From the IMG/VR virus record IMGVR_UViG_3300046782_000157: a stretch of 64,000 bases of DNA; one strand, given 5' to 3'. Below, piece by piece: positions 1 to 64,000 of the stretch (positions within the stretch are counted from its first letter, which is position 1; each line of letters opens with the position of its first letter). This stretch comes from an uncultured virus (IMG/VR IMGVR_UViG_3300046782_000157) (Duplodnaviria; Heunggongvirae; Uroviricota; Caudoviricetes). The position numbers were made by a program, and so were the translations under genes. Under the pieces are notes generated by a model. The model was not told where the DNA came from. It saw nothing but the letters and a program-made list of their open reading frames with translations, and searched no databases.

Positions 1-389
1 TGCAGCATGATGCGGCTCTCGCGCGTCAGCTGCACGAGGAGAACATCGCAGGGAAGAACGAAGCGATCATGAAGGAAGCGGTGGCCAAGGGCAAGTTTGC
101 CCCGGCCGTCGCCGCGTCTGTTCGCAAGCAGCTCGACAACCCTGGTACTCGCGATGCCACGATCAAGTGGATCGCTGAGTGTGCCGAGGGCGTCGTGCCG
201 ACCACCGCCATGGGCTCCAGCGCCGCTGGTGAAGAAGTCGAAGGCGGCGAGGTCAACGAGGGGCTGCCGTGGTTCGCTCGTGAGCACGCTCGCGCAGCGC
301 GGATGGCTCAGGCCGACGCAGAGGGTAGGGTCATGTCCGATGGCCGCTATGCCCGCGACGGTTCCATGGTCAAGGCGGGGGTCAACTGA
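1..389 (+). CDS. C-terminal part of prohead protease/scaffold protein (5' truncated)
   Basis: Frame is open from base 3; helical Ala/Glu/Lys-rich; directly upstream of decoration and capsid genes; probably continues the ORF starting at 63697. Confidence 0.7.
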   Translation, partial: QHDAALARQLHEENIAGKNEAIMKEAVAKGKFAPAVAASVRKQLDNPGTRDATIKWIAECAEGVVPTTAMGSSAAGEEVEGGEVNEGLPWFAREHARAARMAQADAEGRVMSDGRYARDGSMVKAGVN

Positions 390-856
390 TGGCCAACGAC
401 TGCATCAAGATCAAGGAAGAAGGTGACGCGATTACTTGTGAGGCCACTGCGGCCGTCACTGGTAAGCGTTTCGTCTACGTCTCCGGCGCGCGTACGTCTG
501 GAGGCATCGGGGCAACCGGCACCGTGCCGGCGGGACAGCAGGGCGCTGGGCTGGTCGCGGATGCGACCGTGGACAAGTCCGCCGTCTACAAGGCGCAGAA
601 CGTTGGAGCAGGTCAGGCTGCCAAGCGCGCTCTTGGCGTGGCGGCGTTTGACGCTCCGATCGGAGGACTGTTCACAGTTCTCCGTGAGGGAATCCTGCCC
701 ATCACATGCGGAGCGGCCATCACGGCAGGCAGCGAAGTCGAGATCGACGCTCAGGGTCGTGTCATCAATATCGCGTCCGGCATCGCCGTCGGAGTCGCAA
801 TGGACACGCAGGCAACCGTCGGAGCAGACGCCGAGATCCTGCTCTACAACAGCTAG
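389..856 (+). CDS. capsid decoration/cement protein (DUF2190-like)
   Basis: Small Gly/Ala-rich beta protein (ALGVAAFDA...GAAITAGSEVEIDAQG); TGATG overlap; precedes the major capsid gene. Confidence 0.7.
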   Translation: MANDCIKIKEEGDAITCEATAAVTGKRFVYVSGARTSGGIGATGTVPAGQQGAGLVADATVDKSAVYKAQNVGAGQAAKRALGVAAFDAPIGGLFTVLREGILPITCGAAITAGSEVEIDAQGRVINIASGIAVGVAMDTQATVGADAEILLYNS

Positions 857-873
857 GAGGGGGTGAAACAGAT

Positions 874-1830
874 ATGAAGCACCAGGTACTTCCGAACGGG
901 GCTGTGCTGCTCATCGAGGAGGAGATCGAGGCCAGCTACTTCCCCAATCCGACTGTCCACCCTCTCGGCCCGCCGACACTGACGGGAACAACATACACGG
1001 TGGACTGGGCGCTGAACAACCCTACGCGGGTGACACAGTCGCTCATGGATCTCACCTTGCAGCGATTCTTCGCTGATCGCGTATTCACCAACGCAGGTGG
1101 GGTCACCGGCGGCGCGGTCATCTATGACGTGCTGCTCGTCAACGAGCTGTATCTCACGCGTGACTTCGAGATGATCGCCCCGGGAGCAGAGTTCCCGATC
1201 GTGACGTCTCAGCGAGTCGCACCGGCCGTGGCGCAGGTCGAGAAGTGGGGCGCCAAGTTCTACCTGACGGTGGAAGCCAGGGATCGCAACCAGATCTCCG
1301 TCTTCACGAAGCAGATCCGCCAGATGGCCAACACGCTCGTCCGCAAGATCAATCAGAGGGCTGTGGACACGCTGAACGCTGCGATCACGGCCTACACTCG
1401 TACCACGACTGGGAACAGCTGGTCTACGGTGGTCACGACCGGCGCATCTGCGTCGAACGCTCCATTGTGGCCAGCTCGTGACTTCGCCCGCATCACGCAG
1501 ATGGCGGAGCAGGAGGAGTTGGGATACGACTTCGATCTGTGGCTCATGAACCCCACAGAGTATTTCAACCTCGCCACGATCTACGGCAACTTCCTCAACG
1601 ACCTGCTCGCTTCAACGGGTTACGACATCTTCGTAACCAACCGTGTCGCTGCCGGCACGGCGTTCGCAATCTCGCAAGGCAACGTCGGCGAGATGCGTGT
1701 AGAGCAGCCTCTGATGACCGAGTCCTGGTACGAGGAGGAGACGCAGCGGTACTGGACACAGTCGAGCGTCCGGCCTCTGTGGTTTGTCGATCAACCGCAC
1801 GCGATCATGAAGATCACGGGCCTCGCCTAG
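874..1830 (+). CDS. major capsid protein
   Basis: RBS GGAGGGGG then ATG 874; 318 aa; IAPGAEFPIV...EKWGAKF motif typical of HK97-fold capsids; synteny. Confidence 0.85.
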   Translation: MKHQVLPNGAVLLIEEEIEASYFPNPTVHPLGPPTLTGTTYTVDWALNNPTRVTQSLMDLTLQRFFADRVFTNAGGVTGGAVIYDVLLVNELYLTRDFEMIAPGAEFPIVTSQRVAPAVAQVEKWGAKFYLTVEARDRNQISVFTKQIRQMANTLVRKINQRAVDTLNAAITAYTRTTTGNSWSTVVTTGASASNAPLWPARDFARITQMAEQEELGYDFDLWLMNPTEYFNLATIYGNFLNDLLASTGYDIFVTNRVAAGTAFAISQGNVGEMRVEQPLMTESWYEEETQRYWTQSSVRPLWFVDQPHAIMKITGLA

Positions 1831-1844
1831 AAGGGGGTGACAAG

Positions 1845-2372
1845 ATGAGTGAAATGTCTGTGTACGGTAAGGATCTCCATCACGAGAGCCTTGCTGACTA
1901 CGAGTCGCCAGACGACTACGCCAACCAGCCGGACACGAGAACGATCAAGCATCTCATGTTCCCCTGGATGGTGGAGGCTCCAAACCCGACGCATGCAGAC
2001 GGGCCCAACATCCTCAAGGAGCGCGTGGCTCAGCAAGGTGAAGTGGTCACGATCGAGGAGCTGGGGACGCTCGCGCTGGAGAAGGGTGAGCGTTTGGGAT
2101 CGTTCTACACTGACGCAGAGCTAGCTGGCCCGCCGGTAGCAGCGCAGCTGACTGCTGGCGAGGAATCTAGCAACACGTCGGAATGGGGCGTGCCAGAGCT
2201 AGTCCAGTACATCGAGACCAACAAGCCCAACGTGGACGACACCGTTGCTCTCGCGCAGGGCGATCCTGAGGCAGCCAAGCGTGTCTTGGAGGCTGAGACC
2301 GAGGCAACTGATGGGGATCCACGTGCTGGCGTCACCAAGGGCCTGGCAGCGGTCATTGGAGACGGCTCGTAG
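1845..2372 (+). CDS. acidic head-associated hypothetical protein
   Basis: RBS AAGGGGG, ATG 1845; follows the capsid gene. Confidence 0.6.
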   Translation: MSEMSVYGKDLHHESLADYESPDDYANQPDTRTIKHLMFPWMVEAPNPTHADGPNILKERVAQQGEVVTIEELGTLALEKGERLGSFYTDAELAGPPVAAQLTAGEESSNTSEWGVPELVQYIETNKPNVDDTVALAQGDPEAAKRVLEAETEATDGDPRAGVTKGLAAVIGDGS

Positions 2373-2378
2373 TGGTGG

Positions 2379-2399
2379 TGGGCGGGTTTCGGCCCGCCC
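2379..2399 (+). terminator. GC-rich stem with UUCG loop after head genes
   Basis: GGGCGGGT-TTCG-GCCCGCCC just after stop 2372; no U tract. Confidence 0.55.
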
Positions 2400-2425
2400 T
2401 CATCCACTCCGACTAGGAGAAGCCG

Positions 2426-2875
2426 ATGGCAGCCTCAGCCAAGTGGTACACAAACGCAGTTCTAGGCGTGTTCAGCTCGACGGCAGCCCGTCGGTTTGAC
2501 TGGGTGAACGACACCATCAAGGTGACGCTTCACACTTCTGCGTACGCCTACAGTCAGACAGCAAACACGTACTACAGCGATGTGACCAGCGAGCTAGCCA
2601 CCGGCTCTGGATATACGGCTGGTGGCTACACAATGGTCAACAAGACTCTCACCTACGACGCGGCCAGCAAGGAAGTCAGACTGGACGCCGACGATCCGCA
2701 GTGGACAGCGGCAACGTTCACGTTCCGTACCTACGTGATCAGAAAAGACACGGGCACTCCGTCCACATCTCCGCTGCTCGGTTACGGAGATATGGGGGCT
2801 GACCAGTCCATTTCGGGCGGAACGTACACCCTGGTGGGAGATGCAACTGGGTGGCTGAAGGACGTGGTGTCATGA
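2426..2875 (+). CDS. virion structural protein, paralogue A
   Basis: AKWY..W.sDTIKV.LH...EL.T..GYTAGG..L..K motifs shared with 2892-3332. Confidence 0.7.
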   Translation: MAASAKWYTNAVLGVFSSTAARRFDWVNDTIKVTLHTSAYAYSQTANTYYSDVTSELATGSGYTAGGYTMVNKTLTYDAASKEVRLDADDPQWTAATFTFRTYVIRKDTGTPSTSPLLGYGDMGADQSISGGTYTLVGDATGWLKDVVS

Positions 2876-2891
2876 TCAGTGAGGAGGCAAC

Positions 2892-3332
2892 ATGGCTGTA
2901 ACGGCCAAGTGGTATGGCAAGAATGTTCTGGATCAGTGGGGTGCTGCTCCCGTCAACTGGACTTCGGACACGATCAAGGTGTCGCTACATTTGGTCGCCT
3001 ACGTGCCGAACCAGGACACGGACGAGTTCTTCTCTGCCGCTACAAACGAGTTGACGACTGCTGGTGGCTACACAGCTGGCGGAGTTACACTTGCCGGCAA
3101 GTCAGTCTCGTACGATGCTCCGACAAACGAGGCACGGCTGATCGCCGGCAACGCATCCTGGGCATCCGCGACTTTTACATGCCGCATCGGGGTCGTCTAC
3201 AAGTCCACGGGTGTGGCCGGCACTTCGCCGGTCATGGGGTACGTGGATATGGGTGCCGACCAGTCAGTCTCGTCGGGAACGTTCACCATCCAGTGGGACG
3301 CCACCGGCGTGCTCAAGGGAGTGGCAGCGTAA
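2892..3332 (+). CDS. virion structural protein, paralogue B
   Basis: RBS GAGGAGG; tandem paralogue of 2426-2875. Confidence 0.7.
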   Translation: MAVTAKWYGKNVLDQWGAAPVNWTSDTIKVSLHLVAYVPNQDTDEFFSAATNELTTAGGYTAGGVTLAGKSVSYDAPTNEARLIAGNASWASATFTCRIGVVYKSTGVAGTSPVMGYVDMGADQSVSSGTFTIQWDATGVLKGVAA

Positions 3333-3335
3333 CCA

Positions 3336-3737
3336 ATGGCTCGGGCCGGAGCACCCAGCCAGCGAGGACACGTGGAGCGGCAGGGGCGGGATCTTACTGT
3401 GCTCGCTCCTGCCGCGACCTGGCCTCAGCATGTGGACATTCTGACGGCAGCTGATTTAACGCCGAAGGACATCATCGCGATGCAGGCAGCTGAGCTTCGA
3501 CAGGTGAAGCAAGAGCTGGAAGTTCAGAAGATCGCTGCTCAGACTATCACACGCTTCTGTATCTGTTGCATGTACGTGATTCAGCTCCACACCGGTGAAG
3601 AAGTTGTCGCTATCGAGCGAGAAATGTACGAGAAGTTCAGCGGTTCAGAGATCCAGATTGCTGAGTATCAAGCTGGCCCCGGCCCGGTATTCGGCAGGTT
3701 CATCGAGAAGTCACCCGATGTCAGGATTGGAGGGTAA
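3336..3737 (+). CDS. hypothetical protein
   Basis: ORF packed into the structural operon. Confidence 0.55.
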   Translation: MARAGAPSQRGHVERQGRDLTVLAPAATWPQHVDILTAADLTPKDIIAMQAAELRQVKQELEVQKIAAQTITRFCICCMYVIQLHTGEEVVAIEREMYEKFSGSEIQIAEYQAGPGPVFGRFIEKSPDVRIGG

Positions 3738-3738
3738 A

Positions 3739-4074
3739 TTGTCTGAGTACGAAGTTATCATGGTACCACCTGAGGGACAGCCTCAGACGTTCACGGATAC
3801 CAACGACGCGGACGGGTCAGAGATCGAGCGCCCGATGATTCGTATCTATCATCTGAACGCCAGCAGCGAGAACGCGGCACGTGTTATGTGCGAGCGGTCG
3901 GCGTTCGATCTTGCAACGCAAGAAGTTGCTGAGAAGGGCGGCTTCACGGACGAGCAGCAAGACGAGCAGATGGACGCTGTTCTGTCCAGTCAGTGGGTTA
4001 TCCAGTCTGTCGAGCCGAAGGGCGGAGCGGCACCGGCAGCAGCAGCAGCTGAGGAGCCGGCAGCGGCCGAGTAA
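3739..4074 (+). CDS. hypothetical acidic protein (TTG start)
   Basis: RBS GGAGGG then TTG 3739. Confidence 0.55.
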   Translation: MSEYEVIMVPPEGQPQTFTDTNDADGSEIERPMIRIYHLNASSENAARVMCERSAFDLATQEVAEKGGFTDEQQDEQMDAVLSSQWVIQSVEPKGGAAPAAAAAEEPAAAE

Positions 4075-4111
4075 TGTTGCTCGCTCCCGCAACGGAGATG
4101 GGGCCGGTGGC

Positions 4112-6310
4112 ATGCCACCGAATCTGACCACCGGCCCTACCACTCCAGTCCTCGATAACTTCAATCGAGCGAATGGCGCTCTTGGCTCTGCATGGGCAGG
4201 CCCAGCCGGGCAGCTGTCCGACGATGTACCCACAATAAACAACAACCAGGTATACCAGCAGGCAGATGGCAAGGCTGGTTCGGCCTACCTACAGGGCACT
4301 GTTTACGACTTCAATGCTGGCCCGGTCGAGTGTTTCATCGACATCCCGGTGTCTGGCTATCTTATCACTCAGATCATCGGTTACACATACGCGGTCGGCT
4401 ATTACTATCGTCTTGTCAACGATTCGAGCAACGGGTGGCTGCGGTTGGTGATCTGCCATGCTGGCACTGACAATGTTGTCCAGACGCTCAGCGGCGTATC
4501 AGTCACAGGCGGCGGCAAAATCTGGATGTGGGTCGAGCCGACGCCCAGTGGCCCAGGGCTCGACATCTATTGCATGTACAAGCAGTCGGGTGGAGCGTGG
4601 AATATGTGCTTCGCTAAGTACACCGACACAAGCCTGGTTAGGACGAGCGGCTACATCGGCTTGCGCCTTCAGGGCACATCGACTGTTACATCGTCAGCTG
4701 ACAACTTTGGCGGTGGAGCCCTCTCGACATCGGCCACAGTCGTGTCTCCGGCAGCCAGCGTTTCAATGGGATCGGTCGCACCTGCATTTCGAGTAGACGA
4801 CTCAGTGATAGCACCGCCTGCGACCGTTAGTGCGCAATCTATCGCACCCATGGTCTCGATTCCGAAAACAGTCGTAGCTCCGTATGCGAGCTTCAGCGCG
4901 CAGTCGGTAGCTCCTGCCATCTCGGGAACTGCGGTAGTTATCAGTCCGCCCGCGCTCTTTACCAGTGTAGCTGTTGCTCCAATCTCGGTGTTGTCTCCGA
5001 TCGTACTCCCTGGTGCAGCAACTTGGACAGCTACAGCTGTCTCGCCGGGCCTCGGGCGACAGATCATTAGCACGTCTGGAGTATTCACAGCGAGCATGAG
5101 TGCGCCTGGTACGGGCAACCTTCTGGTGCCGCCTGCTGCGTTCTGGATGGCATCTGCTGTCGCACCCGCTCCCACCATTTATATCCTGGCTGCTGTCGGG
5201 ACATTCACGAGCAGCTCTGTCACGCCGGTAGTTGTGCAGGGCTTGTTCTCATTCCCGAACGCCTGCTTGTTGACAGTCGGCAGTGTCGCTCCGACCTTGA
5301 GCATCCTACAGACGGTGACAGTGCCTGCTTCGATCTGGACGGCGAGCCCGATTGCTCCTCTTCTGGTGAAGACGTTGTTCCCGAATGTGGTGCTGTCGAC
5401 GTTCTCGACTATCGCGCCTGCGCTTTCTATTGTTACGCCTATCACGGCAGCTCTGGTGACGTTCCGATCGGGAGCACCATCGTTCATCTCGGGCACGGGA
5501 CAGTCGCTCGCGATTCCGCCTGCTACGTTCTCAGCCGCTGCTGTCGCCCCATCGACGTCAGTACTGGTAGTTGTGCCCTATGGATCGTTCACGGCGTCGA
5601 TCGCTACGCCTGTGCTCGTCAATGTCTTGGCTGCCTCGTCTGCTATTATGACGCAGACAAGCGTGGCGCCTGTGCTGGCGAGAAGTCCGCTTGTGTTGAT
5701 GCCGGCGCCAGTTACGACAATGATTGCTGGAGCGCCGAGCATTCTAACTGGTGTGGGAACGACAGCTCCAATCTTTACAGCGAGTGCGTCGCCACCATCC
5801 TTGTCCATTTCGCTCGCGCCCACAGCTCCGACTTTCACAGCAGTTATTCCGGCTGTACAACTCGGACATACTATCGTTCCGTCGCCGATTCGGACGACGT
5901 TCACGAGTGCTGCTTCAATCCAGATGATTGTCCAGTTGCCGGTCGGAGTCTGGTCTGCGGCCATGACGACTCCCAGCGTCGCTCTCCAGGTGCCCGCTCC
6001 GGCCGGCAAGCTTACGATGTCGAGTATGACCATTAGTATGGATGTTGAGAAGACAGTGTCTATGGACGTAGCGCGCTGGACGGCGCAGCTGCCAGCCCCT
6101 GCTTTGAGCATTATTCTCAAAAGTCCCGTTCCGATCTGGGTCGGTTCGCCGCAGAATCCCCAGATCGGACGGGGCTCGATCGCAGTGCCGGCCTACGTCA
6201 ACTTCTCTGCGGTTGAGCCAGATGTGCAGCAAGAGAGCACAACGGCGGTCTACACGTATGTGCCGGGTGAAGTTGTCGAGTCGAATGCGTGGCCGATGTG
6301 GCAACACTAG
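4112..6310 (+). CDS. fibre protein: N-terminal beta-sandwich/lectin-like domain plus Pro/Ala/Thr/Val repeats
   Basis: DNFNRANG...ADNFGGG domain followed by many ~20-aa V.xPPATFTASxVAP repeats. Confidence 0.7.
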   Translation: MPPNLTTGPTTPVLDNFNRANGALGSAWAGPAGQLSDDVPTINNNQVYQQADGKAGSAYLQGTVYDFNAGPVECFIDIPVSGYLITQIIGYTYAVGYYYRLVNDSSNGWLRLVICHAGTDNVVQTLSGVSVTGGGKIWMWVEPTPSGPGLDIYCMYKQSGGAWNMCFAKYTDTSLVRTSGYIGLRLQGTSTVTSSADNFGGGALSTSATVVSPAASVSMGSVAPAFRVDDSVIAPPATVSAQSIAPMVSIPKTVVAPYASFSAQSVAPAISGTAVVISPPALFTSVAVAPISVLSPIVLPGAATWTATAVSPGLGRQIISTSGVFTASMSAPGTGNLLVPPAAFWMASAVAPAPTIYILAAVGTFTSSSVTPVVVQGLFSFPNACLLTVGSVAPTLSILQTVTVPASIWTASPIAPLLVKTLFPNVVLSTFSTIAPALSIVTPITAALVTFRSGAPSFISGTGQSLAIPPATFSAAAVAPSTSVLVVVPYGSFTASIATPVLVNVLAASSAIMTQTSVAPVLARSPLVLMPAPVTTMIAGAPSILTGVGTTAPIFTASASPPSLSISLAPTAPTFTAVIPAVQLGHTIVPSPIRTTFTSAASIQMIVQLPVGVWSAAMTTPSVALQVPAPAGKLTMSSMTISMDVEKTVSMDVARWTAQLPAPALSIILKSPVPIWVGSPQNPQIGRGSIAVPAYVNFSAVEPDVQQESTTAVYTYVPGEVVESNAWPMWQH

Positions 6311-8436
6311 TCTGGAACGAGGATTTCGAGACGAACGCGATTGCCACGATCTTTCCTGGCGGTAACTCGAATGCCTCGATTGACACCGTTGTCTTCAAAA
6401 CTGGAGCCAAATCGGCCAGGTTCAATGGTGATCCTGCTTACGGACTCCACACTTGGACTTCTGGCCCCATCACTGTGTTCAAAGCTTGGATCTGTCTTGC
6501 GGCTATTCCGAGCCAGGGCATCGAATTGATGACTTTGAACGGTGGCCCTCGTTTCGGTTACGACATAGCGTCAAACAAGTTCGGGTGGATCAATGGGACA
6601 GCACAAACGATGGATCGCCTATCTGCTGTTACGCCGGTAGCTGGACAATGGTATCTCTTTGAGTTCCGTATTAACCAGTCCGCGAATCCGTGGGTGCTCG
6701 ACTACCAGATCGACGGCGTTCCCCAGACACAGATCACCTATGCTGTTGCTGCCTCAACAGTCAACGGGATCTATCTCGGGCACACAACTGGGTTCTCGGT
6801 GTTCGTCACCCTTAACTGCGATCTGGTGCAAGTATCTCAAACGGCGGCGGATTACCCGCTCAGCGTTGTCTCGAACACAATAGTCGCGCCACCAGCGACA
6901 TTCACAGGCAGTTCTGTCGCTCCGGTGATAGCGAGAGATGCGACGGTTGTCGCTCCGCCGGCAGTCTTGACCGCTAGTTCGGTAGCACCAGGACTGGGCG
7001 GTGGAGTCATCACTCCACCCGGTACCTTCTCGGCGTCGTCCGTAGCTCCGACAGTATCCATCGCCATATCGAAGACGGTAGTTGCGCCACCTGCCACCTT
7101 CTCTGGCAGTTCGGTCGCACCCGTACTAACGAAGTCAATCCTGCTAACACCGCCAGCAGCGTTTTTCACAGCCGCACCTGTCGCACCAGTCCTGCTGATG
7201 ATCATGATTACGCCACCTGCCGTATTCACGGCATCTGCCGTAGCGCCCGTTCTGGGCAAGACTATGGTGCCTAATGCTGTGTTGACGACGTTCTCGGCGG
7301 TTGCGCCGCCCGTCACCTTCACCGCTTTGGTCGTAGCTCCGCCAGGCGTAACGACATTCTTGTCTGTCGCGGCTGGGCTCTCGCGCAGCAGTGTAGTCAT
7401 CCCCAATGCAGCGACGGCGACATTTAGCTCGGTAGCGCCTCCGATCCAAACGTCGGTCTCACTGGTGGCAGCAGTCGCGACTTGGACGGCGGCTTCGGTG
7501 GCGCCCGCCCTGATCAAGACACAGATTGCTCCACCAGCAACTTGGACAGCTACGGCTGTCGGCCCATCGGTTAGCTGGACAGCTCTGATCGTTAGTCCGC
7601 CTGGCGTCTTCACCGCCAATAGTGTAGGGCCAGCGATTCAGTCTGGCGCCGGTATCACTCTAGCTGTGACTGCTTGTCTCTTCACCGCCAAAGGAGTCGG
7701 GCCTGCTATCGCTACAGATTGGTTGATCGCAGTGCCGCCAGGGATCTGGACAGCAGCTGGAGTCGGGCCAATTGTTTTCATTCACTCGTTCTACCCTGCG
7801 CCTCCAGCAGTCTGGACGGCTGCTGCGGTTGCTCCTGGGATCTCGTATCCAGTTAGCGTTACTGTGCCGGCAGCCCCTGCAACCTTTACGGCGTCCGCTC
7901 CTACGGTATTCGCTGGGTCAGGCGTATTCTTAATTGTACCGCCTGTGACAGCGAGTTACGCATCTGTAGCTCCGATCCTGCTTAGATCGAGCAGCGTCAC
8001 CAGTCCGCCGGCATTGCTGACAATGTCTTCGACTGCTCCGGGTCTGGCAGTCGGATCGGACAGGCTGATCGTGACGTCAGCGGCGACAACTACTTTCTCA
8101 TCCGCATCTCCAGCTCTTACAACGGGAACAATTGTCGGGGCGCCAGCCGCTGCTTGGCAGGCGACCGCTGTCTCTCCCCTGGTCGCTATGCGGCTGGCTT
8201 CCCCGGCAGGTATAGTCTCGTTCACCGCGAGCGCGCCGATCCCCGGCTCGCTCGTTTCTGTCACCGCCCCCATAGGACGAGTCATATTCAGTTCAAAGTC
8301 TCCAGTGATCATAGGCGTCAGCGTCGGAACAGAGTTCCAGTACACACAAGGAACCATCTGGCAGCACTCGATGACAAGTGGTGATGCGATGCAATCTCAG
8401 ACCGGACGGATTGTTCAAACTCACGAGAGGTTCTGA
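6289..8436 (+). CDS. second repeat fibre protein with concanavalin/LamG-like N-terminus
   Basis: WNEDFE...AGQWYLFEF...IDGV domain then VAPPATFTxSSVAP repeats like those of 4112-6310. Confidence 0.7.
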   Translation: MADVATLVWNEDFETNAIATIFPGGNSNASIDTVVFKTGAKSARFNGDPAYGLHTWTSGPITVFKAWICLAAIPSQGIELMTLNGGPRFGYDIASNKFGWINGTAQTMDRLSAVTPVAGQWYLFEFRINQSANPWVLDYQIDGVPQTQITYAVAASTVNGIYLGHTTGFSVFVTLNCDLVQVSQTAADYPLSVVSNTIVAPPATFTGSSVAPVIARDATVVAPPAVLTASSVAPGLGGGVITPPGTFSASSVAPTVSIAISKTVVAPPATFSGSSVAPVLTKSILLTPPAAFFTAAPVAPVLLMIMITPPAVFTASAVAPVLGKTMVPNAVLTTFSAVAPPVTFTALVVAPPGVTTFLSVAAGLSRSSVVIPNAATATFSSVAPPIQTSVSLVAAVATWTAASVAPALIKTQIAPPATWTATAVGPSVSWTALIVSPPGVFTANSVGPAIQSGAGITLAVTACLFTAKGVGPAIATDWLIAVPPGIWTAAGVGPIVFIHSFYPAPPAVWTAAAVAPGISYPVSVTVPAAPATFTASAPTVFAGSGVFLIVPPVTASYASVAPILLRSSSVTSPPALLTMSSTAPGLAVGSDRLIVTSAATTTFSSASPALTTGTIVGAPAAAWQATAVSPLVAMRLASPAGIVSFTASAPIPGSLVSVTAPIGRVIFSSKSPVIIGVSVGTEFQYTQGTIWQHSMTSGDAMQSQTGRIVQTHERF

Positions 8437-9167
8437 TGCCTTACTCGATCACATTCGAGGACTACACCCCGCCGCCGAAGTTCGATGGGCTGTCATGGAC
8501 TCAGATCCACATTGAGGAGGCACCGGCGGCATCCGGGCCGTGGACTGAGATCGATGTGCAGCCCATCGTTCCACTTGATTCTGATCCGACAGAGCCAATG
8601 GCGCGTGCTTTCACGACGGACAACGCGACAATCATTAACGGGTGGTATCAGATCATCTTCCATGACGCTGCTGCATCGACGGCAGTTCCAACGACCCCGA
8701 TCCAGAATGCTCCCGTTGATACGATGCCGTATCTGCCTACGCTGGCGGATCTTGGCGCACTCATGCACGCCCGGACGCAGGACAACATGGGGAACGAAGC
8801 CGCCACCTTCAACAACTTCACGCGTCCGACCGGGGATGAAGCCAACCGTCTTATCCTTCAGGCAGCCGACGATGTGACGACTGCGATCGACACCGACATC
8901 CCTTCAGGCGCGTATCGCTACGCGAAGCAAGCGGTCATCTATCGTGCGGCGATGCTGATCGAGCTAGGTTACTGGCCCGAGCAGATCAACACTGGCCGAT
9001 CGCCTTACCCGCAGTATGCGGAGCTGTTCGACGCTTTCTTCCTCAATCTACAGTCGGCAGTCAACCGCGAGCGCGAGGAATCCATAGAGGGCGAGGATGT
9101 AGGTAGTCCAGGCATGGCTGTCTACTCCTTCCCGCTGGGGCCATGTGCAGGGAGCATCCGCTGGTGA
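8436..9167 (+). CDS. head-to-tail adaptor
   Basis: TRPT.DEA..LI..AA..V and AAMLIE motifs; position before neck genes. Confidence 0.6.
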   Translation: MPYSITFEDYTPPPKFDGLSWTQIHIEEAPAASGPWTEIDVQPIVPLDSDPTEPMARAFTTDNATIINGWYQIIFHDAAASTAVPTTPIQNAPVDTMPYLPTLADLGALMHARTQDNMGNEAATFNNFTRPTGDEANRLILQAADDVTTAIDTDIPSGAYRYAKQAVIYRAAMLIELGYWPEQINTGRSPYPQYAELFDAFFLNLQSAVNREREESIEGEDVGSPGMAVYSFPLGPCAGSIRW

Positions 9168-9820
9168 GCTACAACGACCTCACATACGCCAGGTTCGGCA
9201 CCAACAAAGCGGAGATCGAGAAGATTGCCAACAAGTACAGGCTGACTGCTAAGCAGGTCACGGACACAGCGCCTGTGATGAGAAGTATTGCGGACAACCT
9301 CCAGATCATCTTCAAGCGCAACTTCGAGTCGCAGGGGCGCCGCAAGGGTGGGTCGTGGCCAGCACTAAAACAAGAGACGATCAAGCACAAGCTTCGCCTA
9401 GTGGGGCAAGGAGGCGGGCATCGACTCCAGGGCGGTCGTGCCTTTGGTGGCGGATTCTTTATCCGTCCCAAGGGATCTTCTGGAATCACTGGCGTATTCA
9501 AGCCTACGGCTGGAGCCCTTCACGTCTATGAGCCTGTACGATTGACTGACAGGCTGTTCAACGCCGCAACGGGACAGACTTCTGAGACGGTGAAAGAGGT
9601 CACCAGATACAAGGCCATCGTGGGCGTCCAGGGCATTCCATATGCGAAGGTTCAACGTGATGGTGGAGGCAACAGCATCCCGGCTCGCAACTATATGATG
9701 GTTGACGAGGCCGACAGAATTGAGTTCCTCCATCTCCTGGAGGATCACATCTTTTTGTACTACGCTGCTGGCTCCGGGTTCGTGCGACGGGCAAAGGGTC
9801 TGGGCGGGTATGTCTTCTAG
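9164..9820 (+). CDS. phage virion morphogenesis (neck/tail completion) protein
   Basis: NFESQG...W.ALK..T...IPARNY motifs; GTGA overlap. Confidence 0.7.
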   Translation: MSYNDLTYARFGTNKAEIEKIANKYRLTAKQVTDTAPVMRSIADNLQIIFKRNFESQGRRKGGSWPALKQETIKHKLRLVGQGGGHRLQGGRAFGGGFFIRPKGSSGITGVFKPTAGALHVYEPVRLTDRLFNAATGQTSETVKEVTRYKAIVGVQGIPYAKVQRDGGGNSIPARNYMMVDEADRIEFLHLLEDHIFLYYAAGSGFVRRAKGLGGYVF

Positions 9821-10451
9821 TCCTGATATCTTTTCCGAGATCAAGGATGGTGCTCAACTTGAGGAAGCCATCATCGCGCATCTATCGGCCTGGATGCCTG
9901 TTTACTTGCGTGAGCTAGAGATTCAGCGCGGATGGCCGAATGGCAAGCATCTGCCCAACGCAAGATCGTTCACAGTTTTCAGCCGTCTCGATCACTTCGA
10001 TGAGCAGCAGCTACCAGCCGTTGTAGTATCTTCACCAGGGCTGGCTAGTGCGCCGAAGATGGAGGGTAGCGGCTCGTACACTGCAATCTGGAACGTCAAT
10101 ATTGCAGTCATCGTTTCGGCTAAGGATCAAGCATCAACGAATACGTTGGCCAAGATATACGCGGCTGCTGTTCGAAGCATCATGGTGCAGAAGCCGAGTA
10201 TCAGCGAGTTCGCCGTTCACAATGTCTGGACAAACGAGAGCTACGATGATCTCGGCAGCTCGGATGGAGAACGGACATTCGCTGTTGGGGTCGGGGAGTT
10301 CGCTGTAATGGTAGAAAATGTCGTCAACAAGATGGGAGGCCCACGCACCTATCCATTCATCGAACCGCCCGACCCGGAGACGCAGCCTGGCAGCCAGTGG
10401 CCTGATGCCCAGGAAGTCATTGTCGAAGTTGAGAAGGAAGGGATCGCATGA
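9810..10451 (+). CDS. putative tail terminator
   Basis: Position before sheath; LPAVVV motif. Confidence 0.55.
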   Translation: MSSSPDIFSEIKDGAQLEEAIIAHLSAWMPVYLRELEIQRGWPNGKHLPNARSFTVFSRLDHFDEQQLPAVVVSSPGLASAPKMEGSGSYTAIWNVNIAVIVSAKDQASTNTLAKIYAAAVRSIMVQKPSISEFAVHNVWTNESYDDLGSSDGERTFAVGVGEFAVMVENVVNKMGGPRTYPFIEPPDPETQPGSQWPDAQEVIVEVEKEGIA

Positions 10452-10633
10452 CGACAGTCAAGAACGTCGGCGCTCTGACTGACCTGGCCGATGGAAGTAT
10501 CCTGGAGCCAGGGGCAACAAAGGACGTCACAGCGAAGTCGCTGGGCGATCCTTACAACCAGTGGCTGATCGAGGAGGGGCGCATCGAGGTCGTCTCCGAG
10601 GAGCCCAAGGCAAAGAAGGGTGGTGACAAATGA
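10448..10633 (+). CDS. small hypothetical protein before sheath
   Basis: RBS, ATGA overlaps on both sides. Confidence 0.6.
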   Translation: MTTVKNVGALTDLADGSILEPGATKDVTAKSLGDPYNQWLIEEGRIEVVSEEPKAKKGGDK

Positions 10634-12078
10634 GCAGGCCAGGAGTTGAGATTGCTCTGCTGGAGCAGCCGCCAGCAAGGACTCCTCCAGTTGATACGGG
10701 CGTCTTCTTCGCCATCGGCCCGGCACAGATGGGGCCAACCAACGCACCAAGCTTCATCAGGAGCATGTCCGAGTTCCAACGCATCTACGGGGCTCGTGTG
10801 ACCTACAGCTACTTGTGGGACGCGATCGACTGCTACTTCAAGGAGGGTGGGAGTCGAGCGTACATCAGTCGCGTTGTCGGCCCTGCCCCGATCAACGCTA
10901 CTGTGGCGCTCAAGGACGCATCCAACGCCGCCACGATGAACGTGACGGCGAACAGTCCTGGGGCCTGGGCGAACAGCTTGTCGGTGCAGATCACGGCCGG
11001 GTCGGTTGGCGGCACCTTTGTCGTCAACATTTTCCTCTCGGGCGTGCTCGTAGAAGTGTCGGGGGATCTCATTGATGTTCCGGCAGCCGTTAGCTGGTCG
11101 CAGTCGTCCGAGTACGTCGTGATCACGGATATCACGGCCAGCTCTCTGGATCCAGCCGTCGTCGCGGCGACTGCTCTCGTCGGCGGAACAGATGACAACA
11201 CGAACATCGTCGAGGATAACTGGACAACAGCCTACAACCTGTTCAGCAAAGGTCTGGGGCCAGGTCAGGTCGCCGCTCCGGGTCATACCTCGCAGGGCGG
11301 ACAGACGGCGCTGCTCGCTCACGCCGATGCCAACAACCGTGTCGCGCTCGTAGATGCGCTCGATTCGGGATCCAAGGCAACCCTCAAGTCGGCGGCTGCC
11401 GCGCTCCAGGGTGCGGTGCCAGGGAATCGTCACGCAGCTCTGTTCGCTCCGTGGGCGATTGTTCCGGGCATCGTCGCCGGCACTACCCGCATCGTGCCGT
11501 GGTCGGCTATCGAGGCCGGCATCATCTCGCGGAACGATGCTCATCTCAGCCCCAACACGGCAGCTGCTGGGCTACAGAACGGCCAGAGCGTGTATGCGAT
11601 CGGGCTCAGCCAGCCTCCGTTCAGCGACTCCGACCGGCAGGATCTCAATGCTTCGTCGGTGAACATCGTTCGGGCGCTATTCAACGGCATCATGGCCTAT
11701 GGGTTCCGTACCCTGGTTAACCCCGGCAGCGATCCGAACTGGATCCCGTTCAGCAACAGTCGTCTCTTCATGGCGATTGTCGCCGAAGCGGATGCAATTG
11801 CCGAGCAGTATGTGTTCGATCAGATCGACGGCAAGGGCGTCACGTTCAAGGAGTTCGGCGGCAACCTGGCTGGGATGCTGGCCAGCTACTACAACGAGGG
11901 CTCGTTGTATGGCGATACGCCGGATGCTGCGTATGCCGTGGATACCGGGTCAACAGTTAACACACCGGACACGATCTCCAACCTGGAGATCCATGCAGTG
12001 ATCAGCGTCAAGATGAGCCCGTTCGGAGAACTGGTTCACATCGACATCGTCAAGAAGCTCGTCACGGACACAATCTGA
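10630..12078 (+). CDS. contractile tail sheath protein
   Basis: MSRPGV start, FF.EGG.RAYISRV, SPGAWAN, YGFRTL, SPFGE motifs; 482 aa. Confidence 0.9.
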   Translation: MSRPGVEIALLEQPPARTPPVDTGVFFAIGPAQMGPTNAPSFIRSMSEFQRIYGARVTYSYLWDAIDCYFKEGGSRAYISRVVGPAPINATVALKDASNAATMNVTANSPGAWANSLSVQITAGSVGGTFVVNIFLSGVLVEVSGDLIDVPAAVSWSQSSEYVVITDITASSLDPAVVAATALVGGTDDNTNIVEDNWTTAYNLFSKGLGPGQVAAPGHTSQGGQTALLAHADANNRVALVDALDSGSKATLKSAAAALQGAVPGNRHAALFAPWAIVPGIVAGTTRIVPWSAIEAGIISRNDAHLSPNTAAAGLQNGQSVYAIGLSQPPFSDSDRQDLNASSVNIVRALFNGIMAYGFRTLVNPGSDPNWIPFSNSRLFMAIVAEADAIAEQYVFDQIDGKGVTFKEFGGNLAGMLASYYNEGSLYGDTPDAAYAVDTGSTVNTPDTISNLEIHAVISVKMSPFGELVHIDIVKKLVTDTI

Positions 12079-12095
12079 GAGAGGGGGTGAAGTAA

Positions 12096-12536
12096 ATGGC
12101 AGAATCCACTGGTGGGCCAACTCGCAAGGACACCTACATCCTGAACGTCATCGTGAATGGTATCAGGCTGGGAGTGTTCGACAAGATGACCGGAGGAGAT
12201 CTGGACTCCGACGAGTTCAAGTATTATCCCGGAGGCATGGTGCCGCCTGTCTCTCTCGGAGGCAAGGTCAACCCTGCCAACTTCGTCGTCTCGCGTCTGT
12301 ATCGTCTAGCGCGCGACCACGATTACGTGCAGAAGCTCTACAACGGCGTCGGCAAGTACGACTGCAAGGTCATCAGACAACCATTGGACATCGACTCCAA
12401 TCCGTACGGATCACCGATCGTCTGGAACGGTACGCTCAAGCGCGTCACCGTTCCTGAAGTCGATTCAGAGTCCAGCGATCCAGGCCTGCTGGAGCTGGAG
12501 TTTACGCCGCAGGGCAACCCGCAGGTCAGCGGCTAA
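12096..12536 (+). CDS. tail tube protein
   Basis: 146 aa directly after sheath. Confidence 0.75.
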   Translation: MAESTGGPTRKDTYILNVIVNGIRLGVFDKMTGGDLDSDEFKYYPGGMVPPVSLGGKVNPANFVVSRLYRLARDHDYVQKLYNGVGKYDCKVIRQPLDIDSNPYGSPIVWNGTLKRVTVPEVDSESSDPGLLELEFTPQGNPQVSG

Positions 12537-12558
12537 CGAGATACTGGGAGGGAGCGCC

Positions 12559-13146
12559 ATGCCATTGCCAGAAGATGAAACGAGGATCTATCATCAGCCG
12601 GAGCCAGGAGGCATGACTGAGCCTCTTGACCCCGAGGAACAAGAGCCGAATGGGCTTGTCTCGGACGGCGTGCAGCGGAACATCATGGATCAACTGCGCG
12701 CTGTCCGCGACGAGCAGACTGCCGGCGTTACCTGCTTCATCGCGGTGCCGGGCTATCGAGGACAACTGAAGGCAGAGTACGGAGTCCTGCCTACAAAAGA
12801 GATGAACAACATGGGCAGGAAAGTCGAACGACAGTTCAGAGACGCCGCCGACCGGCAGCTGAATGGTCTCATCGATATCCTCATCTCTGCTTGTGAAGGA
12901 TTGTTCTTCGTAGAGGAGGACGGCGGCTTGACCGCCATCGACCCTGACAGCTCCGGGATTCCTCTCACCTACACCGACCACCGCACTGCGGGCTTCTTCA
13001 AGCTTGGGGAAGTATCCAGCGCCCGAGGATGTCTAATGGGCGTCTTCCTGAACAACGAGCCCAGCATTCTCGCTCACGGATTGAAGTTGAGTCGCTGGTA
13101 CGAGGACACGTCGAAGGAAGTTGACGAGAGTTTCCTGGGGGAATAG
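12559..13146 (+). CDS. tail assembly chaperone (G-like)
   Basis: Between tube and tape measure; ends in slippery GGGGGAA-TAG. Confidence 0.75.
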   Translation: MPLPEDETRIYHQPEPGGMTEPLDPEEQEPNGLVSDGVQRNIMDQLRAVRDEQTAGVTCFIAVPGYRGQLKAEYGVLPTKEMNNMGRKVERQFRDAADRQLNGLIDILISACEGLFFVEEDGGLTAIDPDSSGIPLTYTDHRTAGFFKLGEVSSARGCLMGVFLNNEPSILAHGLKLSRWYEDTSKEVDESFLGE

Positions 13147-13349
13147 AAGCCAGCGATGAGATCACTCAAGCCGCACAAATACTCCTCGCTGGCGGAGATC
13201 CTCTGCGGTGGCTCAATGGGGAAGATGCGTTCGAGACAGGGATCATGTACCAGGTAGCTCTCAAGGCGATCGAGCTTCAACGCGAGATCCTTCATGAGGA
13301 TCTCGCTCGTCGTACGGCAAATGCAGTATCGAGGATGTTCAAGAGATAG
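13137..13349 (+). CDS. -1 frameshift extension of tail assembly chaperone (GT-like)
   Basis: GGGGGAA at 13137-13143; -1 frame open (GIEASDEIT...SRMFKR) to TAG 13349, overlapping the tape-measure GTG. Confidence 0.75.
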   Translation, partial: GGIEASDEITQAAQILLAGGDPLRWLNGEDAFETGIMYQVALKAIELQREILHEDLARRTANAVSRMFKR

Positions 13350-15544
13350 TGGCCATTGTCACTGATCAGATGGTTATCCAGACCCGGTTGGAGGGAGCTA
13401 CCTCCGTTGCTGCCGGGCTGGATGCCATCGCGATCGCGGAAGGTAAAGTCGCTGTTGGCGCTGAGGCGGCTCAGGCAGGGCTAGCCAAGACACAGCGGAA
13501 GGGTTTTCTGCTCATGCAGACGCTCTTCACTGCTCGTCGCGTCTTGTACGGATTCTCTCTCGCTCTGGGAACTGCGGTGGCTGGAACGGTTGCCCTCGGA
13601 TTCCAGTTCGACTCCTTCAAGCAGCAGAGCACGCTCGCGTTCACGTCGCTGTTAGGAAACGCTCAGGCTGCCAAGGATGAGATCTCGCTCCTCTTCAATA
13701 TCGCTGCGAAGACACCGTTCACGTTCCAGAATGTCACGGCTACGGCTCGACAGTTCTTGGCGTTCGGATTCTCGTTGAAGCAGACCAATCAGTATCTCAA
13801 TGTCCTGGGCGATACCGTGTCTGCGTTCGGACTCAGCGGTGATCAGATCTCTCACCTGGCAGTTGTCTTCGGACAGATCCACCAGTCCGGTCGTTTGCTC
13901 GGCCAGGACATGAGGCAGCTGGAGCAGGCCGGCATCCCGGTCTTCCCGGCTCTGCGCAAGGAGCTGGGTCTAACCCAGGCACAGATCCAGGCGTTCATGA
14001 AGGGTCAGCTGATCATCCCGAGCCAGTACGGCATCCCGGCCATCATGAAGTATCTCCAGCAGAGGTTTGGAGGCATGGCCGCGATTCAAGCCAAGACGTT
14101 CCAGGGCGAGGCGTCTACCTTCAAGGACTACCTGGGTCAACTGATGGGCACTTTGGAGGAGAGCCTATTCAATCGAGCCACCAAGTCCCTGGGAGGAGTC
14201 AACGACGCTCTCACCAAGTTGACTAAGACTGCACAGACCAAGGGCTTCACAGCGTTCATCAGCCAGCTCGACGGCATGCTCGGCCTTGGAGGCAAACTCG
14301 TATTCGCGGTGAATACGTTGAAGGATGCGTTCATCACCTTCTACCGCTACGAGCGCATGGTATGGGGAGTATCCAAAGACCTAGCAAACATCCTCATATA
14401 TATGTTCGTGCCTCTTTATTTAGTGTTCAAAGCAGTCGAATGGCTTGTGAACAACGGGCTCGTCCCTCTCAAGTATGTTCTCTACGTTGTTCTTGGCTCT
14501 TTGGTTGCCTGGAAAATCGCCATGATTTATGTCAGGATCGCTACCCTTCTGTGGGCAGCGGCAACGGGCATTGCAACATTCGCAATGTGGCTCCAGCAAG
14601 CAGCCATTGTGGCTGTGTTCGTGGCGACGGAGTTTCTGAACGTCGCACGCAAGGATGGAATCGCCTACGCTCTCTACACGATGGCGGTCAACATAGGTCT
14701 GGTCGGCGCGTACGAAGCAGTCACAGCCGCCGCCTCTTCAGCCGCCGCCGCAACCTGGGCGTTCACCATCGCGCTGCTCTCTAACCCGATCACGTGGGTT
14801 GTTCTGGGGACAATCGCGCTGATCGCAGTCTTCACGATCTTGATGGTCAAGGTCAAGGCGTTTCGAGAGTTCATGCTGCACTACGGAGGATTCATCATGC
14901 TATGGATCCCTGGCCTCCAGATCGTCGGCACTGTCCTGCTCATCATCGGATACTTCAAGCAGCTACAGGATGCGTTCGGCGGCACTGTGGACTTCATGAA
15001 GAATCACTGGAAGGACTTCATCTTGTTCTTCCTGACCTTCGGTGTTGGCAACCTGCTATACCACTTCTGGGATCCAATCGTCACCAACTTGACCATAGCT
15101 GTGAACTGGATCAAGGGAATCTTCAACGATCTCTTCAGTTGGATCACGTCACATGCCAAGGACGCTCTCGATCCTCGCAACTGGATCCCATTCGGCCTCG
15201 GATCTCTAGTCGGTGGCAAGGGCAAAGTCGGTTTCAGTTGGAAGGATCTGCTCAAGATCGGCTTGCCAGGCCCGCTCTCTGGCATCTTTGCTGATGGTGG
15301 AGTCACTCCTCATCGAGGCTACGCAGTCGTAGGCGAGAAAGGCCCAGAGCTAGTCTGGTTGCCTGGTGGCTCTCACGTCCGGCCACTCGCGCCGGTTCCT
15401 GACACGGGCGCTTTCCAGCAGCTGCCCGCCGCAGGGCAGGCAGGGCCACGCGAGCTGACGATTCACGTTCCAGTCCACCTCAATGATGGCGTCCTTGGCA
15501 ACACGTTCGCCAAGTTGATGCTTGACCAGATGGCGAGGGCATAG
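13349..15544 (+). CDS. tape measure protein
   Basis: AAKTPF...FLAFG...LGD.VSA tape-measure domain, hydrophobic helices, C-terminal FADGG...VGEKGPELV. Confidence 0.9.
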   Translation: MAIVTDQMVIQTRLEGATSVAAGLDAIAIAEGKVAVGAEAAQAGLAKTQRKGFLLMQTLFTARRVLYGFSLALGTAVAGTVALGFQFDSFKQQSTLAFTSLLGNAQAAKDEISLLFNIAAKTPFTFQNVTATARQFLAFGFSLKQTNQYLNVLGDTVSAFGLSGDQISHLAVVFGQIHQSGRLLGQDMRQLEQAGIPVFPALRKELGLTQAQIQAFMKGQLIIPSQYGIPAIMKYLQQRFGGMAAIQAKTFQGEASTFKDYLGQLMGTLEESLFNRATKSLGGVNDALTKLTKTAQTKGFTAFISQLDGMLGLGGKLVFAVNTLKDAFITFYRYERMVWGVSKDLANILIYMFVPLYLVFKAVEWLVNNGLVPLKYVLYVVLGSLVAWKIAMIYVRIATLLWAAATGIATFAMWLQQAAIVAVFVATEFLNVARKDGIAYALYTMAVNIGLVGAYEAVTAAASSAAAATWAFTIALLSNPITWVVLGTIALIAVFTILMVKVKAFREFMLHYGGFIMLWIPGLQIVGTVLLIIGYFKQLQDAFGGTVDFMKNHWKDFILFFLTFGVGNLLYHFWDPIVTNLTIAVNWIKGIFNDLFSWITSHAKDALDPRNWIPFGLGSLVGGKGKVGFSWKDLLKIGLPGPLSGIFADGGVTPHRGYAVVGEKGPELVWLPGGSHVRPLAPVPDTGAFQQLPAAGQAGPRELTIHVPVHLNDGVLGNTFAKLMLDQMARA

Positions 15545-16269
15545 TGCCGACTCCGCAGCAATACGTTACGATCCGATCTGCTAGCGGTTCTGTCTCGGCT
15601 CTGCTGGACGATACAACGCCGACAATCACGGATGGATACGGTGGCTGGCAGGAAGTACAGCGCGCTCGCCGAACGGCCTACGTTGATTGGCCTGGCAAGA
15701 ATGCACTCAAGATGCAGATCGGCATTGTATTCGACGGTTTCCAGAACGACACCGACGTGTCGGGAAGAATCAAAACTCTGGAGAGCATGGCGCTTCCTGT
15801 CGATGGCACGCTCGCTCCTCCTCACGTCACAATCGCGGGATTCGTTCCTCACACCGATCTCACCTGGGTGATCAGTTCGATCACTTGGGGCGAGTCTGAC
15901 CGCAACGAGAAGGGCATCTTGATCAGACAGAAGATGACCATTCTTTTCTGGCAGTTCGTTCCTGAGGACATCATCGTGAAGTCGCTCGCCAGCCAGTCTC
16001 GAACGAAAGCCAAGTCCAAGAACACGGCCCAAGCGGGCAGCGCCAATCGCAAATTTACCCTTTCCACGTTCGGGTATCAGCCCGACTCCTCTACGACTGC
16101 TACCGCCACGACGCTCTACATTGCCAAGGCCGGAGACACATTGAACTCCATCGCAGCGAAGCAGCTTGGCGACTACAAACGGTGGACAGAAATCGCCGAC
16201 TTGAACAACTTGACTAACCCATTCACTCCGTTCAAGGGCGGCGAGAAGATCAAGGTGCCGATCCGCTGA
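15544..16269 (+). CDS. LysM-domain tail tube initiator/baseplate protein
   Basis: C-terminal YIAKAGDTLNSIAAKQLGD...W.EIADLN LysM. Confidence 0.85.
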   Translation: MPTPQQYVTIRSASGSVSALLDDTTPTITDGYGGWQEVQRARRTAYVDWPGKNALKMQIGIVFDGFQNDTDVSGRIKTLESMALPVDGTLAPPHVTIAGFVPHTDLTWVISSITWGESDRNEKGILIRQKMTILFWQFVPEDIIVKSLASQSRTKAKSKNTAQAGSANRKFTLSTFGYQPDSSTTATATTLYIAKAGDTLNSIAAKQLGDYKRWTEIADLNNLTNPFTPFKGGEKIKVPIR

Positions 16270-18461
16270 TGCCTAAAAACGTCCCCATCACCCCCAACTC
16301 TCCGGTAGATCGCGGCGCAGGATCTAAGCCTGCTGACGGCTGGGGGATGGCCGCTGATCTCGGCGAGCTATGGGTTTGGGTCGAGGGCAACAAAATCGAG
16401 AACATCCGTGAACGAGTCATAGATGACGGCGCCAAAATCAATCTAACTATCGACGGCGCACATACTGTGAAGGTATCTCTGGATGACTACGATCGAAAGA
16501 TCCTGCTGGGGAAGAACATCATCAGACACAAGTCACAGATCTTTGTCCAGAGTCGGTGGTGGACTCTTGTTCAAGGTAGCAAGAATGGCGACCAGCTCGA
16601 TCTCACATTCGAGGACGCCCACACCGCCAATTTGCGCACGTACGGTAAGCTGCTCCTGCTCCCGAAAGCATGGGGTAGCCGTTGTCAGTTCGTCTGGCGC
16701 CTCGTTCTGGAGGCAGCCTCGACTGATAAGAGCCTCAACTATGAAGCTCCGTGCGCTGGTCAAAATATCCCACAGAAGTTGGTGGATTCCGTGCTAGGGC
16801 TTCAGCAACCAGTGTCTCCGTATATCCGCGATCCTTTCGTTCATGCTAAGCCGAAGACCAAGGCTAATATCAAGATCAAGAGCGCCACTCCTAGCGCCCA
16901 ACAGATCGACAACATCAACATCATCATGGATGTCTGTTCCAGCATGAACGTCCGGCGTAAGGTCGCAGTTGCCGTGATCATGATCGGGATCGAGGAGTCT
17001 AGTCTTCACAACTATGACTGGGATCAAGGCCCGACATCGGCAGCTCCAGGCCTCGATTCCGGTGGGCTCTTCCCAGCGGGCCTAGTCGGTCATCGAGGCA
17101 TCTGGCAGCAAGATCCACGCTACTACCCAGCAAGCAGAGACGTCAGGAAAGACGCCATCGGCGCTACAGGGCAGCTCGATGGGAAGTACAAGAAGGGCGC
17201 GGTGACACTTGGGCACCAGTACGACCTGTCCTATCCGAACATCTCCGTCAACGAGTTGGCCGACAAGATACAGAATGAAGAGGGTTACTGGTTTGGTGGA
17301 AAGGCAGGTCAGTATCGGATCGAGGCAGAGCGTATTGTTACGGCCTGGGGGTGGTCAGGCGGAGACATTCGGACGCAGCTGCCTGATCCCAAGACTACGG
17401 CGGATGCTACCAAGAACAGTGGCCAGGCCCCAATCGCGATCCCTCCAGGATTCACGCCAACTACCACAGGCGGAGGTAACAATACTCAGTGGCACCGTGG
17501 AGCGCCCAAGGGCAAGAAGGGCGTTCGCCGGTTCGAGAACGAAAACAGTTGGTCATGCATTCAGCGGATGGCGAGCGAGGTCAACTGGTATACTTTCATG
17601 CTGGGTGACTATCTCGTATTCGCTCCAGGCGACTGGCTCTTTGCCAAGAAAGTTGACTACATCTTCAAAGAGTTTGACAAGGGTGTCGGCTACATCGACT
17701 TCGACTACGACGTCAACAAGAAGAACGCCACGTGTACGATCCACACCAGGATCGAGGAGTGGCCGGTGGATCCAGGGAATGTCATCACGCTCGAAGATAT
17801 GGGCATCGTAGACGGAAACTGGTTGGTGAGCGCGTACGAACGCAGCCTGTTCAGTCATGAGGTCACCGTCACCTGCGTCAAGCCCAAGCCCGCGTTCCCC
17901 GAGCCGAGCACCAAGAGCAACATCTTTACTCCTGGAGCCACTGGTGGAGAGATCAATCCTCCGGCCAAGAGCCCGGTTGTCAAAGAGGACATTCGTACCA
18001 AGATCGCTGCCTGGGCGCTCAGCGGAGCGAAAGGCCCGCCGCCGTTCTATGGTGACTATAGCGGTGGATATCGAGGCAAGATGGGGAACTGGCCGGAGCG
18101 GATGGACTGCTCCGACTTCGTGGCGCAGTGCTACGCTTGGGGCGCCAACTTCGTCAAGAAGTACGACCCCAACCAAAACAACTGGGGCGACGGGAACACC
18201 GCAACTCTCTACGCTCATGGCAAGACGATACCGCTGGCCAACGCCCAGAAAGCCGACATCGTGATCTGGTCTGCTGGTCAGGCTGTAGGAGGCAGCGCTG
18301 AGCACGCAGCCATCTTCGTGGAGGACTGGCACGGAGCAGATACTCAGATGGTTAGCCACGGCGGATCGACTCCAGGCCCAAACCAGCTAGGGTTCGGAGA
18401 TGAGAACAAGTACCACGTTCTGCGTGGAGCTAACCCGACGGTCAAGAACTACATCGACTAA
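16269..18461 (+). CDS. baseplate hub with C-terminal NlpC/P60 peptidase
   Basis: MDCSDFV...GNTATL...HAAI catalytic motifs; hub synteny. Confidence 0.75.
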   Translation: MPKNVPITPNSPVDRGAGSKPADGWGMAADLGELWVWVEGNKIENIRERVIDDGAKINLTIDGAHTVKVSLDDYDRKILLGKNIIRHKSQIFVQSRWWTLVQGSKNGDQLDLTFEDAHTANLRTYGKLLLLPKAWGSRCQFVWRLVLEAASTDKSLNYEAPCAGQNIPQKLVDSVLGLQQPVSPYIRDPFVHAKPKTKANIKIKSATPSAQQIDNINIIMDVCSSMNVRRKVAVAVIMIGIEESSLHNYDWDQGPTSAAPGLDSGGLFPAGLVGHRGIWQQDPRYYPASRDVRKDAIGATGQLDGKYKKGAVTLGHQYDLSYPNISVNELADKIQNEEGYWFGGKAGQYRIEAERIVTAWGWSGGDIRTQLPDPKTTADATKNSGQAPIAIPPGFTPTTTGGGNNTQWHRGAPKGKKGVRRFENENSWSCIQRMASEVNWYTFMLGDYLVFAPGDWLFAKKVDYIFKEFDKGVGYIDFDYDVNKKNATCTIHTRIEEWPVDPGNVITLEDMGIVDGNWLVSAYERSLFSHEVTVTCVKPKPAFPEPSTKSNIFTPGATGGEINPPAKSPVVKEDIRTKIAAWALSGAKGPPPFYGDYSGGYRGKMGNWPERMDCSDFVAQCYAWGANFVKKYDPNQNNWGDGNTATLYAHGKTIPLANAQKADIVIWSAGQAVGGSAEHAAIFVEDWHGADTQMVSHGGSTPGPNQLGFGDENKYHVLRGANPTVKNYID

Positions 18462-19342
18462 TGCCACAGACCCAGCAACTTGCAGAACTGCTGAAGCCTG
18501 AGAACCAGGAGATCCTCGACTTCAGTGGCTCGTGGTATTCAGAAGTCGCAGCAGACGTTACTGACTTCAGTGACCCGATGTGGATCATCATTCCAGAGTT
18601 CGACAGCGCTCACGTCTGGGGGCCATGTATCTGGCAGAGCCGTGATGCTAACACGCTGCCTCAACAGGGTGATCTCGCGCTCGCCACTTTCGACAATCGC
18701 AGGAACATCTGGGTGCCAAGCTGGTGGCCCTTCACCGACAATACCAGTGCAGATGTCAAGCCACCGAAGACTAGCTCCAAATATCCGACTCCCAAGCCTC
18801 CGGCCGGTGGGATTCTCAAGTCTGTTGGCGGCCATCCAGTCGAGCAGCGGATTCAAAAAGGCGCAGGCCAAGGCGGGGGTGCAGGCATTACCGTTACGTC
18901 GTCTGTTCAGCGCGGCGTCATCCACGACACCGAGGGCGCTGGCGACTACAATGGACAGATCGAGTTCATGGCGTCGGCGTACTTCCCCAACTTTGCGATC
19001 GGGACAGACAACGGCCAGGTACGCATCACTCAGTTCGAGCCGATCGGAGTCTCGTCTGACGCGACGGCAGCTCATGACTTCGAGATCATGTGTCAGATCG
19101 AGATCATAGCGCCGAACGGAGCAGCGAACTATACGATTGGGCAGTGGCGTAGCTGGCTAACTCCGATCAAGGATGCGCTTCAAGGACTCATGGCTGCGAG
19201 CGGAGTGCCGATGACCTATCGTGGCGCTCCAGCGAATCGCGGACAGAACTGGGCTCAGTCTGGGTGGTTCGGACATATTGATGTTCCTGACAATGACCAC
19301 ACCGATCCGGGAACAGGTTTCCCATGGGGTGATTATCTATGA
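18461..19342 (+). CDS. spike-like protein fused to N-acetylmuramoyl-L-alanine amidase
   Basis: N-terminal LPQQGD.AL..FD (gpV-like); C-terminal IHDTEG...QIE...GHIDVPDNDHTDPG amidase motifs. Confidence 0.7.
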   Translation: MPQTQQLAELLKPENQEILDFSGSWYSEVAADVTDFSDPMWIIIPEFDSAHVWGPCIWQSRDANTLPQQGDLALATFDNRRNIWVPSWWPFTDNTSADVKPPKTSSKYPTPKPPAGGILKSVGGHPVEQRIQKGAGQGGGAGITVTSSVQRGVIHDTEGAGDYNGQIEFMASAYFPNFAIGTDNGQVRITQFEPIGVSSDATAAHDFEIMCQIEIIAPNGAANYTIGQWRSWLTPIKDALQGLMAASGVPMTYRGAPANRGQNWAQSGWFGHIDVPDNDHTDPGTGFPWGDYL

Positions 19343-19692
19343 GAAGCAGCGATGCGTTAACTCCTCACATCTCGATCCCGTTCACAATGATCGCATGGGG
19401 AGCTGGAGGGGTGGACGTGAATGAGCAGGACTCGCTCGATGACGTCTATGACTGCGTTCAAGCGGTCATTCGCTGCCCGGAGGGATACCGACCGGAACTG
19501 ATGGCGTTTGGGATCACAGACCAGACGTTTTCCCAGAGCGAAATTGACCTAAGCGAGATCGCAGACAAGGTGCGAGTCTGGGAACCTCGGTCGGATGCCC
19601 TCTATTCCCAGTCCCTGAGCGGAATCACGCTGCTAGACGATCTTGTCAAAGTGAGAGTCGCTAGACTCCAGACCGGAGGATCCAGTGCCTAG
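19339..19692 (+). CDS. gp25/gpW-like baseplate wedge protein
   Basis: G.RP....FG...WEPR motif. Confidence 0.8.
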   Translation: MRSSDALTPHISIPFTMIAWGAGGVDVNEQDSLDDVYDCVQAVIRCPEGYRPELMAFGITDQTFSQSEIDLSEIADKVRVWEPRSDALYSQSLSGITLLDDLVKVRVARLQTGGSSA

Positions 19693-21163
19693 CTATCTCA
19701 GCCCACCAATTGAGACTGATCCGCAGATTCTCGCGCAGGATTGCTTTGATTTTCTCCAGACGGAATACCCTGGGTGGATTCCTGCCGAGGGCAACTTTGA
19801 AGTATGGCTGATCGAGGCGATGGCCCGAATGATCGGGCAGCTACGAGACATCACTAGCCTCGTTCCTACCGCCATCTTCAAGTATTTCGGCAAGACATTG
19901 ATGGGCATTCTTCCCATCGAGCCGTCGAACGCGAGCGGGACTAGCACCTGGACGATGATTGATGACTTGGGTTACACGATCCCTGCTGGGACTCAGCTCC
20001 AGATCCGTGACAGCGCCGGCAACTACTTCCCGTTCCAGACCAATGTTGATGTAGTTGTAGCTCCTGGCAGCACCGTTACGGATACGGGTGGCGTCTCTCT
20101 CACGGCCGTCTTCGAGGGTGCAGCCAGCTCGGGACTCAGTGGCGATGGCGAACTGCTAGACATCCTGCCCTTCATCGACAGCGTCACCATCGAGGGAGAG
20201 ACGACGGGTGGACAGGACGGACAGACTGACGACGAATACCTCAACCACCTAGTCGAGCAGCTACAGCTGATGGCGCCGCGTCCGATCCTCGCGCCGGATT
20301 TCGCCGCGATGGCTAAGAACATTGCTGGCGTTTGGCGCGCGGTCGCTATCGACGGGCTCATGCCCTCGGTGAATGAGGTACAGCGTGTTGCCATCGACGC
20401 TACCGGCGGAACGTTCACGCTGACCTTCGGCGGGCAAACGACAACGGCGCTCGCGTTCAACGTCACGGCGGCTGCTCTCCAATCGGCGCTAGCGGCTCTC
20501 TCCAGCATTGGCCCCAACAACGTCTCGGTAACGGGTGGGCCCGGCAATGCCGGCGCAACGACTCCATATCTGGTCACGTTCCAGGGAACGTTGGGTGCCT
20601 CCAACGTAGCACAAATGACGTCGAACGGGACGCTGTTGACGGGTAGCCTCCATACCGTTACCGTGACGACTGTCCAGGCGGGAGCAGCTACACAGTACAA
20701 CATCGAGCGGTATGTGACAGTCTTTCCGGTGGACGAGTTCGGGCAGCCGGTTGCTGGCAACGTCAGGTTGACTCTAGCAGCCTACCTTGATAGTCTGCGT
20801 GAAGTCAACTTCGTTGTCCCGGTAGTCGATCCTCAATATCAGATGTTCGATGTCCAGACGACGATAGTTGCGTTGCCCGGTACGGACAAGGTCGCGCTCC
20901 AAGCAGCGGTGGTAGGATCACTTCAGACCTACCTCGATCCTTCCAAGTGGGGAGTCCCTGCTTCCGACTCTCAGGAGTGGCAGAACGACACTCACCTACG
21001 CTACTTGGAAGTTGCTCAAGTCATCAACAACGTACTCGGTGTGAACTACATTGTCAGTTTGACAACGGCGATTCACAATGCATCGCCTAACGTCGTAGAC
21101 ATCACGATGCCAGGGGACGTAGCTCTGCCGCTTGCTGGCTCGATCGTGGTGACGGTGAACTAG
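19685..21163 (+). CDS. baseplate J-like protein
   Basis: IPAGT, GGQDGQTDDEYL motifs; internal NEVQ...GGTFTLTF insertion. Confidence 0.85.
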   Translation: MPSYLSPPIETDPQILAQDCFDFLQTEYPGWIPAEGNFEVWLIEAMARMIGQLRDITSLVPTAIFKYFGKTLMGILPIEPSNASGTSTWTMIDDLGYTIPAGTQLQIRDSAGNYFPFQTNVDVVVAPGSTVTDTGGVSLTAVFEGAASSGLSGDGELLDILPFIDSVTIEGETTGGQDGQTDDEYLNHLVEQLQLMAPRPILAPDFAAMAKNIAGVWRAVAIDGLMPSVNEVQRVAIDATGGTFTLTFGGQTTTALAFNVTAAALQSALAALSSIGPNNVSVTGGPGNAGATTPYLVTFQGTLGASNVAQMTSNGTLLTGSLHTVTVTTVQAGAATQYNIERYVTVFPVDEFGQPVAGNVRLTLAAYLDSLREVNFVVPVVDPQYQMFDVQTTIVALPGTDKVALQAAVVGSLQTYLDPSKWGVPASDSQEWQNDTHLRYLEVAQVINNVLGVNYIVSLTTAIHNASPNVVDITMPGDVALPLAGSIVVTVN

Positions 21164-22713
21164 TGCCTCCGCCAGGCTCATCGCCAAGCACTCCCATCAG
21201 GGACAGCTTCAATCGAGCTGACTCTAGCTCGCTTGGATCGGCCTGGTCTTCTCCTGCGATCGGTTCCGGTGAGAGTTCTTGCCGCATCCTCAACAACCAG
21301 TGCCGACCTCAGGGACAGAGCGGGCCATCCTCTAGTTACTTGAACACGATCTTTGGCCCTACTCAAGAAGCATACTGCACGGGCCTGGGCAGCGGCAGCG
21401 TCGTTCAGGTGATCGTTGGCCTCACCGCCGTAGGGTATGCATATCGACTCGTGAATGACCAGCCGGCTGGGCAGATGCGCATAGTGAGATCTATCAACGG
21501 CAATGATACGACGGTCGCGAACTACACCACCGGCCAGGCTGCTCCTCCTGGAGGAGGCATGTGGTTGTACATGGAGCCGTTCGGCTCGAACGGGGTGACG
21601 CTCTACGCTTACCAGAGTGATGATGGGATCACCTGGACGCAGGTGCTCCAGGTATCGGACACTGGCCTGGGATCAATCCCATCCGGTTATACGGGACTGC
21701 GACTGACGACTAACGGCCAGTGCGACAACTTCGGCGGCGGAACGGTAGGCGTTCAGGGGCAAGCGGTTCCAGCGGTAGCTACAGCAAGCTCGCTCCTAGC
21801 TACGGGCACCAAGAGTTTTGGTGGACAGGGATCACCAGGCGTCGCAACAGCAGTCTCGCCAGGCGCGAATCCAAGGATGGCGCCGGTCACTGTTGCGGCG
21901 ACTACGACGGCAGGAGCGTTGCCTGCTAAGAGCAAGATGGTGGTGAACACGACGTTCGGTGTTATTACGTCAGCGTCAGTATGTGCCACCGGATCTACCA
22001 GCGTTCCGGCCTATCCGCCAATTGCTCCTCCAACGCCACCGCCACCGCCTCCGCCGCCAGATCCGCGAGACGTACCGGCGCTCGATGGGCCGTTCACCTA
22101 TCTTATGTACAATGCTTTGCTCCCTCTCGCGTGGGCTGACGAGGATCTCGGCTGGCCAATGCTCAACTTCTTCAAGTCGATTGCTTACATCGTCCACGAG
22201 CCGTACGCGCTGGCCGTCGATCCGGGCTGGCAGCTCGTCGTGGACATCGACAACGTCCCATCGAAGTTTCTGGATTGGCTGGCACAGTTCGTTGGCATTC
22301 CAACGATCACGTTCCGCAATCTATCCAACGACATCAAGCGCGCCCAGATCGTAGATGCTCCAGGCTGGCATCGTGGAACGCGCGATCGAATGGTGAAGGC
22401 TGCTCAGTCCCAGCTCACCGGGAACAAGAACGTGTTTGTGTACGAGCGATATGACCCGAACTTCCCCGGACAGGATCGGGCATACCACATCACATTCATC
22501 ACCTACGCGAGTGAGACACCAAACTCCGCAGCTCTACTGGCAGCACTGACGGCTGCTAAGCCGGGTGGGCTACAGATGACGCTGCTATCGAGAGCCGGAC
22601 AGATTTGGATGTGGCTCCGAGATCACTATCCACCAACAACCCAGCGGACATGGGCAAACGCTCGGTCAGACTATACTGACTGGGAACATGCACGTGACGT
22701 GACGTACTACTAG
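21163..22713 (+). CDS. gpI-like baseplate wedge protein with N-terminal lectin-like domain
   Basis: LDWLAQFVG...HRGT gpI-like motif after a polyproline linker; N-terminus homologous to the 4112 protein. Confidence 0.75.
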   Translation: MPPPGSSPSTPIRDSFNRADSSSLGSAWSSPAIGSGESSCRILNNQCRPQGQSGPSSSYLNTIFGPTQEAYCTGLGSGSVVQVIVGLTAVGYAYRLVNDQPAGQMRIVRSINGNDTTVANYTTGQAAPPGGGMWLYMEPFGSNGVTLYAYQSDDGITWTQVLQVSDTGLGSIPSGYTGLRLTTNGQCDNFGGGTVGVQGQAVPAVATASSLLATGTKSFGGQGSPGVATAVSPGANPRMAPVTVAATTTAGALPAKSKMVVNTTFGVITSASVCATGSTSVPAYPPIAPPTPPPPPPPPDPRDVPALDGPFTYLMYNALLPLAWADEDLGWPMLNFFKSIAYIVHEPYALAVDPGWQLVVDIDNVPSKFLDWLAQFVGIPTITFRNLSNDIKRAQIVDAPGWHRGTRDRMVKAAQSQLTGNKNVFVYERYDPNFPGQDRAYHITFITYASETPNSAALLAALTAAKPGGLQMTLLSRAGQIWMWLRDHYPPTTQRTWANARSDYTDWEHARDVTYY

Positions 22714-22721
22714 GAGGGACA

Positions 22722-23936
22722 GTGGGATCAGTTACAGCTCGACTCCAGCTGCCCTACCCCGCGCTGACTGACACGGCAGACGGGCCAGCGGCGTTCCAGG
22801 CGCTCGCGCTCGCGCTCGACAGAGCTGCCATCGATGATCAAGGTGCGTTCAGCGCGAGGCCGGTCAGCACGCCAGCTCAGCCAGGAATCAAAGGACGCTA
22901 CTATTGGGCCACCGACCAGGGCATTCTCTACCGAGACAACGGTACGGGATACGACCCTGTCACGATCTCTGCTCCAGTAGATGGTGACTCAGATGTTCCA
23001 AGCCTGCGCACGATGGGATCGGGCAGCCACCAAGCCTGCGCAGGTGACGATCCTCGGCTGAGCGACCAGCGCGTTCCGCTCGACAACTCCGTCACTGGCG
23101 TGAAGGTTCATACGAGCCTGAAGCCGTCTGGTGGGGCCAGTGCCGCAACTGAGGCGCTGCGTGCTCTCGGCTCGGATGCCGGACTAGCAGCTCCTGGGAT
23201 TCACGCCGCGTATCACCGGCCGTCGTTCAATGGCGGAGTCTCGCCGATCGACTACACCCTTGTCAATATGTTTGGCACCAAGAATCAGCGGGTGTTGCGC
23301 GACCCGGCGACGGCATCGAGTCTAACCTGGTACGAGACAGACACCGGCGACTTCTACGGATCAGACGGCACGCAGTGGATCCGTATCATCCAGCATTCGA
23401 TCCAAGGGCCAACGTATATGCCCATTGCCAACTTCCCTCCAGCTGGGGCGACGGATGGGCAGGAGATCTATATTGTCATCAACTCTCGTACCGTCTGGCA
23501 CGTTCGCTACGACGCGGCCGAGTCCTCCCAGTACAAGTGGAAGTGCATTGGTCGGCAGGAGCCGATGTATGCTTCTGCCAGCGGAAGCATACCACTCCCG
23601 GCCAGCGCGCAAGCGGTAGCGCAGGTTCAGTTGCCGCGCTCAGGTGAGTATCGGTTGGACGCCGGTGGTGTCTTCGATCGAGCGGCGGCAGCGTCGGGTG
23701 GTTGTCACATCAACCTTGGAACGGGTATTGGTGGCATCCAGGGAGTCCAGGGGGAAGGTTGGCTGGATGCGACCGGCGGCCACACAGCGCAAACCGTTGA
23801 AGTGTCCAACGACTTCGCTGCGGCGGGCACTGGCCAGTCAGCAGCAGCCTACGCCTACGGAACCAACACCGATGGCACGAGCCCCGTCAACGTTATCAAG
23901 GCCTGGGTGAAGGCGTTTCCCATGAGGCTCTCGTGA
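22722..23936 (+). CDS. tail fibre protein
   Basis: RBS GGAGG; LQLPYP, AGDDPRLSDQR fibre motifs; position. Confidence 0.7.
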   Translation: MGSVTARLQLPYPALTDTADGPAAFQALALALDRAAIDDQGAFSARPVSTPAQPGIKGRYYWATDQGILYRDNGTGYDPVTISAPVDGDSDVPSLRTMGSGSHQACAGDDPRLSDQRVPLDNSVTGVKVHTSLKPSGGASAATEALRALGSDAGLAAPGIHAAYHRPSFNGGVSPIDYTLVNMFGTKNQRVLRDPATASSLTWYETDTGDFYGSDGTQWIRIIQHSIQGPTYMPIANFPPAGATDGQEIYIVINSRTVWHVRYDAAESSQYKWKCIGRQEPMYASASGSIPLPASAQAVAQVQLPRSGEYRLDAGGVFDRAAAASGGCHINLGTGIGGIQGVQGEGWLDATGGHTAQTVEVSNDFAAAGTGQSAAAYAYGTNTDGTSPVNVIKAWVKAFPMRLS

Positions 23937-24178
23937 ACGACGTTCAGATCCCCGAGGATCATCCCAACAGGATCCAGCGCGCGACTGACGCGGCCAGTGG
24001 TGGCGGCGTTGGCATTCTAGTCGTCTGGGTCGCATCTCTGTTTGGTGCTGATCTTCCACCTGCCGCCGCAGCGACGCTGACGACTTTCATCATCATAGCT
24101 GCTGCCGCTCTTGGCAGGAACGGCATCCGTGGTCTAGCCGTCAAGCTCTGGCGCGGCGCAAACGGAGACAGCAAATGA
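23933..24178 (+). CDS. putative holin
   Basis: 81 aa with two hydrophobic helices and a basic C-terminus. Confidence 0.55.
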   Translation: MNDVQIPEDHPNRIQRATDAASGGGVGILVVWVASLFGADLPPAAAATLTTFIIIAAAALGRNGIRGLAVKLWRGANGDSK

Positions 24179-24381
24179 TACGAGGAGAGAGAACAGACCG
24201 CCCGTTGCCCGATCCTGATACGCCGATCCCAACGGTCAGCAAGACAATCGGCAAGGCGGTTAAACGAGCTACCGGAGAGCGCAGAGTTGGGGATGATCTG
24301 CTGCTGTCGGACATTCGGCTGTTGAACAAGATCTTCAACGGTAGCAGTCTCTACAACAAGGGAAGGTTCAACGGCCACTAA
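24175..24381 (+). CDS. hypothetical protein
   Basis: ATGA overlap; last + strand gene. Confidence 0.4.
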   Translation: MIRGERTDRPLPDPDTPIPTVSKTIGKAVKRATGERRVGDDLLLSDIRLLNKIFNGSSLYNKGRFNGH

Positions 24382-24698
24382 CGCATCTTGGAATATCTAG
24401 TGTGACGGCCGCAAGTACAGCCAGGAGAGCATTTGGCCCCTTTGTTCCAGGCAGCTCCTCCTTTTCTCGGCCAATCATCTAACTTGCAATGGCATGATTT
24501 GCATAGTTCAATGTAGTCATCAATATTGCGTTGATACTGGTGATCCTTATTTGCCCACTCGGTGTACCCTTTCTTGTCACAGCTAGTGCATCTTCCTGTC
24601 TTCTTCTTGCGACGTTTGACCCAGTGATGGACAGCAACCTTTCCGGCCTTGTCGCCTTTCCATCCTACGTTATTATCGTTTTTTTGATTGTTATTCAT
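24378..24698 (-). CDS. HNH endonuclease-like protein
   Basis: WKGD...H.WV...CxxC...EWAN...LCKSCH; visibly AT-richer. Confidence 0.75.
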   Translation of the reverse strand: MNNNQKNDNNVGWKGDKAGKVAVHHWVKRRKKKTGRCTSCDKKGYTEWANKDHQYQRNIDDYIELCKSCHCKLDDWPRKGGAAWNKGAKCSPGCTCGRHTRYSKMR

Positions 24699-25156
24699 CT
24701 CATCGCGTACGCCATGAGGTTCAGCTCGTTGTTGATGCGAGTGACGGCGGGCTTGGCGTAGGTGGTGTCGGGTTTCTTGAGTCCCCAAGTAGCTATGTAG
24801 GTTCGACGGGCGGTGAGGTAGGATTGCTCCTCCTCCCACCATTTGTCCCAGATCAGGCTGGCGCCTTCAACTTTATCCGCGTCGGTGAGCGGTCGCCAGC
24901 TGACCTTGTTTGGATCCTTTTCACTCCACCCGATTAGCTGCTGTCGCAGAACATGGAGAACACGCCGGCATCTGCGCTTGTCCAGTGCAAGCTCGTCGGA
25001 TGTGGCATCGCCGCCCAGCCGTCTTGGTATCTCAATAGCCACCATGACGTAGCAGGCAGCAGTCTGGATCCGCGCGATCTCCTCTTGCGAGAAGCTCTCG
25101 CCGGTTAACGTCGTGTCTACCGTCAACGACGGCTCGAACCATTCCTCTAGGAACAT
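24695..25156 (-). CDS. hypothetical protein
   Basis: RBS AGGAGG, ATG 25156; ATGA overlap with HNH. Confidence 0.55.
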   Translation of the reverse strand: MFLEEWFEPSLTVDTTLTGESFSQEEIARIQTAACYVMVAIEIPRRLGGDATSDELALDKRRCRRVLHVLRQQLIGWSEKDPNKVSWRPLTDADKVEGASLIWDKWWEEEQSYLTARRTYIATWGLKKPDTTYAKPAVTRINNELNLMAYAMR

Positions 25157-25263
25157 CCTGCAGCCTCCTGCAATTCGTATAAGTCTAGGACATCGTATCC
25201 CTTGCCCCCTACCCTCGGAGAATTGCAGGGGCCATGCAGCAAATTGCAGGGCGGTCTCACGGC

Positions 25264-25701
25264 CTATTCCTCGGCCCCGCAGCCCCGTTCGGCTGCCCAG
25301 GCCTGCCACCGCTCCTGCGACCAGTTGGGATTCGGGATCACGTGGATCTCATTGCCGAGCATGTCGGCCAGACTCATAGCTGTCAAGATCTTGTCGGCCA
25401 TGTGGAGATTGGTGTACTTGGTCTCTCGGAGTAGGATCTTGCGAACGATTCTGGGATCAATCCCTGCTAGCTCTCCAACGACCGATGTGAACGAGTATTG
25501 AGATCGAGGATTCAACTCGTCAATATGTTGCCGCTCCCACTCGTCGGATGCCCGACGGAGGACTGTTTCTAGCTCCTCCGTCGGGACAACCTGGGGATCG
25601 GACTGAGCATAGTTGGGCTCCCACCCGTTCGCCAGCTGTTTCGAGATACGATGGGTGCGCTGATAGTGAGCAGCTCCACTCTGATACCCGTCCGTCTTCA
25701 T
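25264..25701 (-). CDS. XRE-like helix-turn-helix protein
   Basis: ELAGIDPRIVRKILLRE...LHMADKILTAM. Confidence 0.55.
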   Translation of the reverse strand: MKTDGYQSGAAHYQRTHRISKQLANGWEPNYAQSDPQVVPTEELETVLRRASDEWERQHIDELNPRSQYSFTSVVGELAGIDPRIVRKILLRETKYTNLHMADKILTAMSLADMLGNEIHVIPNPNWSQERWQAWAAERGCGAEE

Positions 25702-25705
25702 GGCG

Positions 25706-25792
25706 CTAGGGCCGCTTTATGAATCCTAGAAACATTACAACAGCGATGATCCCAACCTCAATGAGCAGAATCCATGACTGCGTATTGGTCAT
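25706..25792 (-). CDS. small membrane peptide
   Basis: MTNTQSWILLIEVGIIAVVMFLGFIKRP; ATGA overlap with thyX. Confidence 0.5.
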   Translation of the reverse strand: MTNTQSWILLIEVGIIAVVMFLGFIKRP

Positions 25793-26697
25793 ACGATTCT
25801 CAACTCCTTCTTTGGCTTGAAGCGCCGGTTCTCCTCGATGGCATAGGGGAAGTCGCATTGACCCTCGACTTTCTCCCAGCCCTGGAACTCGCACATATGA
25901 GTCTTCTCGCAGGTGATCTTGATGTACGGCTCCAGCCAGGGGTGAGCCTCAACTAGCAGCTTGCCCATCTCGCGGAAGCAGTACACGATCTCATGCTGGA
26001 ACATCGTACACGCCCGGTAGGCGTACGTGGCGATGAACTCCCGGAGCGGGTACTCGCACTGGATGTAGTTGGTGGTTCCTTCCGGCAGGATGTAGCGAGC
26101 GTCCTGGTAGCTTACGTCGTGGAGGCAGGCCACCCGGTACGCCTCGTGCGCTGCCGCGAGCGCCTTCAGGTAGGCGTCACGGACAGGGATCGGAGCACGC
26201 CAGATCGACTCTGGCATTCGAGCTTGGGGCTGTGTTCCATACCAGGTAGCTCGCTGGCTCTGCTGGTGGAACCCGGCCTTGCGCGTTCGGACAAGCTGGT
26301 GAGTACAGCACCGACTTACGCCGGTGATCTCGAAGACGACAACCTGGGTCTCCAGGGAGGATTGTAGTCCTCCCCGGAGCATTTCGTCCCAGTCCGCCAT
26401 CTCACCAGGATCGTTGATGTCGATTCCCGTAGTCGCCCGGAGTGCACGGCTCTGAACGGCACGGAAGTCTTCCTCATTGATTCCTTGCACGAGACGCACC
26501 TGGATGTCGTCTACACCAATCGAGATCTTCGCGTTGTTGAACGGACTATTGTGAGTCCCTTCCTGGTTCTTGGAATGGCGGTTGAAGGCCACATCCCTCC
26601 CCAGAGGAGTCTCGTGATAGTCCATGGACGCTCGGCTCGGGTGGTAGTAGGCGTACTCCTGGTCAACTGTCTCGATGTAGATGAGATGCGGATCCAT
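25789..26697 (-). CDS. thyX: FAD-dependent thymidylate synthase-like protein
   Basis: SR..THQLVRTR-x7-S-QR and QDARYILP motifs; RHR altered to RTR. Confidence 0.85.
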   Translation of the reverse strand: MDPHLIYIETVDQEYAYYHPSRASMDYHETPLGRDVAFNRHSKNQEGTHNSPFNNAKISIGVDDIQVRLVQGINEEDFRAVQSRALRATTGIDINDPGEMADWDEMLRGGLQSSLETQVVVFEITGVSRCCTHQLVRTRKAGFHQQSQRATWYGTQPQARMPESIWRAPIPVRDAYLKALAAAHEAYRVACLHDVSYQDARYILPEGTTNYIQCEYPLREFIATYAYRACTMFQHEIVYCFREMGKLLVEAHPWLEPYIKITCEKTHMCEFQGWEKVEGQCDFPYAIEENRRFKPKKELRIV

Positions 26698-26699
26698 CG

Positions 26700-27098
26700 C
26701 TAGCCCTTCTGGCTGACGATGTTCTTACCTGCCTTCGACTTTATGAAAGCAGCTTGCGCTGAAGCGTCGAGTTTCTTGGGGACAACCCTTTTGATCACTG
26801 GTGCCGGCGCGGCCACGAGTCGAACGGCTGCCTTACGTGCCTTGCTATCTGCCGCTGCCGTCTGCTCGACGCCACCGAACCCGGTGTATGTCTCGCCCTT
26901 CTTGTACATCTGGCCCTTGGTTCGAGGCGCTGTGTACCGCCAAGAGATCCTACAGATCCCCGGCATGCTGAAGTCGTAGCCGTCGGAGATCTCCTCTTCT
27001 GCGATCTGGGCGAGCGCGTCCATGACGTTCTTGGACAGTTTCGGTTTGACGCCGGTCAGCTCCTCGACGGCTTGTGCCAACTCATTTTTGCTCAGCAC
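26700..27098 (-). CDS. HU/IHF-family DNA-binding protein
   Basis: LSKNELAQAVEE.TG...V.DAL...I...I..G...PG. Confidence 0.8.
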   Translation of the reverse strand: MLSKNELAQAVEELTGVKPKLSKNVMDALAQIAEEEISDGYDFSMPGICRISWRYTAPRTKGQMYKKGETYTGFGGVEQTAAADSKARKAAVRLVAAPAPVIKRVVPKKLDASAQAAFIKSKAGKNIVSQKG

Positions 27099-27120
27099 CT
27101 TTGCTCCCTTCTTGGTTCTT

Positions 27121-27465
27121 CTAGGGCGCTCGACTCAACCAGTAGAGATAGCCGCCGTGTAGGTAGCAGCCATTCCCTCCCAGGCCGATGCGCCGAATTA
27201 CACGATACTGCTGCCAAGGCGTCGCATTGTACGCCTCGGATGGGTAGCCGGGATAGCGGTACTGATCCCACGATCCGTTGGCAAACCCGAAGGCACCTTG
27301 ATACGACCCACTGTTGTGCCTCCAGTTCAGCTGCGTCTCGCACATCCCGACCGCCCAGTACAGCTTTGGCAGCCAGCTTGGACGCGGTGGTACCCTGTAC
27401 GTGCTCGCTGTTGCGACTGTCGTGAGGGCGAACCCCACGATGATCATGGCGGCGAGTCGCCTCAT
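27121..27465 (-). CDS. secreted resuscitation-promoting-factor (Rpf)-like transglycosylase
   Basis: RBS GGAGG; signal peptide; WAVGMCETQLNW..NSG.YQGAFGF...SW...A..ATPWQQ...C resembles the Rpf domain. Confidence 0.75.
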   Translation of the reverse strand: MRRLAAMIIVGFALTTVATASTYRVPPRPSWLPKLYWAVGMCETQLNWRHNSGSYQGAFGFANGSWDQYRYPGYPSEAYNATPWQQYRVIRRIGLGGNGCYLHGGYLYWLSRAP

Positions 27466-27488
27466 TGACCTCCAGTGTCTGCTGGTCG

Positions 27489-30400
27489 CTACGCATCGGG
27501 GTCTATTACCCACATCTTGCTTGCCCTGACCTCGCGCGCAGCACGGAATCCAGGCTTCACGCCTTGAACTACTACAACGTCCTTGTTCAGGCGCAGGCCC
27601 CAAAGAGCCTTTCGGAAACCAGGATACTTGTAGCGGTCTACACGGATCGACACCAGCTCGGTGCCGTCATAGCCTGCCGCGATCATCCACTCGTTTAGAT
27701 CCGGCCGGTCTATAGACTCGGGGTCAACTTCGACTCCACGAGCCTTGTTGATCTCGAAAATGTCCCGAAGGTTGCGCTGGACGACCACACCTATCCAGGT
27801 CACTTCCGTGTCGCGCCCACGCTCGTATGGAACTTCGAGCGCGGTATGGGTTGGCTCCGGGAGGCCCAATCTGGGCATGTCGGTCTTGACCTTCTGGATG
27901 AGATTATCCAGGGTGTAGATTCCGAACACGTCCGGTTGGCTAACCCAATCTTGTATCGAGGCCGATGTCTTCGGCCCGAATCCTTTGATGCGCTCGATCT
28001 CGCCCCACTCCGTGAGCCCCATCTCATCTCGTCCCTCAATCAGAGCTTGTGCCTTCGACTCTCCGATGCCAGGAATCTGGAGCAGCCCGCCGTGGAGCGT
28101 CCGATTCTGGTCGTTATATGTCCAAGTCATTTCAGCCGTATCAAAGTGTGGAGCCTCAATCAAGAAGCTATGGTTGACGGCGTCGCGGAGGGCGACCGTC
28201 TCTGGATCAATCTTGGCCTTGGAGACAGCCGAGGCTTTCGTGTTGCCGCGCGAGCCGGATGTGTTAGCCGAGGAGCGTGCCGACACGCCACGGAGTAGCC
28301 ACTTGTACCAGGTTCCTTGGTGATGGACTTTGAAGTGTCCGTCCCACCAGGCGATGTACCCGTAGGAGATCGTGTGAGCTGCGTTAAATGCGTACGAACC
28401 GGCAGTGATGCAGTCACCCCAAATTGCTCGCGCCGTCTGCTCGTCCATCTCCGGTACGTCCATTCGCTCGTGAAGCGTCTGCGCTCCTTCCCAGAAGCGA
28501 TGCCACTGCCTCTGGAACTCCTGGTCGCCTAGCTTCTTGGAAATGATGCGACGGATGTGAGCGGCGTGAGTCCAGTCAAAGTTTCCGATCTCACGGACAA
28601 TGCGCAGAATTTGTTCCTGGTAGATGATCTGATAATAAGTATCTGCCGTGATGGATGCAAGAGCAGGATGTGATACTGTGGGCTTAACGAGACCACGCTT
28701 GATGTCGATGTACGACTGAGCAGATCCGTTATGGAGCGGGCCAGGTCGAGCAAGCGCGGTGATGTCGCATACCTCTCGAAAGCTGTCAGGCTTGAGAGCG
28801 CCGCTAATGCTTCGTACAGCTCGTCCCTCATACTGAAAGATACCTGTGACGTCGTTAGCCCTGAACAATGATATGACATCCTCGTCCTCCGTCGGGATGG
28901 TGTACAGGTAGCTGGTGGGCTCGCCGATGTCGCGGCAGCATCCCGCGAGCCGATCCATCGCGTTCAGCCTGAGGTAGTCGAGCTTGAGGAGTCCGAGATA
29001 TTCTGCATCGTACTTATCAAGGCCAACAACTTTACGCACTCGTCCTTTGACAACTCGGGTGACAACGCTACACACATCTGTGATGGGCCCATTGGATACC
29101 ACAACACCCGCAGCGTGTACCCCGAATCCCTTTGCATTGCCCTCAAGGCGCGTCGCCGTCGCCAGCGCTGGATACTCAACCAGAACCTTTGACGCCTGCT
29201 CGAACTGCTCAAATGTATCTTCAATCGTGGCGCTAGCGCGAAGATCTCCTGAGGATCGTTCGATGAGGACATCCTTCACCTTCTCTACTTCATAGATTGG
29301 AATGTTGTAGACACGGGCGATATCGTCGAGGGCCAACTTGCTCTTATACATTGTAAACGTCCCAACGTCGCTGACGCAATCGCGACCATAGCGGGCGATG
29401 AGGTAGTCCACAACTTCGTGTCGTCTCTCCGCCTCGAAATCCACGTCGATGTCAGGTAGATCCTGCCGCGAGATGTCAATGAACCTCTCAAATACAAGAT
29501 GGTCAAAGAGCATTGGATTGACCTCAGTGATGCGGAGTAGCCAACACGCCAGTGAGGCGGCGGCAGATCCGCGTGCCGGGCCAACCGCAATTCCGCTGTC
29601 TTTCGCCCAGCGTAGAGAGTCGCTAACAACGAGGAAATAATCAATAAAGTCCTTCTCCTCGATGATCCCCATTTCATAGCGCAGCCTTTCCGCGTACCGC
29701 TCGCGCTCGCGGCGCGGCAGCTTGTGGCACTTGCGCTCTCGCCACCCCTGCCTCAACCACTCCCGCCAGGTCGCTTTGGAATCTTTCGTCGGATATCGGA
29801 GCATAGGCAACTTGGGCAGTTCTACTTTGCACCGTTGTGCGATCTGTTCCGTGTTGAGGATGGCATCAATCGCTTGCTTGCGGGGCACACCCGTGGCTAC
29901 GAGCTTACGCAGAATCGTGTTGTCGTTCGGGGCCACGCACAGGTCGGCGTTATAGCCCCAGCCACGGATCTGCTCCTCCAGCGTCTGCTGCTTGCCCGGC
30001 CGGACGTTATGGAGCACCTGTTGTAGCTCCTTCTCGGTCGGCATCGTGTAGTGGCAGTCGAGCGTTACCACGAGCGGGATGTCTGTCTCGCGGGAGATGC
30101 GAGCTAGAGCTTCATTAGCCAGGCACGTTTCCTTGAGTTCAGGAAATGCCTGAACCTCGATGTAATAGGAATCGCCAAAAGTACGGGCGAACCGTCTAGC
30201 CACATTTCGAGCCCTTTGGTAGGATGCGTCGCCAGCATCAATTCCTTTCCCTCCCATGAGTGAGGTGAAGAGCAAACTACTTTGGCAACCACTAAGAACG
30301 ATGAGGCCATTGCCTCTGGTGGCAAGCATACTTCCTGATACAGTGGGCTGATGGTAGAATCCTTCATTGTTAGCCTCCGTGACGAGCCGAAGTAGGTTGC

Positions 30401-30683
30401 GATATCCCTCCTGCGTCTCGGCTAGGACGGTAAGATGATTCTTGGACTGCGCGCGGTGATCTTCATCTATGGGCCCGCAGTAGAACTCGCATCCGAAGAT
30501 GGACTGGACTCCTTCCTTACGCGCAGCCTGCTCAAACTTTGCATGAGAGAATACATTTCCGTGTTCAGTGAGGGCGAGGCTACCCATGCCAAGCTCAGTT
30601 GCCCTCCGCACGTGCGCTTCGGGCAGCGCATATCCATCCAGGAAACTGTAGGTGGAATGATGATGGAGACTGGCAAACCGCAT
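27489..30683 (-). CDS. dnaE: DNA polymerase III alpha subunit
   Basis: PHP domain HSTYSFLDG, TEHG; RGSAA, FERF, PDIDVDF, YAFN.AH; possible in-frame start further upstream. Confidence 0.95.
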   Translation of the reverse strand: MRFASLHHHSTYSFLDGYALPEAHVRRATELGMGSLALTEHGNVFSHAKFEQAARKEGVQSIFGCEFYCGPIDEDHRAQSKNHLTVLAETQEGYRNLLRLVTEANNEGFYHQPTVSGSMLATRGNGLIVLSGCQSSLLFTSLMGGKGIDAGDASYQRARNVARRFARTFGDSYYIEVQAFPELKETCLANEALARISRETDIPLVVTLDCHYTMPTEKELQQVLHNVRPGKQQTLEEQIRGWGYNADLCVAPNDNTILRKLVATGVPRKQAIDAILNTEQIAQRCKVELPKLPMLRYPTKDSKATWREWLRQGWRERKCHKLPRRERERYAERLRYEMGIIEEKDFIDYFLVVSDSLRWAKDSGIAVGPARGSAAASLACWLLRITEVNPMLFDHLVFERFIDISRQDLPDIDVDFEAERRHEVVDYLIARYGRDCVSDVGTFTMYKSKLALDDIARVYNIPIYEVEKVKDVLIERSSGDLRASATIEDTFEQFEQASKVLVEYPALATATRLEGNAKGFGVHAAGVVVSNGPITDVCSVVTRVVKGRVRKVVGLDKYDAEYLGLLKLDYLRLNAMDRLAGCCRDIGEPTSYLYTIPTEDEDVISLFRANDVTGIFQYEGRAVRSISGALKPDSFREVCDITALARPGPLHNGSAQSYIDIKRGLVKPTVSHPALASITADTYYQIIYQEQILRIVREIGNFDWTHAAHIRRIISKKLGDQEFQRQWHRFWEGAQTLHERMDVPEMDEQTARAIWGDCITAGSYAFNAAHTISYGYIAWWDGHFKVHHQGTWYKWLLRGVSARSSANTSGSRGNTKASAVSKAKIDPETVALRDAVNHSFLIEAPHFDTAEMTWTYNDQNRTLHGGLLQIPGIGESKAQALIEGRDEMGLTEWGEIERIKGFGPKTSASIQDWVSQPDVFGIYTLDNLIQKVKTDMPRLGLPEPTHTALEVPYERGRDTEVTWIGVVVQRNLRDIFEINKARGVEVDPESIDRPDLNEWMIAAGYDGTELVSIRVDRYKYPGFRKALWGLRLNKDVVVVQGVKPGFRAAREVRASKMWVIDPDA

Positions 30684-30843
30684 CTCTCGCACGCTCCGAT
30701 GTACGCGGGCAGTTCTCTTGTCTCTTCTGACGAGGACTGGCTGTTCTCCATTGGAACATTCCTCCTTGTGCCGATCGCGCCCGCTGAACGCGCTGATACC
30801 TGAGTCGCTCAGCGACTTCTTAAAGTCGCGCTGGACAATGTTG

Positions 30844-31137
30844 CTAGATTTCTTCGCCATAATGCACCCAGTTGTCGAGGATATTGTCTGCTTTGGTCTT
30901 CCCGTCAACAACGAGCATAACGCGGATCTCTCCGTGATAGCTCACGCGCGTGATCTCGGTGACTTCATCCGTGTCCTCCCAGCGCCGGTCTTCGGGTTGA
31001 TAGACAATCATTGCGATGCCAGTCTTCCCCTCGTGATCGATCGTTGCATATCTCTCGGCCAGGATCTTGCATGGACGGCCGCTATGAGTGATCATGAAGT
31101 AGAGCTGGAGCTGCTTTCTGAAGTCAGACTTTTTCAA
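30844..31137 (-). CDS. hypothetical protein
   Basis: ORF in packed operon. Confidence 0.5.
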   Translation of the reverse strand: MKKSDFRKQLQLYFMITHSGRPCKILAERYATIDHEGKTGIAMIVYQPEDRRWEDTDEVTEITRVSYHGEIRVMLVVDGKTKADNILDNWVHYGEEI

Positions 31138-31666
31138 GTTGACTCACTACAACCAAATTACGATCGTTCAGGCCCATGATGATGGAAAATCTTTCCTTGA
31201 GTTTCCAGTCTCTCGGCATCGAGCCGTCGTAGTATTGGTTGTCCAGAAGATTGCGCCACGTCTCGACTGTCCAGAACGTCTTGTGATCGAGATCCTGGTA
31301 GGCGAGCTGTCCTCCATACCACGGCACAACGACGTTGAGGAATCCTCCCCAATGCAGTACGCGCTCGATCTCGCGCAGCATGAAGAGCAAATCGGGCAAA
31401 GAGAGATGCTCCAAGAAGTGCAAGGCAAACACAGTGTCCACGGATTCATCTGCGTGGTCGGGCAGATGCGGAGCGCGCCATCCATTCTCCAAACTCAGGT
31501 TGTCCGCATTGTAAATGTACTTGTATCCAGCCCCGAGATTGAGCACTTTGTTATCCCTCAACGATACTTGATACTCCGGTACGACGCGATCCATCCCGAC
31601 GGCGAACAGATCGGTGAGCGAGAGTGGCTGCGTCCAATGCGTGATCTCTAGGTCGGCCATGGCCAC
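31124..31666 (-). CDS. class I SAM-dependent methyltransferase
   Basis: LNLGAG, SVD.V.A.HFLEHL, EIERVL..GG, DLDH. Confidence 0.85.
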   Translation of the reverse strand: MAMADLEITHWTQPLSLTDLFAVGMDRVVPEYQVSLRDNKVLNLGAGYKYIYNADNLSLENGWRAPHLPDHADESVDTVFALHFLEHLSLPDLLFMLREIERVLHWGGFLNVVVPWYGGQLAYQDLDHKTFWTVETWRNLLDNQYYDGSMPRDWKLKERFSIIMGLNDRNLVVVSQLEKV

Positions 31667-31992
31667 TTCCCATTCTTGTTCCCCGATGTGATCTGGACGT
31701 GAGCGAAGATCGCGTAGTTGACGATGTCAAGCAGCTCGGCGCGCGCCTCGTCGTGATCTGCTTGGTCAGCCATGACGTTGGTAAACAGTCGTTCAGCTTT
31801 CGCGAACAGCTCGAATACCATGCCCTTGGCCCCTGACCGGCGCCAAACGTCGGGACGCTTTGCCTGCCGGTCGTGCATCACCGCCCAGGATCGCAGTAGA
31901 ACGTCGATCCATTCTTTCTCGGTGTGCGTGAGTGTCCCGGTGATATTGAACGATGGAGTCTCAGTAGTTTTGCTCGCTGCGGAATCCATCAT
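31648..31992 (-). CDS. all-alpha nucleotide-modification-associated (DUF1599/MazG-like) protein
   Basis: W...G.KG....L..KAERL...ELLDIVNYAIF. Confidence 0.6.
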   Translation of the reverse strand: MMDSAASKTTETPSFNITGTLTHTEKEWIDVLLRSWAVMHDRQAKRPDVWRRSGAKGMVFELFAKAERLFTNVMADQADHDEARAELLDIVNYAIFAHVQITSGNKNGKWPWPT

Positions 31993-32777
31993 CGCATTCC
32001 TCCGGCCAGCTCGATCTGCGAACCGCTCGCGTGGGCTAGGTTCGGCTCGCATACGAGCTTCTCAACCCAGACCGCGACATCATTCCGATGGAGAAATCCC
32101 ATCGATGGCTCATCACTCGCCCAATATGCCTCAGCATCCTCGTCGTGTTCCATTTCCCGATAACGTGCGATTCCGTCGATAGTCTCCTCAGTCATTGGTG
32201 TATTCACGACGTTGCCAGGATGAACGGTGAAGACGCGGTAGCCCTTCGGCCCTAGTTCCCAGGCCATACACCGGCTGAAGTGCGCCAGGCCTGCCTTCGC
32301 CGCGCAGTATGGAGCCGAGGCGTTCAATACCTTCGTGTACGCCATCGAGCCGATGTAGACGATGTGCTTCAACCAAGGCGTATGTAGCGTAGTCCGAACA
32401 AACTGCTGCGTCGCGACCATCGGACAGAGCAGCGTGTCGTGGAGAACTTCCACCTGGTCATCAAGCATGTAGTTCTCGAACCAGTCCAGATGCGTAGTCG
32501 CGGCGCAGATGATGAGAGTGTCGATCGCTCCGGGGTCGCCCTGCCCCGCTTCGGTGAGGAAGTCAATACATTGATCTGGGAACCAGCAGTTGTGAGACTT
32601 CTTGTTGGTGCCGGCGACACTGAGCCATTCCTCGCGAGCGAATAGCCGCTCTGCGATCGCTTCGCCAATGTTCCCAGGCGAGACGCCGATGATCGCGCCG
32701 TGGCGGATCTCGGGATACGACACGTCGTGGGCCTCCATCTGGGTCTTCACGTACTCGTCATGCAGCTGACTCTTCAC
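31989..32777 (-). CDS. short-chain dehydrogenase/reductase
   Basis: GxxxGxIG, IGS, YCAAK, VHPG motifs. Confidence 0.9.
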   Translation of the reverse strand: MKSQLHDEYVKTQMEAHDVSYPEIRHGAIIGVSPGNIGEAIAERLFAREEWLSVAGTNKKSHNCWFPDQCIDFLTEAGQGDPGAIDTLIICAATTHLDWFENYMLDDQVEVLHDTLLCPMVATQQFVRTTLHTPWLKHIVYIGSMAYTKVLNASAPYCAAKAGLAHFSRCMAWELGPKGYRVFTVHPGNVVNTPMTEETIDGIARYREMEHDEDAEAYWASDEPSMGFLHRNDVAVWVEKLVCEPNLAHASGSQIELAGGMR

Positions 32778-33444
32778 GGGCGCTCCCCCATTCGGTCAAC
32801 CTAGTTTTGAGGTGCTTCGTTGCCATCTGAGCACCACCCAGATTTGGTACACCGTTCGCGTGTCGGTTCCAATGCGTGCAAACAAGGAACGGAACTTCAA
32901 TACCGAATACGCGAGACGCCGAGGTATACATCTCGATCAGATCCTCGTAAACGGCAATAACGCGACTTTTGTCGATTCTCTCGGCCAACGCCTCATATTT
33001 GTCCTCGTCGTAGATCAACCCAGTGTACGGCACATTGTTGCGGCGCAACCACTCGCGCGTATCCGGGTCGATGTTATCCATCCGCAGAAATGGCCTAGTG
33101 GTCGTGACCCAGACCTCGCAACCCATCACTGCTGCATCGCGGGCGAATCGAGTCATCGATGGGAATGGAGGCATTGAACGCTTCATACCGCCCTGGCGAT
33201 ATGCCAGTTTACAATCCCACCAGGATCGGTAATCTACATCGAATGCTTGCATAAACCACTCGCTGAACTTGCCGTGGCCAGAATAGCCCCACCAGTCACC
33301 ACCAGATTTGCCGAAGTAGTTCACAGCGAAGTGAAGTAGGTGTTCGTGGTAGTCGCCCATCGTGCCATCGATGTCGATAGCGACGACAGGCTTCACCACC
33401 TCAGAGCATTGAGAGCAGAGCACGTCTCGCCTCCGTGTAGACAT
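32758..33444 (-). CDS. HAD-family 5'-nucleotidase/phosphatase
   Basis: DIDGT motif I, TTRP, T.EWL, K, ED. Confidence 0.85.
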   Translation of the reverse strand: MSTRRRDVLCSQCSEVVKPVVAIDIDGTMGDYHEHLLHFAVNYFGKSGGDWWGYSGHGKFSEWFMQAFDVDYRSWWDCKLAYRQGGMKRSMPPFPSMTRFARDAAVMGCEVWVTTTRPFLRMDNIDPDTREWLRRNNVPYTGLIYDEDKYEALAERIDKSRVIAVYEDLIEMYTSASRVFGIEVPFLVCTHWNRHANGVPNLGGAQMATKHLKTRLTEWGSAREESAA

Positions 33445-34162
33445 GATGGGTCAGTACGCCTTTCTGCCATGCACCAAATCTCCCAGCCCAGAGAACGGTC
33501 GGCCAGCAGTTACAGTTATTCCCCGTCGGCTTGAAGCCGGACGCGAGCCCGTTGAATGGCGGCTCGGTCGCGTATTCATAGCTGAGGTTGTAGTCAATCT
33601 GACTCATCCGGTACCATGGGTGATTCGGATCACCGGAGTAGGTCATGATAGTTTCACCGCTACAGTCACCTAGAGGCCGATTCCTGATCCAGATTGGCTG
33701 AGATCTGAATGTATGATAGACCGGCTGGAGGCAGTAACTGTCCTTGGGAGCGGTACATATGACCAGATCGTGCCTGGCAATCACCCATTCGAGCTGAACG
33801 CGGTCGATCCGCCGCGTGACCATCTGTTTCTTGTACATCTCCCAGGCTTGCTCGTACGTCTTGCGCAGAGACCACATTGGGAAGGTTCCCTCATCGAAGT
33901 GATCCCAACTCACTGGGTGGGACTCGTCGCCGTAGACCTTCCGAGCGTAGCCCTCTTTGGTTCCCCACTTGCTGATGACGATCTCCGCATCTGGCTTTCG
34001 GCCGGTCAGTTGTGGGATCGGCGAGTGGAGATACATCGCGCCGGTCATCACTGATGGCTTCTTCCAGATTGTATAGATCTTCGCCTTGACCCCGAGCTGA
34101 GCAGCCGCGTGTGCTGCTAATAGCCCGGATGGCCCACATCCGATGATCGCTACCTTAGTCAC
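33401..34162 (-). CDS. FAD-dependent oxidoreductase
   Basis: VAIIGCGPSGL Rossmann fold; GA.YLH; C-terminal GRFGAW. Confidence 0.8.
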   Translation of the reverse strand: MTKVAIIGCGPSGLLAAHAAAQLGVKAKIYTIWKKPSVMTGAMYLHSPIPQLTGRKPDAEIVISKWGTKEGYARKVYGDESHPVSWDHFDEGTFPMWSLRKTYEQAWEMYKKQMVTRRIDRVQLEWVIARHDLVICTAPKDSYCLQPVYHTFRSQPIWIRNRPLGDCSGETIMTYSGDPNHPWYRMSQIDYNLSYEYATEPPFNGLASGFKPTGNNCNCWPTVLWAGRFGAWQKGVLTHHVYTEARRALLSML

Positions 34163-34431
34163 ACCAACTCCTTCGCTGCGTGTCTACCGGCGACGAGGCC
34201 GACCAGGAAGAAGTGCATGATCAAGGTATTGATTGCTGGCTCTATCACCGGATCTATCGTCTTCCAAGCAGGATACTGTCGCTTAACAATACTAACACGT
34301 CGGTTGAGTAGATTATCGAACGCCTCGCGCTCGACTTCCAGATAGGTGAGCTGCCGACCGTAGTCCGGCGCACCGGCGTACGCCACTTGGAGCACCGTCT
34401 CTGCCCGCGCTAGGGCTTCCGCGTTGATCAT
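34159..34431 (-). CDS. hypothetical protein
   Basis: Overlapping start/stop with both neighbours. Confidence 0.55.
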   Translation of the reverse strand: MINAEALARAETVLQVAYAGAPDYGRQLTYLEVEREAFDNLLNRRVSIVKRQYPAWKTIDPVIEPAINTLIMHFFLVGLVAGRHAAKELV

Positions 34432-37205
34432 TTATGCTCCCTCAGGATTGTGTGTAGTGTAGGCTCCACCCGGATGTCTCCGCCATCTTTGCGAACCATC
34501 CGCGCACTCCACAACTTGTTTATCTTCGCGTTGGCATCCTCCCTAGTCGTGTTCAGAATCTCCTCGATGTCTTGTCGTCTGAAGGTTGCGTTCGATCGAA
34601 GGAATTTGGCCAAGTCTCGGTTTGCTAGCAGATACTTGCGCATCATATCTCGGTTGTTCTCAGCCTCGCGCCGATCCTCGAACACTTCATCGGAGCGGTC
34701 GCGGTAGCCGAACGTAGGCATCGAGTAGATATGGTGTAACAGAGCAACGGCGTCGTGGACGTGCTCGTGCTTCACCATGATCTTCTCGTTCGTCTCGTCC
34801 GTGCTGAACGTCCTAGCGGCGAGCGCGGTAGAGATGCGAGCAATCTTCTCGCGTATGTCAGCGGCTTGGACTAGCGGTGGATCCTCGATGTACGCCTTGC
34901 CCACGAGCGTCGCTGTATCCAGGGCTGCCTTCTCTGCGCCTGGAGTCCAGACAATTTGCTCGGGCTTTCGCGTCCAGCACCACATGAGTAAGTTGTGGCA
35001 CATCTCGGCGCTGTACTTCAACTCGCCCTGCTCAGTCGCGACGTTGTACTGCTCGATTGGAATATCGTGCATCGTCACGGCCATCGCTATATCGAAGCGG
35101 GCGATGTCTTCCATCGCACCGATCAGCGGGCGCAGCGCGTCTACGCCGTAAGTGAACTGGCCCATGTTACCTCCGTTGCGCGGGTTGGCGAGCCAGATCA
35201 TCCTCGTCCGGGCGTGCGTCGCCTCCTGCTGGATCTTGGAGATTCGCACTACACCGTCGTTGCGCAGATCGGACATGTGGCCAATATCTTCGTATGAGAG
35301 CGCGGAGATCTCGTCTACTACAACCGCTCGACGGTCGTTGAGCGGAATGACACCCCATGTAACAACCCATTCCTTTCCGCCAAGCTGCTGCAAACCGCCA
35401 ACAAGTCCTGCATAAGACGCAGATTCTCCACCGACGATCTCACCTGCACCGTAGTGACGGAGGAGCTGCCTTGCTGCCTCGGATTTTCCAGTTCGAGTGT
35501 CACCGTATACACAACTCTGGAGCCATCCCCGTCGGATGAGTTTACCGTTGAACTTGAACGAAAGTACAGAATGAAGCGTGAGATCAAAGATCGCATGCAT
35601 CTCCCATCGGCCAGTGATACGGGTTACGTGGTCGCCCATCGCCTGTGCGATCTCTCTCAGCTTCCTGACGGGTCGCTGCTTCCCTCGGGGCTGGAATCGG
35701 CGTAGCTCACTAGCAGCTGTGCTACCCAATTCAAAATTGTCCAGAGAGGTTGATACAGGAGAGAGTTCCCAAGATAGAAACTCGTTTCTTTGATCTCTTG
35801 GGTTCGGATGAAGCGCCCCAAGCGCAGTGACAGTGTTATTGGGGAGAGTGTCGTGTCTTCCAACGCTAATGATGCGTAGAGTCTTGTATGACCCTGCCTC
35901 CTGACTGTCAGAGTGATCGAGCGACGGGCGGGCATAGAGAACCTCCACGGATTGATATTCCTTCGGTTCGATGACTAGCTTGTTACACTTGACCGCTCCG
36001 TACTCCATCCTGATCGCGTCCCAAAGCTGCTGCTGACTCGCGTCAATCAGGGCCAGTATCGTAGGGCTGTCGCCGTCTATCGTGACCTCAACCTGCCCGC
36101 CAGCAGGCTTCATAGGGCAAAACTGGCACTTGATCCCAGCGTCACGCGTACACGTGAGCTGAGCTGTGCGCGGCACGGTGTAACCCGGCTCTTTTTTGCC
36201 CTTAATGGTCACGATTAGATTGACAGGCTTCGCGATTCGTTTCGCGTCACTACTGTCCAGCACCGAGATAGTCTCTGGCCCTGATTCACTCGACTCAGTT
36301 TTCTGTTCCCACGGCTGGGCGTCTCGGAGCAGCCGCTCGAAGTCGTCACGGTCGTGCTCCATCCAGAAGTCAGACAGATCCTTGCCGTGTTTCTCAGTCA
36401 GCTCGTACGGTAGAACAACAACACGGACGTCACAAACGCGAGAGAGAGCACGAGCCACGACCCGGTTAGCATCCACGCCAGTATCATCGCGGTCATGGCA
36501 GAGGTAGACCAACTTGTTCCTGAAAGCCTCACTCCACTCTTGCTTCCAGATCTTGGCCGATCCGGTCTTGGTGATAGCTGGATAGCCAGCTTGGATCGTC
36601 GCGAGCGCATCCCATTCTCCTTCGCAGACTACGAGTGTGTCATGAACGAGCTGGTCGGCTGGATAGAGACGTGGCGTGTTGTGCCCACTCATGCCCCAGA
36701 TCTTCGTGTCGCCTTTCGGACGCGGCGTGTATTGACGGATGTTCCATAGCTCTCCGTCCGGCCCGTAGACAGGGATCGTGTATACGTGCTTGTCTTTGTC
36801 CCACCCGATCCTGAACCGCTTGAGCGTGTCGGATGTGAGCCCGCGACGCCCTACGATCTCGTCCAGCGCAGTTTCCTCATCCATCAGGTTCTGTGCCCAG
36901 GCATCAGCCATGGCAGGCGACAACGCCTCCTTTGCGCGGCGCGGTCGCCCACCATTCCTGCGACTGCGGACTGCGGCTTGACTGTTCGGCGCGATCCATC
37001 GAGGCTTCTGCTTGATGAGATCCGTCACCGTACAGCCGCCGCAGCCCGCTTGGCAGAAGAATTGAGCAGAGTACACGTTGATGGAGGCAGAGCGAACCGT
37101 GTCCTCATGCAGAGGGCACAGTAAGTACCACTCGCCATCTTCGCGTGGCGCATCCGTGACGAAGTAGTCGCGGAGTTGCCTTATCTGCCCGTTCTTAATC
37201 GGCAT
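34428..37205 (-). CDS. primase-helicase (Zn finger, Toprim, MCM-like AAA+)
   Basis: CPLH..C..C; CEGEWD, HDRD Toprim; GDTRTGKS Walker A, ASYAGL.GG, VVDE, ANP. Confidence 0.85.
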   Translation of the reverse strand: MPIKNGQIRQLRDYFVTDAPREDGEWYLLCPLHEDTVRSASINVYSAQFFCQAGCGGCTVTDLIKQKPRWIAPNSQAAVRSRRNGGRPRRAKEALSPAMADAWAQNLMDEETALDEIVGRRGLTSDTLKRFRIGWDKDKHVYTIPVYGPDGELWNIRQYTPRPKGDTKIWGMSGHNTPRLYPADQLVHDTLVVCEGEWDALATIQAGYPAITKTGSAKIWKQEWSEAFRNKLVYLCHDRDDTGVDANRVVARALSRVCDVRVVVLPYELTEKHGKDLSDFWMEHDRDDFERLLRDAQPWEQKTESSESGPETISVLDSSDAKRIAKPVNLIVTIKGKKEPGYTVPRTAQLTCTRDAGIKCQFCPMKPAGGQVEVTIDGDSPTILALIDASQQQLWDAIRMEYGAVKCNKLVIEPKEYQSVEVLYARPSLDHSDSQEAGSYKTLRIISVGRHDTLPNNTVTALGALHPNPRDQRNEFLSWELSPVSTSLDNFELGSTAASELRRFQPRGKQRPVRKLREIAQAMGDHVTRITGRWEMHAIFDLTLHSVLSFKFNGKLIRRGWLQSCVYGDTRTGKSEAARQLLRHYGAGEIVGGESASYAGLVGGLQQLGGKEWVVTWGVIPLNDRRAVVVDEISALSYEDIGHMSDLRNDGVVRISKIQQEATHARTRMIWLANPRNGGNMGQFTYGVDALRPLIGAMEDIARFDIAMAVTMHDIPIEQYNVATEQGELKYSAEMCHNLLMWCWTRKPEQIVWTPGAEKAALDTATLVGKAYIEDPPLVQAADIREKIARISTALAARTFSTDETNEKIMVKHEHVHDAVALLHHIYSMPTFGYRDRSDEVFEDRREAENNRDMMRKYLLANRDLAKFLRSNATFRRQDIEEILNTTREDANAKINKLWSARMVRKDGGDIRVEPTLHTILREHK

Positions 37206-37209
37206 GTTG

Positions 37210-38004
37210 CTAGAAAGGCTCCTCGTTGTCGTCGGCGCGGAGCGCGGCGATGAGGTTTGCCTTCGTGGACTTTGCTCCCTTCTTGAGCGAGAGATCTCGC
37301 TTGTTGAACTCCTCTTTCAGGTCACCGAGCGACCAGTCATCGTAGTCGTCGCCCTCGGCATCCACGATCGCAGCACGGATGTCGTCGTCCGACATTTTGG
37401 TGGTGACCTTGACCTCTAGCTCGTTGTCCTTGATGTACTTCTTGAGTTCAGAGCGATCGAGTTCAGCGAGAGGGTCATCTGCTTCTTCCTCTTCTGGCTC
37501 CTCGTCCTCCTCCTCTTCTGCTTCTTCGTCTTCTTCAACCTCCTCCTCCTCGTCAACCTCGTCCTCGTCTTCTGCTTCCTCCTCTTCATCGGCTTCATCG
37601 GCGTCGGCGTCCTCGCCCTCTTCAACCTCCTTGGCGGCGAGCCAAGTCTTCAGACGAGCCTTGTACGCGCCGTCGTACTCGTCCTTCGTGACCTGTACAC
37701 GGCACTCCTTGCCGATGAGCTTCTTGGGATCGAGCGAGCCCTTCGCGGGCATCCCGAGCGCGTCCGTGAACTCACGCAGCTTCCATGCCGTTGCGTCGTA
37801 CAGACCGATGTATGAGTGGAGCGGAGCAAACTTGTCACCGACCGAGACGGTGATATGGAAGTCACCCTTGCCTTCGATCTTGGTGCCGTCGGACTTCTCT
37901 GTCCGATGCTCGGCAGTCATGATCTTGGCCTTGTAGATTTTCGGCGGTGCTTGTTCGCCGGCACCCGACTCGACATCGCTCACGTCATATCTAATCGCTG
38001 GCAA
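37210..38004 (-). CDS. DUF669-like ssDNA-binding protein with acidic linker and C-terminal helical domains
   Basis: TTG after AGGAGG; LIGKECRVQV..DEYDG; long E/D tract; two SAP/HeH-like helical units. Confidence 0.6.
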   Translation of the reverse strand: MPAIRYDVSDVESGAGEQAPPKIYKAKIMTAEHRTEKSDGTKIEGKGDFHITVSVGDKFAPLHSYIGLYDATAWKLREFTDALGMPAKGSLDPKKLIGKECRVQVTKDEYDGAYKARLKTWLAAKEVEEGEDADADEADEEEEAEDEDEVDEEEEVEEDEEAEEEEDEEPEEEEADDPLAELDRSELKKYIKDNELEVKVTTKMSDDDIRAAIVDAEGDDYDDWSLGDLKEEFNKRDLSLKKGAKSTKANLIAALRADDNEEPF

Positions 38005-38791
38005 CTCTATTCCTCCTGCGTCTGGTAGTGGTGGGCGCGATTCCACGCGCCTGCTTGATTGCTGCTTCTAGCTTCGGCACAGTCAGGTCGATCACCTGAC
38101 CATTCGGAAATGCATGGAACTGATCCTTCCCGTAGAAGGATGTGTTGCCTTTGAATCGAGTCTTCGTATATTGTTCCCCCTTCCTCGTCTCGCTGTCGTG
38201 AACTGTCTGGTAGCCGACCATCTGCATGTAGCCCGAGATCCGCTGGGGCATACCTTTGCCCTGGATCCACGGCATCATGCGTTCGATGTATTGCGGCCCC
38301 ATTTCTTCGTCTGGTTCACCTTCCTGGACTTCCATCCAGAACTGGTGGGCTGTGATGCCAAGATGGAACAGATCGCAACCCATCATGAATCTGACCCACT
38401 CCGCGATCCGTCCCATGTTGACGCCGTAGTCGCCCTTGTCCCACCAAGCGTTAGCGCGGTTAGGGTTGCGTCGCTTGGCTACGTCAAAGATGTCATCAAG
38501 GCCGACATCCTGCCAACACGAGATCGAGTCGAGCCAGATCCACTCGTATGAATTGCCCTCGTGTCTGGCCCACGCTAGGACTTCATTCATCCCAGACCAA
38601 TCCTTAACCAACCAATGGTCAGCACCGCAGTTCTTGATCGCGTCTAGGTGCTCGACGTAGGGGTGAACGATGAGCGTGTTCGATCCACCGCTCCCAGCCA
38701 GCGTCGTCTTGCGCGATCCAGGATCACCATAGACCAGTATGCGATAGTGCTTGCTGGGCTTGATTGATTGGATGTCAGCTGGCTTAGCCAT
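37991..38791 (-). CDS. AAA_24/Sak4-like ATPase
   Basis: LVYGDPGSRKTT, IWLDSIS, TAH. Confidence 0.8.
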   Translation of the reverse strand: MAKPADIQSIKPSKHYRILVYGDPGSRKTTLAGSGGSNTLIVHPYVEHLDAIKNCGADHWLVKDWSGMNEVLAWARHEGNSYEWIWLDSISCWQDVGLDDIFDVAKRRNPNRANAWWDKGDYGVNMGRIAEWVRFMMGCDLFHLGITAHQFWMEVQEGEPDEEMGPQYIERMMPWIQGKGMPQRISGYMQMVGYQTVHDSETRKGEQYTKTRFKGNTSFYGKDQFHAFPNGQVIDLTVPKLEAAIKQARGIAPTTTRRRRNRVASD

Positions 38792-38949
38792 CTCTCACCT
38801 CCTCTCCTAGCTGCTCGTAGACTTCTTCAGCAGTCACCGACCTGTTGCAGATCGGACAGTAGTAGATCATCAATGACTGGTTTAGCCGCGCCGGTCGGCG
38901 GCAATCCATACATACGACTGGATGATTTTGAAATGTCATATCGCTGCAA

Positions 38950-39117
38950 CTAAAAATTGGATTTTTGCCCTATAGCAATTCGAGAATATTTCCTGCGCGT
39001 CTTCTTGACCGGCTTCGCGGCACAGTAGCGACATCGCTTCTCGCCCTTGATGACTAGCTCGGGCCTGCCCCAGGGACGCAGCTTCGCGCAGCTCGGGCAA
39101 TCGACGTAGATCGTCAC
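38950..39117 (-). CDS. small zinc-finger protein
   Basis: MTIYVDCPSC...CRYC; GTGA overlap; below ORF-track cut-off. Confidence 0.5.
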   Translation of the reverse strand: MTIYVDCPSCAKLRPWGRPELVIKGEKRCRYCAAKPVKKTRRKYSRIAIGQKSNF

Positions 39118-39278
39118 GGTTTCTCCCCGTCCATCATCGCCCTGATGGAAGTTGGCTTCTCCTCGCCAGCCAGAGCAGCACGAGTTTCCTCGACGAACGC
39201 GGTAGCACGGAGGATGACTTCCAGCAGCCTGTCCCGTTCATCCTCCAACTCGGCGATGCGGCGGTCTTTTGCGCCCAT
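39114..39278 (-). CDS. small coiled-coil protein
   Basis: MGAKDRRIAELEDERDRL. Confidence 0.5.
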   Translation of the reverse strand: MGAKDRRIAELEDERDRLLEVILRATAFVEETRAALAGEEKPTSIRAMMDGEKP

Positions 39279-39478
39279 CACGATGCCTGCTGGACTAGCT
39301 CGTAGCCGCCGACGCAGAGAACAAATACGAGCGAGAGTAAACCGATCACTATCAGCGCGATCCCTGCCCACTCTGCCGCGTACAGGATCAGCGAGCCGGG
39401 CCGGTCGCGCATATCGTCGAGCAGGCTCGCGCGCTTCTGGGTGGGAATGATCCCAGTCTTAGCCTCGCTGCTGCTCAC
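39278..39478 (-). CDS. small membrane protein
   Basis: Hydrophobic C-terminal helix. Confidence 0.5.
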   Translation of the reverse strand: MSSSEAKTGIIPTQKRASLLDDMRDRPGSLILYAAEWAGIALIVIGLLSLVFVLCVGGYELVQQAS

Positions 39479-40476
39479 TTCTGCTCCGAGGCAATGACTT
39501 CGTGCTCCGCGTATGGATCCCAGGTCTGGGTCGTTGCTTCCATCAGTTCCTCCCAGTCGGACTTGATCTCGTGGGCCTCGCAGATGTCGAACATACTACA
39601 TCCCTGACAAGTCCACTTCGTGGCGTTCTTGTAGATGAGAATGCTGTTCTCGCGGAACGTGGAGGCGCTCTGCTTCGCGTCGTGGATCTGCTGCCACTGC
39701 TTCTGAACGCGATCGTAGACAGACGCGCTGTCTTTGTCGTCGCGGAATACCGGCTTGCGATCGAAATAGGGTGCTGGCTGCTTAGCTGAGATCGAGCCGT
39801 CCTTGTTGAGGTAGTTGCCACCATTATCCCTCGGGCGCTGGTCGGGTGGCGCTTTGCGCAAGAAGTTGAAGAGCAGACCAGAGAGCTGCGTACTGCGAGG
39901 GATCAGCTTCGCGCGATAGATGGCCTCACGTCCGAATGTCCAATACGATCCCGCCTGCTCGTCCAGGAGCAGCCAACGCGGATGACGCTCGATCCCTTTC
40001 GTGGTCTTGTGATCCGGCATCCAGACTTTCTTGGTCGGCAGATGTCGCCAGACCCCATCTACGACGCCGGTGTAGTAGAACGGGGTTGCGTGATTGATGC
40101 GGATGCGAAACGGGTACTCGGTCGCGAGTACCTCCCATTCATCGTCTGCTCCGTAGTGATCGACGTAGTTTGTGAGCATTGCCGGGCCTAGCTCGGCAGC
40201 GTTAGCCCACACTTCGTCATCTTCGATTTTGAAGCCAAACTCACCAGCGACCTTCGCGTCTGCCTCGTACAGGCGCTCGAAGGTCAATGCTGGGTTCGGC
40301 CCGCGCTTCTTGCCCGGCTTGTAGTAGGCAGCCAGCGCGCCGTGTATGAGCGTCCCGAAGCGCAATGGCGGTCGGTCGATGTTGGGTCTACGTGCTAGAA
40401 AGTAGTTCTGGTACCACAGGAATCGACAACGCTCAAAGGTGGTGCGTTCTGATGTTCTGAGTTGCGGAATGGGCAA
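39475..40476 (-). CDS. PD-(D/E)XK (Cas4/RecB-like) exonuclease
   Basis: FGTLIH, E, G.VD, DHKT, Q..SY, terminal C..C....C. Confidence 0.85.
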   Translation of the reverse strand: MPIPQLRTSERTTFERCRFLWYQNYFLARRPNIDRPPLRFGTLIHGALAAYYKPGKKRGPNPALTFERLYEADAKVAGEFGFKIEDDEVWANAAELGPAMLTNYVDHYGADDEWEVLATEYPFRIRINHATPFYYTGVVDGVWRHLPTKKVWMPDHKTTKGIERHPRWLLLDEQAGSYWTFGREAIYRAKLIPRSTQLSGLLFNFLRKAPPDQRPRDNGGNYLNKDGSISAKQPAPYFDRKPVFRDDKDSASVYDRVQKQWQQIHDAKQSASTFRENSILIYKNATKWTCQGCSMFDICEAHEIKSDWEELMEATTQTWDPYAEHEVIASEQK

Positions 40477-40825
40477 GACGCTCCCTCCAAATTGATGATA
40501 TGCGAACGGCGAAGCTCGCTACGAGAACCCTAGACGATCCGCACCCGTTTCGCGATGCCGAGTTATGTCGAGTTTTGCGATCCCTCGATTTCCAGGGATT
40601 TCGCGATTGATGAGAATTGCTTACGCGCGCGCGCGCCCCGGTAGGAAATGATATGTTATCTATACGCGCGCGTCCCTACGCGCGAGGCCGTGAAAAATCC
40701 CCGCCTACGCGCGTATACGCGCGCACGTATGCCCGTAGGCGGGGAGATTCAAATAGTGATTTCTCCTAGGCGGGCGTACGTACGCGCGCGAATGAACACA
40801 TGTTTCAATTGATTGTAAAGAGATT

Positions 40826-42709
40826 TTACTTCTTTCCGAGGTCTTTCATCGCTCTACGATGTACATCCAAGATGATCTCATTCAGCTTGCTTTTCGTTGC
40901 CGTCGTATCCTGGATGTATTGTTCGACGGTATTCCGGCTGCGGTAGTAGTAGCAGGTCACCTGATGGATCCGCGAGATCCTGTGAATCCGGTCTTCCAAT
41001 TGCTCCTGGTCGTCCGGGTTCCAAGTCTCGTCCAAGATGTGGCAAGTATCGGCTCGATCGAGCGTGATTGACACGCCGCCGGCAGTCGTGGTCATACAGA
41101 CGACTCTCGGGCCGGTTCCTTTCTGGAACTCACGCTGGATTCGTACACGATCCTTGCCCTTGGTATCGCCTGTGATCAACGCTACTGGGATGCCCTGCTT
41201 CTCAAGCCAGTTAGCCACCATGTTGATCATTTCCTTGAACTGGCTAGCGATAATCGTTTGAGCATCACCTTCGGGATCATCCGCGTCGATACCAGTTTCG
41301 TTGAGCTTCTGGAGCAGCTGTGGCAGCTTCCCAGAATCCTCAGTTGGGATCAACTTCTGCTTGATCTCGATCCCCTCACCTAGGCAGTCTTCACATCCAT
41401 GCAACATGCCTTCGTTTCTCTTGTGCTTGCATGGCACTTCGTACTCATGAATGAGACAGACTGCGTTGGCGAACTGCTTTAGTCGCAGATACTCCGTCAG
41501 GATGTTGGTGGCAGACAGATGTTGTTTCTCGATGCGGATCTCAGCAGCTCGCGCAAATTCACGATACTGAGCTGCTTGCTTCGGGGACATATCACACATG
41601 ACTTCCACCGGCTGCTTTGGAGGCAGCTGGCTTGCGACTTCCGACTTGAGCCGACGCACGATATACGGCGCGTGATAGGCGTAGAACGCCTCTTCAATGC
41701 CGGGCTTCAGGCCCATGATGATCTTGTGATTCCTGAAACCGCTCTCGATTACCAGCCACTGCTCAGCCCACTTCCACTTTGAGCTGAATCTGTCGGGGTC
41801 GATGAAGTTCAGCGCCGACCAGAGTCTGATTGGCTTACCACCCATAGGCGTACCGCTCATGGGGATTCGCTTCTGCTCTTTCCGTACCATGGCCTTGGCG
41901 AGTTTCGAGAACTGGGATGAGCTTTCGCAGAGCCCCGTTTTGTGGTACTCATCGATGGTGATACTCGTCCAGTTCGCTTCAAGGAACACGTCTCGCCACG
42001 ACTTCGAGCGTACCATGCTCGCAGTTGTGACAAAGGCATATCCACCATGGACTGCTACAGCTTCCATGATCTGCTCAGGAAGCGCGTTGCGCTCCTTCGC
42101 AGGTGTCTCGCTGTAGAGCGTGAACACCGGGATCTCGGTGAACCGTTCTAGCTCATATTGCCAGACAGTCTCCAGAGCAGTTTTCGGTGCTATGATCAGA
42201 TGTTCGCCTTGTTCGATCTGGGCTTCATGAATCGCACCGATGACTTCGATGGTCTTCCCGAGGCCCATCTGGTTCAGGTTGCCGGCGTTAGTCGCCGCCA
42301 GAAACGCGATGTCTGCTCGCTGATACGGCCGATCTGGCCAGTCCTCAGTTCCGTCGCCTGCAATAAGTGCTACAAGCTCTGGCACCGAGTCTGGACAATA
42401 GGCCAGCTCTGCATCTTCTGCGAGCGCGAGGCTCGACAGATTCCGCTCACGTTGAACCTCGTCCCGGCCCCACTGGAGCAGCTTCGGGCCCAGCGTGAGA
42501 GTGTTCTGGAACAGTAGACGCAGGATGCGGCCAGTCGCGAGATCGAGTGGCACTGACCAAGCCGGGCCACCTTTCTCAGGTGGAACGAACCGGCTGTTTG
42601 GCACCTTGAACTTGATGGTGTCCTTGGTACGGTGGTCGTACGAGAACGTCAACCAGATCCTCTTGCCATCCGGAGAGAGTTCTGCAACGACACCAGTGGT
42701 TTTACCCAC
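40826..42709 (-). CDS. SNF2-like SF2 helicase
   Basis: MGLGKT, DEYH, SGTP, Q.EDRIHR. Confidence 0.9.
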   Translation of the reverse strand: MGKTTGVVAELSPDGKRIWLTFSYDHRTKDTIKFKVPNSRFVPPEKGGPAWSVPLDLATGRILRLLFQNTLTLGPKLLQWGRDEVQRERNLSSLALAEDAELAYCPDSVPELVALIAGDGTEDWPDRPYQRADIAFLAATNAGNLNQMGLGKTIEVIGAIHEAQIEQGEHLIIAPKTALETVWQYELERFTEIPVFTLYSETPAKERNALPEQIMEAVAVHGGYAFVTTASMVRSKSWRDVFLEANWTSITIDEYHKTGLCESSSQFSKLAKAMVRKEQKRIPMSGTPMGGKPIRLWSALNFIDPDRFSSKWKWAEQWLVIESGFRNHKIIMGLKPGIEEAFYAYHAPYIVRRLKSEVASQLPPKQPVEVMCDMSPKQAAQYREFARAAEIRIEKQHLSATNILTEYLRLKQFANAVCLIHEYEVPCKHKRNEGMLHGCEDCLGEGIEIKQKLIPTEDSGKLPQLLQKLNETGIDADDPEGDAQTIIASQFKEMINMVANWLEKQGIPVALITGDTKGKDRVRIQREFQKGTGPRVVCMTTTAGGVSITLDRADTCHILDETWNPDDQEQLEDRIHRISRIHQVTCYYYRSRNTVEQYIQDTTATKSKLNEIILDVHRRAMKDLGKK

Positions 42710-42854
42710 TTGGCACCCTCCTTCGATGTATCCTACAATGTGCTGCAGCCATGGACAACGGCTGCAAGGGGCGTCTTCACCCCTCGGGATGTCCCTGGAA
42801 GCAGGAAGCCAGAGACACCCCGAGCGGTGGGGCGGGTTGCCCCGCCCTCGCCAC

Positions 42855-43226
42855 TCACTTCTTCAATCGGCTCCGTCGCCGGGTCTTGGCTACAATTTTG
42901 ACGCCTGAGCGTGTCTGCTCGGGGAGTCTGTTGTGCCGGACTTCCTGAACGATCGTTTTGATCTGATCGTCGTTCAGTCCTTTGATCCCGACCACATCTT
43001 CCAGCCCAACCGTTCGCATGTTCGTGTGGATCTCACGTCCTCGATCCACCATTCGGTCGGAGTAAAACTGGACGAGTGGCTGCTTTCGGAAGCCTGATGA
43101 CGTCTGGCCAGCAGGCAGGAAGCGTATGTACTTGGCGCAGAACACTTCGTCTGTGAACGTGATGGAAGTCTCGTCATCAGCGTTCATGAGTTCGCTTCGA
43201 GTACGCACGCTCCTGCCTTCTAGCAA
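42855..43226 (-). CDS. hypothetical protein
   Basis: ORF between helicase and DNA-binding gene. Confidence 0.55.
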   Translation of the reverse strand: MLEGRSVRTRSELMNADDETSITFTDEVFCAKYIRFLPAGQTSSGFRKQPLVQFYSDRMVDRGREIHTNMRTVGLEDVVGIKGLNDDQIKTIVQEVRHNRLPEQTRSGVKIVAKTRRRSRLKK

Positions 43227-43258
43227 CGCCTTCAGTTCATCATCAACATCGATGTGAA

Positions 43259-43738
43259 CTAAGGGCGCTGGGAGAGTGCCGACCTCCGACGCACCTTGTC
43301 GGACTTGGGCTTGTTGGTGCTTCCTTTCGGCCTACCGGGGCCGCGCTTCTCAGTCGTATCTGATGCCGGCTTCTTGCTGGCCGATGCCCCGTTGGCGCTG
43401 GCCTTCCGGCCGCGACTGATGGAGTGCTTCTCCAGCACGTCGCCATACTCGTTCTTGAGCTGGGAGACGCTGACGCCGGTGTACGCTGCGATGCGCTCGA
43501 CGCGCAGACCGCGAGCCCGTGCCTTCTTGACGTTGGCCTCGGTGAGCTTGAACTTCAAGCTCGGGTCGATCACAACTTCCGCCGCGTACAGGATCTGGGC
43601 CGCCATTGGCCTGGCGACCTTGTACTTGTCCTGGATCGCGTCGAACTTGGCGCTGTCCTTGGCGTCCCCCATCTTCTTGATAACGGGGGCCACCTTCTGA
43701 ACCATGGTGGGGTCAGCACCCTTTGCGACTCTGGCCAT
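43259..43738 (-). CDS. basic DNA-binding protein with HTH-like segment and AT-hook
   Basis: RBS GAAGGAGGG; ERIAAYTGVSVSQL; KRGPGRPKGS. Confidence 0.65.
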   Translation of the reverse strand: MARVAKGADPTMVQKVAPVIKKMGDAKDSAKFDAIQDKYKVARPMAAQILYAAEVVIDPSLKFKLTEANVKKARARGLRVERIAAYTGVSVSQLKNEYGDVLEKHSISRGRKASANGASASKKPASDTTEKRGPGRPKGSTNKPKSDKVRRRSALSQRP

Positions 43739-43784
43739 GAGTCCCTCCTTCGTGGTAGTGGTGGATTAGGCCACTAGGGATGAT

Positions 43785-43813
43785 ATCGTAAAGTGGCCTG
43801 GATGGCTAGCCAA
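43785..43813 (-). promoter_or_regulatory. possible sigma70-type promoter
   Basis: TTGGCT-17 nt-TACGAT on - strand, preceded by hairpin GATCAAAACCCC/GGGGTTTTGGTC (~43821-43854). Confidence 0.35.
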
Positions 43814-43861
43814 CCATCCCGACCAAAACCCCATGATTACCAGGGGTTTTGATCGGCATAG

Positions 43862-44191
43862 TTAACTCGTCAATGCAAGCGCCCAGGCTGCACCTTCAGC
43901 GAAGCTCTCGACTTGATAGCCCGCTTCCTTGACAGGCTCGCCCTTGTGGAGCAGGTACTGGCGAGTCGTGAGCGTTCGCTCGCGTGCGTTGTATGGATTC
44001 AAAGCGACACGGACGACTGAGAGATCGCCGTTGTCCACCTGGAGCAGCTTCGGATGTTCTTTGGCGACATGTACACAGGCCTCATTGTGAGTCCCGAGCT
44101 TCATGTTGCAGGCCTCACAGAACTTCATCTGTACGACCTTGAGGCCTGGGAACTCGAATGACTGAATCCAACCAGCTTCTGCTTTAAGCAT
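43862..44191 (-). CDS. early hypothetical protein
   Basis: RBS GAAGGAGGGTCA. Confidence 0.6.
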   Translation of the reverse strand: MLKAEAGWIQSFEFPGLKVVQMKFCEACNMKLGTHNEACVHVAKEHPKLLQVDNGDLSVVRVALNPYNARERTLTTRQYLLHKGEPVKEAGYQVESFAEGAAWALALTS

Positions 44192-44259
44192 TGACCCTCC
44201 TTCTGAAGTTCGTATGAACTCCGAGCCTATCCGTCGTGTCGGACGGACAGACTCGCAGA

Positions 44260-44439
44260 TCACTTCGCGCTGACGATCCTGTATGAAGATGCTTCATTGA
44301 CGCCGATGATAACGTCTGCTTCGCCATCTGTCGGATTGAGCATCTGGGCCAAATGTGCACGTATCTGCTCAGGCGTTTGTTCGGGGCCGACAAGCCACTC
44401 AACCTCTACTTCAATCATGATGTAGACTGGATCATCCAA
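44260..44439 (-). CDS. early hypothetical protein (59 aa, TTG start)
   Basis: Lies exactly between two hairpin elements; manually translated. Confidence 0.55.
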   Translation of the reverse strand: MDDPVYIMIEVEVEWLVGPEQTPEQIRAHLAQMLNPTDGEADVIIGVNEASSYRIVSAK

Positions 44440-44506
44440 TCAGAGCACCCTCCCTTCTGGAGTTCTGATGAACTCCGAGCCTACTCCAATGGAGTAGACT
44501 CGCAGC

Positions 44507-45022
44507 TCACCTCTTGATGCTGTCGTATGCTGCTTTGAACCAGTCCATCGCTCGTCCTTCGTCGATGCTGGAGTCGTTGTACTCGATGATGAGCGACTCC
44601 AGCTGCTCGATGCTGTAATCCTTGATCTCGTCGTCGCTGAGTGTCAGGTCTTCTTGTTCAATCTCGCCGAAGTTGTTTGTTACCTCAGGCCGTTCGCTTC
44701 TCGGAATCGCCAGCGCGAGCGCACGCAACGACTTCTCCAATGCCTTCAACCTGGCCTTGGGGAATTCACCGCCTTTGAAGTAGTGCGATGGGTTCTGGAT
44801 CGTCGGGCAGTATGCCGTCAAGCCCGAGTCCCAGTCGTCAGACTTTGCGATGACGACACGAGCGAGCTTCGCGTTGATGACTGCGAGGCCGACGGCGCAG
44901 CCGTGCGGCTTCTTGTTGCCGTTAGCTTCCGCTTCCTGCATCAATTCGCCACAGAGCCAGTGTCCGGCTCGGATGTCCAGGATGGACTCCTCCAGCACGA
45001 CCTTGGCTGTCATTCTCGGCAT
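44507..45022 (-). CDS. early hypothetical protein
   Basis: RBS; CAVG and YND motifs. Confidence 0.6.
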   Translation of the reverse strand: MPRMTAKVVLEESILDIRAGHWLCGELMQEAEANGNKKPHGCAVGLAVINAKLARVVIAKSDDWDSGLTAYCPTIQNPSHYFKGGEFPKARLKALEKSLRALALAIPRSERPEVTNNFGEIEQEDLTLSDDEIKDYSIEQLESLIIEYNDSSIDEGRAMDWFKAAYDSIKR

Positions 45023-45167
45023 TGACCCTCCTTCGGTTACGGTACTCTCATGAGCACCGGCCGGCACCCAAAGGTACCAGCCGCTGATCACTACTTTCGC
45101 CATCTCTCCCGAATGATCATCCACAATATACGGAACCAGCGTGGTGACAGAAAGATTGGCGGTTGTG

Positions 45168-45437
45168 TCATTTGTGGATGACGCCGATCAGGCGCTCGAT
45201 CGGGATGGACATCTGCTTGCCCTTGGCAGGGCCGTTTTTGGGCCAGAACTTCACCCATCGGTTTCCATGTTCGTCGGTGAAGAACTCGACAGGCATCAAT
45301 TCCCTCTTGGGGTTTCTCGGCCTGTTTACGGGCACAGTCTCTCGTCTGATAAAGTAGATGGCGTTGCCATCTGACTCCTCGACCAAGACCGACTCGACGT
45401 TGTCCAAGACGATGTTCTCCTGTGGTGCTTCAACCAT
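45168..45437 (-). CDS. early hypothetical protein
   Basis: Overlap-coupled ORF. Confidence 0.55.
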   Translation of the reverse strand: MVEAPQENIVLDNVESVLVEESDGNAIYFIRRETVPVNRPRNPKRELMPVEFFTDEHGNRWVKFWPKNGPAKGKQMSIPIERLIGVIHK

Positions 45438-45685
45438 TATGCCTCCGTGAACTTGTGAATCGCCACGGGATCGGGATCATGGGCGTCGAACAATTCAACA
45501 CCGATGTCGTCGTTCTCGTAGCGATGGATGAATAAGCCGAAGATCACACGGTTTCCGATCTTGAAGATGAGGTCGTGCTCCCAATCCATTCGTTCTGGCA
45601 ATACCGGGAGCTGGATCGCAGCTGTGACGCCAGCCTCATCATAAGTAACGACCTTGACCTTGAGGAGCTTCGGCAGATTTGTCAC
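45437..45685 (-). CDS. early hypothetical protein
   Basis: RBS after hairpin element. Confidence 0.55.
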   Translation of the reverse strand: MTNLPKLLKVKVVTYDEAGVTAAIQLPVLPERMDWEHDLIFKIGNRVIFGLFIHRYENDDIGVELFDAHDPDPVAIHKFTEA

Positions 45686-45765
45686 TTCAGCATGACCCTC
45701 CTTCGTGTAATCGGAGTCGGGTGACTCCAGCCCCCGGTGACCGCAGAGTCAACCGGGAGCTGCAA

Positions 45766-46101
45766 CTACCCTGACATCCGTCGTATGTATGCTTGTAACG
45801 GAGTGTCTCTGTTGTCTCTTTGTTCTTGGATAGTTGCCCATCGACAATTACCGGGTTCGTAGTTCCCGTCATTGTCGATTCTGTCGATCTGCTTGCCTGG
45901 TGGTCGTACTCCCATGTCCGCCAGGAAGTTCTCGAACTTGAGCCAGCGTTCGCAAACCTTAATGCCTCGTGCTCCGTACTTGTAGTACGAATCGGCATTA
46001 GGATTCATGCAACGCTGTTTCATTGTCGTCCAGATTCGGTATGTGCTGGTAGGCTTTCCACCCTCACAGTGACCATGAGTTATCTGGCCGCCGGGCTTCA
46101 T
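45766..46101 (-). CDS. HNH endonuclease
   Basis: W..MKQRC.NP...YG.RGIKVC.RW..F..F..DMG...IDRIDNDGNYEPGNCRWAT. Confidence 0.9.
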   Translation of the reverse strand: MKPGGQITHGHCEGGKPTSTYRIWTTMKQRCMNPNADSYYKYGARGIKVCERWLKFENFLADMGVRPPGKQIDRIDNDGNYEPGNCRWATIQEQRDNRDTPLQAYIRRMSG

Positions 46102-46322
46102 CCGACTTGCTGGACTGGGTAGTGCGGCTTGATGTGCTTGTTGATATAGCTGCCAACGCTTTGCGCGTTAGCCGCTACAACAGCACGTTGGTATGGCACG
46201 CCTGTGTAGGCGTACGTCTTGCCGCTCTTGTATGTGACGTACATGATGCTCTTGTCACTATCCCAAGAGATCGACTCGACATTGCTGGAGTGTGGAACTG
46301 GAATCGGTCGTCGTGTGCTCAT
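46098..46322 (-). CDS. KTSC-domain protein
   Basis: SSNV.SI.WD.....V.YKSG.TY.Y.GVP...A.SVGSYINKHIK. Confidence 0.85.
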   Translation of the reverse strand: MSTRRPIPVPHSSNVESISWDSDKSIMYVTYKSGKTYAYTGVPYQRAVVAANAQSVGSYINKHIKPHYPVQQVG

Positions 46323-46516
46323 TTCGCACGCGCTTCCCCGGCCATAAACCGCTTGGCTGCTTCCTTGGGCTTCATCCCCGCCATGTACCAGTCGTGCAAC
46401 AGATCTTCGTCGCACTCGTCGCGCATGGTCAGATAGATTTCGCCCGTCTCAGCTTCGCGCATCTTGCTGACTTGATCGCCGAAGCGATCGCTCCAGTGAG
46501 AGAACGTGTAGCTCAT
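46319..46516 (-). CDS. early hypothetical protein
   Basis: ATGA-coupled. Confidence 0.55.
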   Translation of the reverse strand: MSYTFSHWSDRFGDQVSKMREAETGEIYLTMRDECDEDLLHDWYMAGMKPKEAAKRFMAGEARAK

Positions 46517-46770
46517 GTGATCGAGTCCAGGAATTCTTGCGCTTCACTTGCTGAGCAAGGATTATCCCACTCATCGAACATGTCTCTAGCTAGCTCCCAT
46601 GCTGTCGGCAGCCGCTTATTGCGGTACCACAGCAGACAGAGAGCGTCGAGCCACATGAATGGACGCTGATCACCAGGGCCACGCTCGACATCTGGGATGT
46701 TGTCAAGCTTGATGCCGGCCTCGCGCATCTCGCGCTCAGCTTCTTCCCAGGCGTGTTCGGGCTCGGTCAT
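46513..46770 (-). CDS. early hypothetical protein
   Basis: ATGA-coupled. Confidence 0.55.
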   Translation of the reverse strand: MTEPEHAWEEAEREMREAGIKLDNIPDVERGPGDQRPFMWLDALCLLWYRNKRLPTAWELARDMFDEWDNPCSASEAQEFLDSIT

Positions 46771-46970
46771 GTGATCACCTTGTTGGCCTTCAGCAGATCC
46801 ACGATCGTCTGGCGGTCGGCGTTGACGTTACCAGTCCGAGCTAGCCAGAGACAGTAGTCGATGATCTCGCCTCGGTTCTTGTACTCAACGCTGAAGATCT
46901 CCTTGTTCGTGGATGTCTTCACCGTTACGACATGTCCGACACGAGTCACGCTAATGTTGACCTGAGCCAT
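46767..46970 (-). CDS. early hypothetical protein
   Basis: TGATG-coupled. Confidence 0.55.
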   Translation of the reverse strand: MAQVNISVTRVGHVVTVKTSTNKEIFSVEYKNRGEIIDYCLWLARTGNVNADRQTIVDLLKANKVIT

Positions 46971-47500
46971 CACCAGCCTTCTTTCGCCGCACAAATTGGG
47001 CCAATGCCGAGTGCGCGACTGCGCTCGTCGGTGAGCGTCCGTCCGCAGATCCCGCAATGGCCCAGCTCGCGCCCGTAGCGCATGCTAGCCTCTTTGGGGT
47101 CTTTGGCGATCTCCGTCATGATAGACTTCCTGTGCTCCGTGTTCTTGATCGGATAGCGTTCATCCGATGCACGGACGCTCAGGAATGTGTAGCCTGCCCA
47201 CTTGCCCTCGGTCGGCTTGTCCACATGGTAGAACTTCAGGACATCGTCCATCGGATCGACCACTGCGTACCTGCCGGCCGGGATGTCAGGCCAGTCTCGA
47301 CTGACCTGCTTCTTAGGCAGTCCCTTCATGACGTCAATGATCCGGCTCGCTTCGCCCTTGCTGAGCTTTCGCGTGCCGGCATCGACCTTGGCGATGAAAG
47401 CAGCTTGCTTCTCCGTGATCTCATGCTTCTTGGCGAGATCGTGGAGATACTCAAGCTGATTCTCCGATGCTGGATCCTCTGTCCAGGCTGTCGTTGCCAT
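46970..47500 (-). CDS. DUF6011-like zinc-binding protein
   Basis: CGICGRTLTDERSRALGIGPICA; N-terminal ASENQL.YL.DL. Confidence 0.75.
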   Translation of the reverse strand: MATTAWTEDPASENQLEYLHDLAKKHEITEKQAAFIAKVDAGTRKLSKGEASRIIDVMKGLPKKQVSRDWPDIPAGRYAVVDPMDDVLKFYHVDKPTEGKWAGYTFLSVRASDERYPIKNTEHRKSIMTEIAKDPKEASMRYGRELGHCGICGRTLTDERSRALGIGPICAAKEGW

Positions 47501-47572
47501 ATGCCCTCCTTCGGGTTTGGTACTCGGCTGAGCACCGGCCCACCTCATTGCTGAGATGAGCCGCTGATCAAG

Positions 47573-47752
47573 TCACTTCAGGCATTTGAGGCAAGTAATG
47601 GGATGTCGAGTCTTGACCAGCACCATTGGATGACCATTCCACGGCTTCACGGGCTGTCCGCAGACGGGTTCGCCCGATGAGTTCCGCTCATGGTACTTCA
47701 AGCTGCTGTCAAGACTGGGCGTGATCTGCATCCTGATTTGAAGAGTCACCAT
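47573..47752 (-). CDS. small Cys/His protein
   Basis: H...CG...ITCLKCL; manually translated. Confidence 0.5.
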   Translation of the reverse strand: MVTLQIRMQITPSLDSSLKYHERNSSGEPVCGQPVKPWNGHPMVLVKTRHPITCLKCLK

Positions 47753-47940
47753 CAGTTACGCCCGATTTCGCATGCCCGTGTCTGACATTCTGGATCGCTG
47801 GACTTAACTTGGTTGGCCAGCATCAGAATGTATTGCGGCCCGCCATGATAATCCCCACCACAGCAAGCTGTGCCATCGCTGCGAAGACTGTGCACTGTTC
47901 GCCACTTTCGATGAACAAGCACTTGACGTGTCTTCACCAT
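47752..47940 (-). CDS. small Cys/His protein
   Basis: RBS; VH...CCG...C...C. Confidence 0.55.
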   Translation of the reverse strand: MVKTRQVLVHRKWRTVHSLRSDGTACCGGDYHGGPQYILMLANQVKSSDPECQTRACEIGRN

Positions 47941-48010
47941 TTGACCCTCCTTCTGGTACTCGGCTGAGCACCACACCCTGCCTTCGAGGGCAGGATGCGC
48001 TACTCAGTTG

Positions 48011-48190
48011 TTATCCGTGGTATTCATTGCTGAGGTGTGAGACGATATGGATGTGAGTATGTACCGGAGCGTTTTCCAGAAGATGACGGATGTAGAACGT
48101 CGCTGTTGCCAGCTCCGTGAACTTCTTGAACGTGCCTTCGCCGGATTCGCCACCCATCCACACTTCGTACACAACGTGTGGTTCGTCCAC
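48011..48190 (-). CDS. early hypothetical protein
   Basis: RBS then GTG. Confidence 0.55.
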   Translation of the reverse strand: MDEPHVVYEVWMGGESGEGTFKKFTELATATFYIRHLLENAPVHTHIHIVSHLSNEYHG

Positions 48191-48255
48191 GCTACCCTCC
48201 TTCTGGTGCTCTTCTGAACACCGAGCCTCACAATTGTCTTTGTGAGACTCGCTAC

Positions 48256-48561
48256 TCAGCTGACTGTTTCTTGGTAGATGATACCTCTGATCATCGGGGC
48301 CCACTCGGGCGAGTCAGGCCCGTAGTTGGTCGCTGAGAACACGTCCATGTCGGCCCTGACGACACTCGGCGTCTCGTTGTCAGCTGCTGGTTCCTCGGGG
48401 TCGAGCTTCTGACGGATCTCTAGCTTGAACATCGGCGTGCCCATGCTGTCGCAGATGATCATCTCGACATCACCTTCGGGAAGTGAGACTCTTGATACGA
48501 GAGAGAGATCATCGGCAACTTCGAGATACCACGGAGTTGGAATCAGCTCGGGTTCATCCAT
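48256..48561 (-). CDS. early acidic hypothetical protein
   Basis: RBS; stop inside hairpin element. Confidence 0.6.
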   Translation of the reverse strand: MDEPELIPTPWYLEVADDLSLVSRVSLPEGDVEMIICDSMGTPMFKLEIRQKLDPEEPAADNETPSVVRADMDVFSATNYGPDSPEWAPMIRGIIYQETVS

Positions 48562-48628
48562 CTGACCCTCCTTCGTTGCGGTACTCGGATGAGTACCGCG
48601 CCCACCCCATGCGGGGAAGACGCGCTAC

Positions 48629-48766
48629 TCATTTCTTTTTCTCGCAGTCGTCACAGATGCCGGCCACGATGTTGCTTCCGGTGATCTGTGCTTGAAATAG
48701 ATCCTGCGATGTGACCTGGACGTACTTGAATTTGTGACACTTGGTGCAGTAGCCAACAAGTCTCAT
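48629..48766 (-). CDS. small zinc-finger protein
   Basis: CTKC...CDDC; manually translated. Confidence 0.55.
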   Translation of the reverse strand: MRLVGYCTKCHKFKYVQVTSQDLFQAQITGSNIVAGICDDCEKKK

Positions 48767-48999
48767 CCTGGGCACTCGCTTTCAAGATGAACGAGATCGA
48801 GATCACCCTGGCTGTCGATCGCATCGTAGACTCTCAGCCCGAACTTGATGGGCACGCGAATGCGATTTGGCTGGGTTTTCCAGGTTTTTACCTGGCCGTT
48901 CACTCGCCAGCGTTGACACGTACCGTCGGCATTCTTGTAGAAGTCATGATGCAGAACGTCGCCGGGCTTCAACGCCTTGGCTTGTTCTAGCGTGATCAT
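48763..48999 (-). CDS. early hypothetical protein
   Basis: RVNG.VKTWKT.P...RVP.KFGL. Confidence 0.65.
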   Translation of the reverse strand: MITLEQAKALKPGDVLHHDFYKNADGTCQRWRVNGQVKTWKTQPNRIRVPIKFGLRVYDAIDSQGDLDLVHLESECPG

Positions 49000-49217
49000 G
49001 TCGACACCTGGCCCTGGGGCGAGATGCCGCCGTAGATCGGCTGACCATGATCAGTCCAGTGCATCGTGAAGCACAGATAGTTGTTCGGCAGATCGAGTCC
49101 GCCCTTCTGAACAACCACGTTTTCAAGTTTCGGGTTGTTAAGAAGAACATCAATGCTTTTCTTCTGCGCTGTAGTCATGGTATTGAAAGCCTCTTGGGTC
49201 ATCTTGACCTTGATCAC
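48996..49217 (-). CDS. early hypothetical protein
   Basis: Coupled ORF. Confidence 0.55.
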   Translation of the reverse strand: MIKVKMTQEAFNTMTTAQKKSIDVLLNNPKLENVVVQKGGLDLPNNYLCFTMHWTDHGQPIYGGISPQGQVST

Positions 49218-49597
49218 TTATGTGACCTCCATGCGACGATCTTGTCTCCGGGCAGGAAGATGACTGGCTTCTCCATCTGCGAGTGAAGAAAGCGATGCTT
49301 GTGCTTAACAACCTGTTCGCCCTCTGTCACCAGGCCACAGTCGCCCTCGATGTAGTACACACCGAATTGGAATGTGACGTAGTGCTCGAACTCTTGCCCT
49401 GACCATTTCGATTCAAGCTTGTTGTCTGGATCGAACGTCCAGGTGCCGAGATCCGAGAACTTCTTGCCAATCTGATATTCTCTGTCTGGATCTTCATCCA
49501 TGTAGGCCACGGTGTAGCAGAAGTCAAGCATCTGCTGATCCCAGATGAGATCCTTGCGACGCTTACCCTTCCGCTCCACATATATGTTGAGTGGCAT
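49214..49597 (-). CDS. early hypothetical protein
   Basis: RBS after element. Confidence 0.6.
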   Translation of the reverse strand: MPLNIYVERKGKRRKDLIWDQQMLDFCYTVAYMDEDPDREYQIGKKFSDLGTWTFDPDNKLESKWSGQEFEHYVTFQFGVYYIEGDCGLVTEGEQVVKHKHRFLHSQMEKPVIFLPGDKIVAWRSHK

Positions 49598-49662
49598 TCT
49601 GCCCTCCTTCGTGGTGTCGTATGAACACCGACCCACTCACTGTTAGGTGAGTGAGTCGCTAT

Positions 49663-49950
49663 TCAATCTTCATCCGATCTCAGCTTCTCTGTGAGCAGTC
49701 TATGGATCTCGCGGAGGATAGCTTGCTGATCGGACGGACTGAACCTCTGCTCCCAGATCGGCTTCTTGACTGGCGTCCTGGGTGGCTTTGCTGCTGGCTG
49801 TGGCTTCGGCTTGGCAGTGTACTCGCGAATGTCGTTTTTCCTGATAACATCCTTGATCCCACGACCGTGCAATCGCCACCATGCCATGATGAGTGCGATG
49901 GTGAACATTGCTGCCGGGATGTCGATGAAGATGAACTTGACGTAACTCAT
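49663..49950 (-). CDS. early membrane protein
   Basis: N-terminal hydrophobic helix; stop inside element. Confidence 0.55.
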   Translation of the reverse strand: MSYVKFIFIDIPAAMFTIALIMAWWRLHGRGIKDVIRKNDIREYTAKPKPQPAAKPPRTPVKKPIWEQRFSPSDQQAILREIHRLLTEKLRSDED

Positions 49951-50190
49951 GATGAAGGCGATAGTGCTACTAGGAACACGTACACGCCTATGATCAAGAG
50001 CGCGATCACAATTCCCAACACGAGGAGTCGGGACGCCATCCAGAGAATGACGAACTGATCTTGCCATCGTTTTGGGATCTTGATGGTCACCTTACATCGA
50101 TGCTGTTCCCGAGTGGTTTCATTTGACCCTCCTTCGGATGATGCTCATTTGAGCACCCGCCAACACACTCTGCGATGTGCCAGCGGCTGA

Positions 50191-50424
50191 TCAAATACGA
50201 ACAGCGATGAAGTCTCGCAGCCTTCCGTTGCCGATTAGGATTGTTGCGATCCACTGGTGGGTGTCGTTTCCTGTTCGGCGCTCGCGGATGATGCGTTGTC
50301 TGTTTCCCGCAAAATCATGCAAAGCGTGCATCGCGGTTGGTGCTTCGATGACAGCAACTTTGCGGAATGTCCCTGCGCCTCTGCCATCGTACCACGTTCT
50401 GATCTCGAATGTTCCCATTGTCAT
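50191..50424 (-). CDS. early hypothetical protein
   Basis: Coupled; stop inside element. Confidence 0.55.
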   Translation of the reverse strand: MTMGTFEIRTWYDGRGAGTFRKVAVIEAPTAMHALHDFAGNRQRIIRERRTGNDTHQWIATILIGNGRLRDFIAVRI

Positions 50425-50792
50425 CTCAGCAGAACCTCCGGCCCGAACCAGATGTGGTTCATGACCGTGACGACACGATGTGCGATCTTATGAGCCATCC
50501 AACCATCACGATGAGGGTTGTCTTCTTCGAGGCCAGCGTTCTCTGCCTCGATCTCGATGTTGTCTGTGATCGGCACCATGAGCATCTTCATCAGCTCTGG
50601 TGGACATGCTTCCCAAATGCAAGCAGGGTTGCCCCACTTGGCATCCTCGATCGCAATACGTTCTGCGAGCTTAGGCGTGAGCCCACGCTCGTGAACGCAT
50701 TCCGAACAGAGCCATGTTCTGACGATGATGTTGTCGTCGGTGCTTTCCGTGACCATGGTTGTCGGACATCCGAAACACCTGATGATTGCCAT
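50421..50792 (-). CDS. early zinc-ribbon protein
   Basis: RBS; CFGC...CSEC. Confidence 0.6.
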   Translation of the reverse strand: MAIIRCFGCPTTMVTESTDDNIIVRTWLCSECVHERGLTPKLAERIAIEDAKWGNPACIWEACPPELMKMLMVPITDNIEIEAENAGLEEDNPHRDGWMAHKIAHRVVTVMNHIWFGPEVLLR

Positions 50793-50857
50793 TTGACCCT
50801 CCTTCGTTGTGATGAATACCAACCGCTCCGGGGGACAACTCCCGGAGCAGCTGCTAG

Positions 50858-51148
50858 TCACCAGCTTTTGTACGGTGACAGCGCCTTGACGCGATCGAGA
50901 TATTCCGAGGCGTCGTGAAGCTGTGTACCTTCTTCATCGCAAGTGTCGAACTGGTCGAACTTGTCGATGAAAGCCCACTCGCCAGCGTCACCCATGTAGA
51001 TGTAGCCGACGAGTCTGCCGTCAATCTCGTACACGTAGCACTCGTAGTTCGTGTCGATGTCTGGGTAATCACCAATGATGTCTTTGGCATACAGCTCTGC
51101 TGTGTGCTCTAGATCCTGACGAAACTCAGACTCAGTCATTTCTTTCAT
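50858..51148 (-). CDS. early acidic hypothetical protein
   Basis: Coupled; stop inside element. Confidence 0.6.
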   Translation of the reverse strand: MKEMTESEFRQDLEHTAELYAKDIIGDYPDIDTNYECYVYEIDGRLVGYIYMGDAGEWAFIDKFDQFDTCDEEGTQLHDASEYLDRVKALSPYKSW

Positions 51149-51348
51149 GGGATCTGCTTGACGAAGACGGCTGCTCTGAACTTGGTGTCAACGCGATTGA
51201 AGCCGTGGTTGATCAGCTTCTCGATCAGACGTTCACCGTCGTCTACGTGAATGATCTTGACGGATTCGATCTCTTTCTGATCGATGATGGACACGACTTT
51301 CACTTGCTTGTCGCTGACCGGGATCAGTGAAACGCGCTTAACGCTCAC
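51145..51348 (-). CDS. early hypothetical protein
   Basis: Coupled ORF. Confidence 0.55.
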   Translation of the reverse strand: MSVKRVSLIPVSDKQVKVVSIIDQKEIESVKIIHVDDGERLIEKLINHGFNRVDTKFRAAVFVKQIP

Positions 51349-51566
51349 GCTGTCACCTGATCCTTTGTGATCCAGAGCTGGCCGGAACCTGTGCCCAAGC
51401 TGTCGTACGCTCGATACAGCTTCCAGTGCTTATCGCAGCCATGACCCCACGGCCCGTAACGAGTTTTGAAGTCGTACGGCCCTGGTGTCTTCATGCCTTC
51501 TTGATTGCAGAAATCGCAATCGGGAATGCGAGGCACGACGCAGACTTTTCCCTTTTCTGCTTTCAT
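51345..51566 (-). CDS. early Cys-containing protein
   Basis: CDFC...YD.KT..GPW...C...G.G.GQ. Confidence 0.65.
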   Translation of the reverse strand: MKAEKGKVCVVPRIPDCDFCNQEGMKTPGPYDFKTRYGPWGHGCDKHWKLYRAYDSLGTGSGQLWITKDQVTA

Positions 51567-51638
51567 TCTGTGCGACCCTCCTTCGTTTTGGTGGTTTGAA
51601 CACCAGCCCTGTCGGATTATATCTGACAGAGCTGCTAC

Positions 51639-51962
51639 TCAATACCTGCTTTTCGAGACGAGCTTGCCGTTGTCGAAGCAGAACTGATAGCTGCCGTTCT
51701 GGCTGAGAATGCCGTAGTAGATACAACGGCTGTTCAATGTGCCGCCGTAGCCACCGACAGTTGTGTCGTCGCTGCTCTGAGGACTGCCGAACGAGCTTCT
51801 CACGTAGCTTTCGCTGACGCCAATTGGCATGATAGCGAAAGCATTGGGATCGACCTGAGCACTTGACTTATCGCTCGCGTCGGTGATCCCGTGAAGTGCG
51901 AATGCTCCACCGCCTACAAAGAGGCTGAGTAGCAGCAGAATGGTGATGAATGCGCCTTTCAT
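51639..51962 (-). CDS. exported protein with BamE/BLIP-like domain
   Basis: Signal/TM helix; F..M.IG.S...V...FGSP; F.NGKLVSK. Confidence 0.6.
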   Translation of the reverse strand: MKGAFITILLLLSLFVGGGAFALHGITDASDKSSAQVDPNAFAIMPIGVSESYVRSSFGSPQSSDDTTVGGYGGTLNSRCIYYGILSQNGSYQFCFDNGKLVSKSRY

Positions 51963-52048
51963 TTTACGACCTTCCTTCGTTTTGTTTTTATTTGGTTCTG
52001 TGTCTGCTGACACAAGCCGCTACACGTTGTCCTGAGTAGCAGCTTCTA

Positions 52049-52369
52049 TCAGTTGACGATACTGTGATCCTTGATGCTGATCCAGCCGCATTCGCCTTCA
52101 ATACACATCACGATTCCTCGCAATGTCGGTCTGCTGTCAAGCCCTTCGCCGCCGCCATAGCGGTTGCTAGGATCGAAATCACTGATCCAGACACAGATTT
52201 CATATCCGAGTTGCTCGGCGTAACAGTAGAAGATGATCTGATCACCTTGGACACCAGCTACTGTCCAGTGAGGGCTGACATATTCGCCTTCATACTGATT
52301 GGCGATCCAGTCAGCTTTGACTTCGCGGTCAGTTGCTGTCCAAACTTTTGCTATGAACTCTGGCTTCAT
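52049..52369 (-). CDS. early hypothetical protein
   Basis: RBS; stop inside element. Confidence 0.6.
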   Translation of the reverse strand: MKPEFIAKVWTATDREVKADWIANQYEGEYVSPHWTVAGVQGDQIIFYCYAEQLGYEICVWISDFDPSNRYGGGEGLDSRPTLRGIVMCIEGECGWISIKDHSIVN

Positions 52370-52434
52370 TGGCCCTCCTTCGTTTTTGTGTTCTGTAGTA
52401 CAAGCCGCGTCGGTTGTCCACGACGCAGCTTCTG

Positions 52435-52533
52435 CTACAGATGTCCGACTGCGCGCCCAATGAGTGCGCAGATGATGACGACGATTGGCGCAGCCGTGAT
52501 ATACGTTGGCCAAGCATCTTTCCACTTGTACAT
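52435..52533 (-). CDS. small membrane peptide
   Basis: MYKWKDAWPTYITAAPIVVIICALIGRAVGHL between two elements. Confidence 0.5.
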   Translation of the reverse strand: MYKWKDAWPTYITAAPIVVIICALIGRAVGHL

Positions 52534-52607
52534 GTGTACCTTCCTTTGTTTTTTATCGTTCAAGGCCGAGCGGGTTGTCCTTCGCTCGACCTTCAACGCG
52601 CGGCTTG

Positions 52608-52946
52608 TTACGCCGCGATATGCTTCGCACAGCGGTGAACTCGCTTGCCGTCTTTGAATAGCGACATGATCGCGAGTGCTCCGCACTTCTCGCCTTTGAC
52701 CGCTTGTCCGTTATACGTTGAGCCCGCAGGCCCGAGTTTTGTACGCTTCGTGCGCTTCTTCTTGAAGAACACTGTCGTCGTTTTGCCTACGAATGCGTCG
52801 CACGCTTCGGCGACTGCTAGCTCGCGGTCGATTGCGGGCGTAGCGGTTGCTCCGCTTATTCTTGAATCCCGGCTTTGTCCCGGGCTTCTTGCGGACTTCG
52901 TCGATACCGGCCCTCTGCTTTTTGCCGGCTTTTTACGTTTTGCCAC
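52608..52946 (-). CDS. basic early protein
   Basis: RBS GAAGGAGGGTCA then GTG. Confidence 0.6.
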   Translation of the reverse strand: MAKRKKPAKSRGPVSTKSARSPGQSRDSRISGATATPAIDRELAVAEACDAFVGKTTTVFFKKKRTKRTKLGPAGSTYNGQAVKGEKCGALAIMSLFKDGKRVHRCAKHIAA

Positions 52947-53174
52947 TGACCCTCCTTCGGGGCTTATTGAATTGCTCCTCGATTCGGATTATTCGGTTGA
53001 ATCGAGGACGTGCGGAAGCGGGACGTACGCTTACACGGGGGTTTTTGACGGCGTGCTTATGCCTTGCCGCTTTTCCCGCTCGGGTGGTGCGTCCCTCCTC
53101 CTTCGGTCGCTTAGGCGCGACCGGGGAGGGGTCGAGAGAATCGGATTCTCTCGACCTCCCCCGCTCGATCCCTG

Positions 53175-53549
53175 CTAGGCGCGAGCCTTACGATACGCGC
53201 CGGACGCGAGCCGTCCCGGTCGCTTCGCGGCTACCGCGTAGCCGCCGAGGCGGTCTACGTTCGCCCGGGTCGGGCGGAACCCGAAGACGATCGGGAGGGC
53301 GTACGCTCGGAGATCCGTCGGCGACTCGGCGAGTACCGCCCGAACGTCGGCCGCGCGTACGTCTTCGATCCGCTCGAACGAGCCGACCCGACTCGGGATT
53401 AGACCCGCGTCGCGGCGAGCCGCGTAAGAGATCTCGCGAGTCGACCACTTCTTCTCGCCGCCGTAAACGGCCGCGTCGATCTCGGCGTCGGTCTTTCCGG
53501 CCGCCGCGAGCTTCGCGATTTTGTTCTCGTTACTTTTACTTACGGACAT
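53175..53549 (-). CDS. first gene of leftward operon, CA/TG-depleted
   Basis: RBS GAAGGAGG; no Gln, His or Cys. Confidence 0.65.
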   Translation of the reverse strand: MSVSKSNENKIAKLAAAGKTDAEIDAAVYGGEKKWSTREISYAARRDAGLIPSRVGSFERIEDVRAADVRAVLAESPTDLRAYALPIVFGFRPTRANVDRLGGYAVAAKRPGRLASGAYRKARA

Positions 53550-54189
53550 TTCGTTCCTCCTTCGGAACTCCGGAATTGCCGTTCCGGTATCGGGAACCGC
53601 GGTACGCGGCTCGCGAGACGCGATACCGGAAATTGAAATCGGGAATCCGGTCGCGCCTCGCGAGCCGTCCGAGGTCGAGAGAATCGAATCGAATCTCTCG
53701 ACCCCGGCGGCCCGCCGAAGGAAGGAAGGTCTACGGCTCGCGCGCCTACGCTCTAGAGCCCGGGCGCCGCCCCTATCTACGGGGGACGGCGACCCTACGC
53801 GCGTCCGATCGAGTCCCCCGGGCGGCTATAGGGCGGGCGGGGGAGGGGAAGCCGTAGACCGCCCCTCCGAAGCCCGCGCGTAGCGATCGCGCGGCTCCTC
53901 CGACTAGTACCGCTCGCCTCTCTCCTCGGCTCGACCGAGGGATAACGTCGGCGCCCGTCTCCGGCTCCCTAAGCCTATTAGGGGGTCGGACGGGAATCCG
54001 CGTAACCCTAAACCGAGATCCCCGCCACGTAGCCTCCCTAGGCTACGGGAGGGTGGAGGGTTGGATACTAGGGGGTCTAGAAAATCCCTGCTAATAGGGA
54101 CTATTCAGTGATCGGACGGGACGGGCTAGACCCGCATCAATTAGCCCGAAAAATGTAGAAAAGGGACTCCGGCCACGTACCGGCAAACC

Positions 54190-54420
54190 TGAGGTGAAAC
54201 ACAAAATTTGCTCAATTGCAATTGCTAAAAACAGTGTTAGAAACAAATTGATGTAAAAATCATGAAAACCACCCCTTTTCCAGCTAAAAATCACAAAAAT
54301 CATGAAAAATCACCCATCAATATGAAAAACATACAGAAAAATCCAAAATAAAAACCAATTCTGCAGAAAACCCCTGGAAATCAACACCGTTTTCCAAATA
54401 GAAAACGCACCAATTCACTT
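54190..54420. other. AT-rich A-tract region at strand divergence; candidate terminus/pac or origin
   Basis: Many A4-A6 runs; AAAATCATGAAAA twice. Confidence 0.45.
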
Positions 54421-54727
54421 CATACGCGCGTACGCGCCCGCGACCCCTCCACGTTCTGCAGATTTTCTCCGCCTACGCGCGTACACGCCCGTACGGGAGG
54501 GCACTCTCGCGCGTAAGGCGGGCGCGGGCGTAGCGCGCGCGAACATGAGTTGTTAATAGAACTTAAATGCGCGCGCCCCCGCGCACCCGCCCCCGCGCGC
54601 GACACAAATAACAACTAAATGCGCGCGCGTACGTGCGCGTAAGAGCGCGACCCCCATCCGACCCCCATCCGACCCACCCCGCAGGTAGAATCACCCCACA
54701 CTCCACACCCCACAAAGGAGGCGCACA

Positions 54728-54925
54728 ATGTCCACCACGCAGATCCAGCAAAGCAAGACACAAAACAAGGGAACCTGCGACTTTCAATGGGGGCCGGGCT
54801 GCACCGCAAAGACATCCCCAGACCAGACTCACCTCTGCCAACTCGCAAGAGGACACACAGCCAACCAGTGCGAATGCTACTACTGCGGGCTGAAGCAGGT
54901 CAACGCCAGCCGCTCCCGAGTGTAA
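54728..54925 (+). CDS. small Cys/His-rich protein
   Basis: RBS AAGGAGG. Confidence 0.55.
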   Translation: MSTTQIQQSKTQNKGTCDFQWGPGCTAKTSPDQTHLCQLARGHTANQCECYYCGLKQVNASRSRV

Positions 54926-55140
54926 CCCCCGACCCGACCCGAACCGAACCAAAACTCGGCAAGCGTCGGAGTCCGAAACGCGCTAGAGTCCCGAAATACG
55001 CCCCTCTGCCCCTCCACTCTGCCCCTCCACGGAAAGGAGTTCACACGAAAGCCCTAGATCGCCTTCATTGGCACACTCACATCGACGGGCTCGACTCGAT
55101 CGAGCGGCAGCTTCGCCAAATGCGAAAGGATCTACATCAT

Positions 55141-55410
55141 ATGAGCACACAGATGGACGAACTCAACACCGCGATTCAGAATCTCGTCTCTGACGCGCAA
55201 GCCAACTCCGATGCCGTCAATGCACTGATCGCCAAGATCGACGCCGTGGGCGTCACGGCGGATCTCTCGGATGAGATCCAGGCCGTCAAGGATGCCAGCG
55301 CCAGCCTCGAAGCCAGCAAGGAGGCAGCCGACGCCGTGCTGAACCCGCCGGCAGCCCCGGCCGAAGTGCCGGCGACCGATCCCAACGCTCCAGAGGTCAA
55401 CCCTCTGTAG
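55141..55410 (+). CDS. acidic coiled-coil protein
   Basis: RBS AAGGA; heptad-like sequence. Confidence 0.6.
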   Translation: MSTQMDELNTAIQNLVSDAQANSDAVNALIAKIDAVGVTADLSDEIQAVKDASASLEASKEAADAVLNPPAAPAEVPATDPNAPEVNPL

Positions 55411-55508
55411 CCCAACACCAACACCAGGACTCACAATGTGGGGCGCGCACAGTAGGAGGGGCTGCGCGCCCCGCAACACGTAACAACAACAGAAAGGAAA
55501 CAGGACGC

Positions 55509-55631
55509 ATGCCAGCCCGTAGTCAAGCACAAAGACGCTGGGCCTACGGCGTCAAAGGAGCGAAGTGGGCCAAGAAGCACCATTTCAATAACAAGGGCAA
55601 GCTGCCAGCCCGCTCAAGAAAGCGGAAGTAG
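55509..55631 (+). CDS. small basic protein
   Basis: MPARSQAQRRWAY...NKGKLP; manually translated. Confidence 0.55.
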   Translation: MPARSQAQRRWAYGVKGAKWAKKHHFNNKGKLPARSRKRK

Positions 55632-55634
55632 GCA

Positions 55635-56699
55635 GTGGCAGCAGTAGCCATGCCCAAATGGTGGGCCGACAAGAGACTCCGCAAAGAAGCTCTGGAGTTG
55701 AAGCTCGGACTCAGGAAACGGCCCAGCGACGTACCACACATTCCGGCGGGCAGCCCGGTGGACAGGGAACTGAACAAGTTCCAGAAGTGGGCGCTTTGGA
55801 TCGCAGCTGGCAAGAATCCACAGACGCGCCCGAAGGACATCTGGAAAGCTGTACCTGACAAGATGTATTGGGACGTTCTGACCCAGTACATTAAGCTGCA
55901 CAGCACCCCGCCACCGCAAAAACCACCGATTCAGCCCAGCCTTCCACCTAGCAAGTGGAAGAACACGCCGTGGGTGGTCAAGCACGTACATACCAGCCAC
56001 GGTTTGCGCAAGGACGACGGCGTCTGGACGATCGACCAGTTGATCGCCAGGGCCAAAACGGCCAAATGCCAAGCGATCATCTGCCAGATTGGTGGAGACA
56101 CACCCGACCCAGACTGGGCAGAGAACGCCCGAGCACTCTACAAGGCCGGAAAAGCAGCAGGTCTGAGGATTGGGGCCTGGGGCCGGATGGACTACGTCAA
56201 TTGGGAAACGGTCAAGGCCATGATCAAGAGCGTTCTGCCGTTGGACGGCGTTCTGGCTGATATCGAGGGTCGATGTCAGGATCAGGCGCTACCCGAGAAG
56301 CTCGTCAAGGAGTTTCCCAACCTACCAATGGGGGTGATCGCTACCGGAGCAATTGATCAGTCTCTCGACGGCCTCTCTCCACCAGCAGTTGCTCAACGTT
56401 GGGGTGACCACTTCGACTTCGTGGGGCAGGACTACCACAAAGCCGACAACCCGATGACGCCTGATACTGGTGAGAACTTCGTCTACTGGCGCTCGACTGC
56501 CAAGGTCACCAGTGGGTTCAGGCATCTGCCCGAGGCGAAGGGGCGTTGGCACATTCCGGTGGTCATGCCGAGTGCCGAGACGTGTCCGCCGCTAGAGGCT
56601 CATCGTGCTTGGCTCAGGGACTACACGCCGCACTACGGCGTCTGGGACGGCGAGCTGGTGGAGGCCAATGGCGAGTGGGGCGTGTTCGCCAGTATTTAA
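55635..56699 (+). CDS. putative glycoside-hydrolase-like TIM barrel protein
   Basis: AGLRIGAWG, VLADIE, GQDY pattern. Confidence 0.45.
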   Translation: MAAVAMPKWWADKRLRKEALELKLGLRKRPSDVPHIPAGSPVDRELNKFQKWALWIAAGKNPQTRPKDIWKAVPDKMYWDVLTQYIKLHSTPPPQKPPIQPSLPPSKWKNTPWVVKHVHTSHGLRKDDGVWTIDQLIARAKTAKCQAIICQIGGDTPDPDWAENARALYKAGKAAGLRIGAWGRMDYVNWETVKAMIKSVLPLDGVLADIEGRCQDQALPEKLVKEFPNLPMGVIATGAIDQSLDGLSPPAVAQRWGDHFDFVGQDYHKADNPMTPDTGENFVYWRSTAKVTSGFRHLPEAKGRWHIPVVMPSAETCPPLEAHRAWLRDYTPHYGVWDGELVEANGEWGVFASI

Positions 56700-56724
56700 C
56701 ATCTAACCAATGAAAGGAGAGCAG

Positions 56725-57384
56725 ATGCGAAAGATCATTGTGGCGCTGGCAGTGGCCGGTGCTACGTTCGGGATCGCGACCGCAGTCAGCGCGAGCATCC
56801 CAAGCCCCAACGGCGTGTTTCATGGTTGTTATGCTCTGCACAACCAGACGACCGACAAGGGCGTTCTGCGCTTGGTCAACTTCGATCAAGGCGAGGGTTG
56901 CCGCTTCTATGAGGCACCAGTCGCGTGGAACAAGGCAGGCCCGACTGGCCCCAAGGGGGCAACAGGCCCGCCTGGCCCAAGAGGCCCAACCGGCAAGCCA
57001 GGCCCAACTGGCCCGAAAGGCCCCAAAGGAACAACTGGGCCGAAGGGTGCGACAGGCCCGCCAGGCCCGAAGGGCGTCACTGGTGCTCCGGGGCCAAAGG
57101 GCGCCACTGGTGCTCCTGGCCCCAAGGGTGCTACTGGGCCCAAAGGCCCGACAGGGATGAGAGGCCCAACCGGGCCCAAAGGCCCAACCGGCCCCAGAGG
57201 GCCAACGGGCACTGGTCAGCGTGGAGCGACTGGGCCAACAGGCCCAGGTGGGAAAGACGATGACGACAACTTCACCATCCTGCCGGTCTGCGAGAACACG
57301 TCGTCTGGTGAACTGCACGTCAGTCCGCCCCACAGCTGTACAGGCCAGGACGAGATCATCATCCATCTCGTGAAGGCACCATAA
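56725..57384 (+). CDS. secreted collagen-like protein
   Basis: Signal peptide; long Gly-X-Y run (GPKGAT). Confidence 0.85.
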
Positions 57385-57491
57385 CTCGACAAGCTACCGA
57401 ATTGATCTTCGGGTAGGATCGCGGGGCGTGAGACCCCTCGCGCACCGGGGGAGCGGGTTCCTAGATACGCAAAGGCCCGCTCCCCACTATA

Positions 57492-57728
57492 ATGATCAAA
57501 TACTTGACCCCATACCAGCGTGACACTATCCGGGTCGCCATCGAGATCTACAACGGGTTGCCGCTCTGCTATTGCGGCTCCAAGCACGTTATGCCTGGAA
57601 ATCCAAACATTCAGGATCACGAGCTGCTGATATTGGCCGACGCGGCGGCGATTCTGAAGGAATGGGACGTTCAACCCGAACCGATCCCCAACCGGCCTGG
57701 CAAAATCAAGGTGAAAGGGTTAGCATGA
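57492..57728 (+). CDS. hypothetical protein
   Basis: ORF in late operon. Confidence 0.45.
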   Translation: MIKYLTPYQRDTIRVAIEIYNGLPLCYCGSKHVMPGNPNIQDHELLILADAAAILKEWDVQPEPIPNRPGKIKVKGLA

Positions 57729-57831
57729 GCGAGCGGGGTTGGTTCATAGTCGGTTTCATGACCGGTATGGGCACATGTGGGATCATCTTGGCAATTGTGG
57801 TCGAAATCGCCCTCTACAGAGCAGTCGTTTG

Positions 57832-58425
57832 ATGGAAGGGCTATATGCGATCATGGCCATTGATCCGGGTGGATCTACCGGCGTAGCCTGGGGCGTCTTT
57901 CACGATGAGGCCGAAACGGTGAAGGAAACCATCGACGGCAAGATCTGCACCGGGCAGCGCACTTATGAGGGCTACCCAAGGCAGCAGGTATATGACATTT
58001 GCTGTCTTTGGCGTCGTTTGTACATGGAATGGGTGTTCGGGCTGGGGATCAAGCCGGAAGACTGTCATATGGTGATCGAGGACATCATTGTGGGCCCGAA
58101 TACACCACCCGGCAAGGATGTCAAGATAGCAATTGAGATTGGGCGTGGGATCTACTACTACAGGCTGGGCTCTGCACATGAGCACGAGCGTTGGAACTGC
58201 GGATGGGTGCCTCCGGTGCGAGTCAGCTGGCAAACGCCCTCCCAGGCCTCGGGATTTGCTCGCAAAGAGCGTCTCAAGGACTGGGGCGTATGGATTCGAG
58301 GCAAAGAGCACGAGCGGTCGGCGTGGAAGCACATTGCGTTGTACGTGGGTCGGCACATGGAAGCTCGTCGCGCCGCCTCGCGCGTATACGCGCGCGTACG
58401 CGCGACCCGAGCGCGAGCCCAGTAG
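57832..58425 (+). CDS. RuvC-like resolvase/nuclease
   Basis: AIDPGGSTGVA, VIED, H.RSA..H. Confidence 0.75.
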   Translation: MEGLYAIMAIDPGGSTGVAWGVFHDEAETVKETIDGKICTGQRTYEGYPRQQVYDICCLWRRLYMEWVFGLGIKPEDCHMVIEDIIVGPNTPPGKDVKIAIEIGRGIYYYRLGSAHEHERWNCGWVPPVRVSWQTPSQASGFARKERLKDWGVWIRGKEHERSAWKHIALYVGRHMEARRAASRVYARVRATRARAQ

Positions 58426-58675
58426 CCAAGCCGTTTCTACGCCCAGCCGCGATCCAGGGTAGGATCGCGGTCGTGATCTACCCCGGTATCACCGTGATGC
58501 CACGGCCCCCGGTCGCAACTCGACCGCCGGACTACCAACCCATCGCTCAGGGACTCGATCAGCAATACCCGCTGACTGGGACGTACGAGTGGTCTCCAGA
58601 TCTGGACTGGTGGCACGATTGGCTCCACACCAGCGACATCAAATACCAGGCCCGCCCACCTTGTAGGCCGATCTG

Positions 58676-59488
58676 ATGGCCAAAGTCGTCAAGACTCGCC
58701 GCAAGGGCAGAGGCGGCCACAACCCACCGCCCGAGCCGAGGCGTGGCCCGCGCCCCAGGAAGGGTCTCACCGCAGCGGTAGACAAAGGTGGGTTGGAGAC
58801 CAAACTGAAGCCGAGAGATCGCAGCAAGCAGAAACTCTCAGCTGGACTCCCTGGCTTCCAAGCACAGGCAGCAACTGCTCTCGGCGGCAAGTGTAACGCT
58901 ATGAAGCGAGATGGGGTGGGCCGGTGTACGCTGCCGGCAGGGTTCGGAACTGACCACCCTCAGATAGGCAGGTGTAAGTATCACTCTGGGAACACGCCTA
59001 CCGGGAACAAGCATGCGATCGTGGAGCGCGCTCGGCTCATGGGCGCTCCGATCGACATGAACCCGGTAGAAGCCATCATTTGGTCGATCCGCATTACTGC
59101 CGGTGAGGTCAAGTGGCTCTCGGAGCAGATTGCGGCGCTCGACAAGAAGGATTGGCACGAGGACACCATCATCGGCAAACAGATGCATCTGTACGTGCGA
59201 GAGCGGCGCGACCGCGTGGGCTTGCTCTACAAGATGGGGAACGACGCCATCAAGCTTGGCCTAGCAGAACGCGCCATCAAGATGGCCGAGATGTATGGGG
59301 TCGCTCTCAGCAGGTTCATCATGGGCGTTCTTGAAGATCTCCAGTTGACCGAGGAACAAGCTGTTAGAGTGCCCACGATCGTGCGCAAGCATCTGATAGC
59401 CTTGGAGGGCAATAAGCCGATCGGCGACGATCTAGCGACCATGACGATCGAGGGCAAGGCTGAGGAGGTCAAGCAATTAGTAGCCTGA
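58676..59488 (+). CDS. terminase small subunit
   Basis: C.A....C...G.GT.H...GRCK.H.G.TP; directly upstream of TerL. Confidence 0.7.
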   Translation: MAKVVKTRRKGRGGHNPPPEPRRGPRPRKGLTAAVDKGGLETKLKPRDRSKQKLSAGLPGFQAQAATALGGKCNAMKRDGVGRCTLPAGFGTDHPQIGRCKYHSGNTPTGNKHAIVERARLMGAPIDMNPVEAIIWSIRITAGEVKWLSEQIAALDKKDWHEDTIIGKQMHLYVRERRDRVGLLYKMGNDAIKLGLAERAIKMAEMYGVALSRFIMGVLEDLQLTEEQAVRVPTIVRKHLIALEGNKPIGDDLATMTIEGKAEEVKQLVA

Positions 59489-59550
59489 GTGAACTCATCA
59501 ACCCTGCCGATCTCGGCAAGATCTCACTTCCAGCCGGCACCGCAGATGCG

Positions 59551-60969
59551 GTGCTTCGCTACATGTATCCCAAGCCGAGCGTCTACAGGTCGCAGCCTGC
59601 TGCCTGGATCCGCGACCGATGCGGTGCTCATGTCTGGAGCAAGCAGGAGGAGATCTGCGACTCGGTGGTGGATAACAAGTACACGGCTGTGAAGGCATGC
59701 CACGGCCCTGGAAAGAGCTACATCGCCGGCAAGATCGCGGCCTGGTGGCTCGATCCTTCGGTTCACTCTCTCGGATCGGCTTTTGTTGTCACCACCGCCC
59801 CTAGTTGGCCGCAGGTGCAGACGATTCTCTGGCGCGAGATTCGACGAACGCACAGACAGGCCAACCTGTTCGGCCGCATCACGCTGGAATGTATGTGGCA
59901 CATGGGCGAGGGCAGATCTGGTGAAGAGATCGTGGCTATGGGCCGCAAACCACAAGATTATGACGAGCAGGCGTTCCAAGGAATCCATGCGCAGTTCGTT
60001 CTGGTCATCATGGACGAGGCGTGCGGAATCCCTAAAGCTCTCTGGGACGCCGTGAAGTCGATCGTGACCAACGACCAGTGTCGTGTCCTCGCGATCGGCA
60101 ACCCGGACGACCCCGGCTCGGAGTTCGCAATGAACTGCAAGCCGGGGACGGATTGGAACGTCGTGCGTATCTCGGCGTTCGACACACCTGCCTTCACCGG
60201 CGAGGCTTGTCCGACAGAGGTCATGTCCCAGCTAACCAGTCCAGCGTGGGTGGACGAGCGCCGTCGCGACTGGGGTGAAGGCAGCAATCTCTGGATCTCC
60301 AAGGTGGAGGGAGAGTTTCCAGACGTCAGCGATGACTACCTGATCACGCCTAGCATGCTGACACGTGCGCACGCTCTCGATTTGCCTGGGTTCGCTCATG
60401 GCCGATACGGGATGGACGTAGCTCGTATGGGCGACGACATGACCGCCATCTACCGCAATCGAGGCGGGCAGGTGCGACACATAGATAGCTGGGCGAAGCA
60501 GGACACGATGCAGAGCGCGGATCGGGCATACGAGTATCTTGCCAGGCACTTTCCCAAGATGGTACCAATGAACGTGGACGGGATCGGTCTGGGCGCCGGA
60601 GTCTACGACCGGCTGCGGCAGCGTAGATGTGAGGTGGGCAACTTCGAGGGATCGGGCCGAGCCCTGAATCCGGCTAAGTTCAACAACCGCCGTTCGGAGA
60701 TGTGGTGGACGTTCCGCAACTTGATGGAGGAGGGTGGCATCGACCTGGATCCCTTGGACACGCAGTTGTCCGAGGAGCTACAGACCATTAAGTGGTTCAT
60801 CGACCTATCGGGTCGCATCTGTATCGAGACCAAGGAAGATGCCAAGAAACGAGGCGTCGCATCGCCGAACAGAGCTGACGCAGCGGCGATGAGCACAGTC
60901 GAGGCGGGCACGATCCTCAGGATGAACTCTGAGTCCATCTCTGGGTCGCTCTTGACAAAGGCAATGTAG
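59551..60969 (+). CDS. terL: terminase large subunit
   Basis: HGPGKS Walker A, FQGIH, IMDEA Walker B, GNP, DVAR.G.D, SPNRADA; true start may be upstream. Confidence 0.95.
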   Translation: MLRYMYPKPSVYRSQPAAWIRDRCGAHVWSKQEEICDSVVDNKYTAVKACHGPGKSYIAGKIAAWWLDPSVHSLGSAFVVTTAPSWPQVQTILWREIRRTHRQANLFGRITLECMWHMGEGRSGEEIVAMGRKPQDYDEQAFQGIHAQFVLVIMDEACGIPKALWDAVKSIVTNDQCRVLAIGNPDDPGSEFAMNCKPGTDWNVVRISAFDTPAFTGEACPTEVMSQLTSPAWVDERRRDWGEGSNLWISKVEGEFPDVSDDYLITPSMLTRAHALDLPGFAHGRYGMDVARMGDDMTAIYRNRGGQVRHIDSWAKQDTMQSADRAYEYLARHFPKMVPMNVDGIGLGAGVYDRLRQRRCEVGNFEGSGRALNPAKFNNRRSEMWWTFRNLMEEGGIDLDPLDTQLSEELQTIKWFIDLSGRICIETKEDAKKRGVASPNRADAAAMSTVEAGTILRMNSESISGSLLTKAM

Positions 60970-60977
60970 GGAGGGGC

Positions 60978-61799
60978 ATGGCAGTTCCAAACGTCAAATT
61001 CAATAGGATGGTCAAGGAGGGCATGAAGGGGAACGACGTCATTGCCCTCAAGATCTGTGCTAGTCGCGCAGGCTGCTGGCCCTGGGCTGAGTTCGACAAC
61101 ATCGCCCACAAGGAATTCATGATGGGCCGAGGCAAGACAAAGGGCACCAGTGGGCTCAGAGGACTCCAGCGCCTACTCAAGATCAACGCTGACGGCGTGT
61201 ACGGGCCGGTCACGCACACCAAGTCTCTGCCCTTCAAGGTTCCGGGTGGACACCTACATGCTGGCGAGTACATCTGGGACGGTCATGCTCAAGTGCTCTA
61301 CAGCGGCGCCAGCACCAGCAGCGTCGTAGACAAGCAGAAAGCGATCGTCGCTGACGTCTGGAAATGGTGGCAATGGATGATCGCGCACAAGGGCCAGATT
61401 CACTATGCGCAGACGCGACCGATGGGACAGCTAGCGGCGAAACACGAGCCACCGTTGCTGCCGTACTACGAAGACTGCTCATCGACGTTTATCTACTGCG
61501 CGTTCCTCGGTGGCGCGAAGTCTCCTGACATCGCCTACGGTTTCAGCGGCTACGGCAATACGGACTCCCTCATCCGCTGCGGCATCCCGATCTCGGAGTC
61601 GCAGATCCCACAGTACATGCTGACGCACTACCTTGGGGTCATCTACGGCAGCAGCGTCTGGAGCACGCATCACATTTCGGCCATCAAGTCTCCGACGCAG
61701 GTGGCCTCGATGGGCAGCGAGAGCGCACCTGAGTGGTGGAACTCGATCCATAGAGGCCCGGGAGCGATCGCAGGGATTCGAGCCTACTCAGTCTTGTAA
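60978..61799 (+). CDS. putative endolysin (PG-binding plus NlpC/P60-like peptidase)
   Basis: GMKGNDV..L...ADGVYGP.T; Y.Q.RP..DCSS...GNT..H. Confidence 0.7.
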   Translation: MAVPNVKFNRMVKEGMKGNDVIALKICASRAGCWPWAEFDNIAHKEFMMGRGKTKGTSGLRGLQRLLKINADGVYGPVTHTKSLPFKVPGGHLHAGEYIWDGHAQVLYSGASTSSVVDKQKAIVADVWKWWQWMIAHKGQIHYAQTRPMGQLAAKHEPPLLPYYEDCSSTFIYCAFLGGAKSPDIAYGFSGYGNTDSLIRCGIPISESQIPQYMLTHYLGVIYGSSVWSTHHISAIKSPTQVASMGSESAPEWWNSIHRGPGAIAGIRAYSVL

Positions 61800-61803
61800 T
61801 GCG

Positions 61804-61998
61804 ATGTCTCTGCTCGAACCAGCCGAATACCAGGTCTTGTTCTTGACAGCAAACGGACACACAGCCAAAGAGATCGGAAGGGCAACTGGTTGGCCCGAGG
61901 AGACTGTCAAATCTCTACTTCGATCAACAAGACGCAAGCTCGGAGCGAAGAACACTGTTAACGCCATCTGGATCGCACTACAGAAGGGACTGCTGTAG
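61804..61998 (+). CDS. stand-alone LuxR/GerE-type HTH regulator
   Basis: L.PAEYQVL...ANG.TAKEI......ETVKS.L....RKLG.KN...A...A...GLL. Confidence 0.85.
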   Translation: MSLLEPAEYQVLFLTANGHTAKEIGRATGWPEETVKSLLRSTRRKLGAKNTVNAIWIALQKGLL

Positions 61999-62000
61999 CG

Positions 62001-63419
62001 ATGTCGTATTCAGCGCCACAGAAGCTCGGAGATCGAATCGGCGCGCCACCTACCGATCCTCTTGGCGTCGTTCTCCAGGGCACGTTGAGCCCTGCCGGGA
62101 TGGCGCCATGGACTCAGTGGTACGACACTAGCGAGTACGTTCCAGAGCTGAAGTGGCCGCTGTCAATTGGCGTCTACAACCAGATGCGTACCGATCCTCA
62201 GCTGTCGGCTCTGTACAAGGGCACGACCCTTCCCATCCGTCGTTGGGATTGGTTCATTGTCCCGAACGGGGCCGACGAATCTACGGTGCGTGAGCTTCAG
62301 AAGGATCTCAACCTTCCCGTAGAAGGCGAGAAGCTGCTGGAGCAACCTTTGAGAGGCCGCTCTAAGAACAGGTTCCAGTTCATGGAGCACATGCGCCTGG
62401 CCATGCGGGCGCTCTTGTTCGGCTTTGCGTATTTCGAACAGCTGGGAACGATCACTCCGACGGATGCCCTCCCGGACGGTCGCTGGCAGCTACGCAAGTT
62501 GGCAGAGCGCCCGCAGAAGACTATTGATCAGTTCCTGGTCGCTGACGATGGAGGTTTGATCTCGATTCGACAGAACATCCGGCCGCTGAATCAAATAGGT
62601 AATTATCTCCAGCCCCTGGAGATTCCGATTGATCGCCTAGTTGGATACGTCTGGGAGCAGGAAGATGGTTCCTGGGTTGGTCGCAGCATGATGCGCGACT
62701 GTTACAAGAGCTGGGTCGTGAAGGATCGGCTGATCAGGATCGACGCCATCAACCACGAACGCGCTGGCGGTGTTCCGTATGTGACCGCTCAGCCCGGAGC
62801 GACGGCAGGAGAGATCGAGCAGCTTCACAACATGGCGCGCGACTTCAAGATCGGAGAGGCTGCCGGTGGAGCTGTTCCGTTCGGTGCTGCTCTGAACATC
62901 GCTCGCGCCGGTAACACGAACGTCGTAGAGTCGATCAAGTATCACGACGAGTCTATGGCGCGGAACTGGCTGCTGATGATGATGCAGCTCGGCATGACAA
63001 CGTCGGGCTCGCGCGCTCTCGGCCGAACGTTCCATGACTTCTTTGCCCAGGGCCAAGACGCGATCGCGCAGTGGTTCGCTAGCGTGTTCAACTGTCATGT
63101 GGTCGAAGACTGGGTGGACTGGAACTATGGCGAGGATGTTGAGCAGGTGCCACTGCTTGGATTCAAGCCAGACATCGACCTTGCCCTGTCGGAGATCTCC
63201 GGCCTGATTCAACAGGGCGCGATTGTCGTGGATAGAGATTTGGAAGACGCCCTGCGCAAGGAGACGGGGCTACCTCCAAAAGCAGAGGGTGCACCTGACC
63301 CGACCTCGCAAGCAGAGATGGCAAAGCTGCAAAAACCTCCTCCTGGTAGTGGTGGTGCGGAGTCGGGTCAGGATGCCCCCGGAAGTGGCACAAAGCCAGA
63401 AGGTGGGCAGGGCCAATGA
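62001..63419 (+). CDS. portal protein (DUF935-like)
   Basis: M..DPQ, FGF..FE, G.S..R..Y..W..K, GSRALG motifs. Confidence 0.9.
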   Translation: MSYSAPQKLGDRIGAPPTDPLGVVLQGTLSPAGMAPWTQWYDTSEYVPELKWPLSIGVYNQMRTDPQLSALYKGTTLPIRRWDWFIVPNGADESTVRELQKDLNLPVEGEKLLEQPLRGRSKNRFQFMEHMRLAMRALLFGFAYFEQLGTITPTDALPDGRWQLRKLAERPQKTIDQFLVADDGGLISIRQNIRPLNQIGNYLQPLEIPIDRLVGYVWEQEDGSWVGRSMMRDCYKSWVVKDRLIRIDAINHERAGGVPYVTAQPGATAGEIEQLHNMARDFKIGEAAGGAVPFGAALNIARAGNTNVVESIKYHDESMARNWLLMMMQLGMTTSGSRALGRTFHDFFAQGQDAIAQWFASVFNCHVVEDWVDWNYGEDVEQVPLLGFKPDIDLALSEISGLIQQGAIVVDRDLEDALRKETGLPPKAEGAPDPTSQAEMAKLQKPPPGSGGAESGQDAPGSGTKPEGGQGQ

Positions 63420-63504
63420 GGGTGGTCATCTCGGTCGGGGGCGCTCCCTCCCGGCTACTCTTTGCGGCTCTGCTCATATGTCCCAGCGACGAGAAGGAGG
63501 ATTA

Positions 63505-63696
63505 ATGGCTGGGAAGATCGAAGGAGCAACAGGCAACATGTTTGGCGTCAAGGGTGGCGCCAAGAGGATTCCCACCGCCAGGTGGGAGACTAACAGCCCG
63601 GAAACGGGTGGCCCGCCCGAGACGAAGGGACGTGAAGGAGCCATGCTCAAGGCAGAGCTGGCCAAGTCCAAGGGCACTGGGTTGAAGGTTCCGTAG
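63505..63696 (+). CDS. small hypothetical protein
   Basis: RBS AAGGAGG, ATG 63505. Confidence 0.55.
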   Translation: MAGKIEGATGNMFGVKGGAKRIPTARWETNSPETGGPPETKGREGAMLKAELAKSKGTGLKVP

Positions 63697-64000
63697 ATGA
63701 CCTGGGTGCTGGAGAAGATCGAGGGCACGCCGTACACGCGCCTGAAAGGCGTGCCGCTGGTGGGGACTGGCATCGACTACGTCATCTCGACGCACCCCGA
63801 GGGATTTACAATCTCGGAGGAAATGCTGGCAGATGCTGTGGCGGCTGTTGATGATCCAGCGATCGTGGAGCCTCGCATGAAGCTGGGGCATGACGATCCT
63901 CGCTTCGACAGCCCCGAGTTCGATGGGGAGCCTGCGGTGGGCAGGATAGAGAATCTGAGTCTGGGCAATAACGGACAGACGATCTATGGTGATTATGTCA
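63697..64000 (+). CDS. prohead protease N-terminus (3' truncated)
   Basis: MTWVLEK...GVPLVGTG...KLGH.DPRF...DGEPAVGRIENL; open to window end. Confidence 0.75.
   Translation, partial: MTWVLEKIEGTPYTRLKGVPLVGTGIDYVISTHPEGFTISEEMLADAVAAVDDPAIVEPRMKLGHDDPRFDSPEFDGEPAVGRIENLSLGNNGQTIYGDYV

What the first reader, a model, noticed from the sequence alone, without database searches (positions are those of the whole stretch)
44192..52598. Fifteen covarying hairpin elements punctuate the early-gene array like cassette boundaries
Seen on the coding (-) strand: [4-6 nt outer arm, usually the upstream stop, e.g. UGAGUA]-G-[10-14 bp stem]-loop-[stem]-G-[outer arm, e.g. UGYUCA]-[often a second hairpin]-RBS (GAAGGAGGGUCA-like)-start. 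Example at 47941-48006: UGAGUA G CGCAUCCUGCC CUCGAA GGCAGGGUGUG G UGCUCA GCC GAGUACC AGAAGGAGG. Stem sequences differ between copies, yet all 15 keep a G.G mismatch at the stem base and a U.G wobble at pair 5, with many compensatory changes. The wobbles work only on this strand, so it is a single-stranded structure read by shape. Inference: RNA processing sites that cut the polycistron into units (analogous to T7 early RNase III sites), binding sites for a phage or host protein, or attC/REP-like ssDNA recombination sites that shuffle small genes. I do not recognise a described family.
Basis: partly seen in the sequence, partly recalled or inferred. Interest (0 to 1): 0.92.

Follow-up and report, generated by a model that had tools for sequence, protein, structure and literature searches.

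The report
Hairpin punctuation between phage early genes
An uncultured soil phage separates its small early genes with fifteen copies of a shape-conserved RNA hairpin followed by a ribosome-binding site, a new variant of a known kind of phage gene punctuation, at which strains also gain, lose and swap genes.

Summary
All 15 elements lie on the minus (coding) strand between 44189 and 52602. Each has an outer arm, an invariant G.G mismatch, a U.G wobble at inner pair 5, a 10-14 bp covarying stem and a GAAGGAGGG-type ribosome site. A covariance model finds exactly these 15 in the 64 kb window and none elsewhere. G.U pairs outnumber A.C by 34 to 1, and all 15 fold better on the minus strand, so this is a sense-strand structure, most simply mRNA. 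Rfam has no match.

The family occurs only in one clade of related soil phages, always upstream of the SNF2 helicase gene. A second hairpin reuses the 3' outer arm in about half to two thirds of copies, with covariation.

Natural strain variants break inside the elements: 17 of 30 listed joint ends, on 15% of the sequence. One deletion runs between two elements across 19 shared letters. The phage encodes no integrase, transposase or RNase III.

My best reading is mRNA punctuation, probably cut by host RNase III, with gene swapping by short homology as in T4 PeSLs. No cutting has been shown. This is a new variant of a known kind.

The parts
52531..52602 (-). E1 module, from hairpin to the ATG at 52533. 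The G.G mismatch is at 52594/52561. Subtype with the GGACAAC loop. No second hairpin.
   Evidence: R1 37.9 bits; parse; hairpin-2 score 2 of 7.
52367..52440 (-). E2 module. G.G at 52432/52401. GGACAAC loop. The UAG stop lies in the outer arm, and the outer arm carries an extra C.A mismatch.
   Evidence: R1 43.6 bits; parse. Not scored for hairpin 2, because the parse failed on it.
51960..52054 (-). E3 module. G.G at 52046/52013. GGACAAC loop. The UGA stop lies in the arm. The spacer to the ribosome site is long and A-rich.
   Evidence: R1 40.2 bits; parse.
51564..51643 (-). E4 module. G.G at 51635/51603. The UGA stop lies in the arm. The second hairpin is weak or absent.
   Evidence: R1 48.9 bits; hairpin-2 score 4 of 7. 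A joint at 51587 in run X24 ends here.
50790..50862 (-). E5 module. G.G at 50854/50819. The loop AGUUGUCC is complementary to the loops of E1-E3. No second hairpin.
   Evidence: R1 41.9 bits; motif positions.
50120..50195 (-). E6 module. G.G at 50187/50156. Has a second hairpin. The ribosome site feeds an 11-codon mini-ORF that overlaps the next ORF by GTGA.
   Evidence: R1 43.2 bits; hairpin-2 score 7 of 7; sequence.
49595..49667 (-). E7 module. G.G at 49659/49628. The UGA stop lies in the arm.
   Evidence: R1 51.4 bits, the best hit; hairpin-2 score 6 of 7.
48559..48633 (-). E8 module. G.G at 48625/48596. The outer arm is a perfect 6 bp. Has a second hairpin.
   Evidence: R1 43.7 bits; hairpin-2 score 7 of 7. 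It is one end of the segment replaced in unit B.
48188..48260 (-). E9 module. G.G at 48252/48221. Has a second hairpin. The start codon is GTG at 48190.
   Evidence: R1 48.4 bits; hairpin-2 score 7 of 7.
47938..48008 (-). G.G at 48000/47971. The real stop, UAA, lies 7 nt upstream of the arm's out-of-frame UGA.
   Evidence: R1 44.0 bits; gene frames. It is one end of the 436-base deletion with 19 shared letters.
47498..47572 (-). E11 module. G.G at 47564/47535. Its 3' arm and second hairpin are identical to those of E10.
   Evidence: R1 44.8 bits. The predicted lowest-energy fold adopts hairpin 2 here. Joints at 47517 and 47534 end here.
45683..45771 (-). E12 module. G.G at 45763/45727. The UAG stop lies in the arm. 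The second hairpin is 6 bp. A 3-codon mini-ORF precedes the GTG at 45685.
   Evidence: R1 36.7 bits. A joint at 45771 removes the neighbouring HNH gene in runs X23 and X24.
45020..45092 (-). E13 module. G.G at 45084/45057. The stop of a 26-codon ORF abuts the arm.
   Evidence: R1 43.1 bits; hairpin-2 score 7 of 7.
44437..44511 (-). E14 module. G.G at 44503/44475. The ribosome site is the variant GAAGGGAGGG.
   Evidence: R1 42.5 bits. A joint from 44233 to 44496 fuses it with E15 in runs X12 and X24.
44189..44264 (-). E15 module, the last of the array. G.G at 44256/44221.
   Evidence: R1 42.2 bits. The same stem core recurs at another slot in unit B. Five of the listed joint ends lie in or next to it.

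Best explanation
The elements are a previously uncatalogued family of sense-strand RNA modules. They punctuate the leftward early operon of a roughly 65 kb soil phage with a contractile-tail gene set, probably of an actinobacterium.

Anatomy of one module:
- A long hairpin: a 3-7 bp outer arm that usually contains the upstream stop codon, a G.G mismatch, and a 10-14 bp stem with a wobble at pair 5.
- In about half to two thirds of copies, a second 6-7 bp hairpin made from the 3' outer arm and a downstream strand.
- An accessible, constant Shine-Dalgarno block.

Shown here:
- The structure and its covariation.
- Its restriction to one strand.
- Its presence at every gapped gene junction of the array.
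- Its restriction to one phage clade.
- Breakpoints of natural strain variants lie inside or at the edges of the modules.

Inferred:
- On the mRNA the long hairpin, 17-21 bp with one mismatch, is a target of a double-strand-specific nuclease, most likely host RNase III.
- A cut near the mismatch would leave a protective 3' hairpin on the upstream message.
- The cut would free the 3' arm to refold into the second hairpin at the new 5' end, just ahead of the ribosome site. Each gene block would then become a stable, evenly translated unit.
- On the DNA, the conserved arms and ribosome-site block (up to 19 identical letters between copies) act as short homologies. The phage's own recombination genes, or host recombination, delete, insert and move genes there, as described for PeSLs in T4-type phages.
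For: Structure:
- 95.3% of cells pair and 15 of 17 pairs are compensatory among the 15 copies.
- 95.7% pair and 17 of 17 are compensatory among 52 distinct copies from 8 sources. That alignment is fitted to the model.

Strand: G.U versus A.C is 100 to 8, and 15 of 15 are more stable on the minus strand.

Specificity: models R1 and R2 hit only the 15 in the window. Rfam gives none.

Second hairpin:
- 22 of 42 copies pair 7 of 7.
- The total is 240 pairs, against 207.7 +/- 4.3 when the downstream strands are permuted (0 of 2000 reach it).
- Its 5' strand starts at the G's of the mismatch.
- In the predicted lowest-energy fold the outer arm wins in 12 of 15, so hairpin 2 needs the arm to be released first.

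Ribosome site: it is mostly unpaired, mean 0.63-0.65.

Fit to RNase III substrates (review passages):
- The ideal helix is 22 bp, and cellular substrates are often about 20 bp or less.
- Mismatches restrict cutting to one strand.
- Single-strand cuts leave stabilising 3' hairpins.

Recombination:
- 17 of 30 listed joint ends fall in modules that cover 14.6% of the stretch. The ends are not independent.
- A deletion from 47517 to 47954 has 19 letters shared by both sides.
- A hybrid hairpin from 44233 to 44496 removes one gene.
- The f10 gene sits in different element-flanked slots in the window and in L016.
- The phage encodes a PD-(D/E)XK exonuclease and an AAA_24 protein.
Against: - No RNA ends, cleavage or expression data exist for this phage.
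- The host and its RNase III specificity are unknown.
- The invariant G.G and the preferred U.G suggest a reader more specific than RNase III is known to be.
- The second hairpin is missing in about a third of copies.
- Model R2 finds nothing in the SPO1 early region, where RNase III sites are known from the literature, so there is no family link to a proven site.
- In the comparison with unit B, 7 of 14 block ends lie at elements and 7 at junctions without elements. That is no enrichment over other gene boundaries, since elements occupy 15 of 31 junctions.
- Contig joints can be drawn towards conserved sequence by the aligner. Only 4 of 24 runs were laid, and 7 joints and 21 loose ends were not shown.
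Confidence: 0.45

Rival explanations
1. The hairpins are binding sites for a dedicated RNA-binding protein, phage-coded or host. It would read the G.G and U.G shape and control translation or decay of all early messages at once, as T4 RegA and RegB act on early mRNAs.
For: - G.G is invariant in 15 of 15. U.G is preferred over the more stable C-G (42 U.G against 8 C-G in 52 copies). G.U wobbles are classic protein contacts (general knowledge).
- The stem length is narrow.
- The array encodes about 30 small proteins of unknown function. One is a KTSC-domain protein (46098-46322), found in every element-bearing relative. I recall Pfam suggesting that KTSC may bind RNA; no call supports that.
Against: - No partner has been identified.
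- The co-occurrence of KTSC with the elements is one event on the helicase tree, a single clade of 11 rows with 89/89 support, so it adds no independent support.
- The hairpins lie 12-30 nt upstream of the ribosome site and do not cover it.
Confidence: 0.2
2. The hairpins are passive insulators and are never cut. They would block 3' exonucleases, deny Rho a loading site in the gaps, and keep a standard ribosome site unpaired whatever gene lies upstream.
For: - The ribosome site is accessible in all modelled states.
- Hairpins fill most of each 60-95 nt gap.
- An element sits at every gapped junction, 15 of 15.
Against: A passive barrier does not explain why a mismatch and a wobble are kept at fixed positions, nor why the 3' arm has two alternative partners.
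Confidence: 0.2
3. The module is a translational-coupling switch. A ribosome stopping on the stop codon in the 5' arm frees the 3' arm, which pairs with the downstream strand and so uncovers the ribosome site.
For: - The stop codon lies inside the 5' arm in 11 of 15.
- The layout has three mutually exclusive strands.
- In some copies the downstream strand (CUCC) can pair with GGAGG.
Against: - In thermodynamic models, ribosome-site accessibility rises in only 20 of 40 copies when the 5' arm is blocked. Means are 0.63 and 0.59; Wilcoxon p = 0.40.
- In three elements the arm's UGA is not the stop codon in use.
Confidence: 0.07
4. The elements are tail-less intrinsic terminators or pause sites that grade transcription along the early operon.
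For: They are stable GC-rich hairpins straight after stop codons. I recall terminators without U-tails being reported for the early region of actinophage phiC31; that paper was not read here.
Against: - None of the 15 was flagged as a hairpin followed by a T-run, and promoter-like sites are at chance level (7 found, 6.2 expected) with none in an element. Fifteen terminators in series would therefore silence the replication genes downstream.
- The abstract of PMC3993855, seen only in the listing, says mycobacterial RNA polymerase needs a U-tract.
Confidence: 0.05
5. The elements are folded single-stranded DNA sites for site-specific recombination, like integron attC sites or REP elements, and move gene cassettes.
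For: - Genes are gained, lost and moved at the elements.
- The fold is strand-specific and carries a conserved mismatch.
Against: - The whole phage record holds no tyrosine recombinase, serine recombinase or Y1 transposase (the controls gave matches).
- The clean deletion has 19 shared letters.
- The strand is the mRNA sense strand, and the element is tied to stop codons and ribosome sites.
- The arms lack the attC core motif (consensus).
Confidence: 0.03

Closest known systems
PeSLs (promoter-early stem-loops) of T4-type phages. Arbiol et al. 2010, PMC2839356, and Comeau et al. 2014, PMC4122927; abstracts read.
   Same: Both are short repeated regulatory units between small non-essential early genes. 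Insertions, deletions and replacements between close relatives occur at the units by recombination between copies.
   Different: - PeSLs combine a strong sigma-70-like promoter with a terminator stem-loop. These elements have neither a promoter-like hexamer pair nor a T-run.
- Here the stems differ between copies and covary.
- They carry a fixed G.G and U.G signature and a ribosome-site block.
- Mini-circles could not be tested.
RNase III processing sites in phage early mRNAs. T7 early region: recalled. Bacillus phage SP82/SPO1: Panganiban and Whiteley 1983 and Mitra and Bechhofer 1994, seen only as citations in PMC4838370. RNase III review PMC3867540: passages read.
   Same: Both are intercistronic hairpins of about two helical turns with a local irregularity, repeated along an early polycistronic message. 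Cutting such a site can leave a stabilising 3' hairpin.
   Different: - No cleavage has been shown here.
- There is no sequence or model similarity to the SPO1 early region (0 hits).
- The irregularity is a single G.G mismatch and not an internal loop.
- The second hairpin that reuses the 3' arm has no counterpart that I know of.
SAS/ESAS repeats of Cluster K mycobacteriophages. Pope et al. 2011, PMC3203893; passages read.
   Same: Both are inverted repeats with a variable spacer just upstream of a conserved block at the start site. Both occur in one orientation, only in the non-structural half of an actinophage genome, and the function of both is unknown.
   Different: ESAS arms have a conserved 17-bp consensus, and their departures do not support RNA pairing, so the authors favour DNA-binding sites. 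Here the arm sequences vary freely, pairing is kept by compensatory changes, and G.U pairs work on one strand only. The start block is a plain strong Shine-Dalgarno sequence, not the 13-bp SAS.
Integron attC sites (general knowledge).
   Same: Both are strand-specific folded imperfect repeats, one after each gene cassette in a one-directional array.
   Different: There is no integrase, no attC core motif, the junctions show shared homology, and the element is tied to translation signals.

Membership tests
Phage early-mRNA RNase III sites (T7 / SP82-SPO1 type) | Hairpin between cistrons of an early polycistronic transcript, on the sense strand. | tested here: met
   All 15 lie on the coding strand between genes.
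Phage early-mRNA RNase III sites (T7 / SP82-SPO1 type) | Helix of roughly two turns with a loop, bulge or mismatch at the target. | tested here: met
   Outer arm, G.G and inner stem together make 17-21 positions. The criterion comes from review passages.
Phage early-mRNA RNase III sites (T7 / SP82-SPO1 type) | Cleaved by host RNase III at a defined bond. | not testable with these tools
   There are no RNA data and no cultured host.
Phage early-mRNA RNase III sites (T7 / SP82-SPO1 type) | Sequence and structure similarity to known sites (SPO1 early region). | tested here: not met
   Model R2 gives 0 hits at E up to 1 in SPO1 bases 1-14000. The RefSeq record annotates no sites.
PeSL | Contains a strong sigma-70-like early promoter. 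| tested here: not met
   7 promoter-like sites were found against 6.2 expected, and none lies in an element. The scan covers the sigma-70 consensus only.
PeSL | The stem-loop acts as a terminator (hairpin plus T-run). | tested here: not met
   0 of the 15 are among the terminator-like sites.
PeSL | Lies among small non-essential genes of unknown function in a variable region. | tested here: met
   Pfam named 2 of the 32 proteins scanned (the array genes and their flanks), and PHROGs gave a function for 1 of 30.
PeSL | Gene gain, loss and replacement between relatives occur at the units. | tested here: met
   Swaps also occur at junctions without elements.
PeSL | Recombination between units yields mini-circles. 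| not testable with these tools
   Only contigs were available.
Cluster K SAS/ESAS | 13-bp SAS consensus at the start site. | tested here: not met
   The block here is GAAGGAGGG. The SAS consensus was read.
Cluster K SAS/ESAS | 17-bp arms with a conserved consensus and no support for RNA pairing. | tested here: not met
   The arms vary and covary. The criterion was read.
Integron attC | Integron-type tyrosine recombinase encoded nearby. | tested here: not met
   PF00589 gives 0 matches in the 129.8 kb record. The control search matched in 14 of 14 genomes.
Integron attC | Conserved core sites at the arm ends (RYYYAAC / GTTRRRY; recalled). | tested here: not met
   The arm consensus is TGAGTA ... 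TGTTCA.
REP / RAYT | Associated Y1 (HUH) transposase. | tested here: not met
   PF01797 gives 0 matches.
Any Rfam 15 family | Score at or above a family's gathering threshold. | tested here: not met
   0 hits in the window. In E-value mode only two chance-level hits appeared, at 22 bits against thresholds of 57-58.
Intrinsic terminator | U-tract directly after the hairpin. | tested here: not met
   The 3' arm reads UGYUCA and there is no T-run.

The most novel reading that the evidence does not exclude
The G.G mismatch and the pair-5 wobble could be the address of a dedicated shape-reading nuclease or RNA-binding protein, host or phage-coded and not ordinary RNase III. It would cut the early polycistron at every module. 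The freed 3' arm would then switch partners, from the stop-codon arm to the downstream strand, and cap the new 5' end. That would be a self-contained 'cut and re-cap' RNA punctuation system whose DNA copies also serve as plug-in joints for new genes.
Probability: 0.2. Interest if true: 0.75.

Novelty: new variant of a known kind. Interest (0 to 1): 0.5.

Why it matters
- It adds a well-supported structured RNA motif that is not in Rfam. About 50 distinct copies show full covariation.
- It shows from natural soil populations that such motifs are where strains of a phage lose, gain and relocate small early genes.
- The partner switch of the 3' arm gives a concrete, testable idea of how one cut could stabilise both products.
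- Compact hairpin-plus-ribosome-site connectors without a promoter are also of practical interest as insulators for synthetic operons in high-GC bacteria.
- The general phenomenon, hairpin-plus-RBS connectors in phage early arrays, is already known. By earlier notes of this scan it is also common, which limits the surprise.

Tried and rejected
- **Cultured relatives.** Megablast of the array against 50,697 phage records found no match. The nearest cultured phages share only about 41-42% of DnaE.
- **Rfam.** The window gave nothing at gathering thresholds. The array in E-value mode gave two chance-level hits. Fifteen related loci gave only one tRNA and no ribozymes.
- **RNA evidence.** No RNA holder was listed among 24 runs, so expression and RNA ends could not be examined.
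- **Translational-coupling switch.** Thermodynamic modelling did not support it.
- **KTSC protein as partner.** It co-occurs with the elements, but all element-bearing loci form one clade, so this is no independent evidence.
- **Exact-pattern scan of IMG/VR** for the 3' arm, second hairpin and RBS. It found only two sites, both in the contig already held as L016.
- **SPO1.** The RefSeq record lists no RNase III sites, and R2 finds nothing there.
- **Enrichment of breakpoints at elements over other gene junctions.** Not seen in the comparison with unit B: 7 against 7 block ends.
- **Promoters or terminators inside elements.** None found.
- **Earlier findings of this scan, by place and by sequence.** Nothing returned.
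- **Literature search** for a described actinophage family of covarying intergenic stem-loops. Searches returned nothing relevant. Subscription journals and supplements were not searched.

Full report
**Context**

The window is most of a phage genome of about 65 kb.
- PHROG matches name a major head protein, tail sheath, tape measure, terminase and portal on the plus strand. On the minus strand they name a DnaE-type polymerase, a primase-helicase, an exonuclease and an SNF2 helicase.
- Leftward genes start near 53.6 kb, next to a divergent AT-rich region, and run down to about 24 kb.
- The nearest cultured phages infect Arthrobacter, Streptomyces and Microbacterium, at only 41-42% DnaE identity. 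Megablast of the array finds nothing.
- Twenty-four soil and rhizosphere DNA runs hold the array, and no RNA run was listed.
- The IMG/VR record G001 (129,757 bases) holds two units of about 65 kb that are roughly 72-95% alike, block by block. From window base 37001 to 64000 the window is letter-identical to G001 at an offset of 11,413. That copy is therefore not independent. The second unit, 'unit B', is an independent relative.

**The observation**

On the minus strand, every gene junction with a gap between 52.6 and 44.2 kb carries the same module.
- A parse anchored on the mismatch finds, in 15 of 15, G opposite G, then at least five standard pairs of which the fifth is U.G. Inner runs are 7-14 pairs and loops 2-14 nt.
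- On a MAFFT alignment (A1) with a 17-pair structure, 95.3% of 255 cells pair. Shuffles give 62.4 +/- 2.1%, and 0 of 500 reach the observed value. Sliding the partner gives 32-45%. Fifteen of 17 pairs change on both sides.
- Covariance model R1 finds exactly these 15 in 64 kb, all on the minus strand, and nothing else at E up to 1.
- A looser shape scan gave 20 minus-strand and 3 plus-strand hits, against 0-7 in shuffles.
- G.U cells outnumber A.C cells 34 to 1 in the window and 100 to 8 over 42 copies. All 15 fold more stably on the minus strand, at -28.3 against -19.1 kcal/mol.

The structure therefore belongs to the coding strand. Since it is tied to stop codons and ribosome sites, mRNA is the simplest carrier.

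By my own gene calls:
- The real stop codon lies in the 5' arm in 11 of 15.
- In E10, E11 and E13 the arm keeps UGA although the real stop lies 0-7 nt upstream. In E1 the stop lies 10 nt upstream.
- Elements occupy 15 of 15 gapped junctions and none of the 16 junctions where genes overlap.

**Second hairpin**

The last G of the inner stem, the mismatch G and the next five bases of the 3' arm can pair with a strand just upstream of the ribosome site.
- Twenty-two of 42 copies pair 7 of 7, and 26 pair at least 6.
- The total is 240 of 294 possible pairs, against 207.7 +/- 4.3 when the downstream strands are permuted among copies (0 of 2000 reach it).
- The variants covary, for example GGUGCUC with GAGUACC and GGAGUUC with GAACUCC.
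- The two partners of the 3' arm exclude each other. In predicted lowest-energy folds the outer arm wins in 12 of 15 and hairpin 2 in 3 of 15.
- About a third of copies lack hairpin 2.

**Relatives**

- R1 finds 15 copies in unit B and several each in L016, L018, L019, L020, L048, L049 and L050. L022, L027 and L054 give weak hits. Every hit at E below 0.05 lies on the helicase strand, and nearly all lie upstream of the helicase gene.
- The retrained model R2 finds none in 31 of 40 sources.
- On a helicase tree, all element-bearing loci form one clade of 11 rows with 89/89 support.
- Among 52 distinct copies, 95.7% of cells pair and 17 of 17 pairs are compensatory. Pair 5 is U.G in 42, C-G in 8 and G.U in 1. 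That alignment is fitted to the model. The wobble is therefore preferred, not obligatory.
- The G.G is kept in 42 of the 44 copies that could be parsed.

**What it is not**

- Rfam has no match.
- The elements carry no promoter-like hexamers and no T-run.
- G001 encodes no tyrosine or serine recombinase, no Y1 transposase and no RNase III.
- Pfam named only 2 of the 32 proteins scanned (the array genes and their flanks), as DUF6011 and KTSC. PHROGs add one HNH endonuclease.

**Gene exchange at the elements**

Comparison with unit B:
- The block between E8 and E11 is replaced, with breakpoints inside both hairpins.
- Unit B lacks the gene between E14 and E15 and has one element there.
- Unit B has extra gene-plus-element units after E1 and between two genes that overlap in the window.

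Other evidence for movement:
- The f10 gene sits after E13 in the window but between f16 and f3 in L016, in both cases flanked by elements.
- The stem core of E15 recurs in front of a different gene in unit B.

Contigs of four soil runs (4 of the 24 listed, chosen for a lower share of the window's words) gave 15 listed joints:
- 17 of 30 joint ends fall within modules, plus or minus 5 bases. The modules cover 14.6% of the stretch (binomial p about 1e-7; the ends are not independent).
- 6 joints have both ends in modules.
- 3 ends fall at gene junctions without elements.
- The cleanest joint, from 47517 to 47954 in a 2293-base contig, removes two genes and the E11 hairpin. It has 19 letters that fit either side, namely the identical 3' arm and hairpin 2 of E10 and E11. 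Nineteen letters is shorter than the 31-letter words from which I recall these contigs are built, so mis-assembly is unlikely.
- The joint from 44233 to 44496 makes a hybrid of E14 and E15.
- The joint from 45771 to 46097 removes the HNH gene.

Against a special role for the elements:
- In the comparison with unit B, 7 of 14 block ends lie at elements and 7 at junctions without elements. None lies inside a gene.
- Selection for intact genes therefore explains part of the pattern.
- The aligner may also anchor on conserved element sequence.
- Seven joints and 21 loose ends were not shown.

**Mechanism**

I favour mRNA punctuation with processing (confidence 0.45).
- The long hairpin has the size and the single irregularity that the RNase III review describes for substrates cut on one strand, which leaves stabilising 3' hairpins.
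- Hairpin 2 starts exactly at the mismatch and needs the outer arm to be released first.
- One cut could therefore protect the upstream 3' end and cap the downstream 5' end just ahead of a ribosome site that stays open.
- All of this is inference. No cutting has been shown.

The rivals are a dedicated RNA-binding protein (0.2), passive insulation (0.2), a translational-coupling switch (0.07; modelling found no systematic effect), tail-less terminators (0.05) and ssDNA site-specific recombination (0.03).

**Comparison with known systems**

- The closest analogues on the DNA side are T4-type PeSLs (abstracts).
- On the RNA side they are the RNase III sites of T7 (recalled) and of SP82/SPO1 (cited in PMC4838370).
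- Cluster K ESAS repeats look similar. Their authors found no support for RNA pairing and favoured DNA-binding sites. That is the opposite of what is seen here.
- Earlier notes of this scan describe similar hairpin-plus-RBS connectors in other phages. Those notes are leads, not evidence.

**Verdict**

This is a real family, new to Rfam, and a new variant of a known kind.

Noticed in passing
window 52574-52580, 52413-52419, 52026-32 (minus strand); 50833-50839; about 42745-42766: The loops of E1-E3 all read GGACAAC, and these three form a subtype whose inner stem starts AAG. The loop of E5, and the loop of an unrelated hairpin just upstream of the helicase ribosome site, read the complement GUUGUCC. 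The same holds in unit B. This could mean loop-loop kissing or a protein site. The motif occurs 20 times in the window against 8 +/- 3 expected.
   Followed up: partly
G001 (L009-L015), whole record: The IMG/VR record is rated 100% complete at 129,757 bases, but it is two units of about 65 kb, co-linear and 72-95% alike block by block, joined head to tail. It is probably two related phage genomes joined in assembly, or a mixed concatemer.
   Followed up: partly
window 50087-50122 and 45683-45692 (minus strand): After the ribosome sites of E6 and E12 the first ATG opens only an 11-codon and a 3-codon mini-ORF. Each stops in a GTGA overlap with the start of the real downstream ORF.
   Followed up: no
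window 45766-46101 (minus strand): An HNH endonuclease gene (phrog_3377, E = 2.5e-40) is present in the window but exactly absent in unit B and in contigs of two soil runs (joint 45771 to 46097). It looks like a free-standing homing endonuclease. Many contig ends pile up inside it.
   Followed up: partly
window 53600-54720: This is a divergent non-coding region between the leftward and rightward genes. It holds an AT-rich stretch with repeated GATTTTT-type words near 54.2-54.4 kb, GC-rich palindromes (CGCGCGC runs) near 54.5-54.65 kb, and long perfect palindromes containing TCGAGAGA at about 53700 and 53155. It is a candidate for the origin or the early promoters.
   Followed up: no
window 43739-43861 (minus strand): The first gap after the array does not carry the family element. 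It holds three different hairpins in front of the same GAAGGAGGG block. One of them (43857-43818) met the loose shape scan but neither covariance model.
   Followed up: partly
window 45091-45172 (minus strand): A 26-codon ORF (ATGA overlap with the gene upstream) ends right at the arm of E13. The same frame is also open in unit B.
   Followed up: no
window 56710-57384 (plus strand); 27121-27603 (minus strand): There is a collagen-repeat protein among the rightward genes. A protein with a weak match to the Rpf-like transglycosylase domain (26.1 bits, cut-off 27) fits an actinobacterial host.
   Followed up: no

Follow-up and report, generated by a model that had tools for sequence, protein, structure and literature searches.

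Our analysis of the early genes of an uncultured tailed phage revealed a repeated intergenic RNA element that lies between the stop codon of one small gene and the SD sequence of the next. The element can form either of two mutually exclusive folds, both of which exist and are under selection. Judging from sequence, we consider it somewhat more probable than improbable that RNase III cuts the element at a T7-like site and that the downstream product then refolds into a hairpin that caps its 5′ end. The two folds are then read more simply as precursor and cleavage product than as the states of a regulatory switch, which the first-pass annotation had proposed; its suggested link to cleavage or stability appears to point in the right direction. 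RNase III sites between phage early genes have been known for decades, and the built-in cap hairpin is the new part.

The analyzed stretch of 64,000 nucleotides, here referred to as the window, covers most of a tailed-phage genome, with genes for terminase, portal, capsid, sheath, and tape measure on the plus strand and for a DnaE-type polymerase, primase, exonuclease, and helicase on the minus strand. All the elements reside in a run of small minus-strand genes upstream of the DNA helicase gene (43259 to 53549), presumably a polycistronic early region. Nearly all of these small genes belong to no known family, DUF6011, KTSC, and HNH being the ones recognized, and the homologues of a 159-amino-acid protein of the window bore no informative names. 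No promoter consensus coincided with the elements, and no intrinsic terminator (a G+C-rich hairpin followed by a U-tract) was found after either fold at any of them, the linkers being A/C-rich; since the elements carry no promoter- or terminator-like sites, the region probably gives rise to a single transcript. The nearest cultured relatives are actinobacteriophages (helicase identity of approximately 31 to 33%), and on this basis our guess is that the host is actinobacterial. The set of genome contigs searched for a host contained no relatives of the helicase, and a pattern scan of the same contigs gave seven matches in unrelated taxa, none of which was confirmed by the covariance model described below. 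Cultured phages shared only short matching pieces with the early region, the HNH gene being among the matches listed. Domain searches of five phage records detected no RNase III, integrase (PF00589), or Y1 transposase (PF01797) domain, and the window contained no tRNA or tmRNA.

The gene content between the elements varies among relatives through gains, losses, and one move. An element-flanked gene encoding 171 amino acids (45022 to 44507) follows the 176-amino-acid DUF6011 gene in the window and precedes the 176-amino-acid gene in related locus L090 (5848 to 6378), and the relatives examined lack many of the element-flanked genes. The record containing the window is 129,757 bases long, about twice the size of complete relatives (59 to 64 kb), and is possibly a concatemeric assembly. 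The stretch between the divergent gene blocks (52950 to 54400) is rich in palindromes and CG, contains long perfect hairpins, and is likely a control region or genome end.

Read along the minus strand, the element consists of a basal stem of 5 to 7 bp, a 1×1 G·G mismatch, and an upper stem, followed after 5 to 30 nt by the SD sequence AAGGAGGGU; every element is followed by a strong SD of its own, whose GGGU presumably fits the usual anti-SD poorly. The mismatch is numbered as column 0, with negative columns toward the base of the stem, and its 3′ G is designated j. The upper stem measures 11 to 13 bp in the continuous hairpin (fold A). As the first-pass annotation had recognized in the copies at 48575 to 48633, 48200 to 48260, and 47950 to 48008, a single segment, GGURYUCA, has two possible partners: it pairs either with the upstream UGAGUA arm in fold A or with the downstream GAGYACC, giving a second hairpin (hairpin 2, the hallmark of fold B). 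Because the same bases are used by both, the two pairings are mutually exclusive, as had been claimed. A covariance model built from 13 window copies recovered these 13 and two more, so that the window holds 15 copies, all on the sense strand between a stop codon and an SD and spanning 44200 to 52599.

In the element at 48575 to 48633, the stop codon UGA (48631 to 48629) lies in the basal arm, the G·G mismatch (48625·48596) is followed by a 12-column upper stem, hairpin 2 extends from 48597 to 48580, and the SD begins at 48573, ahead of an ATG at 48561; the predicted cut in the 3′ strand falls between 48598 and 48597. The next element (48200 to 48260) likewise holds its UGA (48258 to 48256) in the basal arm, with the mismatch at 48252·48221, hairpin 2 at 48222 to 48205, the SD at 48202, and a GTG at 48190; here folds A and B are nearly equal in energy (0.41/0.58). 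The third (47950 to 48008; mismatch at 48000·47971, hairpin 2 at 47972 to 47955, SD at 47952, and ATG at 47940) is preceded by an open reading frame that was called from its SD (48190 to 48011) and that ends at a UAA (48013 to 48011) 4 nt before the arm, so that the UGA within the arm (48006 to 48004) is out of frame; neither frame had homologues. The element at 47514 to 47572, in which the model favors hairpin 2, also has its real stop (47575 to 47573) outside the arm, 2 nt before the arm UGA. The earlier assumption that the arm UGA is the stop of the upstream gene thus fails for these two copies; the stop is inside the arm in 89 of the 117 copies described below.

The remaining copies vary this scheme. 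Both folds can form, with the stop in the arm, at 50135 to 50195 and 49607 to 49667, and both are also available to a divergent copy after the HNH gene (45710 to 45771; UAG stop in the arm) and to the copy at 45036 to 45092, which follows a tandem UAG-UGA stop. At 51994 to 52053, a 5-bp basal stem starts on the UGA stop, hairpin 2 is present, and a long A/C-rich linker leads to the SD. The copies at 44454 to 44511 and 44200 to 44264 have U-A at column −1 and a compensated hairpin 2. As previously noted, a UAG stop is matched by CUA within 52371 to 52437 (element at 52382 to 52440), and the related loci L090 and L104 add UAA/UUA and UAG/CUA matches. The annotation was also correct that hairpin 2 is weak or absent in a few copies: it is absent at 50800 to 50862, where the stop lies in the arm, and at 52540 to 52599, where the stop precedes the mismatch by 16 nt and the upper stem opens with AAGGUC/GGCCUU, and we additionally found it absent from the UAG/CUA copy and weak at 51583 to 51643, again with the stop in the arm. 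Among the copies at 52540 to 52599, 52382 to 52440, 51994 to 52053, and 50800 to 50862, the loop of the upper stem reads GGACAA(C) in three and its reverse complement GTTGTCC in one; both orientations recur in related locus L060 (near 1350 and 3500), and the loop could be a site of loop-loop pairing, loop inversion, or protein binding.

Several lines of evidence established that both helices are real. In the 13 aligned window copies, 96% of fold A cells are paired and 12 of 16 pairs have changed on both sides, and the corresponding values for hairpin 2 are 85% and 5 of 7. Both covariation scores far exceeded those of slid controls, and neither was reached in any of 500 shuffles, which bears out the earlier statement that both helices covary. 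The three elements within 47941 to 48631 yielded folding z scores of −4.2 to −6.0 for the whole structure and of −4.4 to −6.4 for the isolated hairpins 2.

We then relied on copies from relatives, gathered by helicase similarity and by pattern search. The first pattern scan returned 59 loci, mostly with single matches, and the covariance model found 48 matches in relatives, all on the coding strand and placed between stop and SD. A scanner for the G·G element, which demanded pairing at columns −1, +1, and +2 and left the identity of the bases there free, was run on the window and on loci L060 to L168 minus L091 to L102; it detected clusters upstream of the helicase gene in some loci and no or single matches in most of the distant ones. 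Among hairpins with a 1×1 mismatch close to an SD in 23 early regions, the mismatch was G·G in 101 of 204 on the coding strand, a share conditional on the regions having been picked because they had matches, and in 0 of 9 on the antisense strand; downstream of the helicase gene (147 kb), it was G·G in 3 of 20. Eight more regions and a relaxed basal score increased the collection to 128 distinct matches, from which 11 were removed (nine had no called upstream stop, two of them looking like real copies, and two were located inside an open reading frame or nested). The curated set thus comprises 117 copies from 27 related loci, with three stop offsets set by hand; since the copies are related, counts over this set are not counts of independent events. 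In related locus L090 (5709 to 5835), two elements stand in tandem, the first without an SD of its own. Neither the window nor any of 14 related loci had an Rfam match at the gathering score, and a search of Rfam and of the literature, mostly outside subscription journals, found no published description of the element. The cultured relatives PBI1, Marietta, and Flapper carry other intergenic motifs, not this element.

The larger set confirmed and refined the picture. The upper stem has 9 to 14 columns in 100 of the 117 copies, and a hairpin 2 of −2 kcal/mol or lower is found in 101, compared with 27.7 expected from tail shuffles, and is missing from the other 16. When the arms were swapped between copies within a locus, Watson-Crick pairing fell in all six basal columns (at most 3 of 2,000 swaps reached the observed value) and, in hairpin 2, at j−1, j+1, j+2, and j+3 (0 of 2,000). 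An A-U or U-A pair occupies column −1 in 115 of 117 copies, in comparison with 85 of 468 pairs in four nearby paired columns; column −2 places a pyrimidine opposite a purine in 114 copies, and column +5 is U·G in 61. We detected no conserved unpaired bases beyond the G·G in this set. On the coding strand, G·U pairs outnumber A·C by 155 to 38, and the predicted fold of this strand is more stable than that of the complementary strand in 109 of 117 copies when treated as RNA and in 112 when treated as DNA. The G·U excess and the better folding of the coding strand indicate that one strand is used, and its position and orientation point to the mRNA. As the stem sequences change freely while pairing is kept by compensation and G·U wobble, the element most plausibly acts as an RNA structure.

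A feature that suggests a cut is the fixed 5′ edge of hairpin 2. The hairpin includes j−1 in 95% of 101 copies, with four Watson-Crick pair types that track changes in the upper stem. Position j−1 is Watson-Crick paired in 90% of these copies versus 66% in within-locus swaps (reached in 0 of 2,000), and j−2 is at chance (27% versus 32%). The edge does not depend on where the upstream gene ends: it is at j−1 in 28 of 29 copies when the stop lies at −8 or farther out, in 55 of 59 with the stop at −7 or −6, and in 13 of 13 with the stop at −5 to −2. A search anchored on hairpin 2 that made no demand for G·G still found G·G one or two columns after the first base in 69 of 102 matches. The 5′ edge is thus one base before the G·G, which is also the predicted new 5′ end, independently of the stop offset. 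Because j−1 is already paired while the upper stem stands, selection on its pairing is easiest to understand in a molecule that starts at j−1. When RNA from j−1 onward was folded in silico, hairpin 2 formed with a probability above 0.8 in 87 of 101 copies.

This edge coincides with an RNase III register. Like a T7-type RNase III site, the element forms a hairpin of about two helical turns that lies between genes, on the coding strand of what is presumably a polycistronic region. We scored 14 registers against a matrix of 85 E. coli in vivo sites (excerpt of PMC6212723), whose rules the host of the window phage may not share. The scores (mean log2) were −1.9 with G·G at position C, −2.1 with G·G at C′, and −5.3 to −12.5 for the others; as a control, the same matrix put T7 R1.1 in its known register, with the cut at nt 5887 (excerpt of PMC8708148). 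The fit is poor overall, with a mean log-odds of about −2 and positive values in 35 to 36 of 117 copies, and the two best registers stand out through the G·G column alone, none doing so once that column is omitted. In the E. coli set, G·G occurs at C (4 sites) and C′ (6 sites) and, as far as the excerpt goes, is missing from A, B, D, and E on both sides, and the commonest pair at C′ is U-A (43 of 85; PMC6212723). Two registers that looked attractive by eye were rejected, namely G·G at B, like the mismatch of R1.1 (−9.4), and G·G at E, which would place the cut right after the UGA and use the U·G as distal box (−12.5).

C′ and its mirror register C score equally. With G·G at C′, column −1 becomes D′, and the predicted cut in the 3′ strand falls just before j−1, that is, at the edge of hairpin 2; A-U or U-A then occupies this position in 115 of 117 basal half-sites and 10 of 117 upper half-sites. 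According to excerpts of PMC1540722 and PMC3074117, the E. coli and Aquifex enzymes require A-U or U-A at position 2 of the proximal box (pb2), a demand imposed by a conserved glutamine, and in its base pairs column −1 is this pb2 signature conserved from E. coli to Aquifex. The mirror register would make D a G-C or C-G pair in 101 of 117 copies, and its cuts, at −2/−1 and j+3/j+4, would destroy hairpin 2. Furthermore, in two copies found by the covariance model, G·A or U-A replaces the G·G and the partner base in hairpin 2 has become U; these copies fit C′ better than C. The predicted spacing between the two cuts, 23 to 26 nt, is within the range of short E. coli sites. The helix beyond the scissile bond has about 8 to 9 helical positions on each side in the favored register, short of the 11 bp needed in the E. 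coli minimal substrate (excerpt of PMC1540722), and 101 of 117 copies have G-C or C-G next to the predicted scissile bond, a feature that lowers the cutting rate of the E. coli and Aquifex enzymes (excerpts of PMC1540722 and PMC3074117). These rules may not transfer, since S. coelicolor RNase III cuts the internal loop of the pnp leader, unlike the E. coli enzyme (excerpt of PMC10126417); the preferences of B. subtilis RNase III resemble those of E. coli (excerpt of PMC11780869).

We therefore propose the following course of events, all of it conditional on the putative enzyme. Fold A, whose 3′ arm leaves the polymerase ahead of that of hairpin 2, would for this reason form first and act as the substrate. 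The good half-site would be the basal one, reading 5′ to 3′ N-G-W-R with G·G at C′ and A-U or U-A at D′, and the 3′ strand would be cut one base before the G of the mismatch. As the upper half-site is poor (U·G at C and G-C or C-G at B and D), a single nick is likely. The downstream piece, having lost its upstream partner, would close hairpin 2 from its very first base and so shield its 5′ end, with the SD, located 1 to 21 nt past hairpin 2, left free; the upstream piece would retain the upper stem as a 3′ hairpin, and single nicks that leave protective 3′ hairpins have been described (excerpt of PMC3867540). The stop codon would serve as the first three bases of the basal arm as well, which would save space, and a terminating ribosome would open fold A only transiently. 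If this is right, the design is a compact one in which the substrate stem carries the protector of its own 5′ end. The proposal gives a testable function, with a cut predicted to the nucleotide, to repeated stop-to-start spacers of uncultured, probably actinobacterial phages; more than 100 natural variants would chart which sites the RNase III of a high-GC host prefers, and variants of the element could serve as insulating and stabilizing operon parts.

The strongest competitor is translation-gated processing, in which a terminating ribosome opens the fold A substrate, hairpin 2 traps the 3′ arm, and cutting or expression follows upstream translation. Since a ribosome whose A site has reached the stop codon must unwind the basal stem, we keep this reading in play as an unlikely one, noting that it can add to RNase III cleavage and capping and that it would be the sole use of hairpin 2 if the mirror register were right. 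The position of the stop speaks for it: of the 117 copies, 58 have the first base of the stop codon at −6 and 114 have the stop within 16 nt of the G·G. So does the folding of the uncut RNA copy by copy, where fold A exceeded a probability of 0.8 in 62 of 101 copies and fold B in 14, with both above 0.1 in 27. The claim that a terminating ribosome would flip the fold was reproduced in silico, as 74 or 77 of the 101 copies shifted to fold B once the bases as far as +11 or +13, respectively, from the P-site codon were barred from pairing. The value of +11 is the limit of ribosome unwinding, and with the stop at −6 it frees exactly j−1. As in a switch, two conserved exclusive helices are thus present, one of them overlapped by the stop of an open reading frame. 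The elements have, however, no output fold in the form of a terminator or an occluded SD. The proposed effect of the flip on initiation of the next gene survives in part: opening the initiation region costs less in fold B, with a median saving of 0.3 or 1.0 kcal/mol according to the interval opened (a saving of more than 1 kcal/mol in 34 to 51 of 101 copies, an added cost of more than 1 kcal/mol in 13 to 17, and a saving of 4 to 6 kcal/mol in a few window copies), but the SD lies outside both folds and its unpaired probability barely changes (median of +0.02; above +0.2 in 13 and below −0.2 in 3 of 73 copies). Nor is the energy gap between the folds tuned, as it ranges from −5.8 to +1.5 kcal/mol (10th to 90th percentile) and is within 1 kcal/mol in only 22 of 101 copies. 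The constancy of the j−1 edge with distant stops, the 16 copies without hairpin 2, and the out-of-frame UGA in one of the three copies within 47941 to 48631 all count against gating as well. Of the regulatory switch once proposed, the exclusive folds and the in silico flip are supported, whereas an output through a terminator or an occluded SD is not. A stricter version, that cutting occurs only when the upstream gene is idle because each terminating ribosome would turn the RNase III substrate into the hairpin-2 fold, is in our view similarly doubtful; if the stacked upper stem and hairpin 2 were itself cut at the junction, cutting would proceed regardless of upstream translation. Were gating true, a 60-nt module present about 15 times per genome would combine stop signal, nuclease site, translation sensor, and 5′ cap.

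Three further explanations appear less probable still. A structure that is never cut, acting in ribosome termination, as an insulator, or as a barrier to exonucleases, with hairpin 2 keeping the junction structured while the ribosome stops, seems quite unlikely to us, even though stable structures right after the stop and more than 25 nt from the next gene are general in bacteria and block re-initiation (excerpt of PMC7518266), each element is followed by its own strong SD, and the stop distance of at most 16 nt in 114 of 117 copies agrees with the loose definition of a ribosome termination structure (RTS) given there. Such a role leaves unexplained the fixed G·G, the adjacent A-U or U-A, the U·G at +5, and the narrow stem length; all of these features come at the expense of stability and hence suggest recognition by a protein. 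Cutting by another agent, either a host or phage protein that recognizes the G·G helix or the RNA itself, as a new small ribozyme located where the upper stem meets hairpin 2, would accommodate the poor fit to the E. coli matrix, the many early genes without a known family, and the hammerheads that a distant relative carries in the same slot and that likewise cut between two adjacent hairpins. We nevertheless hold it to be very unlikely in view of the lack of conserved unpaired bases beyond the G·G, of Rfam matches, of an RNase III domain in the phages, and of a hammerhead core in the window or its uncultured relatives. The least probable reading, with very little in its favor, is a DNA-level element resembling attC or REP hairpins that bounds gene cassettes for recombination. 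The differing gene content between elements and the one element-flanked gene that moved would suit it, as would the GTAG at the stem foot of many copies, which we take to be a REP tag; but the 15 window copies and the 48 matches in relatives are all on the coding strand between stop and SD, G·U far exceeds A·C, the five phage records encode no tyrosine integrase or Y1 transposase, and shared sequence alone can account for gene shuffling.

Cut-and-cap processing by RNase III has close parallels in known systems. The early region of T7 is processed at the RNase III hairpins R0.3, R0.5, R1, and R1.3, among others such as R1.1, and similarly consists of a polycistronic message with repeated intergenic two-turn hairpins followed by an SD; some element copies even open the upper stem with the same AAGGUC/GGCCUU. 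The UGA of T7 gene 0.4 (1431 to 1433) pairs within the basal stem of the next hairpin, the upper stem of which resembles that of R1.1, and the stop of gene 0.7 adjoins the following hairpin; a link with the stop codon is thus no peculiarity of the window phage. T7 differs in having an asymmetric internal loop where the window phage has a 1×1 G·G, G+C-rich stems, and about 15 copies per genome; a covarying second hairpin accompanies 101 of 117 elements, and the predicted register is unlike that of R1.1. Downstream of the R1.1 cut, T7 5888 to 5909 could form a 7-bp hairpin from 1 nt past the cut, although this stretch overlaps the phi1.1B promoter region and may be a coincidence. The protective part of the proposal resembles S. 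aureus cspA, where RNase III turns a long leader hairpin into a short 5′ hairpin and the half-life increases from less than 2.5 to more than 16 min (excerpt of PMC3386247), and B. subtilis cggR-gapA, where a hairpin at the end cut by RNase Y protects the product from RNase J1 (excerpt of PMC11780869). In both, the downstream mRNA released by an endonuclease has a short stable hairpin at its start; as described in these excerpts, they are single chromosomal sites, whereas the window element is a repeated phage module whose cap borrows the 3′ arm of the substrate stem.

A different solution is found in Streptomyces phage Yara, a distant relative (helicase 31% identical). On the minus strand of MH019215.1 (47000 to 68671), we identified eight type II hammerhead patterns, unannotated in the record and scoring under the Rfam cut-off, each right before an SD between small genes and starting near positions 10984, 10760, 10289, 7903, 7063, 6427, 5576, and 5207 of that segment. 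No further patterns were found on either strand of 3.34 Mb (137 sequences), including the window and the uncultured relatives. One Yara hammerhead scored 29.2 bits against RF02276, under the cut-off of 37. Like the window element, the Yara hammerheads occupy the slot before the SD, and as predicted for that element, they would cut between two hairpins, with the product hairpin first and the SD last; seven predicted products begin with a hairpin within one base, as does the eighth by eye, the script having chosen an earlier site. The window element lacks the CUGANGA and GAAA core and the other conserved loop bases. Where an annotated stop is visible, the Yara hammerheads are located 5 to 10 nt from it; the tie between stop and arm is tighter in the window phage and its relatives, and space saving may not explain all of it. 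The cutting of polycistronic messages by bacterial hammerheads has been suggested but not settled (excerpt of PMC6765202), and Yara, being in culture, offers a way of testing whether ribozymes process early mRNA. If the RNase III reading is right, related phages would solve one task either by a host nuclease site or by self-cleaving hammerheads; if gating were true, the element would be the protein-dependent counterpart of the Yara arrays.

Among phages of Gram-positive hosts, B. subtilis phage SP82 has host RNase III sites in its early mRNA, upstream of strong SDs. These sites are cited in an excerpt of PMC4838370, and we liken the window element to them by description, not by sequence. The covariance model gave no match in the first 13.5 kb of SPO1; this region (1 to 13500) contains short hairpins right before the SD at apparent transcript starts, upstream of several host-takeover genes, as well as a longer repeated motif that precedes positions 5889 and 7212 and recurs on the opposite strand near 11850 to 12790. 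The SAS/ESAS motifs of actinobacteriophages also combine a conserved extended SD with a preceding repeated intergenic motif among small genes; in the excerpt of PMC7302621, they are conserved in sequence and of unknown role, in contrast to the stems of the element, which vary with compensation. The SD itself, across the window (42723 to 53562) and in related loci, is unusually fixed as AAGGAGGGU(C/AC) and resembles the SAS motifs of other actinophages.

Follow-up and report, generated by a model that had tools for sequence, protein, structure and literature searches.

Phages are well known to avoid motifs of four to eight bases. To our knowledge, a ban on a two-base step has not been recognized in phage DNA, and no description of such a ban on CA/TG was found in the literature searched. 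The locus considered here, part of a 64,000-nt stretch of DNA from an uncultured virus (IMG/VR IMGVR_UViG_3300046782_000157; the whole of this stretch is referred to below as the window), raises the question of why a phage should strip CA and TG from one short segment of its genome, what that segment encodes, and what keeps it in this state. The ban proves to be real, maintained by selection, exerted at the level of the DNA duplex, and confined to a single early-type expression unit, whose boundaries it fits. It is strong enough to have removed histidine, glutamine and cysteine from a protein, and has persisted over hundreds of substitutions. The zone is echoed in cultured phages of the wider Pbunavirus-related clade, and an unrelated phage group is depleted genome-wide.

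A duplex-level ban on CA and TG in one expression unit

PHROG and Pfam scans identify the window as belonging to a myovirus-like soil phage of ~65 kb, sequence of which was detected in 24 soil and rhizosphere runs. Late genes, including TerL (at 59551), portal, major head protein, sheath and tape measure, lie on the plus strand. They run from 54787 as far as the window extends and, because the window spans about one permuted genome length, resume from its first position and reach about 24000. The minus strand carries a replication/early-type operon extending from 53549 down to about 24100, with genes for a DnaE-like polymerase, a primase-helicase, an SNF2 helicase, a PD-(D/E)XK nuclease, a ThyX-type thymidylate synthase, an HU-like protein, a short-chain dehydrogenase, and others. 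DnaE of the nearest cultured phages is merely about 42% identical to that of the window. In the nearest public record, G001 (129,757 bp), two ~65-kb genomes that are roughly 73-87% identical are joined head to tail; the window is a mosaic of both G001 genomes, spanning about one genome length. The zone and its genomic context comprise the following features:

53088-54026, strand not applicable: CA/TG-poor zone, with 7 CA/TG in 939 bp and a GC content of about 0.67
54160-54400, plus strand: A-rich repeat block (GC 0.39) with AAAAATCA-type repeats, CA-rich; lies between the divergent operons and bounds the zone on the right
52608-52946, minus strand: next gene of the leftward operon, encoding a basic protein of 112 aa
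31989-32777, minus strand: short-chain dehydrogenase (context gene)
25789-26697, minus strand: ThyX-type thymidylate synthase homologue, 28% identical to gp059 of Pbunavirus F8 (context gene)

The original prediction held that positions 53175-54025 contain only five CA or TG dinucleotides, where some 90-100 would be expected, and both figures stand: the count is two CA and three TG in 851 bp, far under the minimum of 66 obtained in 10,000 mononucleotide shuffles of the same segment (mean 93.6, sd 7.6). Base composition alone predicts 47.6 CA and 45.9 TG, giving observed/expected ratios (o/e) of 0.04 and 0.07, respectively. In a sliding-window scan, o/e fell below 0.5 in five of 319 windows (400 bp), all of them inside 53001-54200. 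The zone as delimited here (53088-54026) is slightly larger than first described, with an o/e of 0.07 vs. 1.13 for the rest of the window. Its longest CA/TG-free runs measure 392 bp (53634-54026) and 273 bp (53173-53446), vs. 62 bp for the longest such run elsewhere in the window. Over 52651-53100, plus-strand CA is weakly depleted (two overlapping 300-bp windows contain 6 and 3, where 11 and 9 are expected, respectively) and TG is near normal.

CA and TG are both missing from the zone, equally in the two orientations, and the depletion spans coding and non-coding DNA (an open reading frame and its leader alike), as had been claimed. The zone does lie at the head of the leftward, early-type operon, of which it forms the first unit, and is directly adjoined by the A-rich control block at the divergence point. 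Compensation for the missing dinucleotides is seen across 53175-54025 in CG (o/e 1.61), TA (1.59) and GA/TC (1.57/1.53), and the GC content of the zone (0.61-0.72) is higher than that of its flanks. The pentamer CTACG/CGTAG occurs eight times in the zone, against 3.6 ± 1.8 under a dinucleotide model, a suggestive excess.

This stretch of ~0.94 kb is a complete small expression unit, consisting of a structured leader of ~0.5 kb, an open reading frame of 124 codons (ORF W) preceded by a strong ribosome-binding site, and a terminal hairpin:

53175-53549, minus strand: ORF W, 124 aa, ATG start, all-helical model, orphan family
53556-53562, minus strand: Shine-Dalgarno-like AAGGAGG, 6 nt ahead of the W ATG, recognized by eye
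53124-53162, minus strand: hairpin I2, just 3' of the W stop codon, with 19-nt arms (89% complementary) and no U-tract
53669-53707, minus strand: hairpin I3, a leader hairpin whose stem repeats the I2 stem sequence
53607-53667, minus strand: hairpin I6, in the leader, with 17-nt arms (94% complementary)
53704-53967, minus strand: best-conserved part of the zone, within the non-coding leader

The W protein was said to lack glutamine, histidine and cysteine, and does; it contains one tryptophan and one methionine. When W is re-encoded with the codon usage of the phage, 34.3 ± 4.5 CA/TG result (minimum 17, n = 5000), vs. 3 observed, and thus both the codon choice and the amino acid content of W have been bent by the constraint. 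Hairpin I2 is likely a terminator or insulator of the W unit; having no T-run, it was not called by a scan for U-tract terminators and does not qualify as an intrinsic terminator. In the other genome copy, hairpins occupy the places of both I2 and I3 with a different sequence, again common to the two places. Conservation is concentrated in the leader, where positions 53704-53967 are 93% identical between the two G001 copies, vs. 71% for the stretch that holds the ORF. The leader contains no credible ORF and has no Rfam match (the only hits were chance matches to microRNA-like hairpins, all under the gathering scores of their families), and a sigma-70 scan found no promoter inside the zone. Promoter candidates read by hand within the zone were dropped, as they are not conserved between both copies.

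Comparison of the two copies shows the constraint at work. The second copy of the zone, which spans the end and the start of record G001, differs from the window by 195 substitutions and 197 gap columns, yet contains only 4 CA/TG in 998 bp; applying the same substitutions without regard to context yields 55 ± 5.7 (minimum 36 in 2000 trials). In two other soil runs, all ten single-base variants and both indels inside the zone keep it free of CA/TG. TG-specific mutability was not detected among 463 SNPs between the window and G001 (80 C<->T changes with a 3' G, vs. 81.4 expected). Purifying selection on the DNA duplex keeps the unit free of TG/CA; its action at the duplex level follows from the equal absence of both orientations and from the like behavior of coding and non-coding parts.

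Relatives with and without the zone

The same signal recurs in relatives, with zones in five IMG/VR and five metagenome loci. An IMG/VR survey by way of TerL covered 23 loci, ten of which include at least 4.5 kb upstream of this gene. Five of the ten (L021, L023, L025, L028 and L037; TerL 57-62% identical) bear a zone, with CA/TG-free runs of 261-556 bp located 3.3-4.5 kb upstream of TerL, and five (L018, L031, L032, L034 and L035) have none. A metagenome survey examined the 45 longer loci out of 80: L071, L075, L084, L085 and L087, in which the flank is long enough (TerL 58-60%), all contain a 500-bp window with o/e ≤ 0.08, the minimum in L089 is 0.43, and L093 has no zone. Some metagenome loci duplicate IMG/VR lineages (e.g. 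the L071 cassette is the same as that of L023).

In all ten zone-bearing loci (TerL 56-62% identical to that of the window), the zone contains a homologue not of W but of another gene, ORF X (155-183 aa), encoded on the same strand as TerL. The X-type zone in the five IMG/VR loci is 647-745 bp long, beginning 90-126 nt before the start codon and ending 51-54 nt past the stop codon (153 nt in one locus), just beyond a strong hairpin; a CCCCCC-loop-GGGGG 5' hairpin lies at the left edge in four of the five, and the start codon is the sole TG tolerated in several units. The 0.6-1.2 kb directly upstream of the zone is ordinary to raised in CA/TG content (o/e 0.92-1.35 in L021, L023, L028 and L037). 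Arrays of TTGAGTTG-type repeats are found upstream of the zone in L023, L028 and L037, followed by an A-rich block in L028 and L037. The gene in these zones is unrelated to W, and the rule thus attaches to whichever expression unit comes first next to the control region, irrespective of the gene it holds and of the direction of that gene.

The ban can also be gained or lost between close relatives. A public record with a TerL 81% identical to that of the window (G004) carries a W orthologue at the same place (54% identical by search, 44% in alignment), the composition of which is ordinary (28 CA/TG in 420 bp; three histidines, three glutamines and one cysteine), with a weak dip alone (o/e 0.45) upstream. 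We read this normal composition as secondary relaxation, since three further members of the W family (P0002, P0003 and P0006, available as protein sequences alone) are also devoid of histidine, glutamine and cysteine. No zone is present in G009 (TerL 51%). Of the 82 ORFs of the window, compared across ten genomes, none occurs in every genome with a zone while missing from every genome without one. The short-chain dehydrogenase, which is present in both G001 genomes, Serratia phage Hera and coliphage PQ604604 and absent from G004, F8, G009 and G005-G008, fits five W-type or cultured cases and is missing from four X-type genomes.

Among cultured phages, Hera (Myosmarvirus) has a depleted zone at 12.6-14.3 kb (o/e 0.13-0.32), and that of PQ604604, at 1.8-3.5 kb, recurs at 69.4-71.1 kb. 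Both resemble the soil phage in the dinucleotide affected, in compensation by CG and TA, in the small unassigned genes involved, and in the location of the zone next to the early/late switch, within a few kb of TerL. In contrast to the near-total depletion (o/e 0.07) of one gene and its long leader in the soil phage, however, theirs is partial (o/e 0.13-0.4) and extends over 1.7-2 kb and several genes. The PQ604604 zone lies inside a terminal repeat of ~3.7 kb, whereas that of the soil phage is known from assembled contigs alone. Neither W nor X has a match in Hera, the cassette proteins of which are unrelated to those of the soil phage.

Depletion takes a different form in a group of siphovirus-like phages of ~35-36 kb (TerL 32-33% identical, GC 0.44), which are poor in CA/TG across the entire genome. 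Whole-genome o/e is 0.29-0.34 in three complete records (G014-G016), with CG, TA and GA/TC compensation as in the zone, and with CA and TG equally low on the coding strand. ThyX matches are absent from the five records of this group that were searched; one G015 gene resembles a DNA-base glucosyltransferase (phrog_842, E 6e-24).

Proposed escape from TG-context modification, and rival explanations

Why should one unit be kept free of TG/CA? The best-supported guess, and the second of the two readings in the original prediction, is that the unit would thereby escape a DNA base modification placed in TG context, a reading to which we assign a probability of about 0.4. The phage would mark its own DNA at TG, in the manner of Pbunavirus phages F8 and 14-1 with their bulky thymidine derivative, and a unit without TG on either strand would be the single part of the injected genome to stay chemically ordinary. 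Unaided host RNA polymerase could then transcribe this unmarked unit as soon as infection begins, and host nucleases that sense modification, or modification-dependent DNA binders of the phage itself, would be blind to it. The small, helical, basic W protein may serve as a bootstrap factor for later steps, and related phages may have put another gene in this position to the same end.

According to a 2025 preprint by Yee et al. (PMC12191111), F8 and 14-1 carry a heavier, hypermodified thymidine in place of about a quarter of their T, located "in a TG motif", and F8 virion DNA resists the five tested enzymes with TG-containing sites. This is the sole TG/CA-specific activity on phage DNA found in the literature searched. 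Wifcevirus phages are described in the BASEL paper as distant relatives of Pbunavirus that resist most restriction-modification (RM) systems without known protection. The Pbunavirus clade shares TerL, DnaE and ThyX homologues with the soil phage, and ancestry shared with F8 is evident but distant (TerL 21%, DnaE 30%, ThyX 27-28% at E 1e-21, helicase 24%). Moreover, 6-bp palindromes that contain CA/TG are less avoided in the window than those that do not (mean z -0.68 vs. -2.37, p 0.016). The same comparison gives p 0.057 in F8, p 0.024 in Hera and p 0.56 in lambda (the sole negative control), and the trend is the same in the cassette-less relatives L031, L033 and L034. Given the reported modification of F8, the F8 homologues, the zones of Hera and PQ604604, and the weak palindrome bias, TG-directed modification in the soil phage is plausible.

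Some observations sit less comfortably with self-modification. A strong deficit of CATG and TGCA in the window (z -6.5) does not fit simple protection of TG sites. F8, the one TG-modified phage examined for a zone, has none: its lowest 300-bp o/e is 0.47 and its longest stretch free of CA/TG measures 88 bp, so TG modification alone does not demand a TG-free unit. No modification enzyme was identified in the window, where a PHROG match to "polynucleotide kinase" resembles a HAD-type phosphatase when its sequence is read by eye and is not similar to F8 gp057. Only four of 50 early-operon proteins match F8, the distribution of no gene follows the zone across the ten genomes, and the palindrome signal is weak, being shared by cassette-less relatives and set against a single negative control. 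Self-modification also explains the whole-genome depletion of the ~35-kb phages less easily than does an agent from outside.

Such an outside agent, acting on the TG/CA of incoming DNA with a harm that scales with the number of sites, is the main rival, although we consider it unlikely. Candidates would be a host defense enzyme that marks or damages a base in TG/CA context, or a small-molecule DNA binder that prefers this step, and phages could answer either by fully clearing one indispensable first gene or by thinning TG/CA genome-wide. The genome-wide o/e of 0.29-0.34 in G014-G016, with its zone-like compensation and its equality of CA and TG on the coding strand, speaks for this possibility, as do the lack of ThyX matches in the five records searched from that group, the TG-modified but zone-free F8, and the occurrence of zones in phages of unrelated hosts (soil, Serratia, E. 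coli). We know of no defense or compound with TG/CA specificity, however, and none was found in the literature searched; the host would need to leave its own TG-rich DNA untouched; and the rest of the phage genome, with its normal or raised CA/TG content (o/e 1.13), would be left exposed and therefore need separate protection, which points back to modification. Because of its glucosyltransferase-like gene, G015 may itself modify its DNA, and the whole-genome thinning, while it fits a harm that scales with sites, would suit either an external agent or the cost of a phage's own mark. A constraint on the transcript is improbable. Here, mRNA lacking CA and UG would resist a host or phage endoribonuclease, much as ACA-less mRNAs survive MazF, or would offer no off-frame NUG start. 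The X-type units of the five IMG/VR relatives lend themselves to this idea, in that the zone begins at about the expected transcript start and ends just past the terminator hairpin, with the 5' hairpin at its left edge in four of five and the start codon as the only TG tolerated in several. An RNase would nevertheless need to cut two unrelated dinucleotides, and the fact that CA and UG are reverse complements indicates a duplex-level rule. The zone is enriched in UA, the most common of the RNase-labile steps, instead of avoiding it; in the whole-genome-depleted phages, co-oriented genes are as poor in CA as in TG on their sense strand; and start-codon logic leaves the loss of CA unexplained.

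Restriction-site avoidance on the first-entering DNA until an anti-defense gene has been made, as in T5, appears more doubtful still. In T5, the first-step-transfer (pre-early) DNA reportedly has no EcoRI sites, which are present in the later-entering DNA; a single 6-bp site is avoided on a terminal segment amounting to 8% of the genome, and entry in two steps is proven. The likeness lies in early genes carried on DNA without a nuclease motif, buying time before protection, and in a motif that is absent locally yet present elsewhere (o/e 0.07 in the zone vs. 1.13 in the rest of the window). The distance of ~5.5 kb from the zone to TerL downstream also matches the layout of PQ604604 (TerL at 9.8 kb, zone at 1.8-3.5 kb), and the break in each of the W-carrying public records, G001 and G004, falls inside the unit or at its edge. 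For the suggestion in the original prediction that this may be the first-injected DNA, the zone in the PQ604604 terminal repeat is the only support, by analogy. Unlike T5, the soil phage bans a 2-bp step, to the point of reshaping a protein. There is no general paucity of restriction sites: the zone contains 30 six-bp palindromes, three times the density of the rest of the window (31.9 vs. 10.8 per kb), and wholesale avoidance of restriction or BREX-type motifs, one of two readings offered in the original prediction, is in this general form unsupported. Its palindromes include GATC (nine times), TCGCGA, CCCGGG, CGATCG and TCTAGA, in the abundance that the dinucleotide content predicts, and CA/TG occurs in just 16 of 58 scorable 6-bp palindromes. 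The ban targets CA/TG itself, not restriction sites generally. Contigs from four soil runs bridge the zone with no doubling of depth (assembled contigs neither place nor exclude a genome end), and the break in G004 is an ordinary circular overlap of ~100 bp. Finally, that the composition is a relic devoid of present function, imported from a CA/TG-poor donor or left by context-specific mutational decay, is very improbable. CA/TG-poor phage genomes do exist and the GC content of the zone exceeds that of its flanks, but survival of the depletion through the 195 substitutions between copies largely refutes this explanation. The zone (o/e 0.03-0.07) is also more deeply depleted than any depleted genome seen (0.29-0.34), its edges match unit boundaries in the five relatives measured, the orthologous gene of G004 has a normal composition, and the 463 SNPs show no TG-context excess. 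A foreign-island reading was rejected on the retention of 4 CA/TG, vs. 55 for context-blind substitution.

The preferred reading, escape from a TG-context mark, resembles vertebrate CpG islands in concept, both being short regulatory or expression islands free of the base modification of the genome. A CpG island retains its target dinucleotide and shuts the enzyme out, whereas the soil-phage island would remove the target; the two have no evolutionary relation. More broadly, it is possible, if on balance somewhat doubtful, that a widespread and undescribed pressure on phage DNA reads the bare TG/CA step, in the form of a dinucleotide-specific modification, self-made or host-imposed, that blocks expression. 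Phages would then have two answers, either stripping one immediate-early bootstrap unit or thinning TG/CA genome-wide, as in the ~35-kb group, and W and X would represent a new class of first-acting factors that make a marked genome readable or safe. The zone provides a purely sequence-based marker of a probable immediate-early gene and, if the modification reading holds, would mark phages with TG-context hypermodified DNA, including relatives of the Pbunavirus phages used in therapy. Cultured phages, namely Hera and the Wifcevirus isolates grown on E. coli K-12 derivatives, make bench testing feasible, with F8 as a natural zone-free contrast.

The cassette proteins W and X

Zone DNA has no similarity to any of 50,697 phage records, and the W protein has no match in phage records, IMG/VR, Pfam or PHROGs. 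Four relatives of W were found among 5.8 billion proteins, and a profile search of 1.84 billion representatives gave 11 matches at E ≤ 0.001, five of which we take as real and the others as alanine-rich noise. Both structural models, of W (pLDDT 72) and of X (pLDDT 73), are entirely helical apart from a basic, disordered tail, and neither has a Foldseek match with E ≤ 0.001. W matches no helix-turn-helix (HTH) family by sequence or fold (best Foldseek E 0.58, to a small terminase), and a protein-atlas search with W gave HTH leads only, with scores (0.79-0.81) below the useful range. W and X have no detectable homology (hhalign probability 0.2), and their N-terminal parts differ. We read the cassette proteins as probable small nucleic-acid-binding early proteins. 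A C-terminal Y-x-G-R-G-x-R/K motif is found in X, in the W relatives of G004 and P0006, and in the product of a small gene in the second G001 genome; the basic Y-x-G-R-G tail has been lost from the W protein of the window, and the small G001 gene is of normal composition.

Composition inside and outside the CA/TG-poor zone

Depletion of CA/TG dinucleotides spans the entire genome in a group of siphovirus-like phages of ~35–36 kb, whose large terminase (TerL) is 32–33% identical to that of the window and whose GC content is 0.44. The group comprises the following members:

L127, L129, L130, L133: metagenome loci
G014, G015, G016: complete IMG/VR records (loci L172–L177)

The observed/expected ratio for CA/TG is 0.29–0.34 in the three complete records, while the four metagenome loci show ratios of ~1.7 for CG and ~1.4 for TA. 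The thymidylate synthase ThyX was found in none of the five searched records of this group, and the ORFs of G015 yielded no polymerase match; in the same phage, a gene resembling glucosyl-HMC glucosyltransferases adjoins a ParB-like gene.

Within the window, depletion in the gene that follows the zone (52651–53100) is one-sided: plus-strand CA numbers 6 against an expectation of 11 in one 300-bp window and 3 against 9 in a second that overlaps it, all small counts, and TG lies near expectation; this gene lies on the minus strand, and the low step on its sense strand is TG. Across the whole window, CATG and TGCA, both 4-bp palindromes containing CA/TG, are strongly under-represented (mean z −6.5), and 6-bp palindromes with CA/TG are hardly avoided.

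Hairpins, repeat arrays and a gene akin to X

ORF W, the 124-aa ORF of the CA/TG-poor zone, is bracketed by a pair of hairpins with counterparts at the end and start of G001, the nearest public record; relatives carry repeat arrays upstream of their CA/TG-free unit, and G001 encodes a small gene akin to X, the unrelated ORF inside the relatives' CA/TG-poor zone:

53124–53162 and 53669–53707: hairpin pair bracketing ORF W (window)
5450–6050 (L023), 5400–5990 (L028), 4300–4830 (L037): repeat arrays of TTGAGTTG type
119668–120000 of G001 (L011 19668–20000), minus: small gene of normal composition, second G001 genome

The stem sequence is common to both hairpins inside one genome and differs between the two genomes; the hairpins seem to evolve in concert. 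The arrays occupy ~0.6 kb immediately 5′ of the CA/TG-free unit in all three relatives, followed in L028 and L037 by an A-rich block with CAA at ~10-bp spacing, and could represent iterons or a cluster of promoters. The small G001 gene shares its C-terminal part with cassette protein X, including the motif S-Y-T-G-R-G-K-R, after which comes an AT-hook-like G-R-P stretch.

Mosaic structure and other window genes

G001 consists of two ~65-kb genomes joined head-to-tail and roughly 73–87% identical to each other. Sequence of both kinds makes up the window, a mosaic in which 1–38938 resembles the second half of the record and 34154–64000 the first. This pattern looks like strain mixing during assembly or true recombination.

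At 51587–52006, a 418-bp stretch comprising most of a 124-aa ORF (51639–52013) is swapped for 39 other bases in two soil runs. The late operon encodes a collagen-repeat protein (56710–57384; Pfam Collagen, E = 2.7e-15), whose best local match in the relative G004 is 100% identical, the genomes being otherwise ~60–80% alike at the protein level. A gene for an HU-type DNA-binding protein (26700–27098) adjoins the ThyX gene, which is reminiscent of SPO1 TF1, a phage protein with a preference for hydroxymethyluracil DNA.
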